Sequence record: PZ171033.1 | DNA from: a phage | DNA length: 64,000 nt | Strand: one strand, 5' to 3' | Part shown: one piece after another, positions 1 to 64,000 of the stretch | Position numbering within the stretch: position 1 is the first letter of the stretch | Layout: every line of letters begins with the position of its first letter | Translations under genes and position numbers: made by a program | Notes under the pieces: generated by a model | What the model was told of the DNA's origin: nothing | What the model saw: the letters and a program-made list of their open reading frames with translations, nothing else | The model's database searches: none

Positions 1-374
1 ACTCTCATTGCAAACATCAACGAATTACTCGTGATGAACCAAGTGCTACAGAAGTGTATGGCTTACTTCTTAAAGTAAGTGCTGCTCGTTGTGCTCGTGC
101 TTCTTACAACAACTTCGAAGGACGTCTTTCTACTATTGAAGAGGACTTAGGGTTGTTTACTAAGCTGGTTGAAGACCAACCTATTCATGCTTCACCTACT
201 GAACACCAGGCAACTCCTATGCTGTTCGGTGATAAGTTCATTAACAACCAGAACCCAGCAACCTGGGAACAGGGTGTTACATCAATGGACCGTGCAGGTA
301 ATCTGTATTCAGGTAACCTGTTAGATTTCATCCAATTTCGCAAGTTAATCCCTGGTGAAACCATTACAGAATAA
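1..374 (+). CDS. hypothetical protein, 5' partial
   Basis: Reading frame open from nt 3 to stop at 374; no recognisable motif. Confidence 0.35.
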   Translation, partial: SHCKHQRITRDEPSATEVYGLLLKVSAARCARASYNNFEGRLSTIEEDLGLFTKLVEDQPIHASPTEHQATPMLFGDKFINNQNPATWEQGVTSMDRAGNLYSGNLLDFIQFRKLIPGETITE

Positions 375-383
375 GGTAATTAA

Positions 384-512
384 ATGTCTCAAGAAGATGC
401 ACTGTTTATTATCCGTAATTTCCTAGATGCAAATTGGGAACAGTTTTCTGAGTTCTGTGAAGAACTCGGAGAATCTGCTGAGGAAACTTATGAAGCAACT
501 AGTGGGTAATCA
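384..512 (+). CDS. small acidic hypothetical protein (42 aa)
   Basis: ATG with AAGG 9 nt upstream; below ORF-track size cutoff. Confidence 0.3.
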
Positions 513-514
513 AA

Positions 515-751
515 ATGAAGCGTCTAGCTATCCAAGCAATGATTATAAGTATCATCCTGGTTCTGGAATTTGTATTTGCACTACATGGTGCACAGAGCCT
601 GGAAGAGTTGTTCTTCGTAGTAGCCCGTTTCTCTGCATGTGTTCTTGGCCTATGGTGTGTGTATTACTATGCACGCGATTATGTAGCCATTAAGGAACAT
701 GATGATGCTAAGGAACGCCTACGACAATTCGTAGAAGAGAATCGTAAGTAA
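515..751 (+). CDS. small membrane protein
   Basis: Hydrophobic helices; followed by intrinsic terminator. Confidence 0.5.
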   Translation: MKRLAIQAMIISIILVLEFVFALHGAQSLEELFFVVARFSACVLGLWCVYYYARDYVAIKEHDDAKERLRQFVEENRK

Positions 752-756
752 ACCTA

Positions 757-782
757 AGACCTCCTCCGGGAGGTCTTTTTTT
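757..782 (+). terminator. intrinsic terminator
   Basis: AGACCTCC-TCCG-GGAGGTCT hairpin followed by T7 tract. Confidence 0.65.
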
Positions 783-810
783 GATTCTATTAACTCTTTT
801 AGGAGGGCAT

Positions 811-1023
811 ATGCCTGCTAAATACCGTATCAAAGACACACCACTAATGTGTGAGGGTGAGAAGGGTGACATTGTATATGCCTGCATCCAAGACGATTTC
901 AATGCTGCTCTGATGTTAACCCAAATGACAAATACACTGCATGTATCAGTAACACTGGACCCTACCGGTGACTATCCATGCTTCCCTATTCCTGCCCATA
1001 ACCTGGAGCAAATTCATGATTAA
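811..1023 (+). CDS. hypothetical protein
   Basis: ATG at 811 preceded by AGGAGGG; ORF-track start at 781 is upstream extension. Confidence 0.5.
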   Translation: MPAKYRIKDTPLMCEGEKGDIVYACIQDDFNAALMLTQMTNTLHVSVTLDPTGDYPCFPIPAHNLEQIHD

Positions 1024-1330
1024 CCCTGAAGTAATTCATAGTAAAACCGGTAAGGCTGTCCCACTTAGTGAAATTGCAGTAACTGGGGATATTGCTGCTT
1101 GTCCAGCTAACATTGCCTCTCTATGTATGTGCATTGCTGCACTAGCAGAAGAACGTAAGTTATGGTTGGAACCAAGCAAGGAAATGGTACTGGCTGGTAT
1201 GGCTGAACTGAATGCACTTCTGAAAGAAATGTATGACGAAAATGGTCAATTAGTTGAACCAACTGATGACCAAATTTCAGACGCTGTAGTATTTGTCCTT
1301 CAAGCAATGGCAGGTAAACGCAATGGCTAA
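1016..1330 (+). CDS. hypothetical protein
   Basis: ATG at 1016 with GGAG upstream, overlapping previous stop. Confidence 0.5.
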   Translation: MINPEVIHSKTGKAVPLSEIAVTGDIAACPANIASLCMCIAALAEERKLWLEPSKEMVLAGMAELNALLKEMYDENGQLVEPTDDQISDAVVFVLQAMAGKRNG

Positions 1331-1514
1331 TGTAAATATCGCCTCAGAGAAAACGTATAGCATTCAGATTAACGGCTTAACCGAGTATCAGGTCTTATTC
1401 CTAATGAATGCTTTTCAAAACAGTCCACTGGGCCATCACCCTAATGATGAACCACGGGAAGAAGCTGAACTTCGTAAAGCTATTTTTGATAAGTGTAAAC
1501 AAATTCTAATGTAA
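1323..1514 (+). CDS. hypothetical protein
   Basis: ATG at 1323 overlapping previous stop. Confidence 0.45.
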   Translation: MANVNIASEKTYSIQINGLTEYQVLFLMNAFQNSPLGHHPNDEPREEAELRKAIFDKCKQILM

Positions 1515-1541
1515 GCAACATTTAATCTGGAGAGTAAATAA

Positions 1542-4109
1542 ATGTTAGTTGCAGATACCAATGAAGTAGCTACCTCAGCGACACTGGGTGGCAAAGAAAC
1601 AATTGCCTTTGGCATCTCTGATGACCCGGCATTCTTTCATGTATTAAGTACTTCCCTGTATAACAATCCTACTTTAGCAGTAGTTCGTGAGACTATCTGT
1701 AACAGTTGGGATGCTCATATTGAAGCAGGTAAGACTGATACTCCTATTCGTATCACTATTGATACAGACAACTTTATTACCTTCCGTGACTACGGTAATG
1801 GCATCCCAGATGAACTCATTGGTTCCATCTATGGTGTTTATGGTGCATCTACTAAGAAGTCCAACAGTAGTGTTACTGGTGGCTTTGGTCTGGGATGTAA
1901 ATCCCCATTCGCTTATACAGATAGCTTCCAGGTTACTTCATGGAACCAAGGAAAGATGTCGGTATATAACGTAGCTAAGGCTGCGATTGAGAATGATGGT
2001 AAACCAGGTATTGTTCCTATTGTTACTGGTATTCCTACTGAGGAATCAGGTCTGGAAGTTAAACTCCAGTTAGGCAAACATGATTTAAATACCTTTATTC
2101 ATTACATCACATCAATCGTATTTAACGGTGAGATTAAAGCCGAGCTTAGTATCCCTAAACTCGTTAAAACGGAAGAAGGTAATAGTATTCAACAAGGTGA
2201 CTACACCCTACTGAGTACACTAGGTATGTCATTTGAACCTGGTTCATATGATATGTCTGATAGCTGGTATAAAGGCTATATGGGCAACAGTAACATATTC
2301 GTTCGTTACGGTAACGTAATGTACCCAATTGTATCCAGCCCAGCTAGTGAAGAGGCTGTAGGTCTTATCCTCAATTTTATGAATATCATTGGTGCTAACA
2401 ATTTAGTAGTTCAGGCTGCACCAGATACGCTGGCTATTGCTCCTAGTCGAGAAACGCTGTCTAACCAGAAGTTAACCGACGATGGTATTACTACTCTATG
2501 CGTAGATTTAGTAGACCGTATGGAGAAAGAGATTAAGGCTAAGATTCCTGAAGCCATTAAGCAGGTTGAAGAATATGCCTCTAAATCCCCTACTCGCTTC
2601 TGGGAATATCCATCTTTCCTACTTGCTGTTACAGACAAAACTGTTCAACGCTATATGTCCTCTAGTTTGTGGGCTAAACAACGTAAGCATTACATCAAGC
2701 ACTGGCGTAACTTATCCAATAAAGCATTATTAGCTCGTCCTGAATATGCAGGTCTTAAGAAACTGTATGGTAAGGCTATGAGTGCTCTTAAAGAGACTCG
2801 TGAAGAAGGTACATATTATCCATTTCATGAATTAGTATATCGCCATCTACACTTACCACAGCTTGCTGCTTTGAAAACCTCTGGTATTAAGTGGTCTGGT
2901 TACATAATGAACCAAGGTAATCGTGTTGACCTGGTGAAGGGTAGACTTACTGACTACTTTAAGATGTATCATAACTCCCATCAGGGTATTGGCATATTTA
3001 CTACCAAAAACGTTGTAGTTACTCGCCGTTTATCTGATTGTGCAGACTCTTTTTCATACTTCCCTGAGTACAATCGAGGTGATCTGGAGCGTACAGCTTT
3101 TGTTCACGTCGTTGGTCCTAAGAAGGGTGCAGCAGAAGAAGCTGTAGCTAAATTCACTGCCATGGGTTATCGGGTAATTGACTTTACTCAATATAATGAG
3201 TGGGACAAACCAACTAACTACCGTAGAGAACAGGCTAAGATAGCTGCTGAGAAACGTGCTAAGACAATAGCTGCCAATAAAACCAAAGCAGGAGGTAAAA
3301 CTAATGCTCTGATTTCATTGAATGCAGTTCTTGGTACTACTCCTGCATGGGGTAAAAGTGGTGATTTGGTATCTAAACCATTCATTGACGGGGGATTTGC
3401 TGACCCAAGTCGTCATGAGAAATATGGTTTCATTGAGGTAGAACAGCCTAAGTACTACGTACTAGCCAACCAGGTTAGTTCGGGTAGTCCTGTAACTGCT
3501 CAGATTGGAACCATGTGGAAGTGGTATGAGTTATCTGATGAGATGAAAGCAGAGACTGTTGTCTGTCGCAATCAAATCGAGGCTAACAAAGCCAAACGAC
3601 GTGGTGCTATTCACATTGATGACGTTCGTTTTAGAGAACTGATGTCAGTTATTACCAGTAAGGGATTCAAGAAATACGTTACTGAACATCGTATTGATAT
3701 TCTGGAATATATAGAACTGGATGACAGGGAATACTGGGAAATTCTAGACATACTGGGTCTAACATTCAAACCATTACAGAATCTGATTTTTAAACCAGAG
3801 TATGAATGGGCATATGACTTTTTACGAAATCGACCACATGACAACAAAGAAAAACTTGTTGAAATGGGTTGTATTAAGTCAGTGGATGACTTAGAGCCAT
3901 ATACAATGATGGTTAATCCCTGTAACCATAAGTACTTTAAAATACTTAATGATTACAAAGGATTATTCAGTTATAGCTGGGGTAAGAATGACATTCTACA
4001 GACGCTGGACTTAGGTAGTTTGGTCAAACACCTTAAGAAGAATCCAGAGGATATTCCTGGGTTTAAGTCCCTCTACCGTAATCGTCTAAATAAACTGAAA
4101 GGTAACTAA
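1542..4109 (+). CDS. rIIA: rIIA-like protein with N-terminal GHKL (Bergerat-fold) ATPase domain
   Basis: N-terminal motifs ETICNSWDA (N box), DYGNGI (G1), GGFGLGCKS (G2); 855 aa; followed by large partner ORF as in rIIA/rIIB pairs. Confidence 0.65.
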   Translation: MLVADTNEVATSATLGGKETIAFGISDDPAFFHVLSTSLYNNPTLAVVRETICNSWDAHIEAGKTDTPIRITIDTDNFITFRDYGNGIPDELIGSIYGVYGASTKKSNSSVTGGFGLGCKSPFAYTDSFQVTSWNQGKMSVYNVAKAAIENDGKPGIVPIVTGIPTEESGLEVKLQLGKHDLNTFIHYITSIVFNGEIKAELSIPKLVKTEEGNSIQQGDYTLLSTLGMSFEPGSYDMSDSWYKGYMGNSNIFVRYGNVMYPIVSSPASEEAVGLILNFMNIIGANNLVVQAAPDTLAIAPSRETLSNQKLTDDGITTLCVDLVDRMEKEIKAKIPEAIKQVEEYASKSPTRFWEYPSFLLAVTDKTVQRYMSSSLWAKQRKHYIKHWRNLSNKALLARPEYAGLKKLYGKAMSALKETREEGTYYPFHELVYRHLHLPQLAALKTSGIKWSGYIMNQGNRVDLVKGRLTDYFKMYHNSHQGIGIFTTKNVVVTRRLSDCADSFSYFPEYNRGDLERTAFVHVVGPKKGAAEEAVAKFTAMGYRVIDFTQYNEWDKPTNYRREQAKIAAEKRAKTIAANKTKAGGKTNALISLNAVLGTTPAWGKSGDLVSKPFIDGGFADPSRHEKYGFIEVEQPKYYVLANQVSSGSPVTAQIGTMWKWYELSDEMKAETVVCRNQIEANKAKRRGAIHIDDVRFRELMSVITSKGFKKYVTEHRIDILEYIELDDREYWEILDILGLTFKPLQNLIFKPEYEWAYDFLRNRPHDNKEKLVEMGCIKSVDDLEPYTMMVNPCNHKYFKILNDYKGLFSYSWGKNDILQTLDLGSLVKHLKKNPEDIPGFKSLYRNRLNKLKGN

Positions 4110-4113
4110 TCTG

Positions 4114-6162
4114 ATGAAAATCGAACTGATTTCTATCATCGCACTGGCAGTTGACAGTCGTAACCTTACACTGTGGAAGCCTGATGGCTCCACAATTGTA
4201 TATCCACAGAGCGACCCACGGGTTGCTCGTATTGTATCTGAAGCACAAACCAAAGGTCTGGGAACTACCAAAGATCAAATAGAAGTAAACATTGCACCAG
4301 AAGTAAACCTGCGTACTGAATACCTGGAAGCAGAGAAGAACACTAACGGATTCGTCCGTTTCTTCAAGGTAGCTAAAGCTAAACTTAAAGAGTTCTTCCA
4401 GGATGGCACGGGTACTCAACCTAACCGTATTATTTCTGATATTAAGCTAGGCAACCCTACTAAAACATTAGTATCTAAAGCTATGGATACCTTCCTGGCT
4501 GTACAGGCTAATGAACCAGAAGTAACTGTAACAGATGGTTGTTATGACAGACGTGACAACCTGATGTGGGTTACTGGCTGGGACAAAGACCATAACCATC
4601 CTGCACTGGTTCGTTTTATCAATGACGTATTGCGTTGTGGTTATGACCATACCAACCGTACTCTTGCACAAGAATGGCCTATTGCAATTCGTGCGGTATC
4701 CGATGATGAAATGGGTGAGTTTGTTAAACAAGCTCAGCACATCAAAGGGGTACACGTTGTATTTACCAGTCGTGATGTAACGCCATTTCCTTACATAGAA
4801 GTGGCTAAAACTACGAACCAGGATAAGCTGGCTGCTGCTTCTGAGAAGTTAGCTGCATTGGGTGCTATTAGTACTGATGATGCTAACTTCCACACTGAAG
4901 TGAAAGAAGATGAAGTGGTTGTTGCTGTTACCAACAATGGGGTTATCCCCGGAGTTGAGAACCTACATCGTCACTTACGTCAGTCTGCCCAGCTGAAAGA
5001 CTACAAGGGCTTTACTAAGTTCCTTGAGCGTCTGGCTCCGGTTATTAAAGACCGTCTGCACTCAGTGGAAGACCTGATGAAGTTCATGGAGACTGCTGAA
5101 CTACCTATTGCTGATGATGGTTCAATCCTATTCCTTAAACGCTTGCAGTATAAAGGCAATGAGGATGGTAAACGTGTATTCGTTGACTGTCACTCAGGTA
5201 ACATCAAACAGTGGGTAGGTTGTAAAGTGCAGGTACGTGAAGACCTGGTAGACCCTGACCGTCGTCAGGATTGTTCTAACGGTCTGCACGTAGCTTCCAT
5301 GAGCTATCTACGTGGCTTCGGTGGTAACGTAACTATCCTTGGTAAAGTAGCACCGGAAGATGTATTTGCTGTTCCTGAGTACAGCACTAATAAGATGCGT
5401 GTATCTGCGTATCACATTATTGCTGAACTACCGGAAGAGGAACGTAATAACGTTAACAATGGTATCTACCTGTCTAAGACAGAAGTAGGTAAGAAATTGC
5501 TTAATGATGCCATCGTTGGGAACCATAGCTCACCTACCACACTTATTATGGTTGGTGGTCATCGTGGTACTAACCTCAAATACACCAATCTCACATCTGG
5601 TTCTGTAGAACAATTCCGTACAGTTGCTAGCAAAGAAGCACTGAACATGGAAGAGTCACTGAATGAAGCTGTAGCTGCTGAACCAGTGAAGGCTACTGAC
5701 CTTAAACCTGTTATTAAGAAGGCTCCTACTGTGAAAGAACAAATCCAGGAACTAGTAAAAGAGTTCCTTAATGCAACAACACCAGAAGATAAATTAGCTG
5801 CTGCTGACCTTCTGGTAGAACTGCGTGGTAAAGCTCGTAAGCCTTGGGCTTTATTCGATGTGGGTAATGATGTAGTAGCTAAGATTGCTGATGTACGTGC
5901 AACCTATACAGCTAAGCCTATTGGTAAACCTAAAGCTGTTAAGCAGGATAAGACAGTTAAACCTACTAAATCTAAGCCAGCTATTAATAGCACTAATGCC
6001 AACATCATCAGAGGTTACCTAGCAGATAGTGGTATGTCCGATTATCAGAAAGCCCACTCCATTCATGACCTGAAACGTGCAGCTAAAAAGTCATATGCTG
6101 CTATGGGTCTTACTGAAGAAGAGTGTAAAGCTATTGATAAGCTGAAGCACCACCTTAAGTAA
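4114..6162 (+). CDS. rIIB-like protein (positional inference)
   Basis: 682 aa ORF immediately downstream of rIIA-like gene; no motif recognised. Confidence 0.45.
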   Translation: MKIELISIIALAVDSRNLTLWKPDGSTIVYPQSDPRVARIVSEAQTKGLGTTKDQIEVNIAPEVNLRTEYLEAEKNTNGFVRFFKVAKAKLKEFFQDGTGTQPNRIISDIKLGNPTKTLVSKAMDTFLAVQANEPEVTVTDGCYDRRDNLMWVTGWDKDHNHPALVRFINDVLRCGYDHTNRTLAQEWPIAIRAVSDDEMGEFVKQAQHIKGVHVVFTSRDVTPFPYIEVAKTTNQDKLAAASEKLAALGAISTDDANFHTEVKEDEVVVAVTNNGVIPGVENLHRHLRQSAQLKDYKGFTKFLERLAPVIKDRLHSVEDLMKFMETAELPIADDGSILFLKRLQYKGNEDGKRVFVDCHSGNIKQWVGCKVQVREDLVDPDRRQDCSNGLHVASMSYLRGFGGNVTILGKVAPEDVFAVPEYSTNKMRVSAYHIIAELPEEERNNVNNGIYLSKTEVGKKLLNDAIVGNHSSPTTLIMVGGHRGTNLKYTNLTSGSVEQFRTVASKEALNMEESLNEAVAAEPVKATDLKPVIKKAPTVKEQIQELVKEFLNATTPEDKLAAADLLVELRGKARKPWALFDVGNDVVAKIADVRATYTAKPIGKPKAVKQDKTVKPTKSKPAINSTNANIIRGYLADSGMSDYQKAHSIHDLKRAAKKSYAAMGLTEEECKAIDKLKHHLK

Positions 6163-6176
6163 TAGCCTGTTCAAAT

Positions 6177-6209
6177 AGCCTCACTTATAATAAAGTGAGG
6201 CTATCTTTG
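6177..6209 (+). terminator. intrinsic terminator
   Basis: AGCCTCACTT-ATAATA-AAGTGAGGCT hairpin then ATCTTTG. Confidence 0.6.
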
Positions 6210-6224
6210 AAGAGGAAATAAGCT

Positions 6225-6620
6225 ATGTCTAAAGTATTCAGAAGTAATCGCAAAGCAACTGATGAAGACATCATTCGTATGAATGCTGTTGGTCTGTCCC
6301 TCGCAACTATCGCTAAGACGTTGGGGGTTCACCCCACTACGGTTACTTTGCGATTGCGTTCTCTAAACATCGAACCAGCCGATACACGTCGGACGTTCAT
6401 GGAAAACGTATTAAGACCTTTACCAACCCATGTGGCTGATTGGCTATCAGAACAAGTTGGTCCTGCTTATGAGATTCGTTCATATGTAAGAGACTTGATT
6501 CTGGAGGCATATAACAATCGCCACCTTAACCAAGAGAGTGAGCATGACAAGTTCATCCGTTTGTACGCTGGCAAATACGGAAGCCTGGTTCCGGAAAGCA
6601 GTACCAAATCCAACGAGTAA
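6225..6620 (+). CDS. putative DNA-binding protein with helix-turn-helix
   Basis: HTH-like segment GLSLATIAKTLGVHPTTV; RBS GAGGAAA. Confidence 0.5.
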   Translation: MSKVFRSNRKATDEDIIRMNAVGLSLATIAKTLGVHPTTVTLRLRSLNIEPADTRRTFMENVLRPLPTHVADWLSEQVGPAYEIRSYVRDLILEAYNNRHLNQESEHDKFIRLYAGKYGSLVPESSTKSNE

Positions 6621-6636
6621 GAACATTAGTACCCAG

Positions 6637-6999
6637 ATGGGTTGCCATCTGGAAGAAGTAGAAGAAATGCTTCAGACCATTTATCCAAATGGTAGTTACG
6701 ATGCAGAATTACTGCAACGTGCTCAAGATGCCATTACAAATCTAGCAAACCATATGAAACGTAATGACGATGCTTATCGCATTGACGCTAGTACCAGCCT
6801 GCTGGATGCACTGGCAGACCAGATTGTTACAGCAACTGGCGTCGGTACTTTCCTTGGGATGAATGTCCCTGGAGCATTGGCTGAGGTCAATCGCTCAAAC
6901 TATTCTAAGTTTGAGGATGGTGAACCCGTCTTCAATGAGAATATGAAAGTTATGAAAGGGAAAGACTATACTCCCCCAGATTTAACCCCATACATTTAA
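6637..6999 (+). CDS. hypothetical protein, possibly all-alpha NTP pyrophosphohydrolase-like
   Basis: Start moved to ATG 6637 to avoid overlap; acidic E/D-rich helical motifs; function guess is weak. Confidence 0.4.
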   Translation: MGCHLEEVEEMLQTIYPNGSYDAELLQRAQDAITNLANHMKRNDDAYRIDASTSLLDALADQIVTATGVGTFLGMNVPGALAEVNRSNYSKFEDGEPVFNENMKVMKGKDYTPPDLTPYI

Positions 7000-7019
7000 C
7001 CCTCTACGGAGGGTTTTTT
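7000..7019 (+). terminator. intrinsic terminator
   Basis: CCCTC-TACG-GAGGG then T6. Confidence 0.55.
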
Positions 7020-7032
7020 ACTGGAGATTTTA

Positions 7033-8343
7033 ATGTTTTCCAAACCTACCAAAGCCCCACTGAACAAGGGGCAAGAAGCGGTTGCGAAGGAGTTCTTCGA
7101 CTTCCTGCTCAACCCTAATGCTACCGAATTCAATATTAGTGGCCCAGGGGGAACTGGCAAGACATTCCTGATGTCGCATCTCATTGATGACACTATGCCT
7201 GCATATATGGAAACTTGCTCCCTTATGGGAACCAAGCCCCTGTATAACGAAGTTGTTATGACTGCGACCACGAACAAGGCTGCTGAAGTTCTGGCTCAGG
7301 CTACTGGACGTCCAACATCTACCTATCACTCCTTTCAGGGACTGATTGTTAAGAATGACTTTAAGACTGGTGAGGCTAATGTCGTACCTTCTAAATCATT
7401 CAATATTAAGAAGAACAAAATCATCTTCGTAGATGAAGCATCCATGATTGACCGTCAGTTACTTAAGTATGCTCGTGAAGGTACTCACCAGTGCAAACTG
7501 GTATTTGTAGGTGATGCTTCTCAGCTTCTGCCTGTTAAAGAGAATAAGTCTCCAGTGTATGCAGGTAATATCCCAACACACTATCTGACTGAACAGATGC
7601 GTACCGATGCACCGGAACTCAAAGCATTGCACCAGCAATTGCGTGATACGGTGGAGGGTAAGACGGGCTTCCTGCCTATTAAATGTATTCCAGGCATTAT
7701 TGACTGGGTACAAGAAGAAGAGATGGAGAAACTGGTTCTCAGTCACTTCACTCAACCTACCAACAGCCGTATTGTTGCTTATACGAATGACCAGGTTATT
7801 AATTACAATAACTACATTCGTGAAGCTAATGGCTACGTGGGTGAGTACTCCATTGGTGAGCAGCTAGTGTCTAACTCAGCTGTTCGCTTAGGTGTGGAAG
7901 ACCGTCTGTCTATCGAGCAGGATGTAAAACTCATTGACCAGGATAGTAGTACTCGCATGATTAAGGTTACAGGTGACCTGGAACTGGAAGTTCGTGATAG
8001 TACTCTGGACCTTGGTTATGGTGGTATTGTAAGTGAAGTTCCAGTACCTACTGATCCAGACTACTTCAACCGTTTGGTTAAGTGGCTGGGTAAAGAGAAG
8101 AACTGGGAACCTTACTTCCGTCTTAAAGAAACCATTCCAGACCTGCGTGCTACTCATGCATGTACTGTTCATAAATCACAAGGCTCTACCTACGACACAA
8201 TCTTCATTGATGCAAATGACCTCTCAAGCTGTCGCCAACCTGATATGGTTGCTCGCCTGCTTTACGTCGCTGTGTCTCGTGCCCGTAAGCGAGTAGTGTT
8301 CTATGGCAATCTTGCCAGTAAGTATGGTGGTCTAACTTTCTAA
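7033..8343 (+). CDS. Dda-like SF1 DNA helicase
   Basis: Walker A GPGGTGKT; C-terminal helicase motifs VHKSQGSTYD and VAVSRARKRV; 436 aa. Confidence 0.85.
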   Translation: MFSKPTKAPLNKGQEAVAKEFFDFLLNPNATEFNISGPGGTGKTFLMSHLIDDTMPAYMETCSLMGTKPLYNEVVMTATTNKAAEVLAQATGRPTSTYHSFQGLIVKNDFKTGEANVVPSKSFNIKKNKIIFVDEASMIDRQLLKYAREGTHQCKLVFVGDASQLLPVKENKSPVYAGNIPTHYLTEQMRTDAPELKALHQQLRDTVEGKTGFLPIKCIPGIIDWVQEEEMEKLVLSHFTQPTNSRIVAYTNDQVINYNNYIREANGYVGEYSIGEQLVSNSAVRLGVEDRLSIEQDVKLIDQDSSTRMIKVTGDLELEVRDSTLDLGYGGIVSEVPVPTDPDYFNRLVKWLGKEKNWEPYFRLKETIPDLRATHACTVHKSQGSTYDTIFIDANDLSSCRQPDMVARLLYVAVSRARKRVVFYGNLASKYGGLTF

Positions 8344-8353
8344 GGGAGGATAT

Positions 8354-8884
8354 ATGCCTCAGATTGGTTCAGCAACTATTGGTCAAGTTGCCAATAGCAG
8401 TGAGATAGTCAAACACCTGTTCTTAGCAGAACTGGTTCGTCTTGATAGTGTGTTAAACGGTATCATTGATAAAAACGACCGCATCAATGGTATTGATGTA
8501 TCGGCTGGATTCCTTTATCAGGGTGAGTTCTATCAGCGTTCTAATGCTGCCAGACCTCCAACCTACGGTGAACGATTAACACTTAATCCAGAACTTTGGC
8601 CTGCAATGGACAAGTATCTGAAAGCCTCCAGTCGTTTGATTATGGAAGTACACCTTGTGAACCAGACTGTATATCGCCTGGTTCGTGGTTGTATGTCCTA
8701 TCAGGATGTACGTGATGCTTTACCTGAATGCCTGGTAGCTCAAGACCAGACTGGTAAGTACAAGGAACTGCCACGTACTCGTGAAGCAGCCTGGACTCTT
8801 GCTGGTGATGCTATGGCAATTAAACAATATGAGAAGATTCTTCCCTCTATTGAGTATTATGCAGCTTCCCATCTGTTTTTCTAA
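8354..8884 (+). CDS. hypothetical protein
   Basis: 176 aa ORF in replication module. Confidence 0.5.
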   Translation: MPQIGSATIGQVANSSEIVKHLFLAELVRLDSVLNGIIDKNDRINGIDVSAGFLYQGEFYQRSNAARPPTYGERLTLNPELWPAMDKYLKASSRLIMEVHLVNQTVYRLVRGCMSYQDVRDALPECLVAQDQTGKYKELPRTREAAWTLAGDAMAIKQYEKILPSIEYYAASHLFF

Positions 8885-8893
8885 GGTAAAGCT

Positions 8894-10858
8894 ATGCGTT
8901 ACATCACCTCTCAAGATACGGGTAAGTATCCTATTGCTATCCTCGGTCATCAAATCCGAAGGGAGGAGATGATTAAAACCTACCTGCTGCCTAATGACCT
9001 AAGCATGGAAGACTTCATCTTCATTGAACTTCATTCTGCCCCCGGCAAGAAGAAGACTCCTGCAAGGGAAATTAAGGAGTTCATACAGCAGGAACTGCAA
9101 CAGGTACTGGATGATGCAGAAACTCAATACATTATCTGTACTGATTCTGATTACTTCAAAATACTGACTAAAGAAGCTAAAGCAGAGGCTAACCTCGGCT
9201 ATGTTTGCGATTCAGTATGGGGTAAGCAGAAGGTTATCTATGCACCTAGCTACAGGCAAGTATTTTATGACCCACCTGTAGTGAAATCCAAGATTGCTCA
9301 GGGTATGGATGCATTACTTAACCACATACGTGGACAGTATGCTGAACCAGGTCATGGAATCATTGAATTTGAAGCCTATCCAGATACACCAGAGAAGATT
9401 AAAGCCTGGCTAGACCAGTTGCTTGAGATGAATAAGCCACTGGCTATAGACATCGAAGCATTCGGTTTAAAGCACTATAACGCCGGTATAGGGACAATTA
9501 CATTCTGTTGGAGTAAGACACAAGGCATAGCCTTTAATGTGGACTATGAGCCAATTAAGGGGGCTACTGAAGCTCCCTATGGGCGTATTAACAGGAACGA
9601 TGTTGTTCGTAACCTGTTACGTGAGTTCTTCATTAAGTACACTCAACGGCAGATGTATCACAACATTAGCTATGACGTGTACATACTTATCTATCAGTTA
9701 TTCATGGATAACCTGATTGATACGGAAGGCTTGCTGCATGGCATGGAAATCATGCTACGTAATTGGGACTGTACTAAGTTAATCACCTACCTGGCTACTA
9801 ACAGTTGTGCTGGTAATCACCTTAGTCTGAAAGAACAGGCTCAGGAATATGCTGGTAACTATGCTCAGGATGACATTAAAGACATTCGTCTTATTCCTAA
9901 TGAGCAACTGTTACGCTACAACCTCATTGATGGTTTGTGTACGTGGTACACCTACGAGAAGCACTGGGATACTCTCATTGCTGATGACCAACTGGATGTT
10001 TACAACAACATCTTTAAACCAGCCTGTGAAGACATTATTCAGATGCAGTTAACCGGTATGCCCATGAATATGGAAACCGTTAACCAAGTAGCTGAGGAGA
10101 TGGAAACTGACAGGAACCAGGCTCTGAAAACTATTCGTGAGTCTAAGCTCATGAAGAACTTCACCCTGATGCTTCGTCAGGAATGGGTAGACGATAAGAA
10201 TGCTAAGCTTAAGAAGAAGCAAGTAACATTGGCTGATTGTGACATCGAGTTTAATCCTAACTCCGGTCCACAATTGCAGAAGTTGTTATTTGACTATATT
10301 GGCTTACCGGTTCTTGGTCTTACTAAGAGCAAGCAACCTGCTACTGACGGTGACACTATTAAAGCACTGCGTACACATACGCAGAGTGAAGATGTTAAGG
10401 AACTGCTCAATGCACTTATCGACTATAAACTCGTGGATAAGATTATCACTAGTTTTATACCAGCTTTCAGGAATGCCCAACCAGGGCCGGATGGCTGGCA
10501 CTACCTATTCGGCAACCTCAATCTGGGAGGCACAGTCTCCGGTAGGCTATCGGCTTCAGAGCCAAATCTACAAACAATTCCATCCGGTTCTAAATATGCC
10601 AAGAAGATTAAGAAATGCTTCGAAGCTCCTCCTGGCTGGATATTTTGCGGTTTGGACTTCGCCTCGCTGGAAGACAGAATCTCTGCACTAACTACTAAAG
10701 ACCCTCAGAAGCTTAAGGTGTACATGGGTGTGACTGTTTATACAGTTACTATAGAAGGAGTTGACCATCATATCCGAGATGATGATACAATCGTTTATGA
10801 TGGTAAAACTTATACCGGTGAGGAGTTCTATGACGCTTTTACCTGTGGCCTTCTATGA
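8894..10858 (+). CDS. DNA polymerase family A, N-terminal part (3'-5' exonuclease + start of polymerase domain)
   Basis: Exo motifs DIEAFG and YHNISYDVY; polymerase motifs SGRLSASEPNLQTIP and LDFASLEDRI (motif A); terminates just before HNH ORF. Confidence 0.8.
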   Translation: MRYITSQDTGKYPIAILGHQIRREEMIKTYLLPNDLSMEDFIFIELHSAPGKKKTPAREIKEFIQQELQQVLDDAETQYIICTDSDYFKILTKEAKAEANLGYVCDSVWGKQKVIYAPSYRQVFYDPPVVKSKIAQGMDALLNHIRGQYAEPGHGIIEFEAYPDTPEKIKAWLDQLLEMNKPLAIDIEAFGLKHYNAGIGTITFCWSKTQGIAFNVDYEPIKGATEAPYGRINRNDVVRNLLREFFIKYTQRQMYHNISYDVYILIYQLFMDNLIDTEGLLHGMEIMLRNWDCTKLITYLATNSCAGNHLSLKEQAQEYAGNYAQDDIKDIRLIPNEQLLRYNLIDGLCTWYTYEKHWDTLIADDQLDVYNNIFKPACEDIIQMQLTGMPMNMETVNQVAEEMETDRNQALKTIRESKLMKNFTLMLRQEWVDDKNAKLKKKQVTLADCDIEFNPNSGPQLQKLLFDYIGLPVLGLTKSKQPATDGDTIKALRTHTQSEDVKELLNALIDYKLVDKIITSFIPAFRNAQPGPDGWHYLFGNLNLGGTVSGRLSASEPNLQTIPSGSKYAKKIKKCFEAPPGWIFCGLDFASLEDRISALTTKDPQKLKVYMGVTVYTVTIEGVDHHIRDDDTIVYDGKTYTGEEFYDAFTCGLL

Positions 10859-11375
10859 ACAACGGTATAAGATTTCCGATGAAGGTTTCATCTTAAATCT
10901 TGCAAACAATCAACCCCTAAAACCGACTCTCAATCCTAACGGATACCTTAAGGTTGGGTTAGCTAATGGGGATGGTACACATCACCAAGAGCTACTTCAT
11001 ATTCTGGTAGCTAAACACTTCATCCCTAATCCTTATGGCTATGAACAGGTGAACCATAAAGATGGTAATAAACTGCATTGTCATAAGGATAATCTGGAAT
11101 GGTGCTCTGCTACTCAGAATGTTGAACATGCACTTAAAACAAGGCTACGTCCTGGTTACATGTCTGCTGACGATAAAGAAAAGTATCTCTTTGAGGTGCT
11201 GGCAGGTAAGCAAGTTAAAGACATTGCTTTTGAAATAGGTAGACGTTCTGAAACTTTGCATAAGATGCTCAGAACTACTGCTGACCGACTTGGTGTTCGA
11301 AATGAGTGGGATGATGTTATGAGGAGAAATAGAAAAGATGTTGCTTTACGACAGCTTGCCAAAATCAACTCATGA
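10830..11375 (+). CDS. HNH homing endonuclease inserted within DNA polymerase gene
   Basis: HNH motif VNHKDGNKLHCHKDNLEWCSATQNVEH; strong RBS AGGAG 5 nt before ATG 10830; different frame from polymerase. Confidence 0.75.
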   Translation: MTLLPVAFYEQRYKISDEGFILNLANNQPLKPTLNPNGYLKVGLANGDGTHHQELLHILVAKHFIPNPYGYEQVNHKDGNKLHCHKDNLEWCSATQNVEHALKTRLRPGYMSADDKEKYLFEVLAGKQVKDIAFEIGRRSETLHKMLRTTADRLGVRNEWDDVMRRNRKDVALRQLAKINS

Positions 11376-12168
11376 CTTCACTGGCAAGAAAATTGACAAC
11401 GTAGTCAAAGCCGGGAGTTCATCAGGTTATGATGGGCACAGTCTTCGTGCATATGCTTACTTCGGTGAGCAGATGCCAGACATAGAAGACACGGTAGAAT
11501 CCATTAACTCCATTCAGCATAAGTACAAATCATTACGTAGTGACTCGAAGGCTCCAACCTTCTTGCTTACCTATGGTGGTACGTATATGGGCTTAATGAA
11601 AAACTGTGGCTTCTCTGAAGAGAAGGCTAAAACTACAGAGAAGCGTTATCACGACCTCTATGTAGTTAGTGACAGGTGGGTTCAGGCTAAGCTAGACGAA
11701 GCTGCCAAAACTGGTTATGTTACTGCCGCATTCGGTTTGAGAGTGCGTACTCCTTTACTGGCTCAGGTTTTACGTGGGACATGCAAGACTCCGTATGAAG
11801 CAGAAGCAGAAGGCAGAACTGCTGGTAATGCTTTAGGACAAAGCTGGTGTCTACTGAATAACCGTGCTGGTTCAGAATTTATGCGTAAAGTCAGAGCCAG
11901 TGAGTTCAGGTTAGATATTCGTCCTAGTATTCACATTCATGATGCTCAGTACTTCATGATTCGTGACAACATGGATACCTTACAGTTTACGAACAAGCAC
12001 TTGGTTGAAGCCGTTAACTGGCAAGATCATCCTGATATTGCCCATCCAGAAGTTGGTTTGGGTGGGGAACTATCCTTGTTCTACCCAACGTGGGCTAATG
12101 AGATTGAAATTCCAAATCACGCTACCCCAGAAGAAGTTCATCAAATAATTCAAAAGGCATTCGCATGA
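11338..12168 (+). CDS. DNA polymerase family A, C-terminal part
   Basis: GYDGHSLRAYAYFG, RSDSKAPTFLLTYGGTYMG (motif B / O-helix-like), HIHDAQYF (motif C). Confidence 0.75.
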   Translation: MLLYDSLPKSTHDFTGKKIDNVVKAGSSSGYDGHSLRAYAYFGEQMPDIEDTVESINSIQHKYKSLRSDSKAPTFLLTYGGTYMGLMKNCGFSEEKAKTTEKRYHDLYVVSDRWVQAKLDEAAKTGYVTAAFGLRVRTPLLAQVLRGTCKTPYEAEAEGRTAGNALGQSWCLLNNRAGSEFMRKVRASEFRLDIRPSIHIHDAQYFMIRDNMDTLQFTNKHLVEAVNWQDHPDIAHPEVGLGGELSLFYPTWANEIEIPNHATPEEVHQIIQKAFA

Positions 12169-12470
12169 CCAAAAGTACTAAAGAAACTGTAGTCAGAAAA
12201 TATCATTGGATGGTAGCAGCACAGGTAGTATTCCAACTTCCTAAAGTGGATGATGGTTCCCTGCTTACCATGAACACAATGCTGCTCACTGATGAACCTT
12301 ATGTGACCTATAAAGATTTGGCACGTGCCAATCACTCCCTGAAGATTAGTCTGGACCAACGCTTTGATACCTCGGTTGACCTGAAAGACATCGTTTATCT
12401 GTCTCTCAGCAACCTGGGTCTGATGTCTGAACCAGAGTTCCAGGCAAATATGATTCCTAAGGAGAAATAA
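12165..12470 (+). CDS. hypothetical protein
   Basis: 101 aa ORF. Confidence 0.45.
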   Translation: MTKSTKETVVRKYHWMVAAQVVFQLPKVDDGSLLTMNTMLLTDEPYVTYKDLARANHSLKISLDQRFDTSVDLKDIVYLSLSNLGLMSEPEFQANMIPKEK

Positions 12471-12754
12471 TGGCTAAGCTCTCCGGTGGATTGAATAACT
12501 GGTATGTAGTACCAGTTAAACACCCTCAACGGAAAGAGCAAGAGCCATATCAAGCAGAATGTGAGGATATTATCCAAGCACTGGGCATGACCTTCGATGA
12601 AGGTTGTGCCTTTAAAGCTTTATGGCGAAATGCTGCTGCCCGTATGGGTAATGGTAAACCTGGAAACTCTTCGGTGTACGACTCAGAGAAGATTGTGCAC
12701 TATGCCAATCGCATATTGAAAAAGGCTTATAATGAAGATAACCAACAATCATGA
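12470..12754 (+). CDS. hypothetical protein
   Basis: 94 aa ORF. Confidence 0.45.
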   Translation: MAKLSGGLNNWYVVPVKHPQRKEQEPYQAECEDIIQALGMTFDEGCAFKALWRNAAARMGNGKPGNSSVYDSEKIVHYANRILKKAYNEDNQQS

Positions 12755-13712
12755 TGTCTCACTGGCTCTGGCTGTATGGCTATTACATGATGAGTACGAT
12801 TACGTAGACAATCCTAAGTATCTGTCTGTTACTACATTGCTTAAGCCCATTAAGCAAATCGTCATGAAGCATCGTGTAGATTTGAGTGACCAGTCAATTG
12901 ATGTTATGGATTTCGTCTCAACATCAATGGGTACTGGTTTACATGACTCTATCGAGAAAGCCTGGAAGTTAGGTCATAAGACTGCATTGAAGAAGCTAGG
13001 TTATCCTCAGCGTGTAATTGATGCAGTAGTCATTAATCCAACCAAAGCAGACTTTGATACTAACCCTGACCTTATCCCAATCTACATTGAACAACGTGGA
13101 ACCAGGGTAGTTAAGGGTTGGACTATCGGTGGTAAGTTCGACATCGTAACAGAAGGTCTATTACAGGACTTTAAGTCTACCTCAACCTATTCCTGGGTTG
13201 CTGGTTCCCGTGATGATGAACACAAGATGCAAGGCAGCTTGTATCGTTGGATTCACAACGACATCATTACTGAGGATGTAATTCGTATTAACTACATCTT
13301 CACTGACTTCATGAAGCACATGGCTAATAGCAATCCGAACTATCCTGCTAATCGTATTATGCATAAGGATATTCCACTGCTATCTGTCGATAAGACTGAA
13401 CGTTGGGTAGAAGAGAAGATTCACCTCATTGAGAAGTACTGGAATGCACCTGAAGAGGAAATTCCTGAGTGTACTGACGAGGAGTTGTGGCGAACAGAGC
13501 CACAGTTCAAATACTTCTCTGATGCTTCTAAGGTAGATGTACCTGGAGCCAGAAGTACCAAAAACTTTGACGATATGGCATCTGCTCGTATCTTCATGGC
13601 TGAAAAAGGTGGCAAGGGTGCTATCAAGGTCGTGGAGGGGCAGGTTAAGCGTTGTCTGTACTGCCCTGTCGCATCCATTTGCAAACAAAGAGAGAGATAT
13701 TTTCCATCATGA
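12732..13712 (+). CDS. PD-(D/E)XK nuclease, Cas4/RecB-like, with C-terminal cysteine cluster
   Basis: D...E-x-K-like segment FDIVTEGLLQDFK and C-terminal CLYCPVASIC. Confidence 0.5.
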   Translation: MKITNNHDVSLALAVWLLHDEYDYVDNPKYLSVTTLLKPIKQIVMKHRVDLSDQSIDVMDFVSTSMGTGLHDSIEKAWKLGHKTALKKLGYPQRVIDAVVINPTKADFDTNPDLIPIYIEQRGTRVVKGWTIGGKFDIVTEGLLQDFKSTSTYSWVAGSRDDEHKMQGSLYRWIHNDIITEDVIRINYIFTDFMKHMANSNPNYPANRIMHKDIPLLSVDKTERWVEEKIHLIEKYWNAPEEEIPECTDEELWRTEPQFKYFSDASKVDVPGARSTKNFDDMASARIFMAEKGGKGAIKVVEGQVKRCLYCPVASICKQRERYFPS

Positions 13713-15862
13713 GTATTGACCTTACCGGAGTAGTGCATCATCCGGCGATTGAAGAAATCGTAGATGTGCTCTGCAATAAAACCCAGAATAATGACCGGGG
13801 ATTTTTCCGTGTCGAAGTAGCCTACTTCTTGGCTAAAATGGCATCCTGCATGGGTGCAACCATCGTAACTAAAGATCGTGGTGACCTGCCGGTAAACATC
13901 TACGCTATAGCGTTGGCTACATCTGGTTTCGGTAAAGGTCACTCAGTAAATATCATTGAAGACGGGTTCATGACTGGCTTCCGTAAACGCTTTATGGAAG
14001 ACACCATGCCCGTCATTGCAAATGATCGTTTATGGAAGATTGCTAACGAACGTGCTGCTCGTCAAGGTACAGACCAGAATGATGAGTTTGATAAAGTCGA
14101 AGCAGAATATAAACGTGCTGGAGCATATCCGTTTACGTTTGACTCCGGTACTCCACCAGCAGTTAAGCAACTACGGCATAAACTGTTAATGGCTGGATGT
14201 GGTTCAATCAACCTTCAGATTGATGAAATTGGTTCAAACCTGTTGGCTAACACAGATGTATTAACCCTGTTCCTGGAGCTGTATGACCAGGGTAAGGTTA
14301 AGCAGAAACTAACCAAAAATACTGCTGAAAGTGTTCGTGGTGAAGAACTGGATGGTAAAACTCCAGCTAACCTGTTGCTGTTTGGTACACCAAGTAAGCT
14401 ACTAGATGGTGGTCAGACCGAAGATCAGTTCTATGACTTCCTTGATACAGGGTATGCACGTCGTTGTCTATTTGCCATTGGGCACTTAGACAAACGAGCA
14501 CATGCAACAATGTCTCCGGAAGAAATCTACCGTAACCTGATTAAGCAGGATAACGTACAGTCTCTGGGTAAGTGGGCTAACCACTTCCATAGTCTGGCTG
14601 ACCCAAACCTGTTTGGCTTTAAGATGGTTGTAGAAGATGCTGTGGGTATTGCTCTGATTACTTACAAAATTGATTGTGAGAAACAAGCAGAAGCTATGGC
14701 TGACCACGAAGAAATTCGTAAAGCTGAAATTTCCCACCGTTACTTCAAAGCACTTAAACTGGCTGGAGCACTGGCGTTTGTTGACCAGAGTTCATTCATT
14801 GAAATGTCCCACCTTAAACAAGCAATCTTGCTTGTAGAGGAATCCGGGGCAGCATTCCAGGGTATTCTCAATCGTGAGAAAGCCTATGTGAAGCTGGCTA
14901 AGTATATCGCTTCTGTAGGTAAAGAAGTGACTCATGCTGACTTGCTAGAGTCATTGCCGTTCTATAAGAGTGGCAATGCAGCTCGTAATGAGATGATGAC
15001 CCTTGCTACAGCATGGGGCTACAAACAGCACATCATCATTAAGAAAACCTTCAATGAAGGTATTGAGTTCTTCCGTGGTGAAACTCTGAAAGAAACTGAC
15101 ATCAATGAGATGATAGTGGCATATAGTGATAGCTTTGCTTATGACTACATTGGTGAACGTGTACCGTTCGACCAGTTGCATGTATTAACCCAAGCTCCCG
15201 GTATGCACTGGGTAAACCATCACATGAAGAATGGACATCGTTCTGAAGAGAACGTTATTCCAGGATTTAACATGATTGTTATCGACTGTGATGGTGGAGT
15301 ACCACTGCATACGTGCCATGAACTGATGAAGGAATATAAGTTCATGACTTATACCACTAAGCGTCATTCTGATGAACAGAATCGCTTCCGTCTGATTATT
15401 CCAATGAACTATGAGTTACACCTCGATACTGAGGAATACAAAGAGTTCATGAATAACGTTATGTCCTGGCTACCATTCGAAACGGATGAATCTGCTAACC
15501 AACGAGCCAAGAAGTGGATGTCCTGCGAGACTGGTTCCTATCATTACAATCTTGAAGCAAATCTGTTGGACGTGCGTGACTTTATTCCTCGTACTAGTAA
15601 GAACGAGCAGTTCCAGAACCAGATGAAGGAAGTACAGTCGTTGGATAATCTGGAGCGTTGGTTCGCTAGTCGTATTGCTACCGGTAATCGTAATAATCAA
15701 ATGATTAAGTACGCACTGGCATTGGTTGACAGTGGTTGGGATTTTGCCCAAGTACAGCAAGCCGTCCACTCATTCAATAAGAAACTGGCTAATCCATTGC
15801 CGGATGATGAATTGAATGCAACCGTAATGGTCACCGTGGCTAAACGCTTTGCTGGTAAGTAA
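13709..15862 (+). CDS. putative DNA primase (AEP/prim-pol-like DxD motif)
   Basis: MIVIDCDGG motif; size and position as N4-type primase; start set to ATG 13709. Confidence 0.45.
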   Translation: MSIDLTGVVHHPAIEEIVDVLCNKTQNNDRGFFRVEVAYFLAKMASCMGATIVTKDRGDLPVNIYAIALATSGFGKGHSVNIIEDGFMTGFRKRFMEDTMPVIANDRLWKIANERAARQGTDQNDEFDKVEAEYKRAGAYPFTFDSGTPPAVKQLRHKLLMAGCGSINLQIDEIGSNLLANTDVLTLFLELYDQGKVKQKLTKNTAESVRGEELDGKTPANLLLFGTPSKLLDGGQTEDQFYDFLDTGYARRCLFAIGHLDKRAHATMSPEEIYRNLIKQDNVQSLGKWANHFHSLADPNLFGFKMVVEDAVGIALITYKIDCEKQAEAMADHEEIRKAEISHRYFKALKLAGALAFVDQSSFIEMSHLKQAILLVEESGAAFQGILNREKAYVKLAKYIASVGKEVTHADLLESLPFYKSGNAARNEMMTLATAWGYKQHIIIKKTFNEGIEFFRGETLKETDINEMIVAYSDSFAYDYIGERVPFDQLHVLTQAPGMHWVNHHMKNGHRSEENVIPGFNMIVIDCDGGVPLHTCHELMKEYKFMTYTTKRHSDEQNRFRLIIPMNYELHLDTEEYKEFMNNVMSWLPFETDESANQRAKKWMSCETGSYHYNLEANLLDVRDFIPRTSKNEQFQNQMKEVQSLDNLERWFASRIATGNRNNQMIKYALALVDSGWDFAQVQQAVHSFNKKLANPLPDDELNATVMVTVAKRFAGK

Positions 15863-15867
15863 GCAAA

Positions 15868-15898
15868 CAGGAGTCTTTCTTTGGTTTGAAGGACTCCT
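15868..15898 (+). promoter_or_regulatory. stable hairpin without U tract
   Basis: GGAGTCTTTC/GAAGGACTCC 10-bp stem, 8-nt loop. Confidence 0.3.
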
Positions 15899-15918
15899 AA
15901 ATTAAATGAGGAAAAATA

Positions 15919-16671
15919 ATGTCCGAAGTAATTCCCAATGATATGAACACTCAGCTAATCCTGATTGCAGGATTCTCAGCGAGTGGTAAATCAGCATCAC
16001 TGCGTAACATCAGGAACCAGGAACGCTGGCTCTATCTGAACACCGAAGCAGGTAAACGTCTGCCTTTCCGTAACAAGTTCAATACTTACAACATCGAAGA
16101 CCCTTATCAAATCTGGGAAGCATTTGATGTTGCATCTCCTAGTGGAGAAATGGCAGATGATGTTGATGGTATCATTATTGACTCAGCAACCTTTATGATG
16201 GATATGCTGGAATCCCAGTACGTGTTGCCATCTGCAAACACGCAGAAGGCATGGGGAGATTTTGCACAGTTCTTTAAGATACTGCTGCAACAGAAAGTCG
16301 TTAAGTTTGGTAAGCCAGTAATTATTACTGCTCATGCTAAAGACGAACTTGATGAAGCTGCTGGTGTAATGAAAACATTCATCCCAGTGAAAGGCTCTCT
16401 GAAGAATAACGGGCTTGAAGCCTACTTCTCTACTGTGGTTTACGCAGAACGTGTAGACATTAAAGAGCTGGAGAAGTACGGAAACAAGATGTTAGAAATT
16501 ACGGAAGAAGAACGTGACTTAGGATATAAGCACGTATTCCAGACCCGTCCAACCAAGAAGTCAGTAGGTAAACGACTTCGTTCCCCAATGGGTATGTTCG
16601 ATAAGTCTGAGACTTATATCGACAACGATGCCCAGAAACTCTTAGACCACCTGGCTGAATACTACGCTTAA
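15919..16671 (+). CDS. P-loop ATPase (RecA/AAA-like)
   Basis: Walker A GFSASGKS near N-terminus; 250 aa. Confidence 0.55.
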   Translation: MSEVIPNDMNTQLILIAGFSASGKSASLRNIRNQERWLYLNTEAGKRLPFRNKFNTYNIEDPYQIWEAFDVASPSGEMADDVDGIIIDSATFMMDMLESQYVLPSANTQKAWGDFAQFFKILLQQKVVKFGKPVIITAHAKDELDEAAGVMKTFIPVKGSLKNNGLEAYFSTVVYAERVDIKELEKYGNKMLEITEEERDLGYKHVFQTRPTKKSVGKRLRSPMGMFDKSETYIDNDAQKLLDHLAEYYA

Positions 16672-16710
16672 GCGTTTGTCTGGTTGTTAATCACTTATTA
16701 GGAAAATCAT

Positions 16711-17514
16711 ATGTCATTGTTCAGTAATCTGAAAGAAAAAACCAAAAACGTTGAAGCTGCTAAAGACTCCCTGGGTGGGGGTGGTTTCGGTGCAAAAGAA
16801 ACCGATATCTACACCGGTAATGTAAAAGTAGCTTACGTAGGTAAAGCTGACTCTGGTGCAGACTGGATGCAGTTAATCATTGATGACTTGAAGAACTCTG
16901 ATGGCGTACCTGCCGGTGAGTTCCGTGCACAGGTGTACTTCACTTCTGGTAATGCTAAAGGCAACAAGCCGACTTACGAGAAGAACGGTAAAGAATACTT
17001 CCTGCCTGGCTACACTGTCATTAATGACATGATGCTGATGGCTACTGGTACTGAACTGCCTGAAGCAGACTTCGAAGAAAAGATTGTTAAAGTCTATGAC
17101 TTCGATGCTAAAGCGGAAGTTAATAAATCAGTCATGGTTCCAGTTGATCTGTTAAACCAGACTGTTACCTTCGCTCTGGAAAAAGTTCTGGAATCCAAGC
17201 AGGTTAAAGGCGACAACGGTTATGTTGACTCCGGTGAAACCCGTGAAGTAAACGAGATTCAGAAAGTGTTTCACCCGGAACTGCTGGTCACAGTCGTCGA
17301 GGCTCAGGAAGCAGAGAAGGCTGAAAAAGAACTGACCCCAGAACTGGCTGTATTCTATGCAGCATGGCTGGAAAAGAACAAAGGCAAGACTCGTGACAAG
17401 ACCAAGAGTTCTGCCGGTGGTAATGGTAAAGGTGGCTTGCCTCCTAAACCAGGTGCAGGTGCTGGCACGGGTACTGCTCCTGCTGGTGGTAAATCACTGT
17501 TCGGTAAACGTTAA
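16711..17514 (+). CDS. putative single-stranded DNA-binding protein (N4 SSB-like by size and position)
   Basis: 267 aa with glycine-rich C-terminal tail; located after primase/ATPase. Confidence 0.4.
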   Translation: MSLFSNLKEKTKNVEAAKDSLGGGGFGAKETDIYTGNVKVAYVGKADSGADWMQLIIDDLKNSDGVPAGEFRAQVYFTSGNAKGNKPTYEKNGKEYFLPGYTVINDMMLMATGTELPEADFEEKIVKVYDFDAKAEVNKSVMVPVDLLNQTVTFALEKVLESKQVKGDNGYVDSGETREVNEIQKVFHPELLVTVVEAQEAEKAEKELTPELAVFYAAWLEKNKGKTRDKTKSSAGGNGKGGLPPKPGAGAGTGTAPAGGKSLFGKR

Positions 17515-18068
17515 TGAAAATCCCAATTGTCGGTGCAGACATTAGTCTCCGCAATTGGGGTTTAGCTCGTGGGATGCTGGACATTGAGTCCGGCGTCTTC
17601 GAGCAGGTCGAACTTAAACTGGTTCAAACTGAAGTTGACCACAACAAACAAGTTCGAACCAACTCCAAAGATATACAAGCCGCTCACGATTTGTTTCTTG
17701 GTTGTGAGGAATGGTTACGGTCTGCTAAAGCAGTGTTCGTAGAAGTACCAGTAGGCTCTCAGTCTGCTAACGGTATGAAATCCTATGGTGTATGCATAGG
17801 ATTAATCGGTGCATTTCATGCATTGGGTTGTCCAATCTTTGAAGTATCCCCAATTGAAAACAAACTTGCACTGGTCGGTGATAAAACTGCATCCAAAGAC
17901 ACGATGATCCGTGCTGCTCATGCCATCTATCCCGAAGCCAACTGGCTCACGGATAAGAAAGGCAAACTTCTGAATAAGAATGAGCACTTAGCAGATGCAA
18001 TCGGTGCAATCCATGCTGGTGTAAATCTCCCAGCTTTCCAGAACCTCATTAAGTTATTAAAGGCGTAA
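17514..18068 (+). CDS. RuvC-like Holliday junction resolvase
   Basis: N-terminal KIPIVGADISLRNWGLA resembles RuvC/YqgF first motif. Confidence 0.5.
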   Translation: MKIPIVGADISLRNWGLARGMLDIESGVFEQVELKLVQTEVDHNKQVRTNSKDIQAAHDLFLGCEEWLRSAKAVFVEVPVGSQSANGMKSYGVCIGLIGAFHALGCPIFEVSPIENKLALVGDKTASKDTMIRAAHAIYPEANWLTDKKGKLLNKNEHLADAIGAIHAGVNLPAFQNLIKLLKA

Positions 18069-18069
18069 T

Positions 18070-18522
18070 ATGCAAATCATTTTGAACCAGTCCGAAGTAG
18101 AAGCTGCTGTACAGGCTTATGTTGATGATCAAATCAATCTTGCTGGTGACATTAATATTGTCATCAATGCAGATGGTACTGCCTCCGTTGGTATCAACGA
18201 AGAGGTGAGTCATGAAGATGACACTCCACCCTTGGTAGAGAAGAAAACTCGTCGTTCCCGTAAAAACCCCCAAGAAGCTAAGCATCGTCCGGTAGAACCG
18301 GAGCCAGAAGAAGTAGTTGAAGAGGCAAAGGTAGAAGAAACCCAGACCTCTACTGGTGGTCCGAACGGGAATTCTACGCCGGAACCTGAAGAAGCAGTAG
18401 CTGAACCAGAAGCACAAGAAGAAGTTGTGCAGGAAGAGGATATGAAAGAAGACCGTGAGCTTCCTCCGGAAGAACGACCGGTAACGAAGCCTTCACTGTT
18501 CGCTGGCCTTAAACGTAGTTAA
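18070..18522 (+). CDS. acidic E/P-rich hypothetical protein
   Basis: Highly acidic low-complexity C-terminal half. Confidence 0.45.
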   Translation: MQIILNQSEVEAAVQAYVDDQINLAGDINIVINADGTASVGINEEVSHEDDTPPLVEKKTRRSRKNPQEAKHRPVEPEPEEVVEEAKVEETQTSTGGPNGNSTPEPEEAVAEPEAQEEVVQEEDMKEDRELPPEERPVTKPSLFAGLKRS

Positions 18523-19225
18523 TCTGGTAGGTGGCTCAGAAGCTGCTGCTATTTGTGGTAGTGTTCGTAATTCTGATGCTATTGCTTATCAGGATTCTGG
18601 ACGTGTCGGCTCCATACATAGCATTTATCATCACTGTACTTATACTTTGGAAACTCAGTGATAAAAACGGTGGTGACAAGCCGCCAGAGTAACAACAACA
18701 ACCGAACCAGTGGACTTTAATACTCTCCGAAGTCCACAGGTTCAATCTAAACTAAGCGGAAAAGTTAGCTTTTTCTTGGGTGTAGAACCTGTTGAAGGAA
18801 ACAAAGAATTTCACATTGAATAGTTAATATCGTAAAGGGTTCTGTTAGAATCCTTTGAGATAGGAACTCCTATCATAACTATTCTTAACTTAATCTTTGC
18901 CGTATGGCACTGACGCTAGGGGTGGCCCCCCATCCGTCAGGTAGACTATTTTAAGAATGGGTTATCACAGCAAATGTAAAGCAACATTCGGGTTAATCAA
19001 TGGCCTCTCCCTATAGGGGCCATTTCTGAATCTTAGGCTATATCCCAAAGGTTAGTATCTTTGGGATAAGGCTTCAGATCTCTTATCAACTAACGCTCAT
19101 GTTGAGCATTCTACTCACACAAGCCCCTATATGGGCTGGGTTAAATGTCGGATAGCATAGCTACCTACAGCATCGAGATGTTAGGTCTTACATGTAATAT
19201 AGGGTATAAAGGGAGGACTCGTCCC

Positions 19226-19242
19226 CTCCCTCCTATTATAAT
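19226..19242 (+). promoter_or_regulatory. promoter-like motif copy 1 (CCTATTATAAT)
   Basis: C-rich tract + TATAAT directly upstream of tRNA-like element. Confidence 0.3.
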
Positions 19243-19243
19243 G

Positions 19244-19313
19244 GTCGGGGTAGCACGTAGGCATGTGCGGATGGTCGCTACTTCCCTCGCTGGTTCGAAT
19301 CCAGCCCCCGACT
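19244..19313 (+). tRNA. tRNA-like element (non-canonical anticodon arm)
   Basis: 7/7 acceptor stem GTCGGGG/CCCCGAC, D arm GCAC/GTGC, T arm GCTGG-TTCGAAT-CCAGC; anticodon arm does not pair canonically by hand. Confidence 0.35.
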
Positions 19314-19864
19314 TACTGACATCCTATCAATGAGTACATTAGGCTAACGTGCGGAGGTTTACACTGTAGCCGGTGTAGGTGGAGAAGACGGCAGGGTAGC
19401 TACCTGTGCTTAGTGTACTCTTTGATAGTTTTCGTAAGCGATTATGCGGTTTTTTAGAAACGAACCAATAACATAAATGCAAACGATGATGTTGTTCTGA
19501 TGGCGGCGTAATAGCCTGTAAGTCAGCAAGGTCTTCCGACTCCTTGTAAGCAAATTCGGCGCAGTGGCCCGCTGTGATTAATAATGGGCACACAACAGGT
19601 AAGAGCATTTAGGCTACTGAGAAATCATCCGAGGCAATCAGACCTATCTTCTGTTAAGTGCTCTTTCCGTTGTGGTGAATGCGCAGGCTGATGCGCAGTG
19701 GGACGTGGCTGACTCACGAGGATGGCTCAAGCGAATAAGCAAGCTCGACGCCGCCGAATAAGCGCCTTATGCCGGAGATCAGCACCGGCCACCACAACAA
19801 GTCCAGACGATATCTGAGTGACTATAAAAACAGATGGAGCCAGGTGGAATCCCTGGCAACTAAT

Positions 19865-19930
19865 TCCGGTGTAGGTACTAGTGTCGTGCACGGCATGAGC
19901 ATTCTGGTTCGAGTCCAGACGCCGGAACCA
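19865..19930 (+). ncRNA. short tRNA-like element with encoded CCA
   Basis: Acceptor TCCGGTG/CGCCGGA, T arm TCTGG-TTCGAGT-CCAGA, 3' ACCA; only 31 nt between acceptor and T stem. Confidence 0.3.
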
Positions 19931-19932
19931 AT

Positions 19933-20056
19933 TATCAGTTGCACGAGATGGCTTGACATGTTCAAGTTTGGACTAAGTGTGACACCGCTAGATTGGAGGG
20001 CTGCTGCGGTAAGCTATAGACTCCAACCGGAGGTTCGAATCCTTCACTGATAACCA
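19933..20056 (+). ncRNA. 124-nt tRNA-like RNA with encoded CCA
   Basis: T arm GGAGG-TTCGAAT-CCTTC, 3' ACTGATA-A-CCA; only complementary 5' strand TATCAGT is 122 nt upstream. Confidence 0.25.
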
Positions 20057-20414
20057 ATTCAAAGTAGCATTGCACTAACCCATCCCGGAGTTCAAAGGCC
20101 AAACATGGAGCAGTGCTACTCTGAATTAGAAGAATTATGGTGGGTCTGGTGAAGTAGATAGGGTTCGATTCCCTCCGGTAGAGTAATCTACTAGCGTGCT
20201 TGGTGCACGAATAAGACTTAATACTGGTGGTTCAATTCCATCCCCCACTGCCTATTTGAGGTGTAACAGTTAAATCCAGTTGCCGGAAGTGCTATTCTAG
20301 ATACGCTGCCAATGTGTGAACGGTAAGGCTGTACAGGACTCGGACTCCCACCTCAAACCAAAGTCGCCAGATACTTATGGCAAACGGGTAGTAACGAACT
20401 AGTCATTCGTCAAA

Positions 20415-20432
20415 CGCCCACCCTATTATGAG
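20415..20432 (+). promoter_or_regulatory. promoter-like motif copy 2 (CACCCTATTATG)
   Basis: Near-identical to copy 3. Confidence 0.3.
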
Positions 20433-20610
20433 TCAGCAAGAACGCCTTCATTTAAACTTAAACAAAAAAGCTTAACGCAATAATTATGTAGGGGTATGTA
20501 AGGATTGCGAAGAAGGAGCCAGTTAAAGTCTGGCATGACTCACCTAATTGAGGCTGTACTTATGTTCTACAGTAGGTGCACAACACTGGGCTGCTACACC
20601 CAGAGGTACA

Positions 20611-20628
20611 GCCTCACCCTATTATGGG
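20611..20628 (+). promoter_or_regulatory. promoter-like motif copy 3 (CACCCTATTATG)
   Basis: Near-identical to copy 2. Confidence 0.3.
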
Positions 20629-20693
20629 TAGCCTATACTAGTTATAGGGCAGATAATCTGTGGCAGTGTAAGGCTGCACTACCCTTTCATTAA

Positions 20694-20769
20694 TACCCGG
20701 TAGGCTTAGTGGTAAAGCCCCACTAGTAAACCAACTAGGACGCAGGTTCGAATCCTGTCCGGGTAGCCA
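20694..20769 (+). tRNA. tRNA-like gene with encoded CCA (6-nt anticodon loop)
   Basis: Acceptor TACCCGG/CCGGGTA, D arm GGCT/AGCC, T arm GCAGG-TTCGAAT-CCTGT, discriminator G + CCA; anticodon stem CTAGT/ACTAG with 6-nt loop. Confidence 0.4.
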
Positions 20770-20774
20770 TTTAT

Positions 20775-20859
20775 GCCCACTTAGCTCAGTGGTAGAGCGC
20801 AGGAAAGCTTCGAGAGAACAAGGTGTCTGTGGTCACTGGTTCAAATCCAGTAGTGGGTA
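20775..20859 (+). tRNA. tRNA-like gene, 85 nt, no pairable anticodon arm
   Basis: Acceptor GCCCACT/AGTGGGT, canonical D arm TAGCTCAGTGGTAGAGC, T arm ACTGG-TTCAAAT-CCAGT; 36 nt between D and T arms with no 5-bp/7-nt stem-loop. Confidence 0.4.
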
Positions 20860-21174
20860 CTTATTTGCTGCAATATTCCCATAGGGAATGGTGTCGTATA
20901 CGCCACCTAGTTTCTGGTGAAACTCCAGATGCAGCAATCCATTCAGCAGTAACATAGTCCTGATTGCATTGCACTCTAAAGACAACACTGGTAAGACAGT
21001 CCAGTGGCTGCTATTGTATTGTTATTCCCCTCGACGGGAATTTCGCTAGTGAAGGTAACACTTAAAAATCCAAACCCACGTCTTACTGCTATCGGGCTAT
21101 CAACCCACAGTCGCTTAACACACTAGTGGTAGTAGTTTGACGACCTAGCCTCGTTAGCTGCGTTAAAGCTACTA

Positions 21175-21210
21175 AGTCCCCTAGAGGGGCGGCTCTAGGG
21201 GACTTTTTTA
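21175..21210 (+). terminator. strong intrinsic terminator
   Basis: 12-bp stem AGTCCCCTAGAG/CTCTAGGGGACT then T6. Confidence 0.7.
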
Positions 21211-21238
21211 TTTGAGTATTAATAGCCGGATAATCAAT

Positions 21239-21397
21239 ATGATTGACCTAATCTCAACCCCGTATGCCTATGAGGTAACGGACAACCGAGGGCATAAGTA
21301 CTTGGTATTTGCAGGTAGCGTAGCCTATAACAACGCAGTCATGTTTAAGTACAAACTCAAACCACTCTATGAGGCTAATAATGGCAACAGTAAGTAA
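21239..21397 (+). CDS. hypothetical protein
   Basis: Short ORF, start taken at ATG 21239. Confidence 0.4.
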   Translation: MIDLISTPYAYEVTDNRGHKYLVFAGSVAYNNAVMFKYKLKPLYEANNGNSK

Positions 21398-21761
21398 AGA
21401 AGCAATCGAAGCTAAGATTAAGAGCGTCTACTATTTCAATGGAGCGGATGCAGTGAAGTCTGCATTCGTTGACCCATCTGCACTACCGGCAGATGATTTG
21501 GCTAACCTGGGTCTGGTAACCTATTGTGTAATCATTCTGGAAAACAACTTTAAAGTTGAAGGTGTATCTGCTTGCGTAGACCCAACTATCTATGATGAAC
21601 AGAAGGGTCGTCAATATGCATATGAAAATGCATTCAATAAGATTTGGGAATTAGAGGGTTACCTACTACGTCAGGCACTGCACGAGAAAGAAGAGACTGC
21701 TAAAGCTCTGGCTTCCTTTGCAGAAAACAATACCTGTGATGGTGGTGGTTGTACAATCTGA
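21381..21761 (+). CDS. hypothetical protein
   Basis: ATG 21381 with GAGG upstream. Confidence 0.5.
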   Translation: MATVSKEAIEAKIKSVYYFNGADAVKSAFVDPSALPADDLANLGLVTYCVIILENNFKVEGVSACVDPTIYDEQKGRQYAYENAFNKIWELEGYLLRQALHEKEETAKALASFAENNTCDGGGCTI

Positions 21762-21843
21762 TCCAAAGGTGTAAGGTAGTTTTTACCGAAAGGTACTGAA
21801 CTACCCGACAAAGTAGTAAGGCTCTAGAAGCCGAAACAAAACA

Positions 21844-21866
21844 AGCCCTCCTAGCGAGGGCTTTAT
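21844..21866 (+). terminator. terminator-like hairpin
   Basis: AGCCCTC-CTAGC-GAGGGCT then TTTAT. Confidence 0.45.
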
Positions 21867-21880
21867 CATTTGAGGTAGTT

Positions 21881-22372
21881 ATGTCAGAAGAAATTAAAGT
21901 CCATTTCACCAACTACATTGGAACCAAGTGTGTAAATGGATTCCGGATGAACAAGGAAACATATTGCAAACTCCGTGGCTGGGATGTGCCTGCTAATGAA
22001 GACCCATTAGAAGTAGGTTACTTAGTAGAATACCCAGATTCTAAACCTAACCATGAACAATTCCGTGGTTATATTAGCTGGTCACCAAGGGCTGCATTTG
22101 AAGCTGCATATTGTGATGTAGATAAGGGTTGTACTTTTGGTCACGCAGTAGAACTTATAAAACTGGGTCACAGACTGACCCGTAAAGGCTGGAACGGTAA
22201 GGGAATGTATATTACCCTAGTATCTGGTGAAAATTGGGCTATGGATAAACATGAGAATACCGTATGTGAGAAACGGGATTGGTTGGGCATCAAAACTGTT
22301 GATGACCAGTTTATGCCTTGGGTTCCTTCCCAATCGGATGTATTAGCTGAAGATTGGGTATTAGCTCAGTAA
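21881..22372 (+). CDS. DUF2829-domain protein (Tad2-like candidate)
   Basis: C-terminal FGHAVELIKLGHRLTRKGWNGKGMYITL ... SDVLAEDWVL matches DUF2829 signature from memory; RBS GAGGTAG. Confidence 0.5.
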   Translation: MSEEIKVHFTNYIGTKCVNGFRMNKETYCKLRGWDVPANEDPLEVGYLVEYPDSKPNHEQFRGYISWSPRAAFEAAYCDVDKGCTFGHAVELIKLGHRLTRKGWNGKGMYITLVSGENWAMDKHENTVCEKRDWLGIKTVDDQFMPWVPSQSDVLAEDWVLAQ

Positions 22373-22377
22373 GAATT

Positions 22378-22406
22378 AAAGCCCCTCATTTGAGGGGCTT
22401 TTTTAT
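22378..22406. terminator. bidirectional intrinsic terminator
   Basis: GCCCCTC-ATTT-GAGGGGC flanked by A and T tracts; lies between convergent genes. Confidence 0.65.
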
Positions 22407-22407
22407 T

Positions 22408-25400
22408 TTAGTTTATCAGGTTCATCCAAGGGTTCAGGTTGTGAGCACGTAAGCCTTGACCGAAACCGAAGGAGTAACCAAGATTGCCCTGTGCAGCAAT
22501 ACTAAAGATGTTGTCCTGAATAGGCAGGCCAACGTTACCAAACATGGTAGGGGTTGGGGCCAACATAGCCATAGCAGCATGAACTGGGTTATTACGAATC
22601 ATGGACACTGCAACTTTTGCAGAACGAATCTTAAAGTTGTAGAACCACATCAGACCAACACTTTCCATATACCCACGGAAACGACCTGGCAGACGATCAT
22701 AGTTAATAAACTCTTCCGTTACACGTCCTAGTGCTTCTTCGCGAGTCTTACCTTTACGCTGAGTTAATTCATCATAGATGATTGCTTTAGCAATAAAGTC
22801 AGAGTACTCAACCGTCTTCTGGATACCCTGGAACAAAGCAGTATCCTTAGTGATAAGTGCATAACGACCAGCATTACGTACAGACTTAGGCAGCTTATCA
22901 GCCAACTTATCCATGTACTCGTGAAGTTTACCTTCAGTAATCAGGATGTCGTCACGACCAATACCAGCGTCTGCAATTGAAGAGAACTCACCTGCTTCTA
23001 ACAGGGGCCAGATACTCAAACGCTTATGACTATCAGAGATGGACTGAATCTCAGCCTTAAGTTTACGAATCTGGTTCGGGTTAGTAGCTGCACGTAATTC
23101 TGCTTCTGCATCTACCTGACGCAGACGAGATTTCAGATACTGGTTAATCTCAGCAGTTTTCTGTGGAATGCTCTTAGCAATGTTCTTAACAGGTACACCA
23201 CGAGCAACCATCTGGTAAAGGTTAGCCAGGAAGTTAACAGCAGGTACGACTACTGACTTAACTACAATCAGGGTCTTAGCTTCTTTAACTAAATTCTGAA
23301 CCAGGTTCTCACCACCCATTACGTATTTATAGGCACGGTTACCGAAGACACCCAACATAGCTTTCTTGAAGGTATCCAGTGTTTCTTGGGACCAACGAGA
23401 GTTACCAGACCAGGCATCACCAACAGAAGCTGCACGATAGCCGAGAGCATCATTGAGCATGTCACGACGTACCCACAGCTCACCAGGACCAAACAGACTT
23501 TCTGCTTTCTGACGTGTTTCACTATTCATCAGCTTAAGTGCATCGGCAGTTACTGGGTCCAGTTTAGAACCAAGAAGGTTAACGTACTGGGACTTATTAG
23601 AAGCAGACATCTTAATGTCGTTCTCATACATGCTATGCAGGTTCTCAATTAGCATATCGTTGAAACGCTGAGCCTTAGCCTCTTCTACCTGACGACCACG
23701 CCATACACCGATTGCACGAGCAAGATGGTTCTCACCCTCAATGTGCTTCAGCATGTTAGGGTCAATGGATTGCTCATAAGCAACCACATTACCATTGGCA
23801 TCATATACAGGCAGAAGTGGTTCATTACCACGTTCACCACGAGCCAGTGCTTTAGTGATACGATCTACAGAAGGCTTGTCAGTAATACGACCAGCTACCA
23901 TGGTTCCCATAGTAAAGCCTGTACCAAGGTCCACACCACCAGCAGTATTGCGAACGTTCTGTAAGATACCCTGTGAGAATGGGGCCTGTGCCTGTACTGG
24001 TGCGAAGTAGTAGCTACGAGCAGGACCACGATTAGCAGAGCTACCCTGATATGTACCCAGTCGTACATAGGATTTCTCAATCAAATCAGCAAACTGACTA
24101 TCTTCAGCAACAATCAGATTAACACCCTGTTTAGTCTCACTAGGGATATGCCCTTTGTACTGGTTCAGGGTTGCACGCATATCAGATTTGGCTTTAGCCA
24201 TTTCATCTTTACGCTGACCAACCAGGTAAGAGGTGGCAAAGTCCATCCCATCAACTTCTGTCTGAGCCAGTGAAGATAACATCTCACGGTCGGACTTGTT
24301 CATTGCTTCCAGTGCATACAGGGTAATCAGTTTATCCAGTTGAGCTACATCTACAGTAGAGCGTGCAGCCTGACGTTCACCCAGCATACGGGAGATTGCA
24401 GTAGCATTACGCAGCAGGTTTTTACCGACAGTACCATTAATCATGTACTGAGCCAGTTGCTTAGATTTACGGTTAATCAGAGGCCAGTTACGACCAGCTT
24501 GTTTCTGCAAATCTGCTTCCAGCTTATTCACTTCACGGTCAACAATCTTCTGGTCAGTCAGTAAGTCACGGATTTCAGCCAGTGACATAGTGTCACGCAG
24601 GACAGCTAAATCTGTTTTACCCATACCAGTATGCATTACTTTCCACTCATCATTAGTCAGCTTACGGCTGAACTTAGATGCGATAGTAGTAGGCAGATGT
24701 TCACGGAACTGCTGACGGTCTGCCTGCACCTGTGCACGTACTGCTTTAATCAAATCGTATACAGAAGCATTGCTCTTAGTACGACCGGTTAAGTCATTAA
24801 CCAGGTCATGGAAAGGTTGCCATACCTTACCCTGGTTCATTGCAGCCATAACACCTTCAGCTACGATTGCACCATTCTTCTCTGTAGCAATAGCAGCTAC
24901 CAGTTGTGCAGCATGAGCAGCACCTTTAACCAATGGATTATTGGTATTGGCTGCAACTTCACGAGCACCTTCCAAAGCACGGGTAGATAGTACATCAATA
25001 GAATCCACCAGATACTGGTTAGCACGGTCAATAGCATTACCAGTAGGAGTAGCAACGGAATCATAGAAGGATTCTGCATTAAGACTGGTCTGCATAATCG
25101 TCTGAGCCAGTGCATCCATACCTTCCTGTACGTTAGTAGCTTTAGTATCACCTGCTACACGAGCATTCAGACTAGCCATTGCAGCAGTACCAATGTTAGT
25201 CAGCATTGCATCAACGGTATTACCTGATTTCTTATCTGCTTTCATGACAGGAATGTCAGCCAGTACTTTACGTACTTCTTCACTTACCATTGCCAGACCA
25301 ACAAAGGTAGGCAGTAAAGAAGATCGACCTTGTGCATCAAACTCAATGTTGTTAGCACCCATGATGGTATCGAACTTCTGCTGTGCATAATAACGATCAG

Positions 25401-28400
25401 CAGGGTTAGTACTATCTGGGTCAGCCATAAATGCTTCGACGGTCAGATTCTTAGTAACATGCGTGTAGTATTCCTGTGCACGAGCCATAGCAGCAGGGTT
25501 AACAGCAGCCTCGGTAGCCAGTGCAGCAACAATATTGGTAAAGAGACGCTGTTCCTGCATATTCATGGTGAAGCCATGAGCCTGAACATCACGAGTTACT
25601 TTAGTTGCATTTACTACTGCATCAGAGAACTTACCTTTGCGAATTACTTGCTGTACTGGTTCTGAACCAATGTAGTTAGTAATTAGCTTATCAAAGGTTT
25701 TCCCTAGCTCTTCCAGACGAGTATTTTCACCATACGCTTTGTTATGGAACAGAGTAGTATCTTTGGCTACAGCAGCAGTAGGAGCTTGCCCACGCATTAC
25801 TACAGCAGAGTTAAACAGTAAGCCAGAGAACATATCTTCTGCATTAGCAGGAGCTTTCTTACGTCCAAATACCAGACGTTTGATTGCTTCATATACAGCC
25901 TGAACCATAGTTTTAAGTGCAGTGGTTTTCTTCTGCTTACTAATCAGTTCTCGGTTGGTTAAACCCCAAGCCATGTACTCGTTCAGTGCAGCAGCTTTAG
26001 CCATTGCTGGTTCAATAAAGCCATTGGATAGGTGACCATTAATGGTATTCAGTGCATCAGCATATGCTTCTCGTACTGCCGGAGATTCATCCCTAACATC
26101 CAGAGCACGGAACTGATTCATCAGGTCTTCGATGTTCTGGACTGCTTCATTAGGAGTGCCTTCATAGTGAGCCAGTACAGATTCAAAAGTAGAAGCATGT
26201 ACCAATTCATGAACCAGAGTCTCTAAGGAAGGGGTAACTAAGTAGATGGTTTTATCTTCAAAGTTAGTCCAGCCGTATGCATTACCAGCTTCAGCAGCTT
26301 CAATATCTTCCGGTGCTGGGCGAGTAATGTTCTTCTCAATAGCATAGGCATCCAATTGAGCAGGTGTACCGTAAACAACTTTATAGTCTTTAGCAGCAAG
26401 GGATTTCTGTATTTCTTTCAATACTTCTTGCTGTTCAGGAGACATCTCTTTAGCCAGTTTAGTAATGGCAGTGTTAGACAGCAGACGTACACCAGACTTC
26501 AGTACACGACCAACCTGTTCCATCGCCGGTACTTCTTCCACTGGTTCTGCTTTAGTAGCACGTACTGCTTCACGACGCTTATTTAATTCAGCATCAAACA
26601 GTTCGTTCAGCTTAGCTACTTGCTGGTCTACAGTAAGACCTTCCAGAGAGATTTTACCGTTGTTCACATAAGGAGCACCTACGGCAGCCATCTGGTCAAC
26701 AGTGACTTGTACCTGGTCCATTACCTTGTGACGAATATCTACACCCAGAGCAATGTTACGCAGGTTACGTTCAATCTGCTCAGCACCGACACGTAACAGG
26801 TCATCAGTAGCACCCTCACGTTGGTCATACTCCAGAGCAGACTTAGCGATAGCCTGTTTGGTTTCATCAGACAGTTTACTGAAGTCTACGTTCTTCATGA
26901 ACTTAGCGTAGGAGTCATAAACATTCTTGATAGGGTTACCCTGCCAGGAAGTATATACAGCCTCATTAGCTTTGCGACTTGCATCAGTGATGTCATTGAT
27001 ACCAATGTTCATACCATCAAAGATTTTCAGGGTATTCTTCGGAGCACCTTTCATAGTAGAAAGTGTCTGCATCATCATGCCATCACCAGTACCGATGGTC
27101 ATAAATGGAATACCTGCAACACCTGCCTGTGAAGGAGCATAAATGCTCATTGGCACACGCATACGGTCATCTAAGTTAGTAGCCAGTACTTGGTTAGCAA
27201 CATCAGTATTCTCACTACCAGCAATGTAGAAAGTCTGTGAACCAGTCTCAATCATTGGAGCCAGTGAAGATAATGATTCCTGGATTTCATTCAGTTCTTT
27301 CTGCGTTAAGAAATCACCTTTCTTCCAGGTTGGGTCTTTTTCTTTTTCTGCCAGCTTAGCCTGTACTGCTTGCTGGAACATATCCTGCAATACCAGAGAT
27401 TGAATCTGGGTAGCCTTCTGCAAGTTCTCGGTAGAGTGCATCAGACCTTCACCAACAGTATTACGGATACCAGTACGCATTGGTTCAACGAACAGGTGGA
27501 GCATGTTCTCTTGTAAGTTCTTCAGGGCATTACCGGATACGGTAAATTTCTGGGGGTCTAACTTACCAGTCAGAGCACCATCTACTTGCTGAATAGACAA
27601 CTCACCTTTACGCATAACTGGAACATTACCAGTCAGTGCTTCCATAGAAGTAAGGAAAGTATCCAACATAGCCTGAGCATCAGCTTCAGACGCAGCCTCC
27701 TTACCAAACATTGCCATAGCTGGGGAAATGCTAGGGTCAGCAGCTCGTGCTTGCAGAACGTCACTGAAGCGTTCGTAGATGGTATCAGTAATTGCACTGA
27801 CCATCTTGCCAGCAATACCACGAGCACCAGAACCATAGATGGTAATGGTCAGTGGGTTTTTAGCAATACCACGTTTCAGGTCCAGAGTACCGTCTTCATT
27901 CAGGTTAAAGTCTTTAATGAACAAGTCCATTAACTTCTGGAGATGATTCATCTGGCTCATAACTGGAACGTTGTTACGGTAAGTAGTACGTAACTCATTC
28001 AGTGCTTGTTGAAGACCATTGGTAGATGCTTCATACAAGTCAACATTATCGTCGATAGAACAATGTTCGTTCATCGTTTTACCAGCACGACCAAAGAACA
28101 AACCACCTTTGGCAGTGTTCTTAATCCAGTCTGGAGTGAACTTACCACCAGTCATTAATACCATTGCGTTGATTGGGCCGTTGGTTACACCATCAGCTTC
28201 AACGTACAGTGGAGTAGTAAAATTAGCACGGTCATCACTGTTCAGGTAACGGGCATATTCCATCAGAGCCATGAGAGCTACGAAGGATTTATCACTACCC
28301 AGAGAGGTCTTCAGGATGTCTACTGCATCTGTCGGTAAGTGACCAGACTTATCAAACTCAACCATCATATCAACAGCAGGTTTCAGTTTACCTTCCAGAG

Positions 28401-31400
28401 CTTTAGTTAACTCTTCAGACATAACTTCACGGGACATTTTATGTACCTTGATGCCTAATGCCTGAGCCAGACCTAACTGGAAGTCAGAGAACGCTTGGCT
28501 GTTTTCATTACTCAAGTCGATAGTAGAGAAGGTTGGTAGGATTGCTTCACGAACCAGCTTACTGGATTGTGGGTTGTTCTTACCAAGCATCTGCATACGA
28601 CCTACACGGGTCATGTTATAACCGTAGTGGATAGGTGTATCCAGACCATTCTCTTGTTCTCGTATCTGATTAATTACACCGAACAGAGAATCATATGCCA
28701 TAGACACGGACAGGTTTTTACCTTCCAAAGATTTAGCAGTGTTCGCGTTCAGTAATTCTGGATTAAGAGTACCAGCACCCATCAGTTCCAGAATGTTGTC
28801 ACGCCCCAATGCTTCATAGAAGTTAACCATTGGCATATGTACACGGAACTCGGTAGCCTGTTCAGCTTTCAGTGCAGCCTTCTGTTCAGGGGTATTCTTA
28901 ACAGCAGGGTTACGCAACTGAGTCTGAGCCACAGAAGGAATGTCATCACCAAAGTACATTTTCTCTTCTGGTTCTAAGAGGACAGCTTCCTCAATAGCAG
29001 TAGGGAATTTATTAATGGCATCATTGTCATCCAACTTCTCAATGGTATACAGACCAACAGTCTTATTGGAGTCTGGGTCAATCTCAGACACATCCAACAT
29101 AGACTCTTTAACTTCACCCATCTCAATGAGAGAAGACAGAATCTCTGTAGCCATTGCCATTGGGATACCTTTGGTATAACCCAGCGGTGCATTAGGATTA
29201 CGATTCAAACCCCAGTAGGATTCAATCTTCTGAGCCAGTGAGTTAGTAGCTTCAACCAGGGTCTGGGCATTCTCGAACTCAGCCAGAATACCTTCTGGTA
29301 ACAGAGATGCTTCTACGCCTGTAATAGCAGCTACGTCTTTCATATCTTTAATGGCAGCATTCTGTGTAGTAGTCAGTCGCCATTGCAAACCAGCAAGCAC
29401 AGCAGTCTCTAACAACTGGTCGTTGAACTTAAAGGTATCCCCATCTTGTTCAACTATATTCAGCAGTTTGCCACCTACCCAACGGTTAGCTTCAGTACCT
29501 TCTGCAAAACGTTTACCAACGTTCTTATTAGCAAGGAACTTAGCCAGACGTTCAGACAAAGTAGTCTTCAGAGTTTCACCAAAGTCCATTAAGTCCTGAT
29601 AACGCTTAATCACATCACTAGTGAGAGCGTTATTTTCTTTTTGAGTGAATGCCTCAAAGCGAGCAGCAGAAGACAGTGCTTGCTTAATATCAGTCAAAGG
29701 AGATTCTGAACCAATGGTACGGGACTTAGGTTCTTCCGGTAAGGTAAATGCTTTCAGGAACTGGTTCGGTGTCTTTTCATTGTTATAGACAGGGAACACT
29801 GTTTCCATTTCTGTTTTGGTTTCAGCTACTTCCTGGATGGTATCCTCATTCTTGAGAATAGCATCTACTGTTTCAGGCTTAGTAGTAGAGACTTCTTCTG
29901 TTTTTGGACTAGTCTCCTTAGTAGGAGCAGTCTTATTTTCTACCACAGGTTTAGCTTTAGGCTGTACAGTAGTAGTGTCCTCTTGCACTGGTGCAGGAGA
30001 TTCATCAACCTGATTCACTGGTTCATTAGTCTGTTGAGACTGAGTGGCATCAAGACCACCTTGACGGAACTCTTTAACTACCTGGGCAGCAGGCTTGTTC
30101 AGACGTGAATCCAACGAGGTAACTTTCACATGAGAAACATTAAGCTCCGGGTAAGCCGTAGCAAGTGCATTAGCAATATCAGCTACGGTTTTGGCTTCCA
30201 GTCCTACTTGCTGGGCAAACTTAACAGACTTGGTATCGTAAGGATTGACACCGAGGCCAGTACGACTACGTACCCATTCACGGGAAGGCGAGAGAGCCTG
30301 ATAATGAACAGACTTATTCTTATCCGCATTCCCCGAAATCAGATGCTCATTCAACGCTCCGACCTTATTCTGCATGTGCTGGGCGAACTTCATAAAGTCG
30401 CTCAGATAAGCGGAGGCCAAATCGAAGTTACCAGAGTTATACGCAGAACGAATGCGTTTCGCATGTTGCAACGCAGAGTACTGTCCTTCATTAGAACGAG
30501 ACTCGTCGGTTTTAATCTGTTTACTAACAATGTCTTGAGGACGTAAGCCTAGTTCTTCTGCTTTAGCGTCGAACTCACGTGCACCCTGTAACAAGGCAGC
30601 AGCAGATTGCAGGGCAGCACGTTGACGATTCCCCAGTGTAATCTTACCTTCACTTGCGTGCTTCAGAACCATGTTCACTGAATCTGCATCCAGTACTTCT
30701 GGAGACACATCAGCAGCCATAGCAATGTTGTTTGCTTGGGCTTGATTAGCTTCTTCAGTAGCTTTCAGCTTACCTGCTTCAGCCTGTTCCTGAATCATGG
30801 AATGGATGGCACGGAATGCACGGAGTACTTTAGGGGTATTCTGTACGTTAGCCATCAAGCCAGAGAACTGGTCTACGATTGTAGCAGCAGGAGAACCTTG
30901 TTCCAGATTAGCCAGAGCACCTGGGTCACGGTTAATGAAGCTATCCATAGACATGATGTTGTCATACATCTGGATTGCAGCTTCCATTTGAACGTTAGGG
31001 TCTTCAGCAGTATTAACCAGGTCAGCCATCTTCTGAATAGCTTCAACACGGTTAGTGGAACCAGAAACAGCTTCACGGATTGCCGGGTTAGCTTGTTCCA
31101 ATTCTACCGGGTCAAACTTCATTGCCTGAGTTAAGTCAGCAGCATACTGGGTAGCAGCAGCTTTCTCTTCTGGAGTGATGTCCATTGCATCCACTGCTTC
31201 TTGTACAGTTGCCTGTGCTTGTTCTGCCTGAGCAGCAGCTTCCTGTGCAGCAGCATTAACCGTAGCATCAGCTACAGGGGATGCTTGTTCATTACGCTTA
31301 GCAACTTCTTCACCACGTTGAATCAGGATGTTAGTAAGAGGGGATGCAGCTTTTGCTAATGTTTTGCCAACCAGAGAAGCACCAGCCAGGGTAGTACGAA

Positions 31401-32760
31401 GAGCAGGGCCAGCAGAAGCACCAACTGCTTTAACAGTTGTACCAGGAGCTTGAGCAACCCCAGCACTACCGAATCCATAAAGTGCACCCAGACCTGCTTG
31501 CTCACCAACCCCTTTGAGGGTGTCACGGGATGCATCAACGTTTTCTTTGATTGCAGTATTCTGTGCGAACTGACCAAAGCCGGATTGAATACCTTCTTCG
31601 ACTGTTTCACGTAGCATATTAGAACCAGCACCTGCCAGTGAACCTACCTTAAGTGGGTTAAGTTCAAAGCGAGATACCAGTGGACCGGTAGCAGCAGCAA
31701 CTGGAGCAGTTAAGCCAGCAGCAATGATACCTGTTTCAGATGCAGTCTGACGTCGTGCTTCATCAGGAGATAAACCATCAGCAATATGTTGCTGGTAAAC
31801 AGGAGACTTACTTGCCAGTTCTTGGTGGGACATCTTCATGATTTCAGAAGCAGTCTGTTGGTATGCACCACCAGCTTCCATACCACCAATTGCAATAGCA
31901 GGTGCAGCAACACGACCAGCAGACAGTGCAACCTGTGCAGGACGTGAACCTAACCCAGCAGCTAAGGTAATACCTTTAACAGCTTTATCACCTCCTACCA
32001 TTACTTTACCTAATGCAGATACACCACGGATAAGTGGACCACCAGTAAAGAGGGAACCAACACCTTCACTCAGTCCGTCGGAAGCAGCCATACCATTATC
32101 AAGTGTATTAGCAACAGAATCAAAAGCGTCACGACCAATACGAGACAGGGAGGCAACCAAATCGCTCTCTCCGTTTTTTATATCTTGTTCATAGAGTTTC
32201 TGGTTCTTTTGGGCAGAAATCTGGTTCTGATTCTGAACAACTTTACGGGTAGCATTCAGTGCATCAGACTGTAGATTGTGTACACCTTCATTCAACCAAT
32301 CCATCCCGGAAGCAATGGATGCCCCGGCATTATCATTGACCAGACCTGTGCCAAGAGCAGCAATGCCCCCAAGGGTATTAGCAACACCAAGACCAACACC
32401 AGAAAGAGTATCGCCAAATGCTTCTGCGTTAGTACGTTGTTTAGATAAGCCCTGACGTACAACATCAGTAGCATTAGCTCGGCTATTAAGAATCTGTAAA
32501 CCTTGCTCATTACCATACTTATTAATGATTTCTAAGGGAGAGGCTTGAGTGAAATCTGCCTGAAGTGAACCGGGTTCGAATGCACCGATTCCAAGATTAC
32601 CTACTCGTCCAGTCTGGAGATTGTAAGCGTTCTCTGGGGTTAATTGGAAAGGGCTTTGCCCTTGTGCAGCTTGCTTCTGAGAGGTTGCAGTAGAGACATC
32701 GACTTGCTTAGCATTAGTGATGCTGTCTGCGAAACCTGCCAGACGGTCAAATGTTGACAT
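22408..32760 (-). CDS. giant virion-encapsidated RNA polymerase (N4 vRNAP-like)
   Basis: About 3450 aa; T7-like motif B KRGIAKNPLTITIYGSGARG; start set to ATG 32760 with AGGAAAC RBS (ORF track 32778 is TTG). Confidence 0.85.
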   Translation of the reverse strand: MSTFDRLAGFADSITNAKQVDVSTATSQKQAAQGQSPFQLTPENAYNLQTGRVGNLGIGAFEPGSLQADFTQASPLEIINKYGNEQGLQILNSRANATDVVRQGLSKQRTNAEAFGDTLSGVGLGVANTLGGIAALGTGLVNDNAGASIASGMDWLNEGVHNLQSDALNATRKVVQNQNQISAQKNQKLYEQDIKNGESDLVASLSRIGRDAFDSVANTLDNGMAASDGLSEGVGSLFTGGPLIRGVSALGKVMVGGDKAVKGITLAAGLGSRPAQVALSAGRVAAPAIAIGGMEAGGAYQQTASEIMKMSHQELASKSPVYQQHIADGLSPDEARRQTASETGIIAAGLTAPVAAATGPLVSRFELNPLKVGSLAGAGSNMLRETVEEGIQSGFGQFAQNTAIKENVDASRDTLKGVGEQAGLGALYGFGSAGVAQAPGTTVKAVGASAGPALRTTLAGASLVGKTLAKAASPLTNILIQRGEEVAKRNEQASPVADATVNAAAQEAAAQAEQAQATVQEAVDAMDITPEEKAAATQYAADLTQAMKFDPVELEQANPAIREAVSGSTNRVEAIQKMADLVNTAEDPNVQMEAAIQMYDNIMSMDSFINRDPGALANLEQGSPAATIVDQFSGLMANVQNTPKVLRAFRAIHSMIQEQAEAGKLKATEEANQAQANNIAMAADVSPEVLDADSVNMVLKHASEGKITLGNRQRAALQSAAALLQGAREFDAKAEELGLRPQDIVSKQIKTDESRSNEGQYSALQHAKRIRSAYNSGNFDLASAYLSDFMKFAQHMQNKVGALNEHLISGNADKNKSVHYQALSPSREWVRSRTGLGVNPYDTKSVKFAQQVGLEAKTVADIANALATAYPELNVSHVKVTSLDSRLNKPAAQVVKEFRQGGLDATQSQQTNEPVNQVDESPAPVQEDTTTVQPKAKPVVENKTAPTKETSPKTEEVSTTKPETVDAILKNEDTIQEVAETKTEMETVFPVYNNEKTPNQFLKAFTLPEEPKSRTIGSESPLTDIKQALSSAARFEAFTQKENNALTSDVIKRYQDLMDFGETLKTTLSERLAKFLANKNVGKRFAEGTEANRWVGGKLLNIVEQDGDTFKFNDQLLETAVLAGLQWRLTTTQNAAIKDMKDVAAITGVEASLLPEGILAEFENAQTLVEATNSLAQKIESYWGLNRNPNAPLGYTKGIPMAMATEILSSLIEMGEVKESMLDVSEIDPDSNKTVGLYTIEKLDDNDAINKFPTAIEEAVLLEPEEKMYFGDDIPSVAQTQLRNPAVKNTPEQKAALKAEQATEFRVHMPMVNFYEALGRDNILELMGAGTLNPELLNANTAKSLEGKNLSVSMAYDSLFGVINQIREQENGLDTPIHYGYNMTRVGRMQMLGKNNPQSSKLVREAILPTFSTIDLSNENSQAFSDFQLGLAQALGIKVHKMSREVMSEELTKALEGKLKPAVDMMVEFDKSGHLPTDAVDILKTSLGSDKSFVALMALMEYARYLNSDDRANFTTPLYVEADGVTNGPINAMVLMTGGKFTPDWIKNTAKGGLFFGRAGKTMNEHCSIDDNVDLYEASTNGLQQALNELRTTYRNNVPVMSQMNHLQKLMDLFIKDFNLNEDGTLDLKRGIAKNPLTITIYGSGARGIAGKMVSAITDTIYERFSDVLQARAADPSISPAMAMFGKEAASEADAQAMLDTFLTSMEALTGNVPVMRKGELSIQQVDGALTGKLDPQKFTVSGNALKNLQENMLHLFVEPMRTGIRNTVGEGLMHSTENLQKATQIQSLVLQDMFQQAVQAKLAEKEKDPTWKKGDFLTQKELNEIQESLSSLAPMIETGSQTFYIAGSENTDVANQVLATNLDDRMRVPMSIYAPSQAGVAGIPFMTIGTGDGMMMQTLSTMKGAPKNTLKIFDGMNIGINDITDASRKANEAVYTSWQGNPIKNVYDSYAKFMKNVDFSKLSDETKQAIAKSALEYDQREGATDDLLRVGAEQIERNLRNIALGVDIRHKVMDQVQVTVDQMAAVGAPYVNNGKISLEGLTVDQQVAKLNELFDAELNKRREAVRATKAEPVEEVPAMEQVGRVLKSGVRLLSNTAITKLAKEMSPEQQEVLKEIQKSLAAKDYKVVYGTPAQLDAYAIEKNITRPAPEDIEAAEAGNAYGWTNFEDKTIYLVTPSLETLVHELVHASTFESVLAHYEGTPNEAVQNIEDLMNQFRALDVRDESPAVREAYADALNTINGHLSNGFIEPAMAKAAALNEYMAWGLTNRELISKQKKTTALKTMVQAVYEAIKRLVFGRKKAPANAEDMFSGLLFNSAVVMRGQAPTAAVAKDTTLFHNKAYGENTRLEELGKTFDKLITNYIGSEPVQQVIRKGKFSDAVVNATKVTRDVQAHGFTMNMQEQRLFTNIVAALATEAAVNPAAMARAQEYYTHVTKNLTVEAFMADPDSTNPADRYYAQQKFDTIMGANNIEFDAQGRSSLLPTFVGLAMVSEEVRKVLADIPVMKADKKSGNTVDAMLTNIGTAAMASLNARVAGDTKATNVQEGMDALAQTIMQTSLNAESFYDSVATPTGNAIDRANQYLVDSIDVLSTRALEGAREVAANTNNPLVKGAAHAAQLVAAIATEKNGAIVAEGVMAAMNQGKVWQPFHDLVNDLTGRTKSNASVYDLIKAVRAQVQADRQQFREHLPTTIASKFSRKLTNDEWKVMHTGMGKTDLAVLRDTMSLAEIRDLLTDQKIVDREVNKLEADLQKQAGRNWPLINRKSKQLAQYMINGTVGKNLLRNATAISRMLGERQAARSTVDVAQLDKLITLYALEAMNKSDREMLSSLAQTEVDGMDFATSYLVGQRKDEMAKAKSDMRATLNQYKGHIPSETKQGVNLIVAEDSQFADLIEKSYVRLGTYQGSSANRGPARSYYFAPVQAQAPFSQGILQNVRNTAGGVDLGTGFTMGTMVAGRITDKPSVDRITKALARGERGNEPLLPVYDANGNVVAYEQSIDPNMLKHIEGENHLARAIGVWRGRQVEEAKAQRFNDMLIENLHSMYENDIKMSASNKSQYVNLLGSKLDPVTADALKLMNSETRQKAESLFGPGELWVRRDMLNDALGYRAASVGDAWSGNSRWSQETLDTFKKAMLGVFGNRAYKYVMGGENLVQNLVKEAKTLIVVKSVVVPAVNFLANLYQMVARGVPVKNIAKSIPQKTAEINQYLKSRLRQVDAEAELRAATNPNQIRKLKAEIQSISDSHKRLSIWPLLEAGEFSSIADAGIGRDDILITEGKLHEYMDKLADKLPKSVRNAGRYALITKDTALFQGIQKTVEYSDFIAKAIIYDELTQRKGKTREEALGRVTEEFINYDRLPGRFRGYMESVGLMWFYNFKIRSAKVAVSMIRNNPVHAAMAMLAPTPTMFGNVGLPIQDNIFSIAAQGNLGYSFGFGQGLRAHNLNPWMNLIN

Positions 32761-32823
32761 AGCATGTTTCCTGTTCAAACTTATATCGTATATAGGTAAC
32801 TTACTCTACAGTAAGCCAGTTAA

Positions 32824-32851
32824 AGAAAAAAGCCCCGTAGGGCTTTTATTA
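32824..32851 (-). terminator. intrinsic terminator upstream of vRNAP
   Basis: AGCCC-CGTA-GGGCT with T-rich flanks on both strands. Confidence 0.5.
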
Positions 32852-32854
32852 GTA

Positions 32855-34819
32855 TTACCGATTTTGTCTTGGTTGCATATACTCAGGCAGTCCTTGTGCC
32901 TGACGTAAGTACCGTGCAGCACGTTCTTCATCTTCCTTGGCTCGTGCCCTGTCCACACTAGCCTGTGACTGAAAACCTCTTGGAGCCAGGTTAGCTGGGT
33001 CAGCTTGTACTTGTGCCTGTGCAGCTTGGAGCATTGCAGCAGCTTTAGTAACAGCCTCCTGTCGTGCAGGTAACAGTGCAGTAAGACCACTTTGTCCGGT
33101 GTTAATCTTATTCTGGGTATTTGCCAGTGCAGCTACAGCAGCATCATATGCAGTCTGTGCTGCCTGAATGTTCTGCATAGCCTGAGCACGACCTAGGTTA
33201 CGAACACTACCTTCTAATGGTTCACCTCGTTTTACACCCTCAATTAACTGTTCTACCTGACGGTCATTAAGACGCATACCATTACCGGCTTCATTGGTAA
33301 TGAATGGGTTAACTGCATCAATAGCACGACTAATATAACCTTCCGGTACACCAGTCTGTGCACGTTGCATAACAGCAGCAGCCATAGCTGGTGACATATT
33401 CCCACGTTGGGAAATATCATTCAGTCGGTTCAGTACCCAGTTACGGTCAGCACCTTTAAAGTCACCCTCCAACAGACGGTTAGCAATCTCACCTACTGGG
33501 GTATTATCGGTGACAGTACCAAGGAAGTCAGTGTTAAGACTACCGGTGTTATCCTGCATAGAACGAGTACCAATCATACCAGTAGCCAGAGTAGATACTG
33601 CCTGATTACCTTGGTTATTCTGAACCATAGCTAGTGGGTCAGCCCCCACTTCTGCTTGAGCAATAACAGGTTTAATCTGTTCCCAAGTCATATCCTTATA
33701 AGCACCTGGAGCAGAGTTAGGGAGTGCAGCCCAAGTATCTTTAAGGTTACCGTTCTTACGGGCCTCGAAGATAGCCTTACCAATCTTATCCTGGTTCTCA
33801 GGAGAAAGAGGCTGGCTTTGCCAATCTGAACCAAGAACTTTAGGAGCGAAGTCTTTCAGAGTAGCTTGGTTAATCTGGAATGCACCAACAGGTGAAGCAC
33901 CTTGGTTCTTCTTCATACCATCCTGGTGTTTAATTACATCACCAATACTCATTTGAGTAATAGGAGTAGATGTACTGGCAAACTGGTAAGTAACATCATA
34001 AGGAGAACCCTGACGAGTACCAGCAGTACCTGGAGCAGATGTAGCACCAACATTATTACCGTAAACACCCGGGTATGCTCGTGCAAGCATTTCCTGCAAA
34101 CGTGCCTGTGCAACCGGGGACAGGTTCTTACTATATGCTTCTGCCAACAGACGGGCATCATTAGGGTTCTCAGCACCACGAGTAATCTGTGACATTACAC
34201 CCATAGCTGCCTGACTATCAGCATCATTACGTTGGGCAACACCTAAATCAAAACGGTTCTGTGCCTGATTAATAGCCTGACCACCCTGACCTTGAAGACG
34301 ACCCAACATGTCCAATTGTTGGTCAGCAGGGAGTGCAGACAGTGCATCACGGGTCTGACTTAATGCAGCATTAATACGGTTCTGGTCGCCGGACTGATAA
34401 GCCTCAGACAGCAAACGAATAGCTGGGGAAGCATTATCTAATGCAGTGTTAGTATCCTGTAAACGACCAAAGCGATATGCATTGTAGTCATTGGTTCCCT
34501 GCTGACCTTGTTGGGTCAGTAATGTACCTGCTCGCTCATCCAGATTCTGGAGAGTACGTTGGTTTACCAATGAGGGGTCAACCCCCTGAAACAGTGCACC
34601 GGATGCTAAAGCATTACGGTACTCATTCGGGTCTTGATACTGCATAGCATTCATCATGACGGCATTGCCAGCCTCCTGCTTGGCAGCGTTCTGGAAATTA
34701 CCCAGTGCATCACTTAAGCCGGAGGTGGCGTTACCAATCATGCTGCCAAATGTGCGAATGCTGTCACCAACTCCAGAGAAGTTAGGTGCATCAACATTTC
34801 TCCACGTTATCTGAGCCAT
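32855..34819 (-). CDS. virion protein, likely co-injected with vRNAP
   Basis: 654 aa, Q/A-rich; first gene upstream of vRNAP in late operon. Confidence 0.55.
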   Translation of the reverse strand: MAQITWRNVDAPNFSGVGDSIRTFGSMIGNATSGLSDALGNFQNAAKQEAGNAVMMNAMQYQDPNEYRNALASGALFQGVDPSLVNQRTLQNLDERAGTLLTQQGQQGTNDYNAYRFGRLQDTNTALDNASPAIRLLSEAYQSGDQNRINAALSQTRDALSALPADQQLDMLGRLQGQGGQAINQAQNRFDLGVAQRNDADSQAAMGVMSQITRGAENPNDARLLAEAYSKNLSPVAQARLQEMLARAYPGVYGNNVGATSAPGTAGTRQGSPYDVTYQFASTSTPITQMSIGDVIKHQDGMKKNQGASPVGAFQINQATLKDFAPKVLGSDWQSQPLSPENQDKIGKAIFEARKNGNLKDTWAALPNSAPGAYKDMTWEQIKPVIAQAEVGADPLAMVQNNQGNQAVSTLATGMIGTRSMQDNTGSLNTDFLGTVTDNTPVGEIANRLLEGDFKGADRNWVLNRLNDISQRGNMSPAMAAAVMQRAQTGVPEGYISRAIDAVNPFITNEAGNGMRLNDRQVEQLIEGVKRGEPLEGSVRNLGRAQAMQNIQAAQTAYDAAVAALANTQNKINTGQSGLTALLPARQEAVTKAAAMLQAAQAQVQADPANLAPRGFQSQASVDRARAKEDEERAARYLRQAQGLPEYMQPRQNR

Positions 34820-34831
34820 GATGGTTTCCTA

Positions 34832-35275
34832 TTAACGAGTTAGTTTATTAGCAGCAATGTAAGCATCAGCCGAAGACTGGTCACGGTTCTCTGCTGTAGC
34901 ACGGCTACGAGCACGGTCTTCCAGTGCAGTGTTATAAGACTTAATCTGGTTATTCAGGTTAGTGTTAGTAACACTCTTAGTAAAGTTCAACTGGTCTTTG
35001 GCTAACTTGTTAGCCTGGAAACCACTATAGATACCAGCTAAGGAACCAAGTGCACCAAGTCCTAGTTGAAAGGTGGGTACGTTCATACCCAACTGATTAG
35101 CTGAACCAGATAAGAAGGAAGTTGGGGAAGCCACTCCTGTACCTGCATTCATACCAATAGCTGCACCAGGGGTATAGTTCATAGCTGGGGTATTAAAGTT
35201 CTGATTGTTATTAGACATCCAAGACATAGCAGCTGGCTGTGGGGTTTGGTTGCCTGTTAAGAATGACAAATCCAT
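34832..35275 (-). CDS. virion protein
   Basis: ATG 35275 with AGGAGA RBS. Confidence 0.5.
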   Translation of the reverse strand: MDLSFLTGNQTPQPAAMSWMSNNNQNFNTPAMNYTPGAAIGMNAGTGVASPTSFLSGSANQLGMNVPTFQLGLGALGSLAGIYSGFQANKLAKDQLNFTKSVTNTNLNNQIKSYNTALEDRARSRATAENRDQSSADAYIAANKLTR

Positions 35276-35288
35276 GAGGATTCTCCTG

Positions 35289-37943
35289 TTAAACAAGGTC
35301 TGTATTAAGAGTCATATCAGAGTAGCTTCCAATCATGTTTAAAGACATGTCAGCTATATCTGAACCAGTCATGAGAGTACGTGAGAGGAAAGAATCCATC
35401 GACTCCATTGACACAAATTGCATAGGGTCAATTACACCCTGCCCAGCAGTACCAAACATTTCTTCATACTGCTTATTGATTGCCATCATATCAGTATTGT
35501 ACTGCTGCATTACATTCTCTGCTTTCTGAATAGTAGCAGCCGTAGATGCATTAATATACTGACTAATACCATTACCCACTGAACTGGTAAGTTGCATTAT
35601 GTTCTGAGCATTCATCATTTCACTGGCTAAGGTAGATAAAGATGTACCAGTAGATAAAGCAGTACCAACATTCATAGCTACCATTGAAGCAACAGCAGCA
35701 ATGATAAAACCTAGCTTATCACCAAACAGTGAAGTAGATACTTTAGTGACAATAGATATCATAATCATTGCAGCAATGGCGTTTGCTACAGCACCCACTA
35801 TTACAGCAGCTAATCCAACAAAACCAAGTGATGCGCCAACTGCACTGTAAGCCCCAAGAATACCTGCACCACCAGCACCCATAGTGAATACAGATACAAC
35901 GACAGCAACTACAACGACCACTATCTTAAAGACAGAAGTTTGATACCACTTCTTCTTAACCTTCTTATACGAGTTCATTACTAAGTAGGAACAGGCAGTA
36001 GACAGTTGAGTACTACGAGTCAGTGACATTGAACGGTAGATGTTAGTGTGTAGTGGAATAATGAATCCACTCTCTTCTGCATCACCCATTGCTTCAGCAA
36101 CATCAATGTTCACTGATTTATTTTTATATACTCTATTGTTGTGGTTTAGGCCCAATACCCTAAGTTTACGATAAGTGTTATTACCATCCTGCCAAAGCAA
36201 CTCATACTCCTGCATGGAATAAAACGTAGTGGTAACTTCCAGTTTCTTAGTAGAACCAGAGTTACTGGCAGTACGTATGTTCTTACGGGTAAGAGTTATA
36301 TCCCCTGCATATCTGGCTCGAAGTTGTCCTTGTTTAGCACCAGTCCATGCTTCACCTGAATGGGTAGTTTCAGACACATAGTTCCAACCAATAGTCATGT
36401 CATACTTATATTGCTTATTACTATGTACCCTAAACTCTCGCTTAGGTATGACAGGGTATTCTGGCAAGGGTGGAGGTGTTCCAACAGTTTGTCCTTCATA
36501 CCTGTTCCACCATTCCACATATGCATCAACTGCATCATTTGCTGCCTGATAACCTGCAATCACTGCTTCCAGTGTAGGGTAGGTTGGATCAGGTGGGAAT
36601 GCTTCAGTAGCCATCTGAAAGAAACGGTAGATGTATTCCTTAGCAGTATCTTCTGGAGTATTAAGAGATACACCGAATGTGCCATAGATGTATTGAATAT
36701 CACCTATGTCGTCATTCTTCTTAAGCTCAGTCACTACTTTATCAAGCTTACCACCAGTAGCTTTATAGAGTGCCTTCTTACAGTGAGGGTAGATTGGGTC
36801 ATTCTCTACCCATTGTTTATCATTCCTGATTGGAATGAATGGATAGAATCGGTTATCGGTAGCTTCAGTCTCAAACAGTGAATCAAGTACAACGTTACCT
36901 GAGTTATGCTTATAGATAAGCATCTTAGGTGTACCAACAGCAGTCATCTCAGTATCAGTGCGAGTAGTCTGGGATGAGTACTTACGAACCAGTGTCTCTG
37001 TAGTTGTAGTGATTGTATCTGTGCGAGTAACACCACCACCTAAATCAACAACATTGGTAGTTACAGTAGTACTGGATTGAACTTCACCAAACTTTGTATG
37101 AGTCATTACCCTATCAGATACAACCACAGTTACATCATCAGGTTTCTCAGTAAATCCTCTACGGTAAACCTTAACGTAAGAGTTCCAGTTATCCACACTT
37201 GGTTCAGTAACAGTACTGTCTTCATCCGGCCTACCATCAGAGTAAACAGAATGAGTCTGTATAGTCTTAGTAAGATTGGTTGTATTAGCTGTCGTATCAC
37301 TTGAGATGGTAGTCCATAGCAGGGTAGATGGTAAGTCATCCTCGTCATCGTAGACAGTAGTCGGTCCTACTACCGGTGGATTGGTAGTAGGGGACTTATA
37401 GAATGAGTAATCAGCATAGAGATACAAAGCACCTGGTTCAAAGTTAGTAGGTGTGAATGTAATAGTGGAACCTCCATCCAGAGAGGTCATAGTAATTTCA
37501 TTGGTATCTTCATCAATGTCTACGTCGAATCGTTCCATGATTCGACTTGGGGCATTATCATAAAGATATTGATCACACCATTGCTCAAAATCAGCAAAGC
37601 CAATCTCTGCTGCCTGAACATAGACAGATTCTCCAGCAGGTGGAGTAATTTGACCCTCTATAACAGTAGGGTCAATCTTAGCCAGTACGCCTAATGAAGA
37701 ACCTGCCATGCCAACTTCTGAATCATAGTGGTTCTTGCTCCAGCTGGAGAACAGTCGCATACGAATACCGGGTCCATTCAGATAACTATCGGAGATAGTG
37801 TCTGCCATAGTGAATCCTGTATTGGAAACAATGTTACCAATGACTACAGTCTTCATATAGTTTGGGCGTTTATGGATATCCCCTGCCATGTTATAGACAG
37901 AGGATGCTACGTATACTTTGGTCTTCCCACTGAATAAGCCCAT
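35289..37943 (-). CDS. large virion protein with hydrophobic transmembrane-like segments
   Basis: 884 aa; long hydrophobic stretch VVVVVAVVVSVFTMGAGG... Confidence 0.6.
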   Translation of the reverse strand: MGLFSGKTKVYVASSVYNMAGDIHKRPNYMKTVVIGNIVSNTGFTMADTISDSYLNGPGIRMRLFSSWSKNHYDSEVGMAGSSLGVLAKIDPTVIEGQITPPAGESVYVQAAEIGFADFEQWCDQYLYDNAPSRIMERFDVDIDEDTNEITMTSLDGGSTITFTPTNFEPGALYLYADYSFYKSPTTNPPVVGPTTVYDDEDDLPSTLLWTTISSDTTANTTNLTKTIQTHSVYSDGRPDEDSTVTEPSVDNWNSYVKVYRRGFTEKPDDVTVVVSDRVMTHTKFGEVQSSTTVTTNVVDLGGGVTRTDTITTTTETLVRKYSSQTTRTDTEMTAVGTPKMLIYKHNSGNVVLDSLFETEATDNRFYPFIPIRNDKQWVENDPIYPHCKKALYKATGGKLDKVVTELKKNDDIGDIQYIYGTFGVSLNTPEDTAKEYIYRFFQMATEAFPPDPTYPTLEAVIAGYQAANDAVDAYVEWWNRYEGQTVGTPPPLPEYPVIPKREFRVHSNKQYKYDMTIGWNYVSETTHSGEAWTGAKQGQLRARYAGDITLTRKNIRTASNSGSTKKLEVTTTFYSMQEYELLWQDGNNTYRKLRVLGLNHNNRVYKNKSVNIDVAEAMGDAEESGFIIPLHTNIYRSMSLTRSTQLSTACSYLVMNSYKKVKKKWYQTSVFKIVVVVVAVVVSVFTMGAGGAGILGAYSAVGASLGFVGLAAVIVGAVANAIAAMIMISIVTKVSTSLFGDKLGFIIAAVASMVAMNVGTALSTGTSLSTLASEMMNAQNIMQLTSSVGNGISQYINASTAATIQKAENVMQQYNTDMMAINKQYEEMFGTAGQGVIDPMQFVSMESMDSFLSRTLMTGSDIADMSLNMIGSYSDMTLNTDLV

Positions 37944-37944
37944 A

Positions 37945-38787
37945 TTAGTTCAGCCCGTTGTTAGACTTCAGCTTGGTCAGAATGGTATCAATACTTGAGT
38001 TAGTGAAACCATTAGGTGGGTTCAAGCCTTCATCAATAGTCTTCTGTGTAATCCATGCATCGGTAAACAGCTTAGCTGCTTTAACTTCTGCATCTCGTTG
38101 GTAAGAAGTAATCTGTTGTGAATACAACTCTTTCTGTTTGCCAATAGAACCAAGAATAGGTAATGCATCAGAACGGGTTTCTTGGGTCTGTGCACGTTGT
38201 ACTTCATATTGTTCCTGTATCAAACGTTCTTGTGCAGGAAGAATTTTTTCTGAAGTATACAGTGCAGCACAGTACGTTTCAGACTCAGTAGCAATCTTCA
38301 TCTTAGTAAGAGCATACTCACTCTTAGCAGACAGTGCCTGAATCTTAGCCAGTACAAACTGTGCCTTAGACGTTGCCAGTTGAACACGTGCAGTAACTGC
38401 CTGAATCTGTGCCATAGCAGCAGCCCAGTATGCTTGGTCACGACCAAGTAAGAACTGAACAGCATTACTCATGCACGATTCCATCATAGCAATGTATGCT
38501 TTGGTGTATTCACCACCGGTAATACGGTTAGCTTTAAACTCAGCTTTAAGGTGATTGTGTGCAGATTCCATTAATGCATCAAACGTACCACTACCACCTA
38601 CTTCACGCGTAGTAAGTGATTCATTTGTTACTTTAGTAATAGCATCAAAGATTAGGGAATTATCACCACCAGGGATATCCCATTCAGGGCCAGACATATC
38701 AATGTCAGGAAGGGTAAAGTCATCACCCTTAGTTAACTCTTCTAGGAGTCGGTTAGCTTCTACCTCAGCAGAACAAGACATAATCAT
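37945..38787 (-). CDS. virion protein
   Basis: 280 aa in structural operon. Confidence 0.55.
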
Positions 38788-38857
38788 TCCTCTTGGTTCA
38801 AAAAGAAACGGCCCACGGAGTTACCCCAGTGAGCCGTGTTGAACTGTAGCTTATACG

Positions 38858-39496
38858 TTAATCGTTAAGGCTACCAGCAGCAATCTGTGCTTGAGCCAGT
38901 TGAGCCAATTCAGCTTCCGTCAACGGAGGCAGTACTTCAATGGAGAACTCACGTGCTTCTGTTGCACGGATGTCTGGTAAGCCATTCTTACCTTTACGAG
39001 TCGTAATGTTGATGAACTTACGCTCTTTAAGAAACTCATAGATACAATACGGAATATGATAACCATTGTCGGTTACTTCACCGAACGGAACAAACTTACG
39101 TACAGTACCCATATATTCGTTAGCTACGGTGATAATCTCACCCGGCAGGTCTTTCTTCTTAGGGTCAAGGTTCTGGATACGTACACGAATCAGTCGAGTC
39201 TGTTCTGCACGAATCTTCTGACCCAGGGTCATCTTCTTAACACCAGCTTCTTGTTTTTCACCAAGCGGGTTAACAGTAGCTTCTACTACTGGTTCATCTT
39301 TTACTTGTGCAGCTTCAATCTTCTCACGAAGCTTCTCAACGGAAATGTTGTTAGAGAACTTGATATTCATCAACGTTGCACGTTGCTTAAGAACTTCAAG
39401 TTCGCTAGGCATTGCAATATCGTTAACGGTATCTTCGTTGCCCTGTACGTTCACTTCTACGTCAGTGGTCGGTTTATCGTTAATGCTCATGTTCAT
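38858..39496 (-). CDS. structural protein downstream of capsid gene
   Basis: 212 aa. Confidence 0.55.
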   Translation of the reverse strand: MNMSINDKPTTDVEVNVQGNEDTVNDIAMPSELEVLKQRATLMNIKFSNNISVEKLREKIEAAQVKDEPVVEATVNPLGEKQEAGVKKMTLGQKIRAEQTRLIRVRIQNLDPKKKDLPGEIITVANEYMGTVRKFVPFGEVTDNGYHIPYCIYEFLKERKFINITTRKGKNGLPDIRATEAREFSIEVLPPLTEAELAQLAQAQIAAGSLND

Positions 39497-39527
39497 ATTT
39501 CCTGTGGTTCATTTAGTTTTATTAAGA

Positions 39528-39556
39528 GGGGGACTTATGTCCCCCTTGTTTTATTT
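39528..39556. terminator. hairpin terminator between capsid gene and next gene
   Basis: GGGGGAC-TTAT-GTCCCCC; U tract stronger on plus strand (TTGTTTTATTT). Confidence 0.4.
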
Positions 39557-39563
39557 CGGACTA

Positions 39564-40766
39564 TTACAGAGGAGCAACAGTCTTAATCAGAGCCAGACGT
39601 TCTGGGCGTTTAACCAGGATACCATAGTACCACTTGATAGAACTGAAGCCAGTTTCACCATACGGGTCATTACGGTCAGCAGTTTCTTTACCCGGCATCT
39701 TAGTCATGATGGTGAACTTAACAGACTTACCATCAGTCTGGAAGCCAATGGTAGAGAAGGAATCATCACCAACTACCAGCATCGGGAATACGTCGTAGTG
39801 CTCCTGACCAGATACCATAGAAGTACGGTAACCCGGGTTAGAACTAACCTGTGCACCAGCACCTGCCCAATGCAGCATCTCAGGAACCTGGATGATACGG
39901 AACTTATCAATACAACCGATTTCACCATTCATCAGTGTACCAGCATCAGCATAGTGCTGAACTTCGATGAATGCTTTGTTACCGAACAGGTCTTTCATCG
40001 CTTTCAGTTCTGGAACCAGTTCAGAACCAACGTACATTACACGAGTACCACCAAGTACTTTGGTATCTGTCAGTTTAGAACCAGTGATGATAGTAGTCTG
40101 GGTCGGAGTACGGTTCTCAGTAAGAATCTGGTCAAGACGCATCAGGTTCTTATAAGAAACTACAGACGGGGTAGAACCTTCACCGGTGATGGTAGCGTCA
40201 GAGACAGCAGCACCTGCATACAGTACAGTACCAGCAGCAGCCAGCAGGTCTTTCTGGAGAACAGCTTCAGTCAACTGTACAGCACCGTTCATCAGTTCAC
40301 GAGACAGGTGTTCTTTCAGTTGGTCATCAGAATCAAAGTCCAGGGACTCTTGAGTAAATTCGTAGAAGAAGCCGAACTTATGAATAGAACCTTCTCGAGC
40401 CAGACGAGTAAAGCCTACACGGTTAACACGACCACCATTCTCTGACAGCAGAGGCAGTTTAGAGGTGATATTACCAACGTCTTTAGAAGAACCATACAGG
40501 TTACCATTAACGATGGTAGCACCATTAGCATCAATACCCTGGTCGTTAATGTTCTTATCGTCGAGCAGAGGAACGTACTCATACACCTTAACAGTCTTAC
40601 CGTAGTTCTTCGGCATGTTAACGGTGTTAGCCAGAGGCATGAAATACTGATCTTTACGGGACTGAATAATAGCTTTCTTCAGCCAGTAATAGGTATTCAT
40701 CTGGTCGGAACCAGCACCATCAATGCTAGATTTCTGACCGTCAATTGGAGCGTTATAGTTTAACAT
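39564..40766 (-). CDS. major capsid protein
   Basis: 400 aa, position between scaffold-like and portal genes as in N4. Confidence 0.65.
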
Positions 40767-40782
40767 ATCATCTCATTCCTGT

Positions 40783-42003
40783 TTAAAGACTACCCGGTAC
40801 TGGGAGTTTAGCGAAATCTTCATCACTCATAGCGAGTGGGTTTACAATAGGTGTTGCTTTACGTGTAGCAGCCCGATTAAGGGAAGCTGCTTTAGCTTGC
40901 TCATTGTTAGCCAGAGTCTGCTTAGGTTGTGCCACACGCACTACCGGCTGAACTGCTGGTTTAACTGCTTGTACCGGTTCAGGCTTAGCCACTTGGTTAA
41001 ATGCTCCTTGTTGTGCAAGGAGGTTACCAACATAGTTATAAGCCTGAATGAACGGAGTACCTACCGGAATCTGACCTAACACCTGAAGACGGTTCACTTC
41101 ATTAGCAATGGTGTCATAAATACCATTCTCACGCTGTTCGTGAATGGTGTGGAGTAAGCCACGATTCTGATAAAGAGCATCTTTACTGGCAGCATCCCAT
41201 GTCGAGCTAATAACACCTAATGTAGCTTGTCCTTCTTGAGTAGACTTTAAGTCGTCAATTTCGGTTGCAAAATCTGCTTCGGTGTCTGTAACACGGTGTT
41301 TGCCACCCTGGTAGTTAATTTCCTCTTCCGGATTAAAGTCCAGAGGATCTGTACCAGAGTCTTTCAACAACTTTTTAATGGCTTCAGGATTCTTCTTATC
41401 CAGGTCAATCAGGAAAGAAAGTTTTTCCTCATCCATTAAACCGTTGTTCTGTAACATCAGCATTACCTTACGATACGGCTGAAGTTCTTGCATCTTACGA
41501 GTATAGTTAGCACCCATCTGCATCAGGCTAATGGCCTCCTCCGGAGAACGGGGAGTAATCATTTTGCCGTTAGCTTTAAAAGGAGCCATCAACTTCTCAT
41601 AACCTTCCTTATAGTTGAAGTCAGCAGGCAGACCTTCAGACTGTTTGCCTTCTTCTTTCTGTTCCTGGCCTGGTTCAGCAGTAGAAGGTTCAGCTTCAGT
41701 AATCGGCTTACCGTTACTATCAACTTCTGTGTCAACAACTTTATCATCAACTTTATCAGAAGTTAAAGAATTTGCTGAATCATCTTCAACTGGTTCAGTC
41801 TCAGGGGAGGTTTCTTCGGTTGGTAGGTCTTCAACAGCAGGGGTGACAACTTCTTCATCAGGAGTCTGTACGCCGTTGGTTTCTGGGTTGTTCTGAGTGG
41901 AAGTATCTTCCTCAGCAATAATAGCTGGGGCTTCCATATTCAGAATCTCATCATCCGACATTGCGAGAATGTCGGAAGCTGTGGTTGCAGCTTCCGTAGT
42001 CAT
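40783..42003 (-). CDS. putative scaffolding / head assembly protein
   Basis: Acidic N-terminus, directly upstream of capsid gene. Confidence 0.4.
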   Translation of the reverse strand: MTTEAATTASDILAMSDDEILNMEAPAIIAEEDTSTQNNPETNGVQTPDEEVVTPAVEDLPTEETSPETEPVEDDSANSLTSDKVDDKVVDTEVDSNGKPITEAEPSTAEPGQEQKEEGKQSEGLPADFNYKEGYEKLMAPFKANGKMITPRSPEEAISLMQMGANYTRKMQELQPYRKVMLMLQNNGLMDEEKLSFLIDLDKKNPEAIKKLLKDSGTDPLDFNPEEEINYQGGKHRVTDTEADFATEIDDLKSTQEGQATLGVISSTWDAASKDALYQNRGLLHTIHEQRENGIYDTIANEVNRLQVLGQIPVGTPFIQAYNYVGNLLAQQGAFNQVAKPEPVQAVKPAVQPVVRVAQPKQTLANNEQAKAASLNRAATRKATPIVNPLAMSDEDFAKLPVPGSL

Positions 42004-42022
42004 AGGAAATATCTCCGGTTAA

Positions 42023-42367
42023 TTATTCGTCTTCAGGTTCAGCACGAACTGCGTCGAGTTCTTCTTCCACCTGTAGAATAACGTCAGCTTCGTTTTCGCC
42101 CATACGAATAGCGAGATCGAGCCAACGACGTAAGTGACCAGCAGCTTGAGCCATGTTCAATGCATCTGCACGGTTATTGGCTTCAAGCAGTGGGTCACCA
42201 GACTCCTGCACGTAACGTGCACAATCTTCCGTACAGAACTGGCGAAGGATTACTTTACGGAACAGTGGATTCTCCAGAAGTTTACGTACATCTTCTGCGT
42301 GTGCAACTGCACCTTTAGCAGCTTCCAGTCGATGTTCCAGTCCAGCGATTGTTGATTCTTTACTCAT
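42023..42367 (-). CDS. hypothetical head-associated protein
   Basis: 114 aa between portal and scaffold-like genes. Confidence 0.5.
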   Translation of the reverse strand: MSKESTIAGLEHRLEAAKGAVAHAEDVRKLLENPLFRKVILRQFCTEDCARYVQESGDPLLEANNRADALNMAQAAGHLRRWLDLAIRMGENEADVILQVEEELDAVRAEPEDE

Positions 42368-42380
42368 GTGAAGGTCTGCC

Positions 42381-44651
42381 TTACAGGTTCATGCCAAGAG
42401 CCGATGCTGGGTCTTGGCTAGGGTCATAGTATTGAGAACTGAGTGAATAAGCCGGGTCTTGCTGAGCAGCTAAATCACGTTCTGGTATAGAGTTCCCGTT
42501 AGTCAAAGTATTATATCCAACAGCTGCAGATATGTTGGGGGTAGTTTCCCCTTCTTTAATAGGTGTTGTCAATGCCTTAGTTATCTGAAGGTTCTGGTTT
42601 CCTTGAGATTGTGCTTTTTGTTTTTCCATATCACGAGCATGTTTAGTACCAGATTCCTGTTCCAGATAATCCAGGTCTTTAAGGTCACCAGCAGAAGCAG
42701 CCTCTTTAGCCTTAGCCATATTGAGTGTAATCTTGCTTTGTAACTCTTCATTCTCAAGCTGTGCTTTCTGAATCGCCAATTGTTTAAGCTGTTCTTCCAT
42801 AGGGTCCGGTTGTGGTTGCCAAGTACGTAACTCATGAGCCAGGTCAGGCATACGTTTAAGTTCTGCAATTTTAGCTACGAGAGATAACGTAATAGTCTGG
42901 TCAACCGTATTACCAAGTGTTTGAACCATGAAGCTCAAGTCCTGAGACTTCTGGTTATCAATTTCAGCAGTGTTAATATCAACCTCAATATCGAAGTTAC
43001 CTTTAAGGTCTTCTCGGTTAATTTCTACATACTGCTCGTTAGTAATACGTACTACTTCCTTCTCAGATAAGAACACAGCATTCATTGCACAAATCTTAGT
43101 ACCAATGTCTGCCATGCCTTTAGCTAATCGACGAAGGATTGCCATCTCACGTTTGGATGCTGCATCAAGTGCACCACGAATACCAGCAGCCACATCTCCA
43201 TAAGCTGAACCAGTTACACCACCTGAGAATGCTTTAACACCAGTTAGTGATTCTGCTTCCTGGTTTTGCATCTGGGTCATTACTATTGCCGACTGAGGTA
43301 ATTCAGGGAACTTATGTTCCATAATGGCCTGACTAGGATTGCCCTGCATTGGGTTGTATTCATAGTCCTGCCCATCATCGTATCGACGACGGTTCAGTGT
43401 ATCCAGCATTCCTTTAGGATAACCACGTTGACCATTTGCACTTCGACCCAACAGGTCAATCATCCCACGCATAGTTGCACCAAGAATTGCTTGGTTATCC
43501 CCTAACAGTTCAGCATCAGCTTCACCAAAGAGTTCACGTTTACGTGGCATGTAAGGAACAACTACCAAAGGCAACTTACCATCCGGGAATGGGTTCTTCT
43601 CCATACGAATAAGGGTAGAACCAATCCAGGTAGCAACAATTGGTTCCAGAGAACCATCATCATTGATGTCGTAAAATCCCCAGTATTCATAGGCAACAAC
43701 TTTCTTACGAAGTGCATCCTTAAACTGGAAGTCACTTGGAGTTTTACTTTCATGGTCTGGGTCAGTCATAGGACTGGAACTTTCCCAGTCAATCTTATCT
43801 AAATTGTGATAACGGTCCTTGTTCTTCATGAGGTCTGCTTTACATGTCTCAAAGGAGATAACTGCATACAGAGCCTTATCCAAATCACCATTACAACTTG
43901 GGTCAATGACTACGTTATTAGGGTTAAGCATTTCAACAGTAGGTCTGTTAACCAGTGCTTTCTCTACTTCTACTTCTGTAACTCCAGTCTGGATTGCATA
44001 GGTAGCTTCTCCAGTTTCATTGAAGTAGTTAACAGCTTCCTTAATATCTTCCGGCATTGTTTCATCGTACTCACGAGGATTCTCTGCCTGAAGCTGTAAA
44101 GCTTGTTGGAGAACATCTGCCTGTTCCTGGTTCTCAATTGGATACAACTGGAAGACTGGTGTTTCTGTTTTAATCTTAACAGTCTTACGTTCCCAACCAA
44201 TACGAGCGATACCAGTACCGTCATCTACGACACTGTGTACGTAATCATCTATCAGTTTCACTTTATTAAGCTGGGTACGGAATTGGTAGTTAAGAACTAA
44301 TTCATTCTGACGTGCAGCTAACTCATCTTCATAAGTAACAGGAGTTACTTTAAAGAGCTTATTAGACGATAGGAATGGTTCAGACAATGGAGCATATCGC
44401 CACTCTGCCTGACGGCGAACCAGTCTGGGTTGGACTTGTGAACGTCCCTTAACCTTTGGGGGTTTAGCCTTACCTTTGACTTCCATCAGGTCATTCCACT
44501 CACGAATCTGAGCCATGATTGCATCATGAGCAGGTTTAGCTGATTCCAAATCACCTTTCAGTAATTGGATACTTGGTTCCTTCTTCCAGTCCGTTAATTT
44601 CTCTGATTGAGCCGGGTCTGGTAAAGGCTTAAAAGTGTCTTGGTGTTCCAT
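42381..44651 (-). CDS. portal protein
   Basis: 756 aa, size and position as N4 portal. Confidence 0.6.
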
Positions 44652-44653
44652 AG

Positions 44654-45160
44654 TTATTCCTGTTCAAAAAGTTTACGGTCAGCCTGAATCTGTTTACCCA
44701 ACTCAATTAGTTGGCTGTCACGGAGTCTAACAGTTGCCCGGAGTTCTTCAACCAAACGTCTGCCTTCTTCAAGACTGTTGTCGAGTCTGGCTGCATGGCT
44801 TGCAAGACTTCTGCACTCAAAGGTTCCGGCTTCGGCTTGACGTTTATATACCGATGCTCGTCTTTCAGACTGTTGCATCCGGCTGTCGTAATCACTGCTA
44901 ACGCGAGCAAGCTCGCTTGCGTAATTACTCTCAGCCGTCTGCAACCGGGAAGTGAGTAACCCGACTTCATAACTATGGTTTCTTTGGAGAGCATTGTATT
45001 TGTCCTGTAATTTTTGTGTTGCCTTTTGGTCTTCAATCTTTTGGTCATCCCATTTCTTTTGAACAGTAGACTGTCCATTGGAGTTACCCCAAAAGTAAAT
45101 GGTGGCCCCGAGGACCACCACCAGAAGATAAGGCCAACCTTTAGAGATTAGCATCTTCAT
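44654..45160 (-). CDS. i-spanin (Rz-like)
   Basis: N-terminal TM helix then coiled coil; GGAGG RBS before ATG 45160. Confidence 0.55.
44707..44970 (-). CDS. o-spanin (Rz1-like) embedded in i-spanin gene
   Basis: Alternate frame inside Rz-like gene; lipobox LAVITTAGC; proline-rich mature part. Confidence 0.55.
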   Translation of the reverse strand: MKSGYSLPGCRRLRVITQASLLALAVITTAGCNSLKDEHRYINVKPKPEPLSAEVLQAMQPDSTTVLKKADVWLKNSGQLLDSVTAN

Positions 45161-45776
45161 TACATGCCTCCAGTGGCACATTGCCTATTCGGTTAGCTAC
45201 CCAACCATACGTAAAGTCTGGCATGTTTAATGAGGTGTAGTGGTTCAGTTGTTTGGCATCAAGTAGCTTAATCATTACCTGACATGCTGCAACTTTGCCT
45301 CGTTTTTTCTGTAATGCTTTATATGCATTAACAGTACTTACACCGACTTTACCATCAACCTGTATTTTAGGGTAGTCTTTGCCATTGCGGGACATTTCAT
45401 TAAGAGACATCTGCAACCACTTAGCCGGGCGAGTTACACCAGTGTTAACACCAGCGTCAACCAGCTTATGTGTTACAGCAGGAGATATATCAGCGAAGGC
45501 TACGAAGTTAGGCTTAAGAACGTAGTCATCAATGTATATCTCAGCAGCCATCTCTTTGGATAAACCTTTCATAGAACCATCCCAACCATACTCAGTAGCC
45601 AAAACTTCTTTATGAGATTTAGCTACCGATTGGGTAATACCATGATTGGTTTCGCCACCTGGGTCACGGGGATTGTTTACATAACCCCCTTCCATATAGA
45701 ACACTGCCCCCAGGATAGCAGCGATAACCCCTCCCACTGCACCACCTTTCGCAGCAAGTTTCTGTTTAGCTTTCAT
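45141..45776 (-). CDS. GH108-type N-acetylmuramidase endolysin with putative SAR domain
   Basis: EGGYVNNPRDPGGETNHGIT motif; N-terminal GGAVGGVIAAILGAVF. Confidence 0.7.
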   Translation of the reverse strand: MKAKQKLAAKGGAVGGVIAAILGAVFYMEGGYVNNPRDPGGETNHGITQSVAKSHKEVLATEYGWDGSMKGLSKEMAAEIYIDDYVLKPNFVAFADISPAVTHKLVDAGVNTGVTRPAKWLQMSLNEMSRNGKDYPKIQVDGKVGVSTVNAYKALQKKRGKVAACQVMIKLLDAKQLNHYTSLNMPDFTYGWVANRIGNVPLEACNEDANL

Positions 45777-46026
45777 GTGAATCTTCCTTTGGTCGGAATC
45801 GTACCAATCTGCCTACGATGTTTAAGGCAAACAGTGCAATTGCAATATTGGAACCATGGGGAATATCTTCCAGGATGTGACGGGGTAATCCTGTCAGCAT
45901 TGGTTGGATAATATCTATAGCAGAAAACAAAATTAAACCTAATGTACTAATCTGAACGGATGCCCACTTCCAGCATCTTTTCCAGTTAGGTACTAACTCT
46001 ACTTTTCTTTTTAGCCTGCGAACCAT
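45766..46026 (-). CDS. holin-like two-TM protein
   Basis: Two hydrophobic helices; GGGAGA RBS before ATG 46026. Confidence 0.4.
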   Translation of the reverse strand: MVRRLKRKVELVPNWKRCWKWASVQISTLGLILFSAIDIIQPMLTGLPRHILEDIPHGSNIAIALFALNIVGRLVRFRPKEDSHES

Positions 46027-46340
46027 GCGAATATCTCCCGTCTTGCAGCAGCTAATACACCAATAATTGCACCTGTCCCAGCCCACACCCACTTACCGAA
46101 AATTCCAGCACCAACAACTTTATGCTTAATGGTGATGAACTCTTCAATAGTAGGTTCATTCTTAGCTAAGCTATCCTCCACATTTTTTAGTCTATTACCT
46201 ATGTCATTGATTGAATCCCGTAGTTCTGACAGAGTCTCCTCCAGTTTCTCACGGTCTTGTCTGTCTCTTGTCTGGTTCTCAAACAGAGTCTTCAATCGTT
46301 CCTCCAGTCTGACTAGGAGCAGTTCACCCGATTCATTCAT
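46011..46340 (-). CDS. membrane protein (coiled coil + C-terminal TM)
   Basis: 109 aa. Confidence 0.4.
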   Translation of the reverse strand: MNESGELLLVRLEERLKTLFENQTRDRQDREKLEETLSELRDSINDIGNRLKNVEDSLAKNEPTIEEFITIKHKVVGAGIFGKWVWAGTGAIIGVLAAARREIFAWFAG

Positions 46341-46557
46341 AATATTACCGTAGTTGTGTAGTTAGAATCCCCAATAGGGTCATATCATAAGATGACTCTT
46401 AGATAATACTTAGTAAGATGAGGTACATCCAGACATAGTGTCTGATATCAGCTCATGGTGGGTGGTATTCAGTTGGGTATGTTTAATATATCCGAGTAAG
46501 TAATTACCCTAACAGCAGTATCAATTAGGGTAATGCAAACAGTAAACTCTATATAAG

Positions 46558-46585
46558 AAAAGGCCCGTTCGGGCCTTTGTTTTAG
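46558..46585 (-). terminator. intrinsic terminator
   Basis: AAAGGCCC-GTTC-GGGCCTTT, U-rich on minus strand. Confidence 0.55.
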
Positions 46586-48492
46586 TTAGAAATCTGATAC
46601 GGAATGGTAACCCGCACACCAAACGTTGCTGCCTGGCTCCATGTGTTCGTCAAATGGACTCGCAGTTTATTGCTAGATATTTGTTCTAATTGTATCTGGC
46701 ATTGAGCTGTAGCAGCACTTCTTGTTGTAACAAAGGCCAGTGCTTCTGATATTTTTACAGGGTCAGTATACGTTATATCTTGGTAGGTATTCACACCAGC
46801 TACTACCGATGAAAACGTCAATGTATCGTTTTTAACGTTATTAAACGCCACAGACCGCTTACCCGGAACCACCATAAACCCGGATGCCACGGTAGACGTT
46901 ATTTCAGTGTTATTTGGAGTCAGAAAAGGGCAGCTCAATACACCGGAACTAGCAGTAGTATTATAATGAGTATCTATGATCGAAATCGTAGTTATACGAA
47001 GAACAGATAATGGAACTTGATGTGATAACCAGTCAGACTCCATCAGCTTCGCTTTGAACTCAAGGTGATTAACAGCCCACGCATCAATGGCGATGACGAC
47101 GTTTTCTAAACCTTTCAGGTATATAGTACATGACGAATCGAAAAGTAAAGACCAGGCTGTTCCGGATACGATACGAGCGTAAGCGTACTTATTGTAATAC
47201 GGATCACTTGGGGTTGCAGCATTTCCGCGTGGAGTTAAACCGTCGTATATTGACTGCGTATCAAAGTTCTCAAAGTAACACCCGTGGAACCCAAAGTTCT
47301 GATACCGCATATATGCAGCAGTATCTGAACCTACAATATAGTTCGTGAAGTTCTCGAAAGCGCAACCAAAGAAATTAATTGGCCCATTACCAGCAGAGCC
47401 AGTCATCGGGAAAAATCTATTAAACGCTGCGGCACGACAACCAAAGAAGGAGGCGTTATAAGCTTGGTCAATTCCAACACAATCTTTACATGCCAGCCAT
47501 TCCGTCTGATGGAATTTACTATAAAAACCTCCTGCGACAGAAAATGGTAGGGCCAACCCCATAAATGTTACAAACGACGTCTGGATTGAACCGCCTGCAC
47601 TGTATAACCCTTTTTGGGTTCCTATAACCCCCATAGAATAGGCTGGGATGCCTTTTACCAGTACATCCTTAAGGACAATATCCGCCTGTGTGCAAGAGAT
47701 AGCATAATCATCGGCAACGTTACAGTATAATTGACTATGCGTGCTGGTGGGCACTTTGTTTGTCATGATTCCGGAATAACCACGTATCTCTAACCGACGC
47801 CCTGTGAATGTGACTTGATTGTCAAGGCGCACAATACTTCCTGGTGGTATGGTTATGATAACGTGGGTAGCATCCGAGTTTAGTATTTGCTGGATGGCGG
47901 CGGAATCGTCTGCCACCCCGTCGCAAACTGCCCCGTACATTTGCGGGGTAACGGTAAAAATTCCATCCTGAACCGTTCCGCCCTGCGAAATACTAACCAT
48001 AGACGCACCGGTGGAGGAAGCCAATTCATCTCTCAAATTGGGGTCGGTCTGTGGCTTCCAGTCCACATTACCAACAGGGTTGATTCCTGTGGTAATTGTT
48101 ACAGGTAAAGAACCTAAGTAGGTGTAACCTATGCCATTATGGAACAATAACTCATTTCGTGTATTCACTACCAAACCAGTAGCAAACGAGTCGGATAGGC
48201 TCACGAACTCTCTACGTGTAGCAGCCAGTTCACCCAAATCAATTGTGCCTGCTGAATGATCCAGGACTGCATGTTCATTGAGGCTTACAGCAGTAGTTCC
48301 TGCCGGAAGTACAGGTAATGAGTAAGCACGCTGGGTAGATTTATCATAGATTACTTTGTAACCACCTAAGTCTACACCTACAGAAAAGTAGACCACCTCA
48401 TTCTGCTTAACACCAAACTTACGGGCAATTGCTTGCTTGTTGGTAAGAATACCAGTAGAGCCTTTACCACCTTGTGAGAATAACTCGTTCAT
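46582..48492 (-). CDS. tail spike with pectate-lyase-like beta-helix (candidate depolymerase)
   Basis: MYGAVCDGVADDSAAIQQIL signature. Confidence 0.6.
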   Translation of the reverse strand: MNELFSQGGKGSTGILTNKQAIARKFGVKQNEVVYFSVGVDLGGYKVIYDKSTQRAYSLPVLPAGTTAVSLNEHAVLDHSAGTIDLGELAATRREFVSLSDSFATGLVVNTRNELLFHNGIGYTYLGSLPVTITTGINPVGNVDWKPQTDPNLRDELASSTGASMVSISQGGTVQDGIFTVTPQMYGAVCDGVADDSAAIQQILNSDATHVIITIPPGSIVRLDNQVTFTGRRLEIRGYSGIMTNKVPTSTHSQLYCNVADDYAISCTQADIVLKDVLVKGIPAYSMGVIGTQKGLYSAGGSIQTSFVTFMGLALPFSVAGGFYSKFHQTEWLACKDCVGIDQAYNASFFGCRAAAFNRFFPMTGSAGNGPINFFGCAFENFTNYIVGSDTAAYMRYQNFGFHGCYFENFDTQSIYDGLTPRGNAATPSDPYYNKYAYARIVSGTAWSLLFDSSCTIYLKGLENVVIAIDAWAVNHLEFKAKLMESDWLSHQVPLSVLRITTISIIDTHYNTTASSGVLSCPFLTPNNTEITSTVASGFMVVPGKRSVAFNNVKNDTLTFSSVVAGVNTYQDITYTDPVKISEALAFVTTRSAATAQCQIQLEQISSNKLRVHLTNTWSQAATFGVRVTIPYQISN

Positions 48493-48515
48493 AAATACCT
48501 CTTTGTTTTTCTAGT

Positions 48516-48537
48516 AAAAACCCCTCCGGAGAGGGGA
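48516..48537 (-). terminator. intrinsic terminator
   Basis: CCCCTC-CGGA-GAGGGG then TTTTTAC on minus strand. Confidence 0.55.
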
Positions 48538-48545
48538 ATATTTAA

Positions 48546-51500
48546 TTAGCTTGCAATATACACGCCTGCATTAGTATATCCACTCAGTACTCTTGTTTTG
48601 AAAGTTGTATCAACAGTACTCGATGCAGGAGTAGTTCCAAGAACACAGGATTGAATTCGACCGACAACCTGAACACCGGAACCAAAGTCAGTACCCATAG
48701 TAGTATCAGGGGAAGCGATAGGTTTATCAGAATGCGAGTCCCAACGAAAAACACATCCAACAAAGTCAAACAAACCAGATCGGTATGTAGCCCCTGATCC
48801 TCCCACACCAAATAACTCACAAGATGTGAATGTTATTTTATTGTACGAGGTGTTACCTGTACGTGTAACAGCATTATCAAAAAAACCCTTGTTCATACGT
48901 TGGTTACTAACAGCAATAGTCATATCAGTCCAAGCAGAAGTACATGGAATTACATGAGCACTGCGTTCAATATGAATTTCCTGTTTAGTACCATACGAAG
49001 TAAACTTGAATCCATCCACACGAGCAGCATTCAACGAATCCTGGTTAATACGTCCAAGACGTTCCAGCTCAATATTACTGACCTTCACAATATACCGGGA
49101 ACCTGAACGGTTAATTGCGTTCATTTGAGCAGAAGTAATGCTGGTATAGTTGCGTTCGTTGTAGACAACACGATAATTAGTATTACCTAAATAGCGATTA
49201 CTACCACCACCAAAAGTGACACCATCTACGGTATGGAACTGAGGAAGAACCTGATACTGCTCAAAATTACTTCCCCCAGACACACCAAGGTTAATGGTGC
49301 GAATGTCCATGTTGGGATTGGTATTCGCAATATCGTACTCTACATTGTTTATAAAGATGTCCGGGCAATATCCCAGCATTGCATGGTCTGCCTTAGGCTC
49401 CATGGCAGTAACAACACTGTGACCAGTACAACCAGAGTGTAGAGTTACCTTAAGGTTTTTAACAATAACCTTACCATCCCAGGAGTTATTATAATCATAC
49501 TTAGTAGACCAGAAATCTTCCGATGCCTTATCTAAACTAAGGTTATGATGACAATCCAGGGCAGTCCATGTTCCCCAGCCCATACCATTACAATGGTTGG
49601 TTATAGTGCATCCTTGGATAAATACATCAGATACACCGCAGTGACCACCAACACTACGCAGTTTACTATCGCGTACGGTAAGCCCACGATAATAATTACC
49701 ATCTATACCGGACCAACCAGACAGTGAGTTTATGCGTTCAGCTGTTACACTAGAGGCTTGGGTAAGCATTACGGTATAGCCTCCCCCATACGTTTCAGGG
49801 AAGTTTGCATCCAAACTATAATCAGTAATATAAGACCGAGCACAACGGTTAAATTCAATAAAGCTCATAGCAAAGCCATTATTCTTAGAAGCAACATTAT
49901 TACCAAGAATATTAACGTTATTGCGTTCGCAGAATATAACCCAACCAATACCAGCACCATCCAGGATAATGTTTGGAGCTTTAAATGTAAGTTCTTTAAC
50001 AAATGGTTTGTAACTTACAGTTGGTGCAGAAGTAAAAGAATGGTAATGATTATAGCTTAATGCCCCTTTCTGGTCAGTCTCGTTAACCTCAATTTTGTAT
50101 TGAGGTGAACCTGCTGCTGACGCATTTGCCTTACGCTGCAACCAAACATCTGTGGATTCAAAAGAAAGCCACCCGGATAGCCCAGTTACATCTATAGATT
50201 TTTTACCACGAGAAAAAGTTTCAGATGCAAACTGTGCGGTTACATCCCGAGATTCCTGAGGAATACGGAAAAGAATACTGGTATTGTTCCAGTTCTCACT
50301 ATTGCCATCATTGGTAGTACAGATAATGGTTGCTGCACTAAAGTCAGCAGGTACTTCTATATCAATAGGGTCAGTAGGATGAGCATCCAGTACATAAGTA
50401 CCAGAGGCGCTAACGGAAAGTCCTTTGGCCTTAGCCTCTGCAAGCATAGCCTTAAAAACTGCTGTGTGGTTGGTTTCTGTACCATTACTAAACATTTCAG
50501 GGGTAAGAATAACACCCTTATTATTTAATAATTCATCGACTGAACCAGGTAACGGAACCAGGTCTACGGTGATGCTACCCGGATTGTAAGTAAGTTTCCC
50601 ATTGGATACCGAACCAATGTAAATGTTGGTTGGTAATGGTGGCAAACCATAAGCCTTCTGGGCAGCTACGTCATAAATAATCTTCTTGTCATTAAGGTAC
50701 TGGGTAGTGTTAGTACTCAGAATGACGTCAGTATCTTTGACATTAGACGAGCGTGCCACTTCCTGAATGGTTCGGTCTGACATAATTAATGTCTCAGACT
50801 CGCCACCAATAGTAATAATAAGACGATCATTGGTTGCCAATGGCTCGGTCAACATAATACGTTGGTTATCAGCATCAACGGTATAAGAGTTTTCTGACAG
50901 ACCAGCATAGTAACGAGCACCATTCTTATAAATAGCAGGTATAGACTGGAAGATATAAGGAATCTGAATTACCTGTTCGCCCCCGGAAGCATAACCACCA
51001 TTGTATAACCAGTTAATCTGAACCCAGTCATTAACATTAGGATTATCAGGTACAGCAGGAGTTCCAGTTAAAAGGATTATTACTTCATCACCTTCCTCAA
51101 GAGGTTGAGCCAGGGTTACTGACAGACTATCCACGTTAAACTCAAAACCACGCCCTACATACTGCATATTGCCGTTAATGACGATAAAAGGTACACCTAC
51201 TGTTCCATCCGGTACGTTAATGGAAGTTTCACCACCAGTAGCAGAACCGTTTGCGTATACCCAAGGAATATAAGCACCCCCACCAGAGGAAGTATCACCA
51301 CTATTGGAACCAGATGTAGCAACAGTGATCCATGAACCAGTTGCAGTAGTATCGTTAGGTATAATGCCGGTACGGTCATCTTCTACATAAAGATAGTCAG
51401 TTACCTGACGGTCACTCGCACGGGAGAACCCGTAGATACGAGCATACTTAGCATTAGTAGTGAGGGCTTTAAGTTCTGTCTCAGACTGTACACCAATAAC

Positions 51501-51686
51501 CATTCCATACTGATTCAGAAGATCATACAGAAGTTTAAGGTTACCCAAGTTACAGTAAACAGTACGAACCACATGGTAAGCATTACCAAGCAGTGCATCT
51601 ACCATTGGATCATTAGAACTGTTCTGACAGTAAGGATTGGACCAATCCTGACTTGCATCAAAGGGGGTATGTGCGTTCATCGCCAT
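48546..51686 (-). CDS. large tail fiber / tail sheath-like protein
   Basis: 1046 aa, repetitive beta-rich sequence. Confidence 0.55.
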   Translation of the reverse strand: MAMNAHTPFDASQDWSNPYCQNSSNDPMVDALLGNAYHVVRTVYCNLGNLKLLYDLLNQYGMVIGVQSETELKALTTNAKYARIYGFSRASDRQVTDYLYVEDDRTGIIPNDTTATGSWITVATSGSNSGDTSSGGGAYIPWVYANGSATGGETSINVPDGTVGVPFIVINGNMQYVGRGFEFNVDSLSVTLAQPLEEGDEVIILLTGTPAVPDNPNVNDWVQINWLYNGGYASGGEQVIQIPYIFQSIPAIYKNGARYYAGLSENSYTVDADNQRIMLTEPLATNDRLIITIGGESETLIMSDRTIQEVARSSNVKDTDVILSTNTTQYLNDKKIIYDVAAQKAYGLPPLPTNIYIGSVSNGKLTYNPGSITVDLVPLPGSVDELLNNKGVILTPEMFSNGTETNHTAVFKAMLAEAKAKGLSVSASGTYVLDAHPTDPIDIEVPADFSAATIICTTNDGNSENWNNTSILFRIPQESRDVTAQFASETFSRGKKSIDVTGLSGWLSFESTDVWLQRKANASAAGSPQYKIEVNETDQKGALSYNHYHSFTSAPTVSYKPFVKELTFKAPNIILDGAGIGWVIFCERNNVNILGNNVASKNNGFAMSFIEFNRCARSYITDYSLDANFPETYGGGYTVMLTQASSVTAERINSLSGWSGIDGNYYRGLTVRDSKLRSVGGHCGVSDVFIQGCTITNHCNGMGWGTWTALDCHHNLSLDKASEDFWSTKYDYNNSWDGKVIVKNLKVTLHSGCTGHSVVTAMEPKADHAMLGYCPDIFINNVEYDIANTNPNMDIRTINLGVSGGSNFEQYQVLPQFHTVDGVTFGGGSNRYLGNTNYRVVYNERNYTSITSAQMNAINRSGSRYIVKVSNIELERLGRINQDSLNAARVDGFKFTSYGTKQEIHIERSAHVIPCTSAWTDMTIAVSNQRMNKGFFDNAVTRTGNTSYNKITFTSCELFGVGGSGATYRSGLFDFVGCVFRWDSHSDKPIASPDTTMGTDFGSGVQVVGRIQSCVLGTTPASSTVDTTFKTRVLSGYTNAGVYIAS

Positions 51687-52387
51687 CCTCGTTGTTCAAA
51701 TTTAGTTTCGGTAATTGAAATACTTCCATTAGCCAGGTCGTAATCAACAACCTCACCACAGATGCTTTCATATGTTTGCAGATACTCTGCTGCTTTAGCG
51801 TTAGCTTCGGGAGTATTCAAACCAGTGTGGTAACGGTAACCCACCCAGTTATGAAGTGCCGTCATTAGCGTATCAGCTAAATCAACTTCCTGTTCTTCAT
51901 CACCCGTAAGAACTGGGTGCTTAGCTTGATACGTTACGTTAAGTGCCTCAAAGTGTCGAGGTCGCATACACTGAATAGTATCAGGCCGTGGAGTGAAAAT
52001 AGCACGAGGGTCTGAGTCGTCGTTCAGTCTACGTCGATTCCCAGAGTTATCAAACACATTTAGGATTTTAATAACATCATCCTGGAAAGGCTTCATGAAC
52101 CCATCCATGATGTACGGATATTGAACCTCAAGGGTAGGCTTAGTAAATCTGGAGTAAGCATATTTGGATTGAAGAGGATAATCAGTACGACCTTCCTTCA
52201 TCTCCACAATGCAGCTATTTGTCTTAAGAGGGAAACGACTATACAGTCGTACCAGTCCTTCATTAATAGCTGCCAGTATCTCCGGCTTACTATCTGGTTC
52301 AATATCCAGTCTGTCATCCGTGACTGAACCAGTACCTTTTAAGGTACTTAGTGCCAAGCCACGGTATACTTCCGATAATTTCTGCAT
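51677..52387 (-). CDS. structural/assembly protein
   Basis: 236 aa between terminase and tail genes. Confidence 0.5.
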   Translation of the reverse strand: MQKLSEVYRGLALSTLKGTGSVTDDRLDIEPDSKPEILAAINEGLVRLYSRFPLKTNSCIVEMKEGRTDYPLQSKYAYSRFTKPTLEVQYPYIMDGFMKPFQDDVIKILNVFDNSGNRRRLNDDSDPRAIFTPRPDTIQCMRPRHFEALNVTYQAKHPVLTGDEEQEVDLADTLMTALHNWVGYRYHTGLNTPEANAKAAEYLQTYESICGEVVDYDLANGSISITETKFEQRGWR

Positions 52388-52393
52388 GGTTCC

Positions 52394-54004
52394 TCACACA
52401 ATGTATGAACGTAGTGGATTAACACTATCTTCTTCTTCCTCATCCCACATTGGGTCACCCTTGTTATCCACCAAAGTCATACCTGCTTGTGGTTTCCAAG
52501 GATTGAGATAACCCAGCATGGAGATAGTATCAATACAGTCATCCTTACCTTTAATCCCATTAATGGTAGCTAGTTTAATCTGGCCCATGAACAGACCCAT
52601 AATAGTCGTATCTCTCAACTCTTCTGGGAAGTACATCTTACCAGCTTTGAACCATGGAACTACCAGGTTAAAGCGTGACAGTTTAGAGGTTACAGGACGG
52701 ATGCCTGGCTTACCACCCTCAGAGGATGCAAAGTTAAAGAAGACATTACGGTTAATCATTTCTTTCTGAAGGAGTGAGATAAATCCATTTTGTTGTCCTG
52801 TAATTTCGACACCAACGTTTTGTGGTTGGTATTCCTGAACCAGACGGAAGAGGTCGTCAAAGTTCTTATCCATAAGCTGACGATTAGCCACACCATCAAC
52901 CCAGAACCAATCTCCATTAGAACTATAAGCCCAAACTGATATGACACTGTAGTCACTGGTCTGTTTCTCCGAAGTAGCAAAGTCAGTTGTAATATAATAG
53001 TTGTAGCAGGACTTCATCCTTAACAGTTGCTGTCTGCTGTACCATTTAATCTCACTATCCTGAACAAGGCGTTCATCTTCAGAACTAATACGAAGCATAA
53101 GTTCCTGGTAGAAGCCAGCCAGCTTACCAGTCTTAACTGCCATGTCATATTGGGCTTTGATGTAGTCGTAGGAGAAACGGTCATCCCATGCACCCTGAAA
53201 TTCTTCTCTACTACAGGGGAACTTCTCACATACAGGCCATACGTTTACATCCCATGCACCAGACTCTACTGCTTCAATGATAATGTCTTCCTTATTAAAG
53301 GGAGTACCATTGAAGATTACTTTACGACGAGTAGGGTCAAGAGCATGGTTCACACCTTTATAAACAGTATCTTTAATAGCTTCCATGCTAGTCTTAGAGT
53401 TAGCATCACCATCACTAATCAAGTCATCCAGTACACAGAGTGTTGGACGTTTACCATATATCTTCGTACCACGAAGACCTGTCTTAGCACCAAACAACTT
53501 AACACCAAGTCGATGTCCTTCTACATTACGGAACTCCAGTAGGTTATCCGTAAAGGTAGCTTCAGGTATCCATTGCTGAAGGAACTCACTATTCTTGTAA
53601 CGAAATTCAATGTTCTTACGTGCAGACTTAGCACCGTTATCCATTGAGTCAGATACGTAAATCATTCCTTCTACTTTACCCAGGCTAGGTAAGTGACCAA
53701 ACACTGCCAGAAACAAAGTAAAGTATTCCATGAATACAGCAGTCTTACCTGCACCACGGAAGCACAGGTTAACTACATACTGGTTCGGACTAATCATCTT
53801 ATCCAGCATCTTCAGGTGAACTGGAGGTGTTTTGTTGGATTCACCTTCTTTGCCATTAACCAACTTAATAAAGTTGGCAAAGGTAAGAGCAAACTGACTA
53901 GGAACATAGTTAGATGAATTAAGGTGGGAGTAATCCACCTGGTCCAGCCATTCATCTAGTTCCTGTTTAATTAACTCAGACATCTGTAATGTCCTCATCT
54001 GCAC
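52394..54004 (-). CDS. terL: terminase large subunit
   Basis: Walker A CFRGAGKTAV, Walker B LCVLDDLISD, nuclease-domain YYITTDFATS. Confidence 0.85.
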   Translation of the reverse strand: MQMRTLQMSELIKQELDEWLDQVDYSHLNSSNYVPSQFALTFANFIKLVNGKEGESNKTPPVHLKMLDKMISPNQYVVNLCFRGAGKTAVFMEYFTLFLAVFGHLPSLGKVEGMIYVSDSMDNGAKSARKNIEFRYKNSEFLQQWIPEATFTDNLLEFRNVEGHRLGVKLFGAKTGLRGTKIYGKRPTLCVLDDLISDGDANSKTSMEAIKDTVYKGVNHALDPTRRKVIFNGTPFNKEDIIIEAVESGAWDVNVWPVCEKFPCSREEFQGAWDDRFSYDYIKAQYDMAVKTGKLAGFYQELMLRISSEDERLVQDSEIKWYSRQQLLRMKSCYNYYITTDFATSEKQTSDYSVISVWAYSSNGDWFWVDGVANRQLMDKNFDDLFRLVQEYQPQNVGVEITGQQNGFISLLQKEMINRNVFFNFASSEGGKPGIRPVTSKLSRFNLVVPWFKAGKMYFPEELRDTTIMGLFMGQIKLATINGIKGKDDCIDTISMLGYLNPWKPQAGMTLVDNKGDPMWDEEEEDSVNPLRSYIV

Positions 54005-54665
54005 GAACTAGTTTAGAACCAGCAACCTCTTTGGTAGGTACACCACTATTGATTGCATTGATTTGCTGCTCAGCTAATGCAGCAAGTGTTGCCTTGAGGT
54101 CAGTTAATCCAGAGTTCTCTCTCAAGTCCAGATTGATATTTGTTACCTGGTCTTTCGGTTTAGCTAAGTGAGTAAGGATAGAGTTAGCTGCATCACATCT
54201 TACTTTCTCACTCGCTGCTGTAGTCATTAGTTCAACCTGAACGTTGATAGCCTTCTGATAATTATCTTGGTTCACAATCCACACTGGAACCAAACTTTGT
54301 TCCATGATGAGGTTAACTAGCTTACCCCTGTGGTAAGCAGATACATAAGCACTAATATCTTTCTCACTGGTTCCTCGTGCTACGAGTTCTGCTTGTCGGT
54401 TGGGGAATGTCTTGAAGTAGGCTTCCTTATTTGAGTAGCCCATGTGCTTGTAAGTCACATACTGAACTGCATTCATGTAGTCCTGTGTCTTAAACTTACC
54501 TTCCTTCATTACACCAGAGTAGGAGATAAAGTTTTCACGGAAGGACTCAGCAACCAGTTGGTCTTGGGTTATGTTGTTAATCGTGTCTACCAACTCCTGG
54601 GTCACACTGTTTTTGAAGTTAGCAGGTAGTGCATTAATAATCTGCTGCTTAGTTAGTTCACTCAT
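53976..54665 (-). CDS. putative terminase small subunit
   Basis: 229 aa immediately upstream of and overlapping terL. Confidence 0.35.
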   Translation of the reverse strand: MSELTKQQIINALPANFKNSVTQELVDTINNITQDQLVAESFRENFISYSGVMKEGKFKTQDYMNAVQYVTYKHMGYSNKEAYFKTFPNRQAELVARGTSEKDISAYVSAYHRGKLVNLIMEQSLVPVWIVNQDNYQKAINVQVELMTTAASEKVRCDAANSILTHLAKPKDQVTNINLDLRENSGLTDLKATLAALAEQQINAINSGVPTKEVAGSKLVRADEDITDV

Positions 54666-54836
54666 ACTTATCTCGCTACAAAGTTATGTCTATTAAAGAA
54701 GATTCTTTTCTTGGGGTGAGTTACCCCTTGAAGAAACGATACCATACAGTTACACTTTAGTCATGATATAGAAAAAGTTCATGATACTAAATAGTATGTA
54801 ATGTTCCGATGACCCTATTCCCAAAAGGAGTAACAT

Positions 54837-55127
54837 TTGAGAATCTATATGAGAGTCCATGACTCTAAAGATGAATACGCAGAGGTAGACCACACCGAAG
54901 CTGGTATTCTTTCAGATGATATTATCATCACACATGATGAAGATACCTATCATGAATTAGCTGGGATGATGCTTTTAGAGAATCGTCCGGGCATTAACAT
55001 CCTGGAACCAAGAGAAACTTACTCTTTAGAAAAACGTTTTTCAGCTCTCGTGTTCTTCACAAAATTACCTCATAGTGTCTCCGTCAGGCGAAGCAAAGAC
55101 AGTGTTCGGATGACGGTGACGATGTGA
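54837..55127 (+). CDS. small protein, member of paralogous family
   Basis: Probable TTG start with AAAGGAG 7 nt upstream; motif IIITHDEDTYHELAGMMLL. Confidence 0.4.
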   Translation: MRIYMRVHDSKDEYAEVDHTEAGILSDDIIITHDEDTYHELAGMMLLENRPGINILEPRETYSLEKRFSALVFFTKLPHSVSVRRSKDSVRMTVTM

Positions 55128-55275
55128 TTAGTCATGCCGCCTAGTAGACAGTGGCGGTACTCGTAAAGAGTTAATAACTTCTACAGTCAGGGTTGCCCGG
55201 CTCCTTTCCTACCTAGTAGGCTAACGATACACATGTATCTAGGGTGATGAACTGGCCCGTGATAGAAAACGGTAA

Positions 55276-55312
55276 GGGGTAGAGTCGAGAGGCTCTACCC
55301 CATTTCTTTTTT
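55276..55312 (+). terminator. intrinsic terminator
   Basis: GGGGTAGAG/CTCTACCCC stem then TTTCTTTTTT. Confidence 0.6.
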
Positions 55313-55327
55313 AGGAGGTATGCAAAT

Positions 55328-55723
55328 ATGAGCATCTACGCTTTTGATATTGATATTACCGGTGTACTTCGTAAGCAGGAACCCTACTACCTAGGGGAAC
55401 CAGAGATGGTAAGTAAGTTCTTATCTAAACATGCAGTCTTCCTACCAGACTGTGAAGAATCCCATGAGATAGTTGGTTCATTCTTCTTAAGTAACCTGCA
55501 AATCAATACACGTATACTTACTGAACCAGTTGTGTATGACCTTACTGAGTATGCAGACTTCGAAACATTCTTCCCAGGAGTTAGGTTCTATAAAGTACCT
55601 GGCTGGGAAATGATTGTTGAACATAACCTCTTTAATAAAACACTTTCCATTTACTTCAGACCTATCCCTAAAGGAAGGAAAATCCATCATGAAATTCATA
55701 CTGACCGCCCCCAGTTTTATTAA
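55328..55723 (+). CDS. small protein, paralogous family
   Basis: AGGAGGT RBS; motif HEIVGSFFL. Confidence 0.5.
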   Translation: MSIYAFDIDITGVLRKQEPYYLGEPEMVSKFLSKHAVFLPDCEESHEIVGSFFLSNLQINTRILTEPVVYDLTEYADFETFFPGVRFYKVPGWEMIVEHNLFNKTLSIYFRPIPKGRKIHHEIHTDRPQFY

Positions 55724-56003
55724 AGGGGAATCCTTATACACAACAGACTTTACTTTAGAAGAAGTCATAGACAGCAACCCTCAGCATGTAATTCTGGTTC
55801 CTACCCTAGAGGACTACCATGAAGTAAGGGGTCAACTCTTCTTAGCAGGTAATGATCGTAAGGTTGTGTGTATCATTCCTCCTTCTGTCTATACCAATAG
55901 TGGTGCGTATGATGCTCTACCTTTTATGTTGGTATCCGAGGACTACCAATGGGATAGTCGCTACGAGAATGAGGAATACCGCTACTACTATGTAAGGAAG
56001 TAA
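55689..56003 (+). CDS. small protein, paralogous family
   Basis: AAGGAAGG RBS before ATG 55689; motif HVILVPTLEDYHEVRGQLFL. Confidence 0.45.
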   Translation: MKFILTAPSFIKGESLYTTDFTLEEVIDSNPQHVILVPTLEDYHEVRGQLFLAGNDRKVVCIIPPSVYTNSGAYDALPFMLVSEDYQWDSRYENEEYRYYYVRK

Positions 56004-56006
56004 GAT

Positions 56007-56324
56007 ATGCACTTCTATGGTTTGAGCTATCGTAGTACCAACCCCCTTAATCTGGGGGTAGGTAAATCCCATTGGATGAGAATAAGCACGCCTATGACCA
56101 TGTACTACGAACAATGTGAAAAAGCGGATGAGTTCATCGGAACCTGTCTATTATTAGGCGTACCTATTACCTTTATTAAAATAGATACTTCCATTGAAGT
56201 TCCAGAGAATGTAGTTGTATACATCTACTCTTCCTGTGAACCTCTGATAGAAACTACCCTTACGGGTAGACTTATTACCCTCTACCCTTCTACCTCATAT
56301 TTATCTAGCGACGAGAGTCTCTAA
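56007..56324 (+). CDS. small hypothetical protein
   Basis: 105 aa. Confidence 0.5.
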   Translation: MHFYGLSYRSTNPLNLGVGKSHWMRISTPMTMYYEQCEKADEFIGTCLLLGVPITFIKIDTSIEVPENVVVYIYSSCEPLIETTLTGRLITLYPSTSYLSSDESL

Positions 56325-56608
56325 TGGTTATCAGTAAAATTTATCCAGAGCCTAATGAGGAAAATTACATCCTCCATAAAGAAATAGCTGACCCGAATGC
56401 TGATGTACTTATCCTGGTTCCAGATGAACAGTCTCTACATGTGATACAAGGATTACTCTTCCTATACAATAAGAATTCGGTAGTACATCTACTTGAACCA
56501 GAAACACCTATGTCCTGGCAGGGTAGCTTTAGTCCTTGGCATCTTAATACAGACAAGTACATCCTTTCATTCGAGGGTAACACTCCCATCTATAAGGAAA
56601 GGAACTAA
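56324..56608 (+). CDS. small protein, paralogous family
   Basis: Motif VLILVPDEQSLHVIQGLLFL. Confidence 0.5.
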   Translation: MVISKIYPEPNEENYILHKEIADPNADVLILVPDEQSLHVIQGLLFLYNKNSVVHLLEPETPMSWQGSFSPWHLNTDKYILSFEGNTPIYKERN

Positions 56609-56611
56609 AAC

Positions 56612-56950
56612 ATGAACGTTAAGCTCTTGGGAATGAGTGGTACTGACTTACTGCATTATTCCTCTGTACCAGAAAAAGCAATCATCCATATTATGACCTA
56701 TGGGAGTTCTACACTAATAATGGAACCAGGAGAGTTAGCAGACTTTGCACAGGGGCATAAACTTATTACTAACAGTAATGCAGAGATAGTTATCCTGCAA
56801 AACGGTGAGTCAGTCTCCATACCATTGGGAGATTATGCTCATGTGTTTATCAAAGATGCTACCGTAAGGAATAGTAGTGGTAACCCTAACCATCCTGACT
56901 ATTACTCTGGCATAGCACGTATCATCACCAGAACCTCCCCTCCTATTTAA
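56612..56950 (+). CDS. small hypothetical protein
   Basis: 112 aa. Confidence 0.5.
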   Translation: MNVKLLGMSGTDLLHYSSVPEKAIIHIMTYGSSTLIMEPGELADFAQGHKLITNSNAEIVILQNGESVSIPLGDYAHVFIKDATVRNSSGNPNHPDYYSGIARIITRTSPPI

Positions 56951-57108
56951 CTGCTTATAAGTGAGATAGCTATGATATTTTTGCATGTCAAAATGTTGAT
57001 AGCTATGTATGGCTACAGTGGTGTGGCTGGGGCTACACCCTTACACTCAACCATCCCCCCCGGTATGTTGACCGTGTAGCCACTACCCTACCCCACCTTA
57101 CACGTTAC

Positions 57109-57123
57109 ACATGCTCCGCATGT
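57109..57123 (+). promoter_or_regulatory. 3-nt-loop hairpin, candidate vRNAP early promoter
   Basis: ACATGC-TCC-GCATGT, then NNNGG; intergenic upstream of gene at 57166. Confidence 0.35.
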
Positions 57124-57165
57124 TATGGACATGTCGTCCTATCATCAACTATTGGAGCTATCATC

Positions 57166-57489
57166 ATGACCACTACCGCTACTGTACGTATGACTGCAGG
57201 AACTTTACTTGGTACTGTTAACTCAGCTGCTACTACTGTTGCAGATACATTTGGTACAGCAACTAAAGCAGTAGGTATGCTTAATTCATATGTAAGTACT
57301 ATGGCAGAGAAACAAGCCATCCGTACTAAATTAGAAATGCATACCTTTGTTAATAAACTGGCAGAGGAAACAGCTATGACTGAGACTCTGCGTAAGAAAA
57401 GTATCGAGGAATTCTGCAAGGATTCAGAGAACGCTCGTATCTATAACGCAGAATATTCCAAAGTAATTGACATCCTGACTAAAGACTAA
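57166..57489 (+). CDS. early protein
   Basis: 107 aa. Confidence 0.5.
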   Translation: MTTTATVRMTAGTLLGTVNSAATTVADTFGTATKAVGMLNSYVSTMAEKQAIRTKLEMHTFVNKLAEETAMTETLRKKSIEEFCKDSENARIYNAEYSKVIDILTKD

Positions 57490-57496
57490 GTCACAT

Positions 57497-57524
57497 AGGA
57501 GACTCTTCGGAGTCTCCTGTTTTG
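57497..57524 (+). terminator. intrinsic terminator
   Basis: GGAGACTC-TTCG-GAGTCTCC then TGTTTTG. Confidence 0.6.
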
Positions 57525-57597
57525 AACATTAGATAGATAGTCAAAAGTAGATAACTATCTACTTTAAGTTAACTAACTCGCACTATCTTTAAAAGAA

Positions 57598-57612
57598 AGA
57601 CGCTCCGCGTCT
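57598..57612 (+). promoter_or_regulatory. 3-nt-loop hairpin, candidate vRNAP early promoter
   Basis: AGACGC-TCC-GCGTCT then AAAGG. Confidence 0.35.
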
Positions 57613-57722
57613 AAAGGATAAGAATGAATCCACTTCTTATCGAAATCTTAAGTCTTTTCTTGGGTTTAGTCACCGACAGACAAACCCATAAATCAAAAAA
57701 TCATTTATCTGGAGAGTACAAA

Positions 57723-58103
57723 ATGTCTATTCAAAAATTCACTTTCGGTCAATCTAACACTGCTGCTTCTACTGCTAAAGCTGATAAACCAAAAGCTCAG
57801 TTCTGGCTGAACATTGGTTATGTGGCTAATGAAGGCTCTGATGATGAGAAATTCATCTCACTGCCTACTGGTATTCCATTGGATACTCAGGAACCGCTGC
57901 CTACTAACAGCAGCAATGCTGACTTCCGTGCTATGCGTTGTGCACAGAACGATTTGCTGGAACAGTTAATCGAATATGCTCAGAACCTGGAACCAGGTGA
58001 AGAGGGTATCATTAACCTGCAAGTTCAACTTCGTCGTGTGAAAGCAGAGGCTGCTGACATCCCAGCAGACGAGAATAAATATGCTCGTAAACTGACTTTC
58101 TAA
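57723..58103 (+). CDS. early protein
   Basis: ATG 57723 with GGAGAG RBS. Confidence 0.5.
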
Positions 58104-58112
58104 TCAACCAAT

Positions 58113-58141
58113 AGACTCCCTTCAGGGAGTCTTTTATTTTT
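58113..58141 (+). terminator. intrinsic terminator
   Basis: AGACTCCC-TTCA-GGGAGTCT then TTTATTTTT. Confidence 0.65.
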
Positions 58142-58246
58142 AACTAGACGATAAGCTATTTCTACTTTTTGAGTATCTTTAGACGAAGGGTACTGAAACA
58201 GTAACCAGATAGATATAGATTTATATTAGATGAAGGAGTAACCATT

Positions 58247-58543
58247 ATGCGTACAATTTGTAACCGTTATAACTCACAGAAGTTGATTGAAATGTTACAA
58301 CCTTGGGGTAGTAAGATGGCACTGAATGCACGTTGGCAGGTATCTGTAGAAGGTGCAAATGGTCAGTGTTATGACCACTTCTTTGTAGCTAAGCCTACTC
58401 GTAAACAAATCCGTAAACTCCATAAAGTACGTAAGCATTACTTACTAAGCAAATGCTACGAATGCGGAAAAAGGATAGAACTGGGTAAAGAATTTACCTG
58501 GGATGGCTTAAACTATGCACACACTGACTGCCTGAAAGGATAA
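58247..58543 (+). CDS. Cys/His-rich putative zinc-binding protein
   Basis: CYECG and HTDC motifs. Confidence 0.5.
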   Translation: MRTICNRYNSQKLIEMLQPWGSKMALNARWQVSVEGANGQCYDHFFVAKPTRKQIRKLHKVRKHYLLSKCYECGKRIELGKEFTWDGLNYAHTDCLKG

Positions 58544-58547
58544 GACT

Positions 58548-58766
58548 ATGTTGGACTTCATTGCGTTTGTAATACTCTGTTATGTGCTGTATCGCCTGCG
58601 TGGTTACATTCTCAATGGAGCCAAGTGGGTAAGAACTAAGCTGGTACTTATCTGTAAGTTACCAGTTGTATTCGTTAAGTGTCTGTTTGCTTCCATAGTA
58701 GCTAAAGAAGTTCGTAAGCAACTCTGGGCTAAAGAAGCAGAAGAGTTTGCAAAGAGGAACCAGTGA
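58548..58766 (+). CDS. small membrane protein
   Basis: Hydrophobic N-terminus. Confidence 0.45.
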   Translation: MLDFIAFVILCYVLYRLRGYILNGAKWVRTKLVLICKLPVVFVKCLFASIVAKEVRKQLWAKEAEEFAKRNQ

Positions 58767-58928
58767 TATTCACTAACATTGAGGATGCCATTGAAGAATG
58801 TATCTTCCGTAGATATCACACTGGAGTACAGAAAAGACACTATGGTGTTGTACAGCTCAATGGCTATCAAATGGCTGTAAGAATTGTACGTAACAATAAA
58901 CCTTTTAACTTTATGTGGAGTACTAAAC

Positions 58929-59111
58929 ATGCGTAAGTCATTAATCATGGGAACCAGAGAAGATGTGTCACGTTTACGTAATCGTAATGCAGCAAGCAAA
59001 CGGGCACTCAGCATGACCAATGAACAACTGAAAGAATTCATTGATTCAGGACTTAAGCAAAGTAAAGCTCGTATCGTAACCTTTAATCACCCTGCAATCT
59101 TAGGAGAATAA
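58929..59111 (+). CDS. small hypothetical protein
   Basis: ATG 58929 with GGAG RBS. Confidence 0.45.
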   Translation: MRKSLIMGTREDVSRLRNRNAASKRALSMTNEQLKEFIDSGLKQSKARIVTFNHPAILGE

Positions 59112-59112
59112 A

Positions 59113-59328
59113 ATGTATTTCACTATCTTAATCACCTTAACCTACTTAAGCGTATGGCTTACCTCAGAAGCAGCTAATATCACTAAAATGTTTCGTATTA
59201 AAGGAGATGTCAGGGGATTTGCTGTATTCGGGTATGTCACTGTACTAAGTAAGGGAGCCAGTGTTGGATATGTAATATGGTACATTTGGTACTGCTTCGG
59301 TGATTTACTTACGAATCTGTTCAAATGA
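59113..59328 (+). CDS. small membrane protein
   Basis: Hydrophobic helices. Confidence 0.45.
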   Translation: MYFTILITLTYLSVWLTSEAANITKMFRIKGDVRGFAVFGYVTVLSKGASVGYVIWYIWYCFGDLLTNLFK

Positions 59329-59388
59329 ACTGGCCTATCTCAATAATCATGCTTGCACTGTTAACCTATGGTGCATTAGTAGAACTGG

Positions 59389-59423
59389 GAGTCCTCCATT
59401 AGGGGGACTTCTATTTTTTATTT
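59389..59423 (+). terminator. intrinsic terminator
   Basis: 9-bp stem GAGTCCTCC/GGGGGACTT, loop ATTA, then TATTTTTTATTT. Confidence 0.55.
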
Positions 59424-59448
59424 AGATAAATAGACTCAGGAGATAACC

Positions 59449-59667
59449 ATGCAACAAGAACATATCGAATCATTAGAGTATATGTGCCGTATGTACGGTG
59501 TTTATGAAGTAGCTAAAACAATAAAGAATTATGCTAAGAAAACCAGTAAAGAGTATAAGAAAGCTGGTAATGAAGGTGCAATAATCCACCAGGATGCTGA
59601 AATCTTAGATACTGCATGCAATGCAATGGCTATTGCCCATCCACTAAGGAGTAAAGATGTTAAATGA
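59449..59667 (+). CDS. small hypothetical protein
   Basis: 72 aa. Confidence 0.45.
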   Translation: MQQEHIESLEYMCRMYGVYEVAKTIKNYAKKTSKEYKKAGNEGAIIHQDAEILDTACNAMAIAHPLRSKDVK

Positions 59668-59968
59668 AATTGTTTGTATACTTCCTCATTCAGCTAAGAT
59701 AGCTGACCGGAATATACGTATACACTTACCATTCCCATTAAGCAATCCATTCACTCGTAATGAAAGAACCACAGTAGAAGATGTAGAGGTAGCTTATGAA
59801 GCTTACCTTCGTAATCGTCTTATTAGTGGTGACAAGTTAATTACAGCAGAGATGGAAAGGATTGCATCCTTTGTAACAGATAGTACAGGTAAGCCTGTTG
59901 GCTTAATTGGTACTGAATCTGATGTTAACGTTATTCGTAAAATATTAATGGAGGCTTTAAGCCAATGA
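59657..59968 (+). CDS. small hypothetical protein
   Basis: 103 aa. Confidence 0.45.
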   Translation: MLNEIVCILPHSAKIADRNIRIHLPFPLSNPFTRNERTTVEDVEVAYEAYLRNRLISGDKLITAEMERIASFVTDSTGKPVGLIGTESDVNVIRKILMEALSQ

Positions 59969-60186
59969 TGTACACGAGCGATTATGGTATTTGCCCAGTC
60001 TGTAAGAAAGGACGTGGAGTTGCCAATCATAAACGTTGTAGTCGTATATTACAGAAACAACGGAACCAGGAAGAATGGGATAAGTTGTTAAATAATCAGC
60101 ACAAAGAAGAAAATCAACAGATGGCTGTTAAAGCATCTACTCAACGTATTCGCCGTATTAACTATATACAAGGATACCAAAAGTGA
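59965..60186 (+). CDS. zinc-ribbon protein
   Basis: CPVCKK ... HKRC. Confidence 0.45.
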   Translation: MMYTSDYGICPVCKKGRGVANHKRCSRILQKQRNQEEWDKLLNNQHKEENQQMAVKASTQRIRRINYIQGYQK

Positions 60187-60440
60187 TTATTACCTATCCT
60201 ACTCACAAGATGGTTGAATATATGGGAAGCACTGTCGATGTCCCTTTATGGGTTAATTACATTGCTTTGCTTCCTAATGTATTTACTAAGAGTTCAACCT
60301 TAATTGGATTCAGTCATAAACCTAAACTAACTGACCAAGGAATATGGGTTAGTAAGAAAGGTAAGCAAGAAGATATAGGCGTTATGACACGCTTTAAACC
60401 CACTAAAGATTTAATCTACGGTACTTTAAGGAAAGTATGA
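60183..60440 (+). CDS. small hypothetical protein
   Basis: 85 aa. Confidence 0.45.
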   Translation: MIITYPTHKMVEYMGSTVDVPLWVNYIALLPNVFTKSSTLIGFSHKPKLTDQGIWVSKKGKQEDIGVMTRFKPTKDLIYGTLRKV

Positions 60441-60751
60441 ATAACATAATAGTAGTACACGATAATACATTTACTGATGTAGATAAGATGATGCGTAATA
60501 TTGATTATGTATCTCAGACTAGTAAAGCATTCAATGAAGAGTTTACTCTGTACTGTAATGCTGAATCTCCACTGGTTCCTATTCTTAAGGAATCAGGACT
60601 ACCATTCTCTACAGAGAACTTCCCGGAAGAACCAGACTATGTAATTTCATTTATCTATGACTTACATGATGGTTCTGAAACTAGTGAATTAGCTATGAAC
60701 CAGTGGCGTAGTAAACGTCCTGTATTCCCATTCCAGGTACTTAAACCATGA
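60437..60751 (+). CDS. small hypothetical protein
   Basis: 104 aa. Confidence 0.45.
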   Translation: MNNIIVVHDNTFTDVDKMMRNIDYVSQTSKAFNEEFTLYCNAESPLVPILKESGLPFSTENFPEEPDYVISFIYDLHDGSETSELAMNQWRSKRPVFPFQVLKP

Positions 60752-61128
60752 AGATTATGTCATTAGGTGACGATACCAATGCTTTACTTGGTGTATCTGC
60801 ACGTCCAATTATTATTGTTAATAAACATCGTGGTAAATCCGGTGAGTATATTGGACGTGGTTCACCGTTAGGCAATCCATTTGTCATTGGTAAACATGGA
60901 ACCAGAGAGCAAGTAATTGCTAAGTATAAAGTCTGGTTACAAGAACAGATTGATAAAGGTAATCCAGTTGTATTGGATGAACTTAATCGTCTGGGTAATA
61001 AAGCCATTGATGAGAAAGGGCTAGCCTTACAATGCTTCTGTTATCCGAAACCGTGTCATGGTGAGGTTATTAAAGAGAAGCTAGTGAAAGCTATGTATAA
61101 CTATTTTGTGGAGAATCCTAATGGATAA
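60748..61128 (+). CDS. DUF4326-like protein
   Basis: IVNKHRGKSGEYIGRGSPLGNPF and C-terminal CFCYPKPCHG. Confidence 0.5.
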   Translation: MKIMSLGDDTNALLGVSARPIIIVNKHRGKSGEYIGRGSPLGNPFVIGKHGTREQVIAKYKVWLQEQIDKGNPVVLDELNRLGNKAIDEKGLALQCFCYPKPCHGEVIKEKLVKAMYNYFVENPNG

Positions 61129-61306
61129 GCAATGCAAATGTGGTAAAGGCCATGTATCCCAATGGGATGGTAAATGTGGTCATTGCCGAACCAAGAAAGA
61201 ACAGCGTGACCATGAATATGCTCTTACTTACTTAGAAGTAACTCGTAAATACAACAATATGACCACACACGATGCTTATACTTACAACAGAGAGGCATGT
61301 AAATGA
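61121..61306 (+). CDS. zinc-ribbon protein
   Basis: CKCGKGH ... CGHC. Confidence 0.4.
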   Translation: MDKQCKCGKGHVSQWDGKCGHCRTKKEQRDHEYALTYLEVTRKYNNMTTHDAYTYNREACK

Positions 61307-61683
61307 AAGAAATCTTAGTATTCGGAAGTAATTTAGCAGGCCGTCATGGTGCTGGTGCAGCAAAAGTTGCATATAAGAAGCATGGTGCTCGTTGGGGTAT
61401 GGGCGTAGGCCATTATGGTTGCAGCTATGCAATCCCAACCAAAGACCAGAACATCAAATCTATGAAACTGGATGACATCAAAGTATTCGTAGATGCTTTC
61501 ATCCTATACGCAGCATCACACCCAGAGTGGGACTTTAAAGTAACACGCATTGGTTGTGGTTTAGCTGGATATAAGGATGAAGAAATTGCTCCTATGTTTG
61601 CCAATGCTACAGGCAATGTCATGTTTGACGAAGCCTGGAAGCCTATTCTGGGAAATGATTATATCTACTGGGGAACCTTCTAA
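61303..61683 (+). CDS. hypothetical protein, glycine-rich Rossmann-like N-terminus
   Basis: ILVFGSNLAGRHGAGAAKVA; family not recognised. Confidence 0.5.
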   Translation: MKEILVFGSNLAGRHGAGAAKVAYKKHGARWGMGVGHYGCSYAIPTKDQNIKSMKLDDIKVFVDAFILYAASHPEWDFKVTRIGCGLAGYKDEEIAPMFANATGNVMFDEAWKPILGNDYIYWGTF

Positions 61684-61943
61684 TGACATATGAAGAACTA
61701 TGGGCTGCTCAGGTCAGAGCCAGAGCACTCACACGGCATGACATCTATTGTGCATTACAGAACGAATTAAAGGGACGTACTAAGCTAGGTCACATATCAG
61801 GTTTCATTAAAATACCTATGCGTAGTCTAGTATGGCCTTATAAAGAAAAAAGTAATGAATTTAGCGGTAATGGTTTATATGTACGTATCAACTACCTTGG
61901 TCAAGAGAACAATATTCGTATTGCCTTTTGGACTAAGCGTTAG
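61683..61943 (+). CDS. small hypothetical protein
   Basis: 86 aa. Confidence 0.45.
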   Translation: MTYEELWAAQVRARALTRHDIYCALQNELKGRTKLGHISGFIKIPMRSLVWPYKEKSNEFSGNGLYVRINYLGQENNIRIAFWTKR

Positions 61944-61948
61944 GTAAT

Positions 61949-61963
61949 AGCTGCTCCGCAGCT
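61949..61963 (+). promoter_or_regulatory. 3-nt-loop hairpin, candidate vRNAP early promoter (or short terminator)
   Basis: AGCTGC-TCC-GCAGCT then TTTGG; upstream of RNAPII gene. Confidence 0.35.
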
Positions 61964-61996
61964 TTTGGTTATTAATAACATTTAGGAGAATATGCG

Positions 61997-62815
61997 ATGT
62001 ACTCATCTATTGAACATCAGAAGCAGCTTGAAGTCCTTTTTAACAAAAACCAATTACTGCCTCGCATGAGGAAGGAATTCGAGGACTCCAAAGAAATTGA
62101 CTTTAAGGCATTCGCTGCCTATTTAGAAATTGATTATAAGCTGCTCATTGATGCAATGGTGCAGATTGCCCTACATAAACGTGCTGACATCCAGACTATG
62201 ATTGGCTCTCTCATGAGTCACTCAGATGATGCTCAGTACATCGCTGACTGTCTGTATAAGATGGCAGAGAATGACTGCTTCAACTATGACCCTACCATCG
62301 ACAAGTTCGGTGTTATCTATGAGATTAGTGAAGATGTTCAGATGGAACTGGAAGCATTCCAGTATCCATTACCAATCGTCAGTAAACCTAAGCCTGTCCT
62401 GACTAACCGGGACACTGGTTACTATGAGTCTAAAGGCTCAATCATCCTCAAGAAGAACCATCATGAGATGGACGTCTGCCTTGACCACATTAACCGCATG
62501 AACAACCAACGTCTCTGTATTAACTGGGACGTTGCTAACTATGTAAAAGACTCTCGTCCTAACATGGATAAACCCAAAGAGGGTGAAACCCGTCAGGATT
62601 ATGAGAAACGTGTTAAAGCCTTTGAGAAGTACAGTCGTACTGCTAAGGAAGTAATGGAGTTAGTAACCAAAGAGGGCAATAACTTCTCGCTAGCGCATAA
62701 GTATGACAAGAGGGGCAGAACCTATGCCTGTGGATACCACATTAACTATGCGGGGACTTCATATAACAAGGCAGTGATTGAATTTGCAGATAAAGAACTA
62801 GTAAACGAGGATTAG
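61997..62815 (+). CDS. T7-like RNA polymerase N-terminal-half subunit (N4 RNAPII small subunit-like)
   Basis: YDKRGRTYACGYHINYAGTSYNKAVIEFA resembles T7 RNAP DWRGRVYAVS...; 272 aa. Confidence 0.7.
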   Translation: MYSSIEHQKQLEVLFNKNQLLPRMRKEFEDSKEIDFKAFAAYLEIDYKLLIDAMVQIALHKRADIQTMIGSLMSHSDDAQYIADCLYKMAENDCFNYDPTIDKFGVIYEISEDVQMELEAFQYPLPIVSKPKPVLTNRDTGYYESKGSIILKKNHHEMDVCLDHINRMNNQRLCINWDVANYVKDSRPNMDKPKEGETRQDYEKRVKAFEKYSRTAKEVMELVTKEGNNFSLAHKYDKRGRTYACGYHINYAGTSYNKAVIEFADKELVNED

Positions 62816-62816
62816 T

Positions 62817-63398
62817 ATGAAGACATGTTCAGTATGTAAGAAGAACTTGCCTCTGGACATGTTCAATAAACAGTCCACTGGCAAACAGGGTGTTAGGGCA
62901 GACTGTAAAGACTGCCTTAAACGCTTTATCCGTTCAAAACACGGAGTCATTAATCAGATGTACTCCGGTTGTATCAGTAGAACCAAGAAGAAGGGATTTA
63001 CTTCCGTATCCTTCACTAGGGAGGAGCTAGAGAAATGGGTATATTCATGCAAAGAATTTCACACATTGTATGACAAGTGGGTATTGGAAGATTATCCAAC
63101 TGCCTTGAAACCTAGCTTAGACAGACTGGATGATTACAAAGGTTATTCCCTGGATAACATTCGTATTGTTACAGCCAATACCAACGTAAAGAGGTACTAC
63201 TCTGATGCAATCAACGGCATCAATACTAAATCAGCTAAGCCCGTTGAGCAGTACTCACTAGATGGTGAATACATTAGGACATTCCATTCACTTAGTGCTG
63301 CTGCACGAAGTGTTAATGGTATACCTTCTAATATTAATCAAGTAATTAATGGTACGTATGCGCAAGCATATGGCTATAAGTGGAAACTAGGAGCCTAA
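62817..63398 (+). CDS. putative HNH-family homing endonuclease between RNAPII subunit genes
   Basis: N-terminal Cys4 (CSVC ... CKDC), PSLDRLDDYKGYSLDNIRIV core, C-terminal HTH ending GYKWK. Confidence 0.55.
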   Translation: MKTCSVCKKNLPLDMFNKQSTGKQGVRADCKDCLKRFIRSKHGVINQMYSGCISRTKKKGFTSVSFTREELEKWVYSCKEFHTLYDKWVLEDYPTALKPSLDRLDDYKGYSLDNIRIVTANTNVKRYYSDAINGINTKSAKPVEQYSLDGEYIRTFHSLSAAARSVNGIPSNINQVINGTYAQAYGYKWKLGA

Positions 63399-63399
63399 G

Positions 63400-64000
63400 A
63401 TGCAGATTTTCACAGCTAAAGAATATTTAAAAATTGATATTGCCAATTCTTACGGGCTGGATAAGAAGACATGGGATGAACGTATTAGCTGGTTCGATGA
63501 GAACGAAGCTAACCTGCTTAATCTGGTAGATGAAGCAGAAGAATCCGCACTGTTCTATGCAGGTGTAAACGCATGGAAAGATATGAAAGCCGGTAAGCCT
63601 ATCGGTTATGCCGTAGCTCTGGATGCTACATCATCAGGCTTACAGTTACTGGCTTGCCTGACTGGTGACCGTTCTGCTGCTGAACTGTGTAACGTAGTTA
63701 ACTACATGGGCGAGAATGGTAAGCCATTACGTCGTGATGCTTATACAGTTATCTATCACAAGATGCTGGACATCCTTGGTGAAGCATCACGTATTAAACG
63801 TAGTGACACTAAGCAAGCAGTTATGACTGCATTCTACGGTTCAGAAGCCAAACCTAAAGAAGTATTCGGTGAGGGTATCCGTCTCAAGACTTTTGAGAAT
63901 GTAATGGAAACGGTTGCTAGTGGTCCTTGGGCATTGAACAAGTTCTTACTGCAATGTGGTAACCCGGATGCTAACCGTTACGTATGGGTACTGCCTGACA
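63400..64000 (+). CDS. T7-like RNA polymerase C-terminal-half subunit (N4 RNAPII large subunit-like), 3' partial
   Basis: ALDATSSGLQLLACLTGD resembles T7 RNAP DGSCSGIQHFSAMLRD; AGGAG RBS; ORF runs off window end. Confidence 0.7.
   Translation, partial: MQIFTAKEYLKIDIANSYGLDKKTWDERISWFDENEANLLNLVDEAEESALFYAGVNAWKDMKAGKPIGYAVALDATSSGLQLLACLTGDRSAAELCNVVNYMGENGKPLRRDAYTVIYHKMLDILGEASRIKRSDTKQAVMTAFYGSEAKPKEVFGEGIRLKTFENVMETVASGPWALNKFLLQCGNPDANRYVWVLPD

Follow-up and report, generated by a model that had tools for sequence, protein, structure and literature searches.

N4-like phages pack a giant RNA polymerase in their particles and inject it into E. coli. This virion RNA polymerase (vRNAP) is a hallmark gene of the Schitoviridae, and for phage N4 both its structure and its mode of action are established, with full-length cryo-EM structures published in 2026. 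The N4 vRNAP, gp50, is known to be virion packaged and ejected into the host (PMC13434306, PMC4496689), and its right-hand fold is known from published structures (PMC4496689). Work on N4 links the N-terminal domain (NTD) to membrane association and to the early phase of genome injection, and shows that the alpha-helical C-terminal domain (CTD) holds the polymerase in an autoinhibited state and is required for encapsidation (PMC13434306; PMC13492108).

The window analyzed here, a 64,000-nt stretch of phage DNA (sequence record PZ171033.1), contains an uninterrupted open reading frame (ORF) that the ORF list places at 22408..32778 on the minus strand, with 3456 codons counted from TTG 32778. 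As judged from sequence, it is almost certainly the vRNAP gene (the N4 gp50 ortholog) of a Gamaleyavirus (a G7C-like, N4-like coliphage), translated from ATG 32760 as 3450 aa.

22408..32760, minus strand: predicted vRNAP coding sequence, N4 gp50 ortholog, from ATG 32760, 3450 aa plus stop

The frame of ∼10.35 to 10.4 kb is unbroken, and in phmmer searches of PDB chains residues 1-3449 align with residues 1-3499 of the full-length N4 gp50 structures (5029 bits), with 1708 bits against the mini-vRNAP crystal chains; a 10.4-kb ORF in full-length alignment with a solved 3500-aa protein is far beyond chance. PHROG 2206 (“virion RNA polymerase”) matches with 4134 bits and covers residues 25-3449, and all four vRNAP-specific Pfam domains are matched above their cut-offs (PF21894, 7e-101; PF21867, 2.7e-58; PF21769, 3.3e-56; PF21624, the plug, 1e-25). 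The 3450-aa product, with its full-length gp50 alignment, also falls within the family size of ∼3400 to 3750 aa in a single polypeptide. The earlier note had read this ORF as an N4-type vRNAP, and the gp50 alignment, the Pfam and PHROG matches, and the retention of every catalytic residue (see below) bear this out; the check that it had proposed, alignment to the N4 gp50 central domain, decisively finds similarity there, with 72% identity over the N4 mini-vRNAP domain.

The gene is ordinary and intact, of a kind already known, and there is nothing new about the gene itself. Its closest described counterparts, also of 3450 aa, are the proteins of PhAPEC7 (YP_009056186; 97.0% protein identity) and KKP 3715 (WLW40941; 97.2%), and together with the 3443-aa vRNAP of Mimir124 these show 96.6 to 97.2% protein identity and 93 to 94% DNA identity, or ∼100 amino acid substitutions. 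Gp50 of the genus type phage G7C (YP_004782180) is 92.4% identical across all domains. The 3450-aa and 3456-aa versions are both absent from a collection of 15 billion proteins, and the exact sequence is also missing from the phage collection.

The protein is organized by sequence as an NTD, a low-complexity linker, a central T7-like polymerase, and a CTD, with conserved plug and specificity-loop regions, and thus shares with N4 gp50 (YP_950528; PDB 2PO4, 3C2P, 9PNQ/9PNR, and 11GP) the same three-domain architecture, catalytic motifs, and plug and specificity-loop regions. All of the following assignments are by alignment to N4 unless other sources are given; motif B was also located by its peptide.

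30058..32760, minus strand: N-terminal domain, residues 1-901 (N4 1-906)
29809..30057, minus strand: P/T/E/K-rich low-complexity linker, residues 902-984 (N4 907-1006), by alignment and PMC13434306
26557..29811, minus strand: central T7-like single-subunit RNA polymerase domain, residues 984-2068 (N4 1007-2101), by Pfam and alignment
28597..28611, minus strand: TxxGR motif TRVGR, with R1388 (N4 mini-vRNAP R424)
28192..28194, minus strand: motif A catalytic aspartate D1523 (N4 mini-vRNAP D559)
27817..27876, minus strand: motif B KRGIAKNPLTITIYGSGARG, residues 1629-1648, with R1630, K1634, and Y1642 (N4 R666, K670, and Y678)
27016..27018, minus strand: motif C catalytic aspartate D1915 (N4 D951)
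22411..26514, minus strand: C-terminal domain, residues 2083-3450 (N4 2124-3500)

Identity to N4 gp50 is 67.2% overall, with 59% over the NTD and linker (N4 1-997), 71.9% over N4 998-2103, and 69.3% over N4 2104-3500. The protein is 50 residues shorter than N4 gp50, with most of the difference falling in the linker and at the junction between the polymerase and the CTD. Linker length also differs within the genus, as the 3748-aa G7C gp50 has two insertions of ∼140 aa each between NTD and polymerase that are missing here, making it ∼282 residues longer in this region.

The central domain holds the Pfam vRNAP_dom_2, plug, helical, and vRNAP_dom domains, and the catalytic set is complete, with R1388, D1523, R1630, K1634, Y1642, and D1915 all kept in the alignment to N4; the residue numbering was confirmed by a gapless match to chain 2PO4. 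The T7-like motifs (defined as T/DxxGR, A, B, and C from established knowledge of T7 RNA polymerase and PMC4496689) are present as TRVGR, YVEADG (A), KRGIAKNPLTITIYGS (B), and KIFDGMN (C), and are shared with T7 and mitochondrial single-subunit RNA polymerases. The motif B peptide that the earlier note had quoted is found as given, with the spacing RxxxKxxxxxxxYG of T7-like RNA polymerases. A phmmer search with the palm and fingers region matched only N4 chains, with no T7 or mitochondrial RNA polymerase chain at an E value of ≤10, and the tie of this domain to T7 RNA polymerase is through the motifs and the published N4 structures, sequence search alone giving no link. By analogy with N4, the enzyme would differ from T7 RNA polymerase in recognizing a single-stranded DNA hairpin, not a duplex promoter, and in lying within a virion-packaged protein ∼4 times larger.

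The gene sits in a late leftward ejection-protein operon with the same order as in N4, G7C, and PhAPEC7, and N4 has the same neighborhood of gp49, gp50, gp51, and gp52. Two further homologs of N4 proteins lie elsewhere in the window.

21881..22372: gp49-like gene, convergent with the vRNAP gene
32855..34819, minus strand: gp51-like ejection/virion protein gene, upstream partner of the vRNAP gene (PHROG 6126, the gp51 family; PMC13434306)
34832..35296, minus strand: gp52-like gene, by its ejection-operon position (match to PHROG 2646, a family of unknown function; PMC13434306)
16711..17514: single-strand DNA-binding protein homolog (PHROG 743), taken as the N4SSB counterpart
61997..62815: RNAPII small-subunit homolog, downstream of the P3-equivalent promoter

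In position and function the product is analogous to T7 gp16, the third and largest ejection protein after the outer membrane pore and periplasmic tunnel proteins (PMC13434306). There is no sequence relationship, and gp16 recruits host RNA polymerase, whereas vRNAP is itself a polymerase.

Cognate promoters were sought near the early genome end as hairpins with a 5- to 7-bp stem and a 3-nt loop and with a template-strand purine at −11, G at −10, G at −8, and C at +1. The same scan of the first 10 kb of N4 gives exactly three sites, before gp1, gp2, and gp15, and the three sites in the window correspond one to one in position with N4 P1, P2, and P3.

57109..57127, plus strand: P1-equivalent early hairpin promoter ACATGC-TCC-GCATGT, loop 57115-57117, predicted +1 G at 57127, before the gp1-position ORF 57166..57489
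57598..57616, plus strand: P2-equivalent early hairpin promoter AGACGC-TCC-GCGTCT, loop 57604-57606, predicted +1 G at 57616, before the gp2-position ORF 57624..58103
61949..61967, plus strand: P3-equivalent early hairpin promoter AGCTGC-TCC-GCAGCT, loop 61955-61957, predicted +1 G at 61967, before the RNAPII small-subunit homolog 61997..62815

Each has a GCTCCGC core and a G 11 nt past the loop center, and the template-strand recognition bases at all three are −12A, −11G, −10G, −9C, −8G, and +1C. The stems are all 6 bp, whereas those of N4 are 5, 7, and 7 bp, and the P1 loop is TCC (template GGA) where N4 P1 has TTC. In N4, K267 contributes to melting at the base of the hairpin stem; it is replaced by N here, a change shared by the four further Gamaleyavirus sequences in the comparison (G7C, PhAPEC7, KKP 3715, and Mimir124). 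The other eight of the nine promoter-contact residues, with roles taken from N4 work (PMC4496689), are identical to N4 (K114, R119, W129, K268, K849, K850, D901, and R904).

These data also bear on whether the gene could be a decaying or inactive copy, such as a polymerase-dead ejection protein kept for a structural role. Two-thirds of the protein is not polymerase, and in principle it could plausibly serve in ejection without catalysis (PMC13434306), but the 10.35-kb frame is unbroken, no catalytic residue is lost, only one of the nine promoter contacts differs, the cognate promoters are intact and lack none of the recognition bases, and the polymerase domain is the part best conserved with N4 (71.9%), such that loss of activity is exceedingly improbable. 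For an active vRNAP, the 72% identity to the N4 mini-vRNAP leads us to expect rifampicin-resistant transcription on single-stranded hairpin templates. By analogy with N4 (PMC4496689, PMC13434306, PMC13492108), the gene would be expressed late, with few copies of the product entering the capsid via the CTD, and at infection these would follow the gp51/gp52 channel proteins out through the tail, their domains probably only loosely connected during ejection. The NTD would associate with the membrane, gyrase-driven supercoiling would then extrude the promoter hairpins for vRNAP to bind, and transcription of the early genes, including those for the RNAPII subunits, would also help to pull the genome into the cell.

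The start region reads GATATAAGTTTGAACAGGAAACATGCTATGTCAACA, with TTG at 32778-32776, AGGA at 32772-32769, and an in-frame ATG at 32760.

32769..32772, minus strand: Shine-Dalgarno core AGGA, 8 nt upstream of ATG 32760
32776..32778, minus strand: TTG, the ORF-list start, rejected here as initiation codon and part of an invariant, apparently noncoding box

ATG 32760 aligns with Met1 of N4 gp50, the two N termini being the same (MSTFDRLAGFADS against MSVFDRLAGFADS), and the homologous ATG is the annotated start in 13 relatives. Its anti-Shine-Dalgarno duplex energy of −4.3 kcal/mol is below the median (−5.3) yet within the range of 21 likely gene starts in the window, and 17% of random 20-mers attain it. 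The “good AGGAAAC RBS” of the earlier note is thus present as a ribosome binding site, but only with the 4-nt AGGA core, and “moderate” describes it better. Translation from TTG 32778, as in the ORF list, would yield a 3456-aa protein with an MNRKHA extension. The TTG shares the frame of the ATG, no stop codon intervenes, and the triplet is kept in frame in 13/13 Enquatrovirinae leaders examined, and the public record of Klebsiella phage BaqKoxi annotates a start at a still longer upstream TTG. However, the TTG has no upstream Shine-Dalgarno sequence, and its energy of −1.0 kcal/mol is weaker than that of all 21 window gene starts; AGGA lies between TTG and ATG at a distance that suits the latter. 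The six upstream codons vary nonsynonymously among relatives (NRKHA, NRKQA, NRNHA, NRKPT, and YRKPT), whereas the adjacent coding sequence is conserved and AGGA is invariant in the same 13/13 leaders. N4 gp50, which has been sequenced and solved, begins at the homologous Met, and two distant relatives with a similar (MST/MSS) N terminus, Achromobacter phage Axy11 and Alcaligenes phage QDWS595, have no in-frame ATG, GTG, or TTG upstream of the start, so that a TTG extension cannot exist there. The TTG is also part of a 12-nt block whose DNA sequence does not vary, for which a regulatory site is a better fit than codons. A start at TTG 32778 is accordingly very unlikely, and ATG 32760 is favored, as the earlier note had suggested in judging the ORF-track start miscalled. 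The six extra codons appear to be a product of longest-ORF calling; the miscall lies with that mechanical list, and no curated annotation is involved.

Four elements in the leader and at the gene end flank the coding sequence.

32776..32787, minus strand: invariant box GATATAAGTTTG in the leader, containing the TTG, from leader comparison
32797..32818, minus strand: conserved leader hairpin TGGCTTACT-GTAG-AGTAAGTTA, from compensatory changes among relatives
32828..32847, minus strand: intrinsic terminator that follows the gp51-like gene and directly adjoins the vRNAP leader on its upstream side
22378..22401, both strands: bidirectional intrinsic terminator, 6 nt past the vRNAP stop and common to the convergent gp49-like gene

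From terminator to ATG the leader is identical in PhAPEC7, KKP 3715, and Mimir124, and it is also identical in G7C. Compensatory changes uphold the hairpin across N4, the Klebsiella KP8-like phages, and Gamaleyavirus, and it is followed by the box, which is possibly a −10-like element of a late promoter; by this comparison TTG 32778 reads as a noncoding triplet within a conserved regulatory box. Were the transcript to begin at or after the box, this would give a mechanistic reason for ruling out the TTG as a start codon. A more speculative and rather unlikely idea is that the leader may hold an undescribed regulatory module, either a structure-dependent late promoter or a processing/attenuation element setting a low vRNAP dosage. 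A comparable terminator, hairpin, and GATATA-type box are seen ahead of two more late units that run leftward in the window, at 54679-54687 and around 46480-46530.

The value of these observations is mostly in correct annotation, the allele being 97% identical to already annotated proteins of the same genus. The coding sequence should be annotated from ATG 32760 (3450 aa) and is best named vRNAP; in several public relatives this gene goes by “DNA polymerase,” “translation initiation factor 2,” or “hypothetical protein.” For the three early promoters, which occupy the same gp1, gp2, and gp15 positions as the three hairpin promoters of N4, and for the ejection operon, annotation can be carried over directly from N4.

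The gene is a single ORF on the minus strand, 22408..32778, which in the ORF list begins with a TTG codon and codes for 3456 aa; initiation at an in-frame ATG (32760) would give 3450 aa instead. The start region on that strand reads 5'-...AAAAGCCCTACGGGGCTTTTTTCTTTAACTGGCTTACTGTAGAGTAAGTTACCTATATACGATATAAGTTTGAACAGGAAACATGCTATGTCAACATTTGAC-3', with the TTG at 32778, an AGGA at 32772-32769, and the ATG at 32760, and the peptide KRGIAKNPLTITIYGSGARG is found at residues 1629-1648; all features described in the earlier note are found, at the coordinates that it gives. That note proposed an N4-type virion RNA polymerase (vRNAP), to be checked against the central domain of N4 gp50, and the assignment is upheld by full-length alignment with N4 gp50, Pfam, PHROG 2206, and the catalytic residues. 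In a search of all PDB chains, residues 1-3449 align with residues 1-3499 of full-length N4 vRNAP (11GP, 9PNQ, and 9PNR; 5029 bits), and the central third of the protein has matches of about 1708 bits to crystal structures of mini-vRNAP (2PO4, 3C2P, and 3Q0A). The match to PHROG 2206 ("virion RNA polymerase") scores 4134 bits and spans residues 25-3449, and the four vRNAP-specific Pfam families are present.

vRNAP-specific Pfam families in the protein (residues, family, E value)
1292-1407, PF21867, 2.7e-58
1424-1505, PF21624 (plug), 1e-25
1583-1799, PF21894, 7e-101
1881-2025, PF21769, 3.3e-56

In a six-sequence alignment with blocks defined in N4 residue numbers, the whole protein is 67.2% identical to N4 gp50, with 59% identity over residues 1-997 (NTD plus linker), 71.9% over the central domain (998-2103, mini-vRNAP), and 69.3% over the CTD (2104-3500). 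Identities to G7C gp50, PhAPEC7, and KKP 3715 in the same alignment are 92.4%, 97.0%, and 97.2%, respectively, and with 97% identity to annotated orthologs the gene is, judged by its sequence, a textbook case of a hallmark of its phage family. The linker between NTD and RNAP (residues 902-984; 29809-30057, minus strand) differs greatly in length among members of the genus: two linker insertions of about 140 aa each, missing here, are present in G7C gp50 (3748 aa), and Mimir124 vRNAP lacks 7 aa in the linker region. Neither the gene nor its linker has tandem repeats.

A nucleotide comparison of the gene with its flanks gave matches to 86 phage records, the best, with 100% of the query covered, being the Gamaleyavirus phages KKP 3715 (94.1%) and PhAPEC7 (94.0%). 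The rest of the window shows 92-95% identity to a range of Gamaleyavirus genomes, over 81-93% of the length of each third, and the window is thus most of a G7C-like, N4-like coliphage genome. The best partner changes by region, with KKP 3715 and PhAPEC7 closest for vRNAP and SP5M and PE007 elsewhere, which suggests a mosaic Gamaleyavirus; the genome is possibly below the 95% species threshold, and it is itself absent from the phage collection. Gene order around vRNAP is the same as in N4, where gp51 and gp52 provide an outer-membrane pore and a periplasmic tunnel for gp50 ejection (PMC13434306).

Genes and sites around vRNAP and elsewhere in the window
16711..17514, single-strand DNA-binding protein homolog (PHROG 743), taken as the putative N4SSB counterpart
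21881..22372, plus strand, gp49-like gene, convergent with the vRNAP gene
22378-22401, bidirectional terminator between the gp49-like and vRNAP genes
32855..34819, minus strand, gp51-like gene (PHROG 6126), upstream of vRNAP
34832..35296, minus strand, gp52-like gene (PHROG 2646, a family of no known function), assigned by position
61997..62815, RNAPII small-subunit homolog

Several other features of the window are of note. Two nucleotides past the RNAPII small-subunit homolog begins a 193-aa ORF (62817-63398, plus strand) with PHROG matches to endonuclease VII and HNH-like proteins (7e-29). In N4 the RNAPII large subunit directly follows gp15, whereas here this endonuclease-like ORF comes next, apparently a homing endonuclease gene inserted between those for the two RNAPII subunits. 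ARAGORN predicts two genes on the plus strand (19243-19314 and 20694-20769), a tRNA-Ala(cgc) and a tRNA-like gene whose anticodon call is an anomalous 2 nt; relatives have tRNA-Ile or "Xle" annotated in this region. No Rfam family reaches threshold between 21800 and 33200 (E<=0.1); the sole match, to the STnc100 sRNA at 22330-22410 on the plus strand, reaches 27.9 bits, below the gathering score of 47, and overlaps the bidirectional terminator, whose stem most likely produced it by chance. The five longest antisense ORFs within the gene (111-138 aa, plus strand) have no PHROG match and are regarded as chance ORFs.

The catalytic residues are identical to those of N4 by alignment: R1388 (in TRVGR), D1523, R1630, K1634, Y1642, and D1915 correspond to R424, D559, R666, K670, Y678, and D951 of N4 mini-vRNAP. 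The numbering was checked against chain 2PO4, in which a match of 443 residues without gaps has D, K, Y, and D at positions 559, 670, 678, and 951, and KRGIAKNPLTITIYGSGARG is therefore motif B. Its RxxxKxxxxxxxYG spacing is that of T7 RNAP motif B, and with its residues mapping to N4 R666, K670, and Y678, the T7-like character claimed for this peptide is borne out. A phmmer search of all PDB chains with the palm and fingers region returned N4 chains plus noise only, with no T7 or mitochondrial RNAP chain at E<=10, and the relationship to T7 thus rests on motifs and published structures. This agrees with the view of mini-vRNAP as a highly diverged member, recognizable only through motifs and fold (PMC4496689).

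Five lines of sequence evidence support ATG 32760 as the translation start. First, alignment with N4 gp50 pairs residue 1 of each protein (MSTFDRLAGFADS versus MSVFDRLAGFADS). Second, the homologous ATG is the annotated start in 13 relatives (PhAPEC7, KKP 3715, Mimir124, G7C, N4, KP8, St11Ph5, ECBP1, Moo19, PW8, IME11, Axy11, and QDWS595); the one exception seen, Klebsiella phage BaqKoxi, starts at a TTG 51 nt upstream under the label "DNA polymerase," which looks like automatic over-extension. Third, Achromobacter phage Axy11 (N terminus MSTFDRLAGYANS) and Alcaligenes phage QDWS595 (MSSFNDL), both of other Schitoviridae lineages, lack any ATG, GTG, or TTG in frame from the upstream stop to the homologous Met. 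Fourth, in 13 Enquatrovirinae leaders the "codons" from TTG to ATG would read NRKHA, NRKQA, NRNHA, NRKPT, or YRKPT, and changes in these six are mostly nonsynonymous with the AGGA invariant among them, while changes in the first codons past the ATG are mainly synonymous. Fifth, the anti-SD duplex energy in the 20 nt before the start is -4.3 kcal/mol for the ATG versus -1.0 kcal/mol for the TTG.

The ATG proposed in the earlier note thus stands, although its ribosome binding site, described there as good, is real but moderate, as -4.3 falls within the range for 21 likely gene starts in the window (-9.4 to -2.5) and compares with a median of -5.3. Each virion needs about four copies of the protein (PMC13434306), which a moderate site would suit. 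Neither the exact 3450-aa nor the exact 3456-aa product is present in a collection of 15 billion proteins, so this allele has no public annotation that could be wrong in its start, and "mis-called" applies to an ORF list taking the first start after a stop. Orthologs in several GenBank relatives are labeled "DNA polymerase," "translation initiation factor 2," "gram positive anchor domain protein," or "hypothetical protein," and the K60PH164C1 record has unrelated pseudo-features across the vRNAP locus.

N4 vRNAP promoters are hairpins extruded from supercoiled DNA, with a GC-rich heptamer centered at -11 and inverted repeats on either side; the enzyme makes specific contacts with the template strand (-11 purine, -10G, -8G, and +1C) and initiates eight nucleotides past -8 (PMC4496689). 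The window has three copies of the heptamer GCTCCGC, all on the plus strand in intergenic parts of the early region, and each copy centers a 6-bp stem with a 3-nt loop.

Predicted early promoters (plus strand)
57109-57123, ACATGC-TCC-GCATGT, predicted +1 G at 57127, ahead of the gp1-position ORF 57166..57489
57598-57612, AGACGC-TCC-GCGTCT, predicted +1 G at 57616, ahead of the gp2-position ORF 57624..58103
61949-61963, AGCTGC-TCC-GCAGCT, predicted +1 G at 61967, ahead of the RNAPII small-subunit homolog

Stem positions vary among the three hairpins with pairing retained, and a G lies exactly 11 nt past every loop center. The same scan of the first 10 kb of N4, a positive control, returns exactly three hairpins (at 95, 564, and 4553), with flanks homologous to those of the window sites (e.g., cgttac...tatggacatg at P1). 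This heptamer and stem-loop scan superseded a first pattern, presumably the N4 P2 sequence (GAAGCGGAGCTTC), which with up to 2 mismatches gave 2 matches versus 0.86 expected, alone not significant. Eight of nine promoter-contact residues are identical to N4 (K114, R119, W129, K268, K849, K850, D901, and R904), so the window carries both the enzyme and promoters that fit it. The ninth, the stem-melting lysine K267 of N4 mini-vRNAP, is aligned with N1232 (29065-29067, minus strand), and is also N in all four other Gamaleyavirus phages compared (G7C, PhAPEC7, KKP 3715, and Mimir124). The stems are 6 bp at all three window promoters versus 7 bp in N4 P2 and P3, and a tie between K267N and the stem length is speculation. 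The first early-promoter hairpin of N4 (taken as P1) is 95 nt from the left end, and by analogy the physical end of this genome is to be expected near 57000; the window would then be a rotated or circularly joined form. ORFs at 55328-56950 (plus strand) sit upstream of the first early promoter.

The domain architecture, intact active site, plug and specificity-loop regions, and cognate promoters are all recognizable at the sequence level. By analogy with N4, the vRNAP gene would be expressed late by host RNA polymerase, and its product encapsidated through the CTD and ejected, once gp51 and gp52 have left the virion, as a chain of beads on a string, with the NTD associating with the membrane; the polymerase would be autoinhibited by the CTD, plug, and motif B loop, activated by gyrase-extruded hairpins, and would transcribe the early genes, also aiding genome entry (PMC4496689, PMC13434306, PMC13492108).

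The leader between the gp51 terminator and ATG 32760 contains a conserved hairpin and a short box.

Leader elements (minus strand)
32847-32828, gp51 terminator, just upstream of the leader
32818-32797, conserved hairpin, TGGCTTACT-GTAG-AGTAAGTTA
32787-32776, 12-nt box, GATATAAGTTTG, containing the TTG

The box does not vary among N4, KP8-like, and G7C-like phages, and the hairpin is predicted in 13 of 13 Enquatrovirinae leaders, with z-scores versus shuffles of -2.7 to -4.1 in each and five stem versions related by compensatory changes (CTTACT/AGTAAG, CTCACT/AGTGAG, TTCACT/AGTGAA, CACACT/AGTGTG, and TTACACTA/TAGTGTGA). Outer-stem G-T pairs are tolerated on the sense strand only, which hints weakly at a role in single-stranded form (RNA or DNA). 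The box core ATAASTTTG has only two copies in the window (32784-32776 and 54687-54679, both minus strand), each 14-15 nt ahead of the ATG of a leftward gene; two copies versus 1.84 expected is no excess over chance, and it is their positions, not their count, that are suggestive. A similar terminator, hairpin, and GATATA-type box precede two other leftward late units (54679-54687 and about 46480-46530, minus strand); the latter falls in a third late intergenic region (46340-46582), which has a terminator, a 10-bp hairpin, and GATATATTAAAC.

N4 late promoters reportedly have only a weak resemblance to sigma-70 promoters and depend on N4SSB (PMC4496689, PMC9163698). The box could be a -10-like element of a late promoter, in which case transcription would begin at or after the TTG. 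A sigma-70 scan of 21800-33400 found no site near the vRNAP start but is uninformative (3 sites versus 18.6 expected in shuffles), and in a manual search candidate -35 elements 16-18 nt from TATAAG matched at no more than 3-4 of 6 positions, in registers that differ among phages, so a late-promoter role of the box is a hypothesis. Hairpin and box together may form a late-promoter or attenuation module, and they are the sole item here that might repay more work.

What the first reader, a model, noticed from the sequence alone, without database searches (positions are those of the whole stretch)
54837..56950. Tandem array of paralogous small proteins next to the terminase end
At least four consecutive small ORFs share a motif (hydrophobic run - P/T - EDYHE-like - G - LFL): IIITHDEDTYHELAGMMLL, HEIVGSFFL, HVILVPTLEDYHEVRGQLFL, VLILVPDEQSLHVIQGLLFL. 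Gene families amplified at a genome end are typical of host-takeover or anti-defence functions. None of the TCC-loop hairpins lies upstream, so this block may belong to the genome right end rather than the early operon.
Basis: seen in the sequence. Interest (0 to 1): 0.5.

Follow-up and report, generated by a model that had tools for sequence, protein, structure and literature searches.

The report
Paralogous small-gene array at phage end
The last 2 kb before the right terminal repeat of this N4-like coliphage holds six small genes that are diverged copies of the uncharacterised N4 genes gp70 and gp71. They evolve fast, vary in number between relatives and are not virion parts, so they look like accessory genes, but their function is unknown.

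Summary
The window is a Gamaleyavirus (N4-like, Schitoviridae). ORFs A (54837-55127), B (55328-55723), C (55689-56003) and E (56324-56608) are significantly related. Smith-Waterman z-scores reach 9.9, with 0 of 300 shuffles matching. hhalign gives 81-98% probability for A-E, C-E, B-C and A-C. D (56007-56324) and F (56612-56950) are related to each other (89.5%, E=2e-6). They link more weakly to the others, in the same motif register, so one superfamily of six is probable.

A is the orthologue of N4 gp70 and B of N4 gp71. N4 has two copies. Relatives have two to six or more, always between the terminase genes and the right terminal repeat (here 57023-57424).

The genes are under purifying selection (dN/dS 0.14-0.21). 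Their dN is 9-21 times that of the terminase genes, and cassettes are gained, lost and swapped. They are mildly acidic and have no Pfam, PDB, NCBIfam or PADLOC match. They are absent from a relative's virion proteome.

The best reading is non-structural accessory proteins made after full genome entry and acting by protein binding. The anti-defence role is unproven.

Two noncoding elements flanking gene A are more conserved than the genes and may be the more novel feature.

The parts
52394..54004 (-). Terminase large subunit (context; left neighbour of the block)
   Evidence: ORF. Annotated as terminase large subunit in Mimir124. 98.9% median aa identity to relatives, dN/dS 0.02.
53976..54665 (-). 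N4 gp69-like protein, putative small terminase subunit (phrog_2109)
   Evidence: phrog_2109 at E 1e-105, with a weak small-terminase hit. KP8 annotates its homologue as small terminase. 97-100% aa identity in Gamaleyavirus loci.
54666..54836 (.). Divergent intergenic region upstream of ORF A, almost invariant within the genus. It keeps two boxes (TTACACTTTAG at 54750-54760; CCTATTCCC..AAAGGAG at 54813-54829) of a ~75-nt element conserved across Schitoviridae.
   Evidence: 96.1% median nt identity against 78-88% for ORFs A-F. The N4 version is 79-92% identical in Pseudomonas, Achromobacter and Klebsiella N4-like phages, with one copy per genome. No vRNAP hairpin here and no good sigma-70 match.
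54837..55127 (+). ORF A, 96 aa, TTG start; orthologue of N4 gp70 (phrog_7213); family member
   Evidence: hhalign to N4 gp70 99.4%. phrog_7213 at 3e-43. The N-terminus MRIY aligns with MRLFY of N4, KP8 and inbricus. An AAGGAG RBS lies 7 nt upstream. dN/dS 0.19. tblastn finds it in 90 phage records, all N4-like.
55128..55327 (+). Conserved structured noncoding region between A and B, ending in an intrinsic terminator (stem 55276-55301, T-run to 55311) 2 nt before B's RBS
   Evidence: 90-99% identical in 56 Gamaleyavirus records and 76% in Moo19 and Jgk1. 92.7% median identity against 78-85% for the flanking ORFs. Terminator scan. RNA fold z -2.5. 35 consensus pairs, 10 with compensatory changes. 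The first hairpin and the terminator are kept in 9 sequences from 7 genera or unclassified lineages, including N4, KP8, JWAlpha and inbricus. No Rfam match.
55328..55723 (+). ORF B, 131 aa; orthologue of N4 gp71 (phrog_9160); family member
   Evidence: hhalign to N4 gp71 98.2%. phrog_9160 at 1e-60. B-C 86-90%. dN/dS 0.21.
55689..56003 (+). ORF C, 104 aa (ATG 55689, overlaps the end of B by 35 nt); phrog_11661; family member
   Evidence: Profile match over residues 1-104 of 104 at 4e-63. C-E 97.6%, E 2.6e-12. dN/dS 0.15.
56007..56324 (+). ORF D, 105 aa; phrog_12099; related to F, probable distant family member
   Evidence: D-F 89.5%, E 2e-6; B-D 1.4e-3 in the motif register. The motif LYEPSEEADEFIGTCLMLG is seen in 47 homologues. 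The A/B/C/E-only profile gives E>1 for D, and the iterated profile gives only E 0.011-0.21. The AF2 model failed, pLDDT 45. dN/dS 0.19.
56324..56608 (+). ORF E, 94 aa (start overlaps D's stop by 1 nt); phrog_16338; family member; present in only some relatives
   Evidence: A-E and C-E links. AF2 model with pLDDT 78.5, order b-b-b-a-b-b-b-b. BFVD structural hits are only to N4-like phage proteins. In most loci it is replaced by a 40-52% identical variant or is absent.
56612..56950 (+). ORF F, 112 aa; phrog_12606; related to D, probable distant family member; last gene before the terminal repeat
   Evidence: A-F 53.5%, E 1.3e-4; E-F 3e-3; D-F 2e-6. F-type variants enter the iterated profile at about 3e-4. 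The KP8 F-like protein gp069 hits the A/B/C/E-only profile at 1e-3.
56936..56962 (+). Conserved junction DNA (CCCTCCTATTTAACTGCTTATAAGTGA). In relatives it supplies the shared C-terminal tail ..PS(S)YLTAYK* to whichever gene is last in the array.
   Evidence: Sequence. Different terminal genes (E-variant, D, HExxH ORF, F-variants) end in PSYLTAYK in loci L002, L005-L007, L009, L011 and in proteins P0187 and P0198. Inferred to be a recombination boundary for cassette exchange.
57023..57424 (.). Direct terminal repeat (402 bp); contains the first vRNAP hairpin promoter (57109-57123) and the 5' part of the gp1-like ORF G (57166-57489)
   Evidence: The IME11 terminal reads (PMC3896407) map to 57023 (+) and 57424 (-). 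Mimir124 annotates its DTR from 72 nt after its F homologue. Hairpins.

Best explanation
The block is a lineage-specific expansion of the N4 gp70/gp71 small-protein family at the right end of a Gamaleyavirus genome.

Shown:
- Four of the six ORFs (A, B, C, E) are homologous to one another.
- D and F are homologous to each other and probably to the rest.
- A is the orthologue of N4 gp70 and B of N4 gp71.
- All are 94-131 aa, mildly acidic and soluble.
- They share a core of hydrophobic strand, Pro, amphipathic helix (acidic start, His, invariant Gly), then a second strand.
- The flanks are more variable than the core in C, D, E and F.
- The genes are under purifying selection but evolve about ten times faster than the neighbouring terminase genes.
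- Gene content differs between close relatives. G7C has A-D only, one metagenomic relative has A only, and N4 has A and B.
- The arrangement suggests two units: A alone, ending in a long structured 3' region with an intrinsic terminator, then B-F packed with overlapping or 3-nt-spaced junctions.

Inferred:
- The block lacks vRNAP promoters and lies at the end that enters the cell last. It would therefore be expressed only after genome entry is complete, by RNAPII or host RNAP.
- B-F would depend on terminator read-through or on an unrecognised internal promoter.
- The proteins are non-structural accessory factors that act stoichiometrically by binding other proteins. The conserved strand-helix-strand core would serve as scaffold and the divergent N- and C-terminal parts as specificity surfaces.
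- The most likely targets are host proteins, such as defence or other strain-variable factors. That would explain the turnover and the copy-number variation.
For: - Paralogy.
- Orthology to N4 gp70 and gp71.
- Same family and same position in Moo19, Jgk1, KP8, JWAlpha and inbricus.
- Real genes: dN/dS 0.14-0.21, RBSs present, and 60 to more than 220 homologue clusters found in each search.
- Fast evolution: dN 0.066-0.15 against 0.006-0.007 for TerL and TerS; nt identity 78-88% against 94-96% for the flanks.
- Gene gain, loss and replacement between phages whose TerS is 97-100% identical.
- Acidic, with no TM or signal features: pI 4.6-5.9, GRAVY -0.40 to +0.11.
- Motif more conserved than the flanks in C, D, E and F.
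- Not in the Moo19 virion proteome: PMC11654681 Table 1.
- Right-end location and terminal repeat.
- Left end enters first; late transcripts run leftward, early and middle rightward: PMC4496689.
- Terminator after A and tight packing of B-F.
Against: - No expression, interaction or phenotype data exist for any member, so the protein-binding and host-target steps are inference only.
- A-type and B-type genes occur in every N4-like phage examined across two subfamilies. They sit between strongly conserved noncoding elements next to the terminase genes and the terminal repeat. This fits a conserved phage-internal role (replication, packaging or regulation) at least as well for those two.
- dN/dS well below 1 gives no direct sign of positive selection.
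- Acting late is atypical for anti-defence proteins aimed at restriction-type systems.
- Membership of D and F rests on E-values of 1e-4 to 1e-2. D's structure model failed.
- The promoter was not identified.
Confidence: 0.5

Rival explanations
1. The family serves a phage-internal function tied to the genome end, for example helping start replication, processing concatemers at the terminal repeat, or regulating packaging or late transcription. A and B would be the core pair and the extra copies subfunctionalised duplicates.
For: - A-type and B-type genes keep the same position and order (TerL, TerS, then A, a noncoding gap with terminator, then B) in Enquatrovirinae and Rothmandenesvirinae.
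- A single-copy ~75-nt element upstream of A is 79-92% identical between N4, Pseudomonas, Achromobacter and Klebsiella phages, whose A proteins share only about 23-36% identity with the window's A.
- Within the genus both intergenic regions are more conserved than the ORFs.
- The block abuts the terminal repeat.
Against: - B-F are missing from one relative and E and F from G7C, while N4 manages with two copies.
- Proteins with a fixed internal partner would not be expected to diverge 9-21 times faster (dN) than the terminase.
- Acidic proteins with pI 4.6-5.9 are poor candidates for DNA-end binding.
- The conservation of the noncoding elements may reflect their own function, unrelated to the proteins.
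Confidence: 0.25
2. The genes are accessory but act on other phages or on the infected cell's physiology (superinfection exclusion, lysis timing, metabolism) and not on host defence systems.
For: The evidence is the same as for accessory status: variable content, fast evolution, non-structural. Expression after genome entry suits functions needed late in infection.
Against: There are no membrane-spanning or secretion features, which most exclusion or lysis-control proteins have. No similarity to any such family. Nothing distinguishes this reading from the main one except the target.
Confidence: 0.15
3. The shared motif is a generic strand-Pro-helix-Gly-strand pattern that arose independently, so the ORFs are unrelated ORFans.
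For: The conserved stretch is short, about 30-35 residues. D and F link to the others only at E 1e-4 to 1e-2. The E model matches only generic alpha/beta subdomains in PDB.
Against: - A-E, C-E and B-C are significant as single sequences (z 6.4-9.9, 0 of 300 shuffles).
- As profiles they reach E 2.6e-12.
- C-E aligns over 67 of about 100 residues, well beyond the motif.
- The control ORF and 796 background ORFs give no comparable hits.
- The BFVD structure search with E recovers C-type and A-type proteins at E 1.8e-5 and 1.2e-4, TM 0.61-0.75.
Confidence: 0.05

Closest known systems
Bacteriophage N4 gp70 and gp71 (hypothetical proteins at the N4 right end)
   Same: A is the orthologue of gp70 (hhalign 99.4%) and B of gp71 (98.2%). 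Position is the same: after gp68 and gp69 on the opposite strand, separated by a ~210-nt structured gap with a terminator, just before the terminal repeat. gp70 and gp71 both match the E-type profile (84.9% and 59.3%), so they are themselves paralogues.
   Different: N4 has only these two copies plus a 42-aa gp72. The window has six. No function is recorded for gp70 or gp71 in the papers searched.
PHROG families 7213, 9160, 11661, 12099, 16338 and 12606 (all 'unknown function')
   Same: Each window ORF is a full-length member of one of them, at E 4e-36 to 4e-63.
   Different: PHROGs keeps them as six separate families. The analysis here joins 7213, 9160, 11661 and 16338 firmly, and 12099 with 12606, with a probable link between the two groups.
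Terminal multigene families and hyperplastic accessory regions of other DNA viruses (poxvirus and ASFV terminal gene families, T4-like hyperplastic regions). This is an analogy from general knowledge, not a tested relation.
   Same: Tandem diverged paralogues lie near a genome end. Copy number varies between close relatives, and divergence is faster than in the core genes.
   Different: There is no sequence or fold relation. Those families have documented host-range or immune-evasion roles, whereas nothing is documented here. This array sits at the end of the genome that enters last and is flanked by highly conserved noncoding elements.
Characterised phage anti-defence proteins (Ocr, Ard, Acr-type small acidic inhibitors). 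Functional analogy only.
   Same: Small, acidic, non-structural, fast-evolving and variable in presence.
   Different: No hit in Pfam, PDB sequences, NCBIfam or by fold search. No early promoter. The location is not compatible with immediate expression.

Membership tests
N4 gp70/gp71-like small-protein family (as defined here) | Significant sequence or profile similarity to other members | tested here: met
   A, B, C and E: z 4.3-9.9; hhalign 59-98%; N4 gp70 and gp71 99.4% and 98.2%. Only array ORFs are hit among 796 background ORFs.
N4 gp70/gp71-like small-protein family (as defined here) | The same similarity for ORFs D and F | tested here: inconclusive
   D-F 89.5%, E 2e-6. Links to the other group are A-F 1.3e-4, B-D 1.4e-3 and E-F 3e-3, against control E-values of 0.05-0.75. 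With the A/B/C/E-only profile, F scores 0.064 and D more than 1. D's AF2 model was unusable, pLDDT 45.
N4 gp70/gp71-like small-protein family (as defined here) | Core motif: hydrophobic strand, P, acidic helix start, (H), G, hydrophobic run, about 30-50 residues from the N-terminus of a 90-135 aa protein | tested here: met
   Present in all six ORFs. The Gly is the only invariant motif column in the six-way alignment. The E model places it as strand 29-32, Pro33, helix 35-47.
N4 gp70/gp71-like small-protein family (as defined here) | Location between the gp69-like/terminase genes and the right terminal repeat, on the strand opposite to the late genes | tested here: met
   Window; N4; Mimir124; KP8, JWAlpha and inbricus.
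Known anti-defence / defence-related protein families | Homology to a described family | tested here: not met
Known anti-defence / defence-related protein families | Expression at the onset of infection (early promoter, first-entering DNA) | tested here: not met
   No vRNAP hairpin promoter upstream. The block lies at the last-entering end. Actual timing was not measured.
Known anti-defence / defence-related protein families | Demonstrated inhibition of a host defence system | not testable with these tools
   Needs plating of deletion mutants on defence-carrying strains or co-expression assays.
Virion structural proteins | Detected in purified particles | tested here: not met
   The Moo19 virion mass-spectrometry table lists 12 proteins. 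None is an array member (gp1-gp7, gp86) (PMC11654681). No particle data were examined for this phage itself.
Rfam RNA families (for the A-B intergenic element) | Match to a curated covariance model | tested here: not met
   The only hit in 54600-57700 at E<=1 is a chance mir-279 match upstream of A on the - strand, outside the element. No tRNA or tmRNA there.

The most novel reading that the evidence does not exclude
The gp70/gp71-like genes and the two noncoding elements around gene A form one conserved right-end module of Schitoviridae. The elements are a ~75-nt single-copy sequence upstream of A, and a ~200-260-nt structured, terminator-ended RNA downstream of A that carries CUCCUU / CCUCCUUA (anti-Shine-Dalgarno-like) tracts. 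Under this reading the RNA is a new phage regulatory RNA, for example one gating read-through or translation of the paralogue operon. The upstream element would be a recognition site for a conserved phage machine (packaging, replication or a dedicated promoter). The proteins would then take part in genome-end biology and would not be mere accessory cargo.
Probability: 0.15. Interest if true: 0.7.

Novelty: new member of a known kind. Interest (0 to 1): 0.4.

Why it matters
Six PHROG families of unknown function collapse into one, or at most two linked, families that mark the right genome end of N4-like phages. N4's gp70 and gp71 are shown to be paralogues of each other. This gives a defined, variable, dispensable-looking cassette to test for host-range or defence-evasion effects in a phage group used for therapy (Gamaleyavirus, KP8-like, Achromobacter and Pseudomonas N4-like phages). 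The noncoding elements beside gene A are more conserved than any nearby protein, across hosts from E. coli to Pseudomonas. They are candidates for cis-acting signals (promoter, pac or ori site, regulatory RNA) that have not been described for N4-like phages in the literature I could search.

Tried and rejected
- Structure of D, to test its membership: the AF2 model had pLDDT 45 and was unusable.
- AFDB50 fold search for E: the library was not available.
- Pfam, NCBIfam, PADLOC and PDB-sequence searches: nothing.
- The exhaustive 1.84-billion-protein profile search found only 21 representatives, all of the A, B, C, E or F types. The family is narrow, and no cellular homologue gives a functional lead.
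- The HExxH ORF found in the arrays of some relatives has no Pfam hit and only an unknown-function PHROG, so it gives no guilt-by-association clue.
- Promoter search: the sigma-70 consensus scan found fewer sites than shuffles and none upstream of A. A k-mer comparison of the upstream region with the rest of the window gave only chance-level matches. The N4 middle-promoter consensus could not be retrieved from the papers held.
- Literature: no function for N4 gp70 or gp71, and no N4 right-end origin or transcript data found.
- The LUZ7 sRNA locus (orf69/70) could not be equated with the element seen here.
- DNA-level repeats between the paralogues: none.
- Rfam and tRNA searches for the intergenic element: none.
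- Single-strand DNA folding of the upstream element: no convincing structure.
Full report
**Identity of the window and position of the block.**
The region 54700-57100 matches 59 phage records at 83-91% nucleotide identity. Almost all are Escherichia or Shigella phages of the genus Gamaleyavirus (Schitoviridae, N4-like), and where records start at the left genome end the match lies at their extreme right end.
- To the left, on the - strand, are the large terminase (52394-54004) and an N4 gp69-like putative small terminase (53976-54665).
- The terminal reads published for the close relative IME11 (PMC3896407) map to window 57023 (+) and 57424 (-). This gives a 402-bp direct terminal repeat, in line with the 401 bp reported for IME11 and with the Mimir124 annotation.
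- The block 54837-56950 is therefore the last unique DNA before the right copy of the terminal repeat.
- Hairpins with a TCC loop and GC-TCC-GC core, the N4 virion-RNA-polymerase promoter type, occur only at 57109, 57598 and 61949. None lies upstream of the block.

**The ORFs.**
Six + strand ORFs fill the block:

| ORF | Coordinates | Length | Note |
|---|---|---|---|
| A | 54837-55127 | 96 aa | TTG start |
| B | 55328-55723 | 131 aa | |
| C | 55689-56003 | 104 aa | |
| D | 56007-56324 | 105 aa | |
| E | 56324-56608 | 94 aa | |
| F | 56612-56950 | 112 aa | |

- A's TTG start is supported by an AAGGAG 7 nt upstream. Its N-terminus MRIY also aligns with MRLFY or MRLFF of the homologues in N4, KP8 and inbricus.
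- B to F are packed with a 35-nt overlap, a 3-nt gap, a 1-nt overlap and a 3-nt gap. This suggests one translationally coupled unit.
- A is separated from B by 200 nt that end in a strong intrinsic terminator.
- All six are real genes. Each has many homologues. Against 2-10 orthologues per gene, dN/dS is 0.14-0.21.

**Is the shared motif more than chance?**
Yes for A, B, C and E.
- Smith-Waterman scores against 300 shuffles gave z 9.9 (A-E), 8.4 (C-E), 6.4 (B-C) and 4.3 (A-C), none reached by any shuffle. Pairs with the unrelated ORF G gave z below 0.6.
- PHROG cross-hits and hhalign on family alignments agree: C-E 97.6% (E 2.6e-12, 67 aligned columns), A-E 91-95%, B-C 86-90%, A-C 59-81%, B-E 44-56%.
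- An unrelated ORF used as control scored E 0.05-0.75.
- A profile built only from A/B/C/E-type sequences, run against 796 six-frame ORFs of the window and the loci then fetched, hit only ORFs in such arrays below E 0.2.

D and F are a second pair.
- With enriched alignments they match each other at 89.5% (E 2e-6).
- They connect to the first group through A-F (53.5%, 1.3e-4), B-D (1.4e-3) and E-F (3e-3), always in the motif register.
- F-type variants enter an iterated profile at about 3e-4.
- An F-like KP8 protein hits the A/B/C/E-only profile at 1e-3, and a D-like Moo19 protein at 0.026.
- I rate a single superfamily of six at roughly 75%.
- The paralogues share no DNA-level repeats, so the duplications are ancient.

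**Relatives.**
- N4 gp70 is the orthologue of A (99.4%) and gp71 of B (98.2%). Both also match the E-type profile, so the two N4 genes are paralogues.
- tblastn with A finds 90 records, all N4-like, from Escherichia, Shigella, Klebsiella, Achromobacter and Pseudomonas hosts.
- Family members were detected by profile in the following phages:

| Phage | Members detected |
|---|---|
| Moo19 | gp86 (A-type, by tblastn), gp1, gp2, gp4, gp6; gp5 weakly |
| Jgk1 | three |
| KP8 | gp072, gp071, gp070, gp069, gp063 |
| JWAlpha | gp87, gp90 |
| inbricus | two |

- The layout is the same throughout: terminase genes, then an A-type gene, a 200-260-nt gap with a terminator, a B-type gene, further small ORFs, and the genome end.
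- The exhaustive profile search of 1.84 billion representatives found only 21 proteins below E 1e-3, all of these types. The family is narrow and phage-specific.

**Evolutionary behaviour.**
- Among ten Gamaleyavirus loci whose gp69-like protein is 97-100% identical to the window's, A-F are 55-96% identical where they are present.
- Median nucleotide identity by segment:

| Segment | Median nt identity (%) |
|---|---|
| TerL | 94.6 |
| TerS | 94.1 |
| A | 85.2 |
| B | 78.5 |
| C | 82.6 |
| D | 88.0 |
| E | 84.6 |
| F | 87.3 |
| Terminal repeat | 95.3 |

- dN is 0.066-0.15 against 0.006-0.007 for the terminase genes.
- Content varies:
  - E is present in 2 of 10 loci and otherwise replaced by a 40-52% identical variant or missing.
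  - F is present in 3 of 10, with a 35-47% identical variant in others.
  - Some loci carry an extra HExxH ORF.
  - G7C (L009) has only A-D.
  - L011 has only A plus the HExxH ORF.
- Whatever gene is last often ends in ..PS(S)YLTAYK. That tail is encoded by a conserved DNA junction, which in the window (56936-56962) is read in a frame other than F's. This indicates cassette exchange at a fixed boundary.

**Protein properties.**
- pI is 4.6-5.9, net charge -3 to -7, GRAVY -0.40 to +0.11, with no membrane or secretion features.
- The AlphaFold model of E (pLDDT 78.5, pTM 0.68) has the order b-b-b-a-b-b-b-b. The motif forms strand 29-32, Pro33 and helix 35-47, followed by strand 53-56.
- In BFVD it matches only N4-like phage proteins. 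These include C-type and A-type proteins of other Gamaleyaviruses at E 1.8e-5 and 1.2e-4. Several proteins per genome in KP8, Achromobacter and Pseudomonas N4-like phages match weakly.
- In C, D, E and F the motif region is less variable than the flanks.
- There is no Pfam, NCBIfam, PADLOC or PDB-sequence match.
- The Moo19 virion proteome contains none of its array members (PMC11654681).

**How it most likely works.**
- Shown: a diverged tandem family, non-structural in a relative, partly dispensable, fast-evolving, at the right end, without early promoters.
- From the N4 literature: the left end enters first, entry is completed only with middle transcription, and late transcripts run leftward while early and middle ones run rightward (PMC4496689).
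- Inferred: the block is transcribed rightward after full entry. A would form its own unit, and B-F would lie behind a terminator that must be read through or bypassed. The proteins would act by binding other proteins, most plausibly strain-variable host factors. I put this at about 0.5.
- The main rival, at about 0.25, is a phage-internal role at the genome end. Its support is the universal A/B pair and the conserved noncoding DNA around A.

**Noncoding elements (seen in passing, partly followed).**
- The A-B gap (55128-55327):
  - It is 90-99% identical in 56 records and 76% in two other lineages, the genus Moovirus (Moo19) and the unclassified phage Jgk1.
  - It folds into several hairpins plus the terminator.
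  - Ten of its 35 consensus pairs show compensatory change.
  - Its first hairpin (CCGCC..GGCGG) and its terminator are kept, with compensatory changes and + strand G-U pairs, in nine sequences including N4, KP8, JWAlpha and inbricus.
  - It contains CUCCUU, and in relatives CCUCCUUA, resembling the 3' end of 16S rRNA.
  - No Rfam family matches.
- The region upstream of A:
  - It is nearly invariant within the genus.
  - In N4 the corresponding ~75 nt are 79-92% identical in Pseudomonas, Achromobacter and Klebsiella phages, once per genome and unannotated.
  - The window keeps only its two flanking boxes.
- What these elements do is unknown.

**Verdict.**
The anti-defence interpretation remains a reasonable but untested guess, and 'host takeover' at the start of infection is unlikely. 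The finding is a new, uncharacterised member of a familiar kind: a variable paralogue array in a phage accessory region. Interest is moderate. The flanking conserved noncoding elements deserve their own follow-up.

Noticed in passing
window 55128-55327 (+): The 200-nt gap between ORFs A and B is better conserved than the ORFs (92.7% against 78-85% nt identity). It forms several hairpins with compensatory changes, ends in an intrinsic terminator, carries a CUCCUU tract (CCUCCUUA in relatives), and has counterparts in N4, Moo19, Jgk1, KP8, JWAlpha and inbricus. No Rfam match. It is a candidate regulatory RNA or structured 3' UTR.
   Followed up: partly
window 54666-54836; N4 record 68971-69048 (L014 about 4472-4549): The region upstream of the gp70-like gene holds a single-copy ~75-nt noncoding element that is 79-92% identical between N4 and N4-like phages of Pseudomonas, Achromobacter and Klebsiella. 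The window keeps only the boxes TTACACTTTAG and CCTATTCCC..AAAGGAG, but has its own genus-wide near-invariant version. It may be a promoter/operator, pac site or origin.
   Followed up: partly
window 56936-56962: The conserved junction DNA CCCTCCTATTTAACTGCTTATAAGTGA encodes PSYLTAYK* in a frame not used by F. In relatives, different last genes of the array end with this tail, which implies cassette replacement at a fixed recombination boundary just before the terminal repeat.
   Followed up: partly
window 57023-57424: The direct terminal repeat (402 bp) was located from the published IME11 terminal reads. It contains the first vRNAP hairpin promoter (57109-57123) and the first 259 nt of the gp1-like ORF G (57166-57489), so the right genome end carries a truncated copy of that gene.
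   Followed up: yes
window 57109-57123, 57598-57612, 61949-61963: There are three hairpins with a 6-bp stem, TCC loop and common GC-TCC-GC core, matching the N4 virion RNA polymerase promoter architecture (three early promoters, as in N4).
   Followed up: partly
loci L003, L004, L007, L008, L011 (for example L003 array position 1941-2255); KP8 L017 5616-5948: Some relatives carry an extra 104-110 aa ORF with an HExxH motif (HEVNHF / HELNHF; phrog_1365, unknown function) inside the array. It is absent from the window.
   Followed up: partly
window 56951-57022: The 72 nt between F and the terminal repeat contain two copies of GATAGCTATG (about 56966 and 56998), each with the palindrome ATAGCTAT. 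The second copy lies about 15 nt before the left-end cut site.
   Followed up: no
window 20694-20769: ARAGORN reports a tRNA-like gene with an undetermined two-base anticodon next to a tRNA-Ala(cgc) at 19243-19314. A paper on related phages also lists one undetermined tRNA.
   Followed up: no

Follow-up and report, generated by a model that had tools for sequence, protein, structure and literature searches.

Three hairpins near the left genome end of an N4-like phage (Gamaleyavirus/G7C group) are very probably early promoters of this G7C-like schitovirus, orthologous to P1, P2, and P3 of phage N4 and read by the injected virion RNA polymerase (vRNAP). The hairpin promoter class itself is textbook N4 biology and no new finding. 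Its mechanism was worked out in N4 between the 1980s and the 2000s, with the complex solved both by crystallography and by cryo-EM, and since it has been settled for so long, the present sites open no new question. Their main value lies in annotation, as they define the early units P1-gp1, P2-gp2 and onward, and P3-RNAPII, together with predicted 5' ends. They also show that, across the Enquatrovirinae, the N4 promoter code has been conserved along with the residues by which the vRNAP reads it.

Three hairpins in the early region

The window, that is the whole stretch of DNA analysed (64,000 nucleotides, PZ171033.1), represents the genome of this phage, about 11% of which (~7.8 kb) lies outside it and, judged from the closest relative (90% identical), holds no further site. 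The conventional left genome end lies at ~57025 in the window, where the DNA can be aligned with the terminus of N4. Hairpins with a 6-bp stem and a TCC loop followed by NNNGG had been claimed at 57109, 57598, and 61949 by the first-pass annotation, and both their coordinates (57109-57123, 57598-57612, and 61949-61963) and their sequences proved exact, each site having the perfect stem, the loop, three further nucleotides, and GG. The GG placed there at +4/+5 after the stem is present and corresponds to +1/+2 of the predicted start.

57109..57128, + strand, predicted early promoter, P1 orthologue: ACATGC-TCC-GCATGT, TAT, and GG; predicted +1 at 57127
57598..57617, + strand, predicted early promoter, P2 orthologue: AGACGC-TCC-GCGTCT, AAA, and GG; predicted +1 at 57616
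61949..61968, + strand, predicted early promoter, P3 orthologue: AGCTGC-TCC-GCAGCT, TTT, and GG; predicted +1 at 61967

The three sites are intergenic, as had been described, and lie on the + strand upstream of the orthologues of gp1, gp2, and gp15, a left-end location expected of promoters of this class.

57166..57489, + strand, gp1 orthologue, the first early gene, downstream of P1 (66% identity to N4 gp1, E=7e-51)
57624..58103, + strand, gp2 orthologue (RNAPII cofactor in N4), downstream of P2 (68% identity to N4 gp2, E=7e-86)
61997..62815, + strand, orthologue of N4 gp15 (RNAPII subunit), downstream of P3 (tblastn, 64.6% identity to the N4 'RNAP1' gene at 4606-5409)

Site 1 is located between the left genome end and the gp1 ATG (57166), and homology puts the physical left terminus about 90 bp away from the site; site 2 falls in the gap from the gp1 stop (57489) to the gp2 ATG (57624). 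Site 3 begins 6 nt past the stop of an ORF at 61683-61943 and 34 nt ahead of the ATG at 61997. The distances of sites 1, 2, and 3 from the left end are 0.09, 0.58, and 4.9 kb.

A search of both strands of the 64 kb, which the first-pass annotation had proposed, returned exactly these three promoter-grade sites. No equivalent hairpin was present inside any coding region of the window, so the many coding-region copies that had been named as evidence against the promoter reading did not appear. Perfect hairpins with a 6-bp stem and a 3-nt loop number 41 in the window, and a TCC loop occurs only in the three sites. The heptamer GCTCCGC was also found three times on both strands, always at a hairpin site, against 2.3 expected; its count by itself shows no enrichment and was discarded as a signal, which resides instead in the four unforced complementary pairs and the GG at fixed spacing that each occurrence adds. 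The frequency of the heptamer alone is what would be expected if inverted repeats with a short GC-rich core in common had arisen by chance, but the full motif is expected only 0.003-0.09 times per window, against three observed. When the functional definition was relaxed to a T[CT]C loop, GC at -9/-8, G at +1, and a stem of at least 4 bp, the window contained just these three sites, while 300 dinucleotide-preserving shuffles gave a mean of 0.087 and a maximum of 2; when a TCC loop and at least 6 bp of stem were demanded, the shuffles averaged 0.003 per window. In addition, the full motif is kept at orthologous positions in more than 12 relatives and in N4. Chance is refuted by the shuffles, the N4 counterparts, and the stem covariation described below, and its probability is practically negligible.

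When the template strand was folded as ssDNA, the expected hairpin was the MFE or centroid structure at all three sites, with z-scores of -1.2 to -2.9, which are modest, as expected for 15-nt hairpins; at site 2 the MFE structure was the 6-bp/3-nt hairpin (z = -2.9). No Rfam family matched the three sites, the sole match being a sub-threshold chance hit to U6atac at 58031-58142. As another candidate, sigma-70 promoters were rejected, given that no + strand -35/-10 match with 16-18 bp spacing adjoins any of the three sites; sigma-70-like matches in the region (11) were fewer than in shuffles (20.8).

Correspondence with the N4 promoters and their polymerase

The early promoters P1-P3 of N4 have been characterized in detail (Haynes and Rothman-Denes, 1985; Glucksmann et al., 1992; Davydova et al., 2007; Gleghorn et al., 2008; summarised in PMC4496689), and their determinants on the template strand are -12A, -11G/A, -10G, -9C, -8G, +1C, and a 3-nt loop (PMC4496689). 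All of these were found at the three window sites, each of which is an inverted repeat within the 5-7 bp stem range, its 3-nt loop being centred at -11. With TCC in the non-template loop, the template strand reads 5'-GGA-3' at every site, in agreement with the earlier statement about the bottom strand and with the template loop 5'-G(-10) R(-11) A(-12)-3' required in N4 (PMC4496689). The G-C loop-closing pairs (-9C/-8G on the template) are supplied by GCTCCGC at all three sites, and GG follows exactly 9 nt past the loop, the same as in N4 P1-P3. With +1C on the template at a fixed spacing from -8, the RNA would start with G.

Applied to the complete N4 genome, the same scan detected exactly three sites, upstream of gp1 (GTTGC-TTC-GCAAC-TTATGG), gp2 (AAGAAGC-TCC-GCTTCTT-TTGG), and gp15 (AAGCTGC-TCC-GCAGCTT-TTGG), with no false positives. 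The gp2-upstream sequence is the reverse complement of 5'-CCAAAAGAAGCGGAGCTTC-3', the hairpin, AAAA spacer, and start site held by the P2 template oligonucleotide of the cryo-EM structures (PMC13492108). An alignment to the left end of N4 brings site 1 of the window into column-by-column register with the P1 hairpin. The two phages share three matching positions upstream of gp1, gp2, and gp15, close to the left end of the genome, a GC-rich heptamer GC-T(C/T)C-GC centred at -11 with a 3-nt loop, and an A/T spacer; the window sites and N4 P2 and P3 have the GC-TCC-GC core and the spacing to the GG start in common. They differ in stem length, which is 6 bp at all three window sites versus 5, 7, and 7 bp in N4, in the P1 loop (TCC versus TTC in N4), and, at P1 and P2, in the identity of the variable stem bases.

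The cognate enzyme is also the same, and its base-reading residues are conserved.

22408..32778, - strand, vRNAP, full-length (3456 aa), predicted reader of the three hairpins (phmmer E=0 against the N4 vRNAP PDB chains, colinear over residues 7-3455)

The polymerase domain, at about residues 970-2075 of the window vRNAP, shares 72.7% identity with the N4 mini-vRNAP. With the numbering validated, K114, R119, W129, K268, K849, K850, D901, and R904 are conserved, including all of the residues that read hairpin bases in N4 (K114, R119, W129, D901, and R904), as a promoter assignment of this kind demands. The sole change among the promoter-reading residues compared is K267 of the beta-intercalating hairpin, which is N (N1238) in the window vRNAP. 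Every sequence-level test agrees with the first-pass interpretation of the hairpins as N4-type vRNAP early promoters, which is supported to that extent.

Conservation and covariation of the stems

Queries with single proteins retrieved only close relatives, and the comparison was widened by tblastn in a phage collection. In the best-matching record, OY979416.1, the annotated features are shifted relative to the sequence, and they were disregarded. The P1 site is identical in seven relatives, and the 25-nt P3 site (-21 to +4) is identical in two (L014 and L017). For covariation, 28 distinct sites were taken from relatives by the core and GG alone, pairing not being a criterion. The core and inner pairs (GCTCCGC) are invariant in 28/28 sites, while at stem positions 3 and 4 pairing is complete (100%) and uses 4-5 pair types. 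Pairing extends to 94.6% of all cells, as compared with 13-45% when the 3' partner is slid. The covariation score was 0.538 versus 0.129 and was reached by 0/500 shuffles, and double-sided changes affected 33 cells versus 9.2 in shuffles; relatedness among the sequences makes them look more independent in the shuffle control than they are, a problem from which the slid-partner control is free. The outer stem bases are thus free in identity yet still pair, as expected of hairpin promoters.

This pattern bears on the possibility that the hairpins are palindromic dsDNA operators bound by a dimeric regulator of phage or host origin, a role to which 15-bp near-palindromes in intergenic regulatory positions would be well suited. 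Operators keep sequence rather than complementarity, whereas the outer stem positions here vary freely but always on both sides together; the half-sites are unlike among the three copies of one genome, and the central TCC is asymmetric and constant in orientation relative to the downstream gene. Moreover, the conservation is explained by the exact match to the P2 element of N4, which has been solved in complex with vRNAP. An operator role is therefore highly improbable, and recognition by vRNAP as a promoter hairpin is preferred.

Terminator-like hairpins in the early region

Three terminator-like hairpins distinct from the promoter sites were recognized in the early region.

57498..57524, + strand, terminator-like hairpin after gp1, GGAGACTC-TTCG-GAGTCTCC followed by TGTTTTG (read from the sequence; putative function)
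58113..58142, + strand, terminator-like hairpin after gp2 (scan)
59386..59423, + strand, terminator-like hairpin with a 12-bp stem and a T-run (scan)

The first, which has a homologous counterpart after gp1 in N4, probably separates the P1 and P2 units. A terminator is annotated directly after the gp2 homologue in the PhAPEC7 record. Site 3 was itself flagged as terminator-like by the scan owing to TTTGGTTATT directly after its stem, and read-through from upstream promoters would transcribe sites 2 and 3, so the three hairpins could be imagined as RNA-level intrinsic terminators or processing sites for upstream transcripts rather than promoters. However, TAT and AAA, not a T-run, come after the stems of sites 1 and 2, and site 1, at ~90 bp from the genome end, has no upstream gene to terminate. 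Much stronger separate hairpins (57498-57524 and 58113-58142) already stand upstream of or between the sites, and neither an invariant asymmetric loop nor closing GC-GC pairs nor a GG at fixed spacing is a terminator trait. Site 2 appeared in the terminator scan on the minus strand only, where no co-oriented gene ends. As a class, the three sites lack the form of rho-independent terminators (a G+C-rich stem and a direct T-run), and since a T-rich + strand tail is found at site 3 alone, the terminator reading is rejected for the class and very unlikely overall, leaving the sites as promoters; a secondary terminator role may apply to site 3 alone.

A composite reading was considered unlikely, in which sites 2 and 3 might double as RNA hairpins attenuating or terminating read-through early transcripts (site 3 being followed by UUUGGUUAUU), while the uniform 6-bp stems and K267N might have co-evolved as the vRNAP of this lineage changed the way it sets the duplex/single-strand junction.

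Predicted course of early transcription

By analogy with N4, the left genome end would enter first and the DNA would be supercoiled by the host gyrase. Under supercoiling, the inverted repeats may extrude as cruciforms, the non-template arm of which would be melted by the host SSB, as in N4, and the template (minus-strand) arm would persist as a 6-bp hairpin with the loop 5'-GGA-3'. The vRNAP is expected to read -11G through W129 stacking and R119, -10G through K114, and -9C/-8G through D901 and R904 in the major groove, with the A/T spacer acting as its ruler. We infer that initiation takes place at the three sites in this phage, where GTP would be placed opposite +1C, which predicts starts at 57127, 57616, and 61967 and RNAs beginning with GG. 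The transcripts would encode gp1, gp2, and the RNAPII subunits, by which middle transcription may be switched on.

Hairpin promoters in other phages

The Gamaleyavirus GenBank records inspected (Mimir124 and PhAPEC7) do not carry these promoters as features, and no earlier report of hairpin promoters in Gamaleyavirus was found in the literature searched, which did not include the original G7C paper. For other N4-like phages, promoters of this kind have already been annotated by homology in published work. In Klebsiella phage KP8, a different genus-level lineage, four putative promoters (P1-P4) were found by similarity to N4 (PMC6950046, Table 1), as compared with three in the window. KP8 P2, AAGACGCTCCGCGTCTTATGGA, includes the whole 15-nt hairpin of site 2 (AGACGC-TCC-GCGTCT) with equal 3-nt spacing to GG, but its spacer is TAT instead of AAA (PMC6950046).

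In Pseudomonas phage LUZ7, cappable-seq mapped early promoters of the hairpin type that start with G, and the phage has nine early TSSs (PMC9163698). LUZ7 and LIT1 resemble the window phage in the template-strand hairpin, 3-nt loop, downstream G start, left-end location, and vRNAP dependence (PMC3715699, PMC9163698), but differ in their shorter stems (4-5 bp) and another core. The strict N4 core was not found in the early regions of Pseudomonas LIT1, Pseudomonas Zuri, Erwinia Tellus, and Enterobacter EcP1. No repeated motif was evident in the early regions of Tellus and EcP1; those of Zuri and LIT1 contain variant hairpins, in LIT1 AGCC-TTC-GGCT and CACC-TTC-GGTG. The T7-type single-subunit RNAP belongs to the same superfamily as vRNAP and has the specificity loop and intercalating hairpin in common with it, whereas T7 promoters are 23-bp duplex sequences and not extruded single-strand hairpins (PMC4496689).

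Predicted early promoter hairpins

The first-pass annotation had proposed three TCC-loop hairpins followed by NNNGG as early promoters of the virion RNA polymerase (vRNAP), and its coordinates and sequences were all exact on re-reading the window. The predicted starts below are counted from the loop.

57109–57123, + strand: site 1, hairpin ACATGC-TCC-GCATGT, then TATGG; predicted start 57127
57598–57612, + strand: site 2, hairpin AGACGC-TCC-GCGTCT, then AAAGG; predicted start 57616
61949–61963, + strand: site 3, hairpin AGCTGC-TCC-GCAGCT, then TTTGG; predicted start 61967

All three stems stop at 6 bp, with a seventh pair in none. Among the 41 perfect hairpins with a 6-bp stem and 3-nt loop in the 64 kb, only these three carry a TCC loop, and the heptamer GCTCCGC occurs three times over both strands, each time at these sites. 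The sites are intergenic on the + strand, with 39, 8, and 30 nt, respectively, from the first G of GG to the next ATG.

The N4 vRNAP reads −11A/G, −10G, −8G, and +1C of the template strand, while extrusion and stability require the loop-closing pair and the loop 5′G and 3′A; the remaining stem bases may have any identity, provided they pair (PMC4496689). A scan of both strands with this definition (non-template T-[C/T]-C-G-C, N7, G; stem of at least 4 bp) matched exactly three places, sites 1–3, so that the genome-wide hairpin search suggested in the first pass yields intergenic sites alone. The same scan found a mean of 0.087 sites in 300 dinucleotide-preserving shuffles, and 0.003 when restricted to TCC loops on stems of 6 bp or longer. 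As a positive control, the complete 70,153-bp N4 genome was rebuilt and scanned identically, giving exactly three sites and no further ones in the whole genome: one upstream of gp1 (loop at 95), one upstream of gp2 (564), and one upstream of gp15 (4553). The P2 template oligonucleotide of the cryo-EM complex (PMC13492108) contains a hairpin, an AAAA spacer, and a start site (5'-CCAAAAGAAGCGGAGCTTC-3') whose reverse complement is the 564 site. The discussion of that paper mentions "four early promoters (P1-P4)", whereas its introduction, PMC4496689, and the strict scan of the N4 record all give three.

Only one other window hairpin (17803–17829, TGCAT-TTC-ATGCA then ttgg-GT, within a + strand ORF) combines G at +1 with a T[CT]C loop closed by a stem of 5 bp or more. 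It lacks the −9/−8 GC of the N4 rule and is probably due to chance.

Orthologous positions and alternative readings

The genes 3′ of sites 1–3 are orthologues of those 3′ of N4 P1–P3, namely gp1 (66% identity, E=7e-51), gp2 (68%, E=7e-86), and gp15, the RNAPII subunit (64.6%, tblastn). The core and the 9-nt loop-to-GG distance are common to N4 and the window, as is most of the flanking sequence at P1. Only 8 nt separate the predicted P2 start (57616) from the gp2-orthologue ATG (57624), compared with 10 nt in N4, so the predicted mRNA would be nearly leaderless. Within window 57616–57726, a strong Shine-Dalgarno sequence, GGAGAG, precedes an in-frame ATG at 57723, a possible alternative start codon; N4 gp2 keeps the SGEYKM motif around it.

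A T-rich tail on the + strand at site 3 would suit a terminator, but sites 1 and 2 lack such a tail, site 1 has no upstream gene to terminate, and separate, stronger terminator-like hairpins are present elsewhere in the early region:

57498–57524: terminator-like hairpin after gp1
58113–58142: terminator-like hairpin after gp2
59386–59423: terminator-like hairpin

Neither a sigma-70 promoter nor an Rfam family matched at sites 1–3.

Conservation and covariation

Hairpins of this type are kept at the same three positions in IMG/VR relatives and annotated phages, and a chance origin is excluded by the shuffle expectation together with this recurrence in relatives and N4. Some relatives carry a fourth hairpin between gp1 and gp2 (close-relative loci L006 at 153/437, L008 at 1225/1481, L009 at 1216/1480, and Klebsiella phage vB_Kpl_K57alpha1.2 at 16251), which implies that promoter number varies from three to four within the group; KP8 has four reported promoters (PMC6950046). 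In vB_Kpl_K57alpha1.2, about 0.7 kb of inserted DNA is visible in this interval.

To avoid circularity, the 28 distinct sites for covariation analysis were selected by GCT[CT]CGC and GG at +1/+2 alone, leaving stem pairs 3–6 unconstrained. The two inner pairs are invariant, while every one of the 28 sites forms pairs 3 and 4, for which five and four pair types occur, respectively. Paired cells reached 94.6%, against 13–45% when the 3′ partner was slid by 1–3 columns, a control free of the relatedness weakness that affects shuffling. The covariation score was 0.538 versus 0.129 in shuffles and was reached by 0/500, a figure that is not a probability because the 28 sites are related. In sequence terms, the pattern matches the published N4 rule of a fixed core and an outer stem free to vary but obliged to pair. 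Duplex operators, in contrast, would keep sequence rather than complementarity and need no asymmetric loop of fixed orientation. At locus L005 (508), the hairpin AACGC-TCC-GCGTT keeps the core on a 5-bp stem, but CG replaces GG at +1/+2; this site may have decayed or be non-canonical.

Virion RNA polymerase

A 3456-aa ORF (22408–32778, minus strand) is a full-length vRNAP, colinear with the solved N4 vRNAP chains (E=0), and its polymerase domain is 72.7% identical to that of N4. Residues were located with a mini-vRNAP offset of +997, which placed 9/9 named residues correctly on N4 gp50. The −10/−11 recognition element (K114, R119, W129), the specificity loop reading −9/−10 and −8 (D901, R904), the backbone contacts K849 and K850, and K268 are all kept. 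As both the reading residues and the hairpin core are kept, enzyme and signal are conserved together. With the N4 definition matched, positions orthologous, stems covarying, and reading residues retained, the early-promoter reading proposed in the first pass is upheld. The sole change among the nine residues is K267 of the beta-intercalating hairpin, replaced by Asn (window vRNAP residue 1238). In N4, K267 opens the 7-bp P2 stem at its base; stems are 5, 7, and 7 bp in N4 and 6 bp at all three window sites.

Genome placement and left end

By megablast, the window falls in the G7C/Gamaleyavirus group of N4-like phages, with relatives at about 90% identity including vB_Kpl_K57alpha1.2 and Escherichia phages IME11, PhAPEC7, and Bp4. 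Many related records start at about window 57024, and window 57025 onward pairs base for base with N4 from nucleotide 1, indicating that the window is a circular permutation, with about 90 bp between the physical left end and site 1. Mimir124 is annotated with a 403-bp direct terminal repeat starting equivalent to window ~57024 (here ~57025–57427); N4 repeats are 390–440 bp (PMC3715699). If the repeat here equals that of Mimir124, site 1 would lie inside it and be present twice in virion DNA, once near each end. The window covers about 88% of the genome, and the same motif scan found no further site in the gap-bridging stretch of the closest relative, vB_Kpl_K57alpha1.2 (23648–31429). The annotation of that record (OY979416.1) is out of register with its own sequence: early-region DNA is labelled as replication genes, and nearly all CDS are marked partial or pseudo.

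Relation to known promoters and distant schitoviruses

For N4, the hairpin promoter class, its mechanism, and the polymerase-complex structure have been known for a long time (PMC4496689, PMC13492108). The motif has been listed by homology for KP8 (PMC6950046) and LIT1/LUZ7 (PMC3715699), and the LUZ7 early promoters were confirmed by TSS mapping (PMC9163698). Both Gamaleyavirus records inspected (Mimir124 and PhAPEC7) lack promoter features at these sites, and the literature searched contained no report of them for Gamaleyavirus. Since the class is established, lists are published, and the sites are unannotated in two records, identifying sites 1–3 as candidate N4-type promoters is correct by sequence and an ordinary finding, valuable at most as useful annotation.

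Distant schitoviruses use variant hairpins. Pseudomonas phage Zuri has GGTGC-TGC-GCACC (94) and GACGC-TGC-GCGTC (741), in both cases with GG after a further 4 nt; its template loop, GCA, has a central pyrimidine, whereas the N4 rule is a purine. LIT1 has AGCC-TTC-GGCT (137) and CACC-TTC-GGTG (802).

Follow-up and report, generated by a model that had tools for sequence, protein, structure and literature searches.

The window analysed here is a stretch of 64,000 nucleotides of phage DNA (record PZ171033.1), identified by megablast (90-96% identity) as belonging to a G7C-like N4-family coliphage of Gamaleyavirus. At its end, three genes lie head to tail and are separated by spacers of 1 nt each (Table 1). 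The first of them, gp15, ends with a TAG at 62813-62815. The second is a 582-nt ORF that starts with the ATG at 62817 and stops with the TAA at 63396-63398. The gp16 frame opens with the ATG at 63400 and continues for 200 codons without a stop up to the window end. Profile matches indicate that all three are genuine genes rather than chance ORFs. Gene order and coordinates had been given in a preliminary description of this DNA, and comparison with the ORF list and the raw sequence confirmed them to the base.

Table 1. Features of the gp15-gp16 region of the window
Feature	Coordinates	Strand	Basis
gp15, small subunit of N4-type RNA polymerase II, 272 aa	61997..62815	+	phrog_2166, phrog_414, identity to G7C gp15
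Putative Shine-Dalgarno GAGGA of the endonuclease gene	62807..62811	+	read from sequence
Free-standing homing endonuclease gene (very probable), G7C gp15.1 orthologue, 193 aa	62817..63398	+	amino acid identity, omega, AF2 model
N-terminal zinc-ribbon-like CxxC...CxxC (C4, C7, C30, C33), predicted to bind metal	62826..62915	+	family alignment
Beta-beta-alpha-metal nuclease core, PacI-type motif P99 S100 x D102 R103...Y110...N114...N123	63111..63185	+	
C-terminal NUMOD1 / I-HmuI-like helix-turn-helix DNA-binding domain	63237..63386	+	
Putative Shine-Dalgarno AGGAG for gp16	63389..63393	+	read from sequence
gp16, 5' part, large RNA polymerase II subunit, C-terminal-half homologue, cut by the window end	63400..64000	+	phrog_2051, PF00940, phrog_414
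Haplotype tract, candidate disrupted/immune homing site with a putative recognition role	63405..63435	+	eight fixed differences

The gp15 product matches phrog_2166, 'N4-like RNA polymerase' (E 8e-116), while the gp16 product matches phrog_2051 (E 1e-91) and the Pfam model RNA_pol, PF00940 (E 2e-13). On the T7-type RNA polymerase profile phrog_414, gp15 covers positions 227-425 and gp16 positions 427-596, exactly contiguous with the former. Since these matches adjoin in order, the two products represent colinear, contiguous pieces of a single-subunit RNA polymerase, and the earlier identification of the flanking ORFs as RNA polymerase II (RNAP II) subunits corresponding to halves of a T7-like enzyme is borne out. 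The gp15 of the window shows 92-94% nucleotide identity to that of G7C, where the annotation assigns gp15 and gp16 to the phage RNA polymerase that carries out middle transcription. In N4, the same two genes are separated by an empty spacer of 47 nt, and the N4 RNAP II is reportedly a heterodimer in biochemical terms. The two-gene state is normal for N4-type RNAP II and is not produced by the inserted ORF.

The middle gene has close orthologues at the same position in other phages. Its 193-aa product is 94.3% identical to gp15.1 of G7C (AEL79623.1, 'putative HNH homing endonuclease'); the G7C gene likewise measures 582 nt and lies 1 nt from each of the same two neighbours. The corresponding proteins of PGN829.1, Bas96 and ST4 are 95-97% identical, and that of Moonfish is 86.5% identical. 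In GenBank, the close orthologues are labelled either HNH homing endonuclease or endonuclease VII, and the PGN829.1 and Bas96 records, like that of G7C, place the annotated gene between the RNAP subunit genes. All five of these G7C-type copies differ from the window gene in sequence only (dS 0.1-1.0). A comparative paper of 2013 listed five HNH homing endonuclease genes in G7C, none of them disrupting a gene (PMC3670811). An endonuclease gene at the gp15/gp16 junction is thus already known, being annotated in G7C and in public records, and the finding is real but ordinary. The literature searched yielded neither an experimental characterisation of any G7C-type copy nor a demonstration of cleavage or homing by the 193-aa protein or a close homologue. 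A family profile search among the 201 ORFs of the window returned only the ORF itself.

The 193-aa protein matches Pfam NUMOD1 over residues 141-174 with an E-value of 8e-8, above the curated cut-off, and falls into the PHROGs family phrog_1035, labelled 'endonuclease VII' (E 7e-29). The Pfam HNH models (HNH, HNH_3, HNH_5 and others) gave no match at E<=1, and His_Me_b4a2 was matched weakly in only 2 of 19 homologues. The AF2 model of the protein (pLDDT 91.7) has the beta-beta-alpha-metal fold. The ORF had been described as HNH-type, with an HNH or NUMOD-like domain to be expected in it. This is correct as regards the fold, which is that of the His-Me/HNH superfamily, and as regards NUMOD1, but not as regards the catalytic histidine or a match to any Pfam HNH model.

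In an alignment of 19 homologues (31-85% identity), the motif P99 S100 x D102 R103...Y110 x L112...N123 is invariant and N114 is kept in at least 90% of the sequences. The alignment contains no conserved His; Arg103 is present in 19 of 19 members. Among PDB sequences, the family profile matched best that of I-HmuI (1u3e, E 0.0095), with D102-R103 aligned to D74-H75 and N123 to N96, so that Arg103 occupies the position of the general-base His75. The match to PacI is weak (E 0.3) and not significant by sequence alone; motif and spacing are nevertheless identical, D-R-x6-Y-x3-N-x8-N corresponding to D92 R93 Y100 N104 N113, with D102 equivalent to D92 and N123 to N113. PacI is a His-Me finger enzyme without the His, in which a tyrosine of the omega loop substitutes for it and a single metal ion is held by Asp and Asn (PMC5714182; PMC4081073). 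By analogy with PacI, the metal is probably bound by Asp102 and Asn123 during catalysis by the 193-aa protein, with Tyr110 in place of His as the general base. The prediction of activity is tied to this analogy because the canonical catalytic His is absent. As judged from the conserved residues, the active site of the phrog_1035 family is probably PacI-like and the database label 'endonuclease VII' is probably wrong. Identity with T4 endonuclease VII was rejected, as the protein neither matches Pfam Endonuclease_7 nor shows the H-N-H resolvase motif. The IPA-HNH family (Barth et al. 2023) was rejected as well; it combines HNH with AP2, as in UE-S5a and Mimir124.

Both ends of the protein carry additional modules. 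The zinc-ribbon cysteines C4, C7, C30 and C33 are conserved in the family alignment, and the N-terminal region weakly matches Pfam Stc1 and the Hpy99I Zn region. The C-terminal DNA-binding domain is common to MobE, MobB and I-HmuI. The latter, a nicking HNH enzyme of Bacillus phage SPO1, is a homing endonuclease encoded in an intron, whereas the window gene is free-standing; besides having Arg103 in place of the general base His75, the 193-aa protein differs from I-HmuI by the added N-terminal zinc ribbon. As a homodimeric restriction enzyme, R.PacI (PDB 3ldy/3m7k; His-Me finger group 20) recognises an 8-bp palindrome. It has two Cys4 zinc sites and no NUMOD1, whereas the 193-aa protein has one CxxC...CxxC and NUMOD1; the second Cys4 site is missing, the PacI helix LACFICN being replaced by IVTANTN. 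Unlike PacI, the 193-aa protein probably acts as a monomer on a long asymmetric site. The mobE gene resembles the window gene in being a free-standing homing endonuclease gene (HEG) between two subunit genes of an essential enzyme, and it is expressed from the transcript of the upstream gene (PMC2988022), as is also proposed for the window gene. The two proteins are homologous in the C-terminal NUMOD1 region (42.6% identity over residues 122-189, E 7e-9, tblastn), the tblastn match extending neither to the nuclease core nor to the N-terminal zinc ribbon. Furthermore, mobE possesses its own internal terminator and nrdB its own middle promoter, whereas the HEG of the window has 1-nt spacers on both sides.

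The contents of the gp15/gp16 gap were compared using a query composed of 400 nt of the gp15 3' end and 400 nt of the gp16 5' end, which retrieved 56 records representing 41 named Gamaleyavirus phages. Within this genus, the gap is a slot of hypervariable content, ranging from about 55 to 671 nt in length (Table 2) in phages that are otherwise about 90% identical. The 193-aa gene is present in 5 of the 41 named phages, and about 88% of Gamaleyavirus genomes are without it. Relatives lacking the insert, with which a comparison had been proposed, therefore do exist: the slot is polymorphic, and in two phages (EC1-UPM and phi G17) it is empty. One site is thus contested by three different endonuclease genes and several small ORFs. 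No degenerate remnants of the 193-aa gene were detected in HEG-less slots by tblastn at E<=1e-5, which returned only seven near-identical records together with the distant matches in HK2 and pSb-1.

Table 2. Contents of the gp15/gp16 slot in Gamaleyavirus phages
Slot length (nt)	Phages	Contents
~55-56	EC1-UPM, phi G17	empty
157	CU10EC	small ORF
197-208	many phages	53-aa ORF, phrog_15352
289-291	many phages	79-aa ORF, phrog_5444
438 and 467	E20, F22, IME11, 24-32N	small-ORF combinations
524-552	UE-S5a, UE-M3, UE-M6, Mimir124; PW8 and PD205 by length only	168-aa HNH_3+AP2 endonuclease
584	G7C, Bas96, Moonfish, PGN829.1, ST4, window	193-aa gene
667-671	HK2, pSb-1	204-aa phrog_1035 relative, 31-32% identical (tblastn)

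Most of the other alleles share a conserved element directly 5' of gp16, CCAATAAGCAGGCTCTCCATAGTGGGGAGCCAAGAAGCAAAAGGAACATAAA followed at once by the ATG, which was found in PhAPEC5 (207-nt slot), HK2, EC1-UPM (56-nt slot), PBM-2, E20, IME11 and CU10EC. It forms a hairpin of 9 bp with a 3-nt loop (dG -17.2 kcal/mol, z -3.3), in which one stem pair varies between C-G, T·G and T-A across alleles, and the ribosome-binding site AAGGAA lies 3' of the hairpin. An analogous but shorter hairpin is present in N4 and in the UE-S5a/Mimir124 type. In the G7C-type allele, the whole element, hairpin and AAGGAA, is lost, and its place is taken by the AGGAG within the last codons of the endonuclease gene. The GAGGA preceding the endonuclease gene is embedded in the same way in the last codons of gp15 (AAC GAG GAT TAG t ATG). 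It occurs in the slot alleles with an endonuclease gene, while small-ORF and empty alleles have GAAGA or an internal ATG.

The presence of the 193-aa gene is also accompanied by a distinct start of gp16. Binned identity between the window and the alleles without this gene is 60-73% over gp16 nt 1-60 and rises to 90-100% beyond nt 60. Eight fixed differences (gp16 nt 6, 7, 12, 27, 28, 30, 34 and 36) separate all six G7C-type alleles from all nine others, and none was found beyond nt 60 in the same comparison. The gp15 side is mosaic without a clean boundary; its last ~150 nt are divergent, and E20 has a recombination breakpoint in the gp15 3' region. Such a flank pattern is the expected footprint of homing, i.e., co-conversion together with an immune, disrupted target. 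Because the substitutions linked to the gene fall within gp16 nt 6-36, the gp16 start is the likely homing site, and the recognition site likely lies in this region. The linked haplotype could also stem from a divergent donor lineage instead of selection for site immunity. A scan of 61500-64000, which is uninformative for N4-type promoters, revealed no internal promoter and no terminator belonging to the endonuclease gene; the single promoter-like site in this interval is fewer than in shuffled sequences.

The full length of 193 aa is retained in all six phage copies of the gene and in about 18 metagenomic clusters. Pairwise omega of the endonuclease gene amounts to 0.05-0.13 with dS up to 1.0, which is comparable to the 0.01-0.09 of gp15. 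These values indicate strong purifying selection on the endonuclease gene (omega ~0.1).

Taken with the domains, the patchy presence and the flank haplotype, the earlier reading of the ORF as a mobile endonuclease gene between the RNAP II subunit genes is essentially right. The 193-aa ORF is very probably a free-standing homing endonuclease gene that would be co-expressed with RNAP II and home into HEG-less alleles. It combines a nuclease fold with a DNA-binding module, shows presence/absence polymorphism at a fixed locus, lies outside any intron or intein and has flanks with a co-conversion or immune-site signature. According to the proposed mechanism, the gene would be transcribed with the RNAP II operon and its translation would be coupled to that of gp15, as its ribosome-binding site lies in the last gp15 codons; in turn, gp16 would take its ribosome-binding site from the HEG. 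When a HEG-less relative infects the same cell, the enzyme would bind through NUMOD1 and nick or cut the HEG-less allele, most likely around the gp16 start, over the hairpin and ribosome-binding element and gp16 nt 1-36. The HEG-carrying genome would then serve as the template for recombinational repair, by which the gene would be copied with its immediate flanks. The HEG-carrying genome itself should be immune to its own enzyme, since it lacks the intergenic element and has eight substitutions within gp16 nt 1-36.

An improbable alternative is that the protein has been domesticated as a DNA-binding or accessory protein that does not cut, for instance, one that regulates or assists RNAP II, or that serves in competitor-phage exclusion without homing. 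Purifying selection as strong as that on gp15 would fit such a role as well, as would the replacement of His by an invariant Arg, the persistence of the lineage beside gp16 across genera and the predicted coupling of translation within the RNAP II operon. However, absence from most Gamaleyavirus genomes and the existence of empty slots mean that the gene is dispensable. The PacI catalytic equivalents D, R, Y, N and N are all invariant with identical spacing, the linked flank haplotype is a classical homing signature and unrelated endonuclease genes use the same slot, all of which favour a homing endonuclease. A decaying, inactive relic of a past invasion that is drifting to loss might account for the missing canonical His and for the lack of a Pfam HNH match. 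This is very unlikely, being strongly disfavoured by dN/dS and by the full length of all copies, and the His-to-Arg change is family-wide and accompanied by the conserved PacI-type Tyr. Still less credible is an intron- or intein-borne endonuclease with gp15 and gp16 as exons or exteins of one polymerase gene, despite the group I introns in gp16 of relatives (L014; sub-threshold in pVco-5 and XC38) and the rare fused single-chain homologues, because the non-coding sequence is just 1 nt per side, an Rfam scan of 61000-64000 gave no match at E<=1, intein motifs and Pfam intein matches are absent, every allele including the empty-slot ones and N4 keeps the gp15 stop and the gp16 ATG, and the N4 enzyme is, as mentioned above, reportedly a heterodimer.

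Relatives of the homing endonuclease gene were found far outside Gamaleyavirus. Homologues with 39-49% amino acid identity lie immediately 5' of gp16, with spacers of 0-22 nt, in the Vibrio phage pVco-5 and in the metagenomic N4-like contigs L014, L021 and L022, the gp15 and gp16 of these contigs being 50-58% identical to those of G7C. The L022 slot also holds an HNH_3-AP2 ORF. More distant family members (38-45% identity) are located in unrelated modules. One lineage of the family is thus tied specifically to the gp16 5' junction. In pVco-5 and XC38, gp16 itself contains other phrog_1035 ORFs at about residue 140-144, flanked by sub-threshold group I intron signals. The gp16 of L014 contains a clear group I intron (RF00028, 79.7 bits) with an HNH_3 ORF near residue 343, and that of Moonfish probably has the same arrangement. 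In the window, an Rfam scan of the whole sequence at the gathering threshold detected two tRNAs and nothing else.

Settlement of HEGs next to essential phage genes is well documented in T4, ICP1 and other phages, and the window gene is one more HEG beside such genes. The side results are of modest value. If the active site is PacI-like, phrog_1035 would be a natural source of His-Me nucleases that depend on Tyr and recognise long sites. The gp15/gp16 slot, where three endonuclease types, several small ORFs and empty alleles occur, provides a compact system in nature for studying competition over a homing site. It also lends itself to studying the changes that an invader makes to the signals from which an essential gene downstream is translated.

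A further question concerns the origin of the split polymerase. In a search of 1.84 billion representatives with gp15, 146 of the best 150 homologues examined end at the same point, i.e., have the split form, and in the remaining four, the two parts are joined seamlessly in a single chain of 648-703 aa. The fusions are probably secondary, since the NJ tree places the fused forms at scattered positions between split ones; a fused ancestral state in this clade is not supported by the tree, which carries no dating information. That an endonuclease gene created the RNAP II split is speculative and improbable. Equally tentative is the broader proposal in which phrog_1035 is a large clade of PacI-type (His-less, Tyr-dependent) HEGs with one lineage tracking the gp16 5' end, and the heterodimeric RNAP II goes back to an ancient insertion of an endonuclease gene or intron into a single-chain T7-like polymerase gene, the slot having since served as a landing pad. 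A split by insertion would agree with the presence of 39-49% identical homologues 5' of gp16 where the polymerases are only 30-58% identical, and with the occurrence of further family members in probable group I introns of gp16. The prevalence of the split form (146 of 150), the empty slot of N4 and the scatter of the four fused forms speak against it.

In the more distant N4-like contigs L021 and L022, several genes lie together between gp15 and gp16, and this slot is therefore able to reach about 1.8 kb. The gp16 gene itself is interrupted in other N4-like phages. In the metagenomic contig L014, the break is clearly due to a group I intron (RF00028, 79.7 bits) that comes with an HNH_3 ORF; the gp16 of Moonfish probably carries the same interruption. 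In pVco-5 and XC38, phrog_1035 ORFs divide gp16 near residues 140-144, and the intron matches there are sub-threshold (36-38 bits). Single-chain fusions of gp15-like and gp16-like halves are rare among the metagenomic proteins (P0048, P0109, P0142 and P0154; 648-703 aa). Their junctions are seamless (e.g., ...ELPSEHGLEVLTMDIAGSFGLDKK...), and in a rough NJ tree the fused forms are dispersed among the split ones.

A conserved hairpin, GGCTCTCCA-TAG-TGGGGAGCC, followed by an AAGGAA RBS, directly precedes gp16 in seven phages (PhAPEC5, HK2, EC1-UPM, PBM-2, E20, IME11 and CU10EC). It has a 9-bp stem and a 3-nt loop (z -3.3), and one stem pair displays the compensatory series C-G, T·G, T-A. A shorter analogue is found in N4, UE-S5a and Mimir124 (L003, L004). 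The element is missing from the window at 63340-63399. This hairpin may act in translation control, RNA processing or stability. Another hairpin, AGCTGC-TCC-GCAGCT followed by TTTGGTTATT, was noted at 61949-61963 of the window, where it separates gp15 from the ORF before it, whose stop is at 61943. This second hairpin resembles a terminator, or might instead be a hairpin signal of the N4 type.

The preliminary description called the RNAP II endonuclease a second mobile endonuclease targeting a core enzyme gene. The first one thereby implied is probably an insertion of ~700 nt at about 10723-11424, which parts two DNA polymerase ORFs and is absent from Bas96. The motif in the ORF inside it (10761-11375), VNHKDGNKLHCHKDNLEWCSATQNVEH, is canonical and HNH_3-like. 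The insertion yielded no group I intron, even at E<=1. The locus may hold an intron that escaped detection, or it may encode a true genes-in-pieces polymerase.

Features of the RNAP II and DNA polymerase loci
Feature	Location	Content
Slot	L022 330-2062	HNH_3-AP2 ORF, 120-aa ORF, phrog_1035 endonuclease
Slot	L021 400-2195	four small ORFs, phrog_1035 endonuclease
gp16 interruptions	L014 5617-5871; L015 (Moonfish) 3516-3809; L005 3582-4439; L006 782-1707	
Hairpin + RBS element	L009 (EC1-UPM) 1876-1931; also before gp16 in L002, L008, L010-L013	
DNA polymerase locus	window 8894-12168	two ORFs either side of insertion
DNA polymerase ORF 1	window 8894-10858	654 aa
DNA polymerase ORF 2	window 11338-12168	276 aa

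In Bas96 (L020), a Sak4-like annealing-protein gene at 38380-39928 is annotated as two-piece and intron-containing, with a "restriction endonuclease" ORF within. The window at 16250-16252 lacks the roughly 800 nt seen there, which thus represent a further mobile element that some members of the genus have and others lack. Two neighbouring tRNA genes were detected at 20694-20859 of the window (Rfam, 39.3 and 53.9 bits); tRNA-Val is annotated at the homologous place in Bas96.
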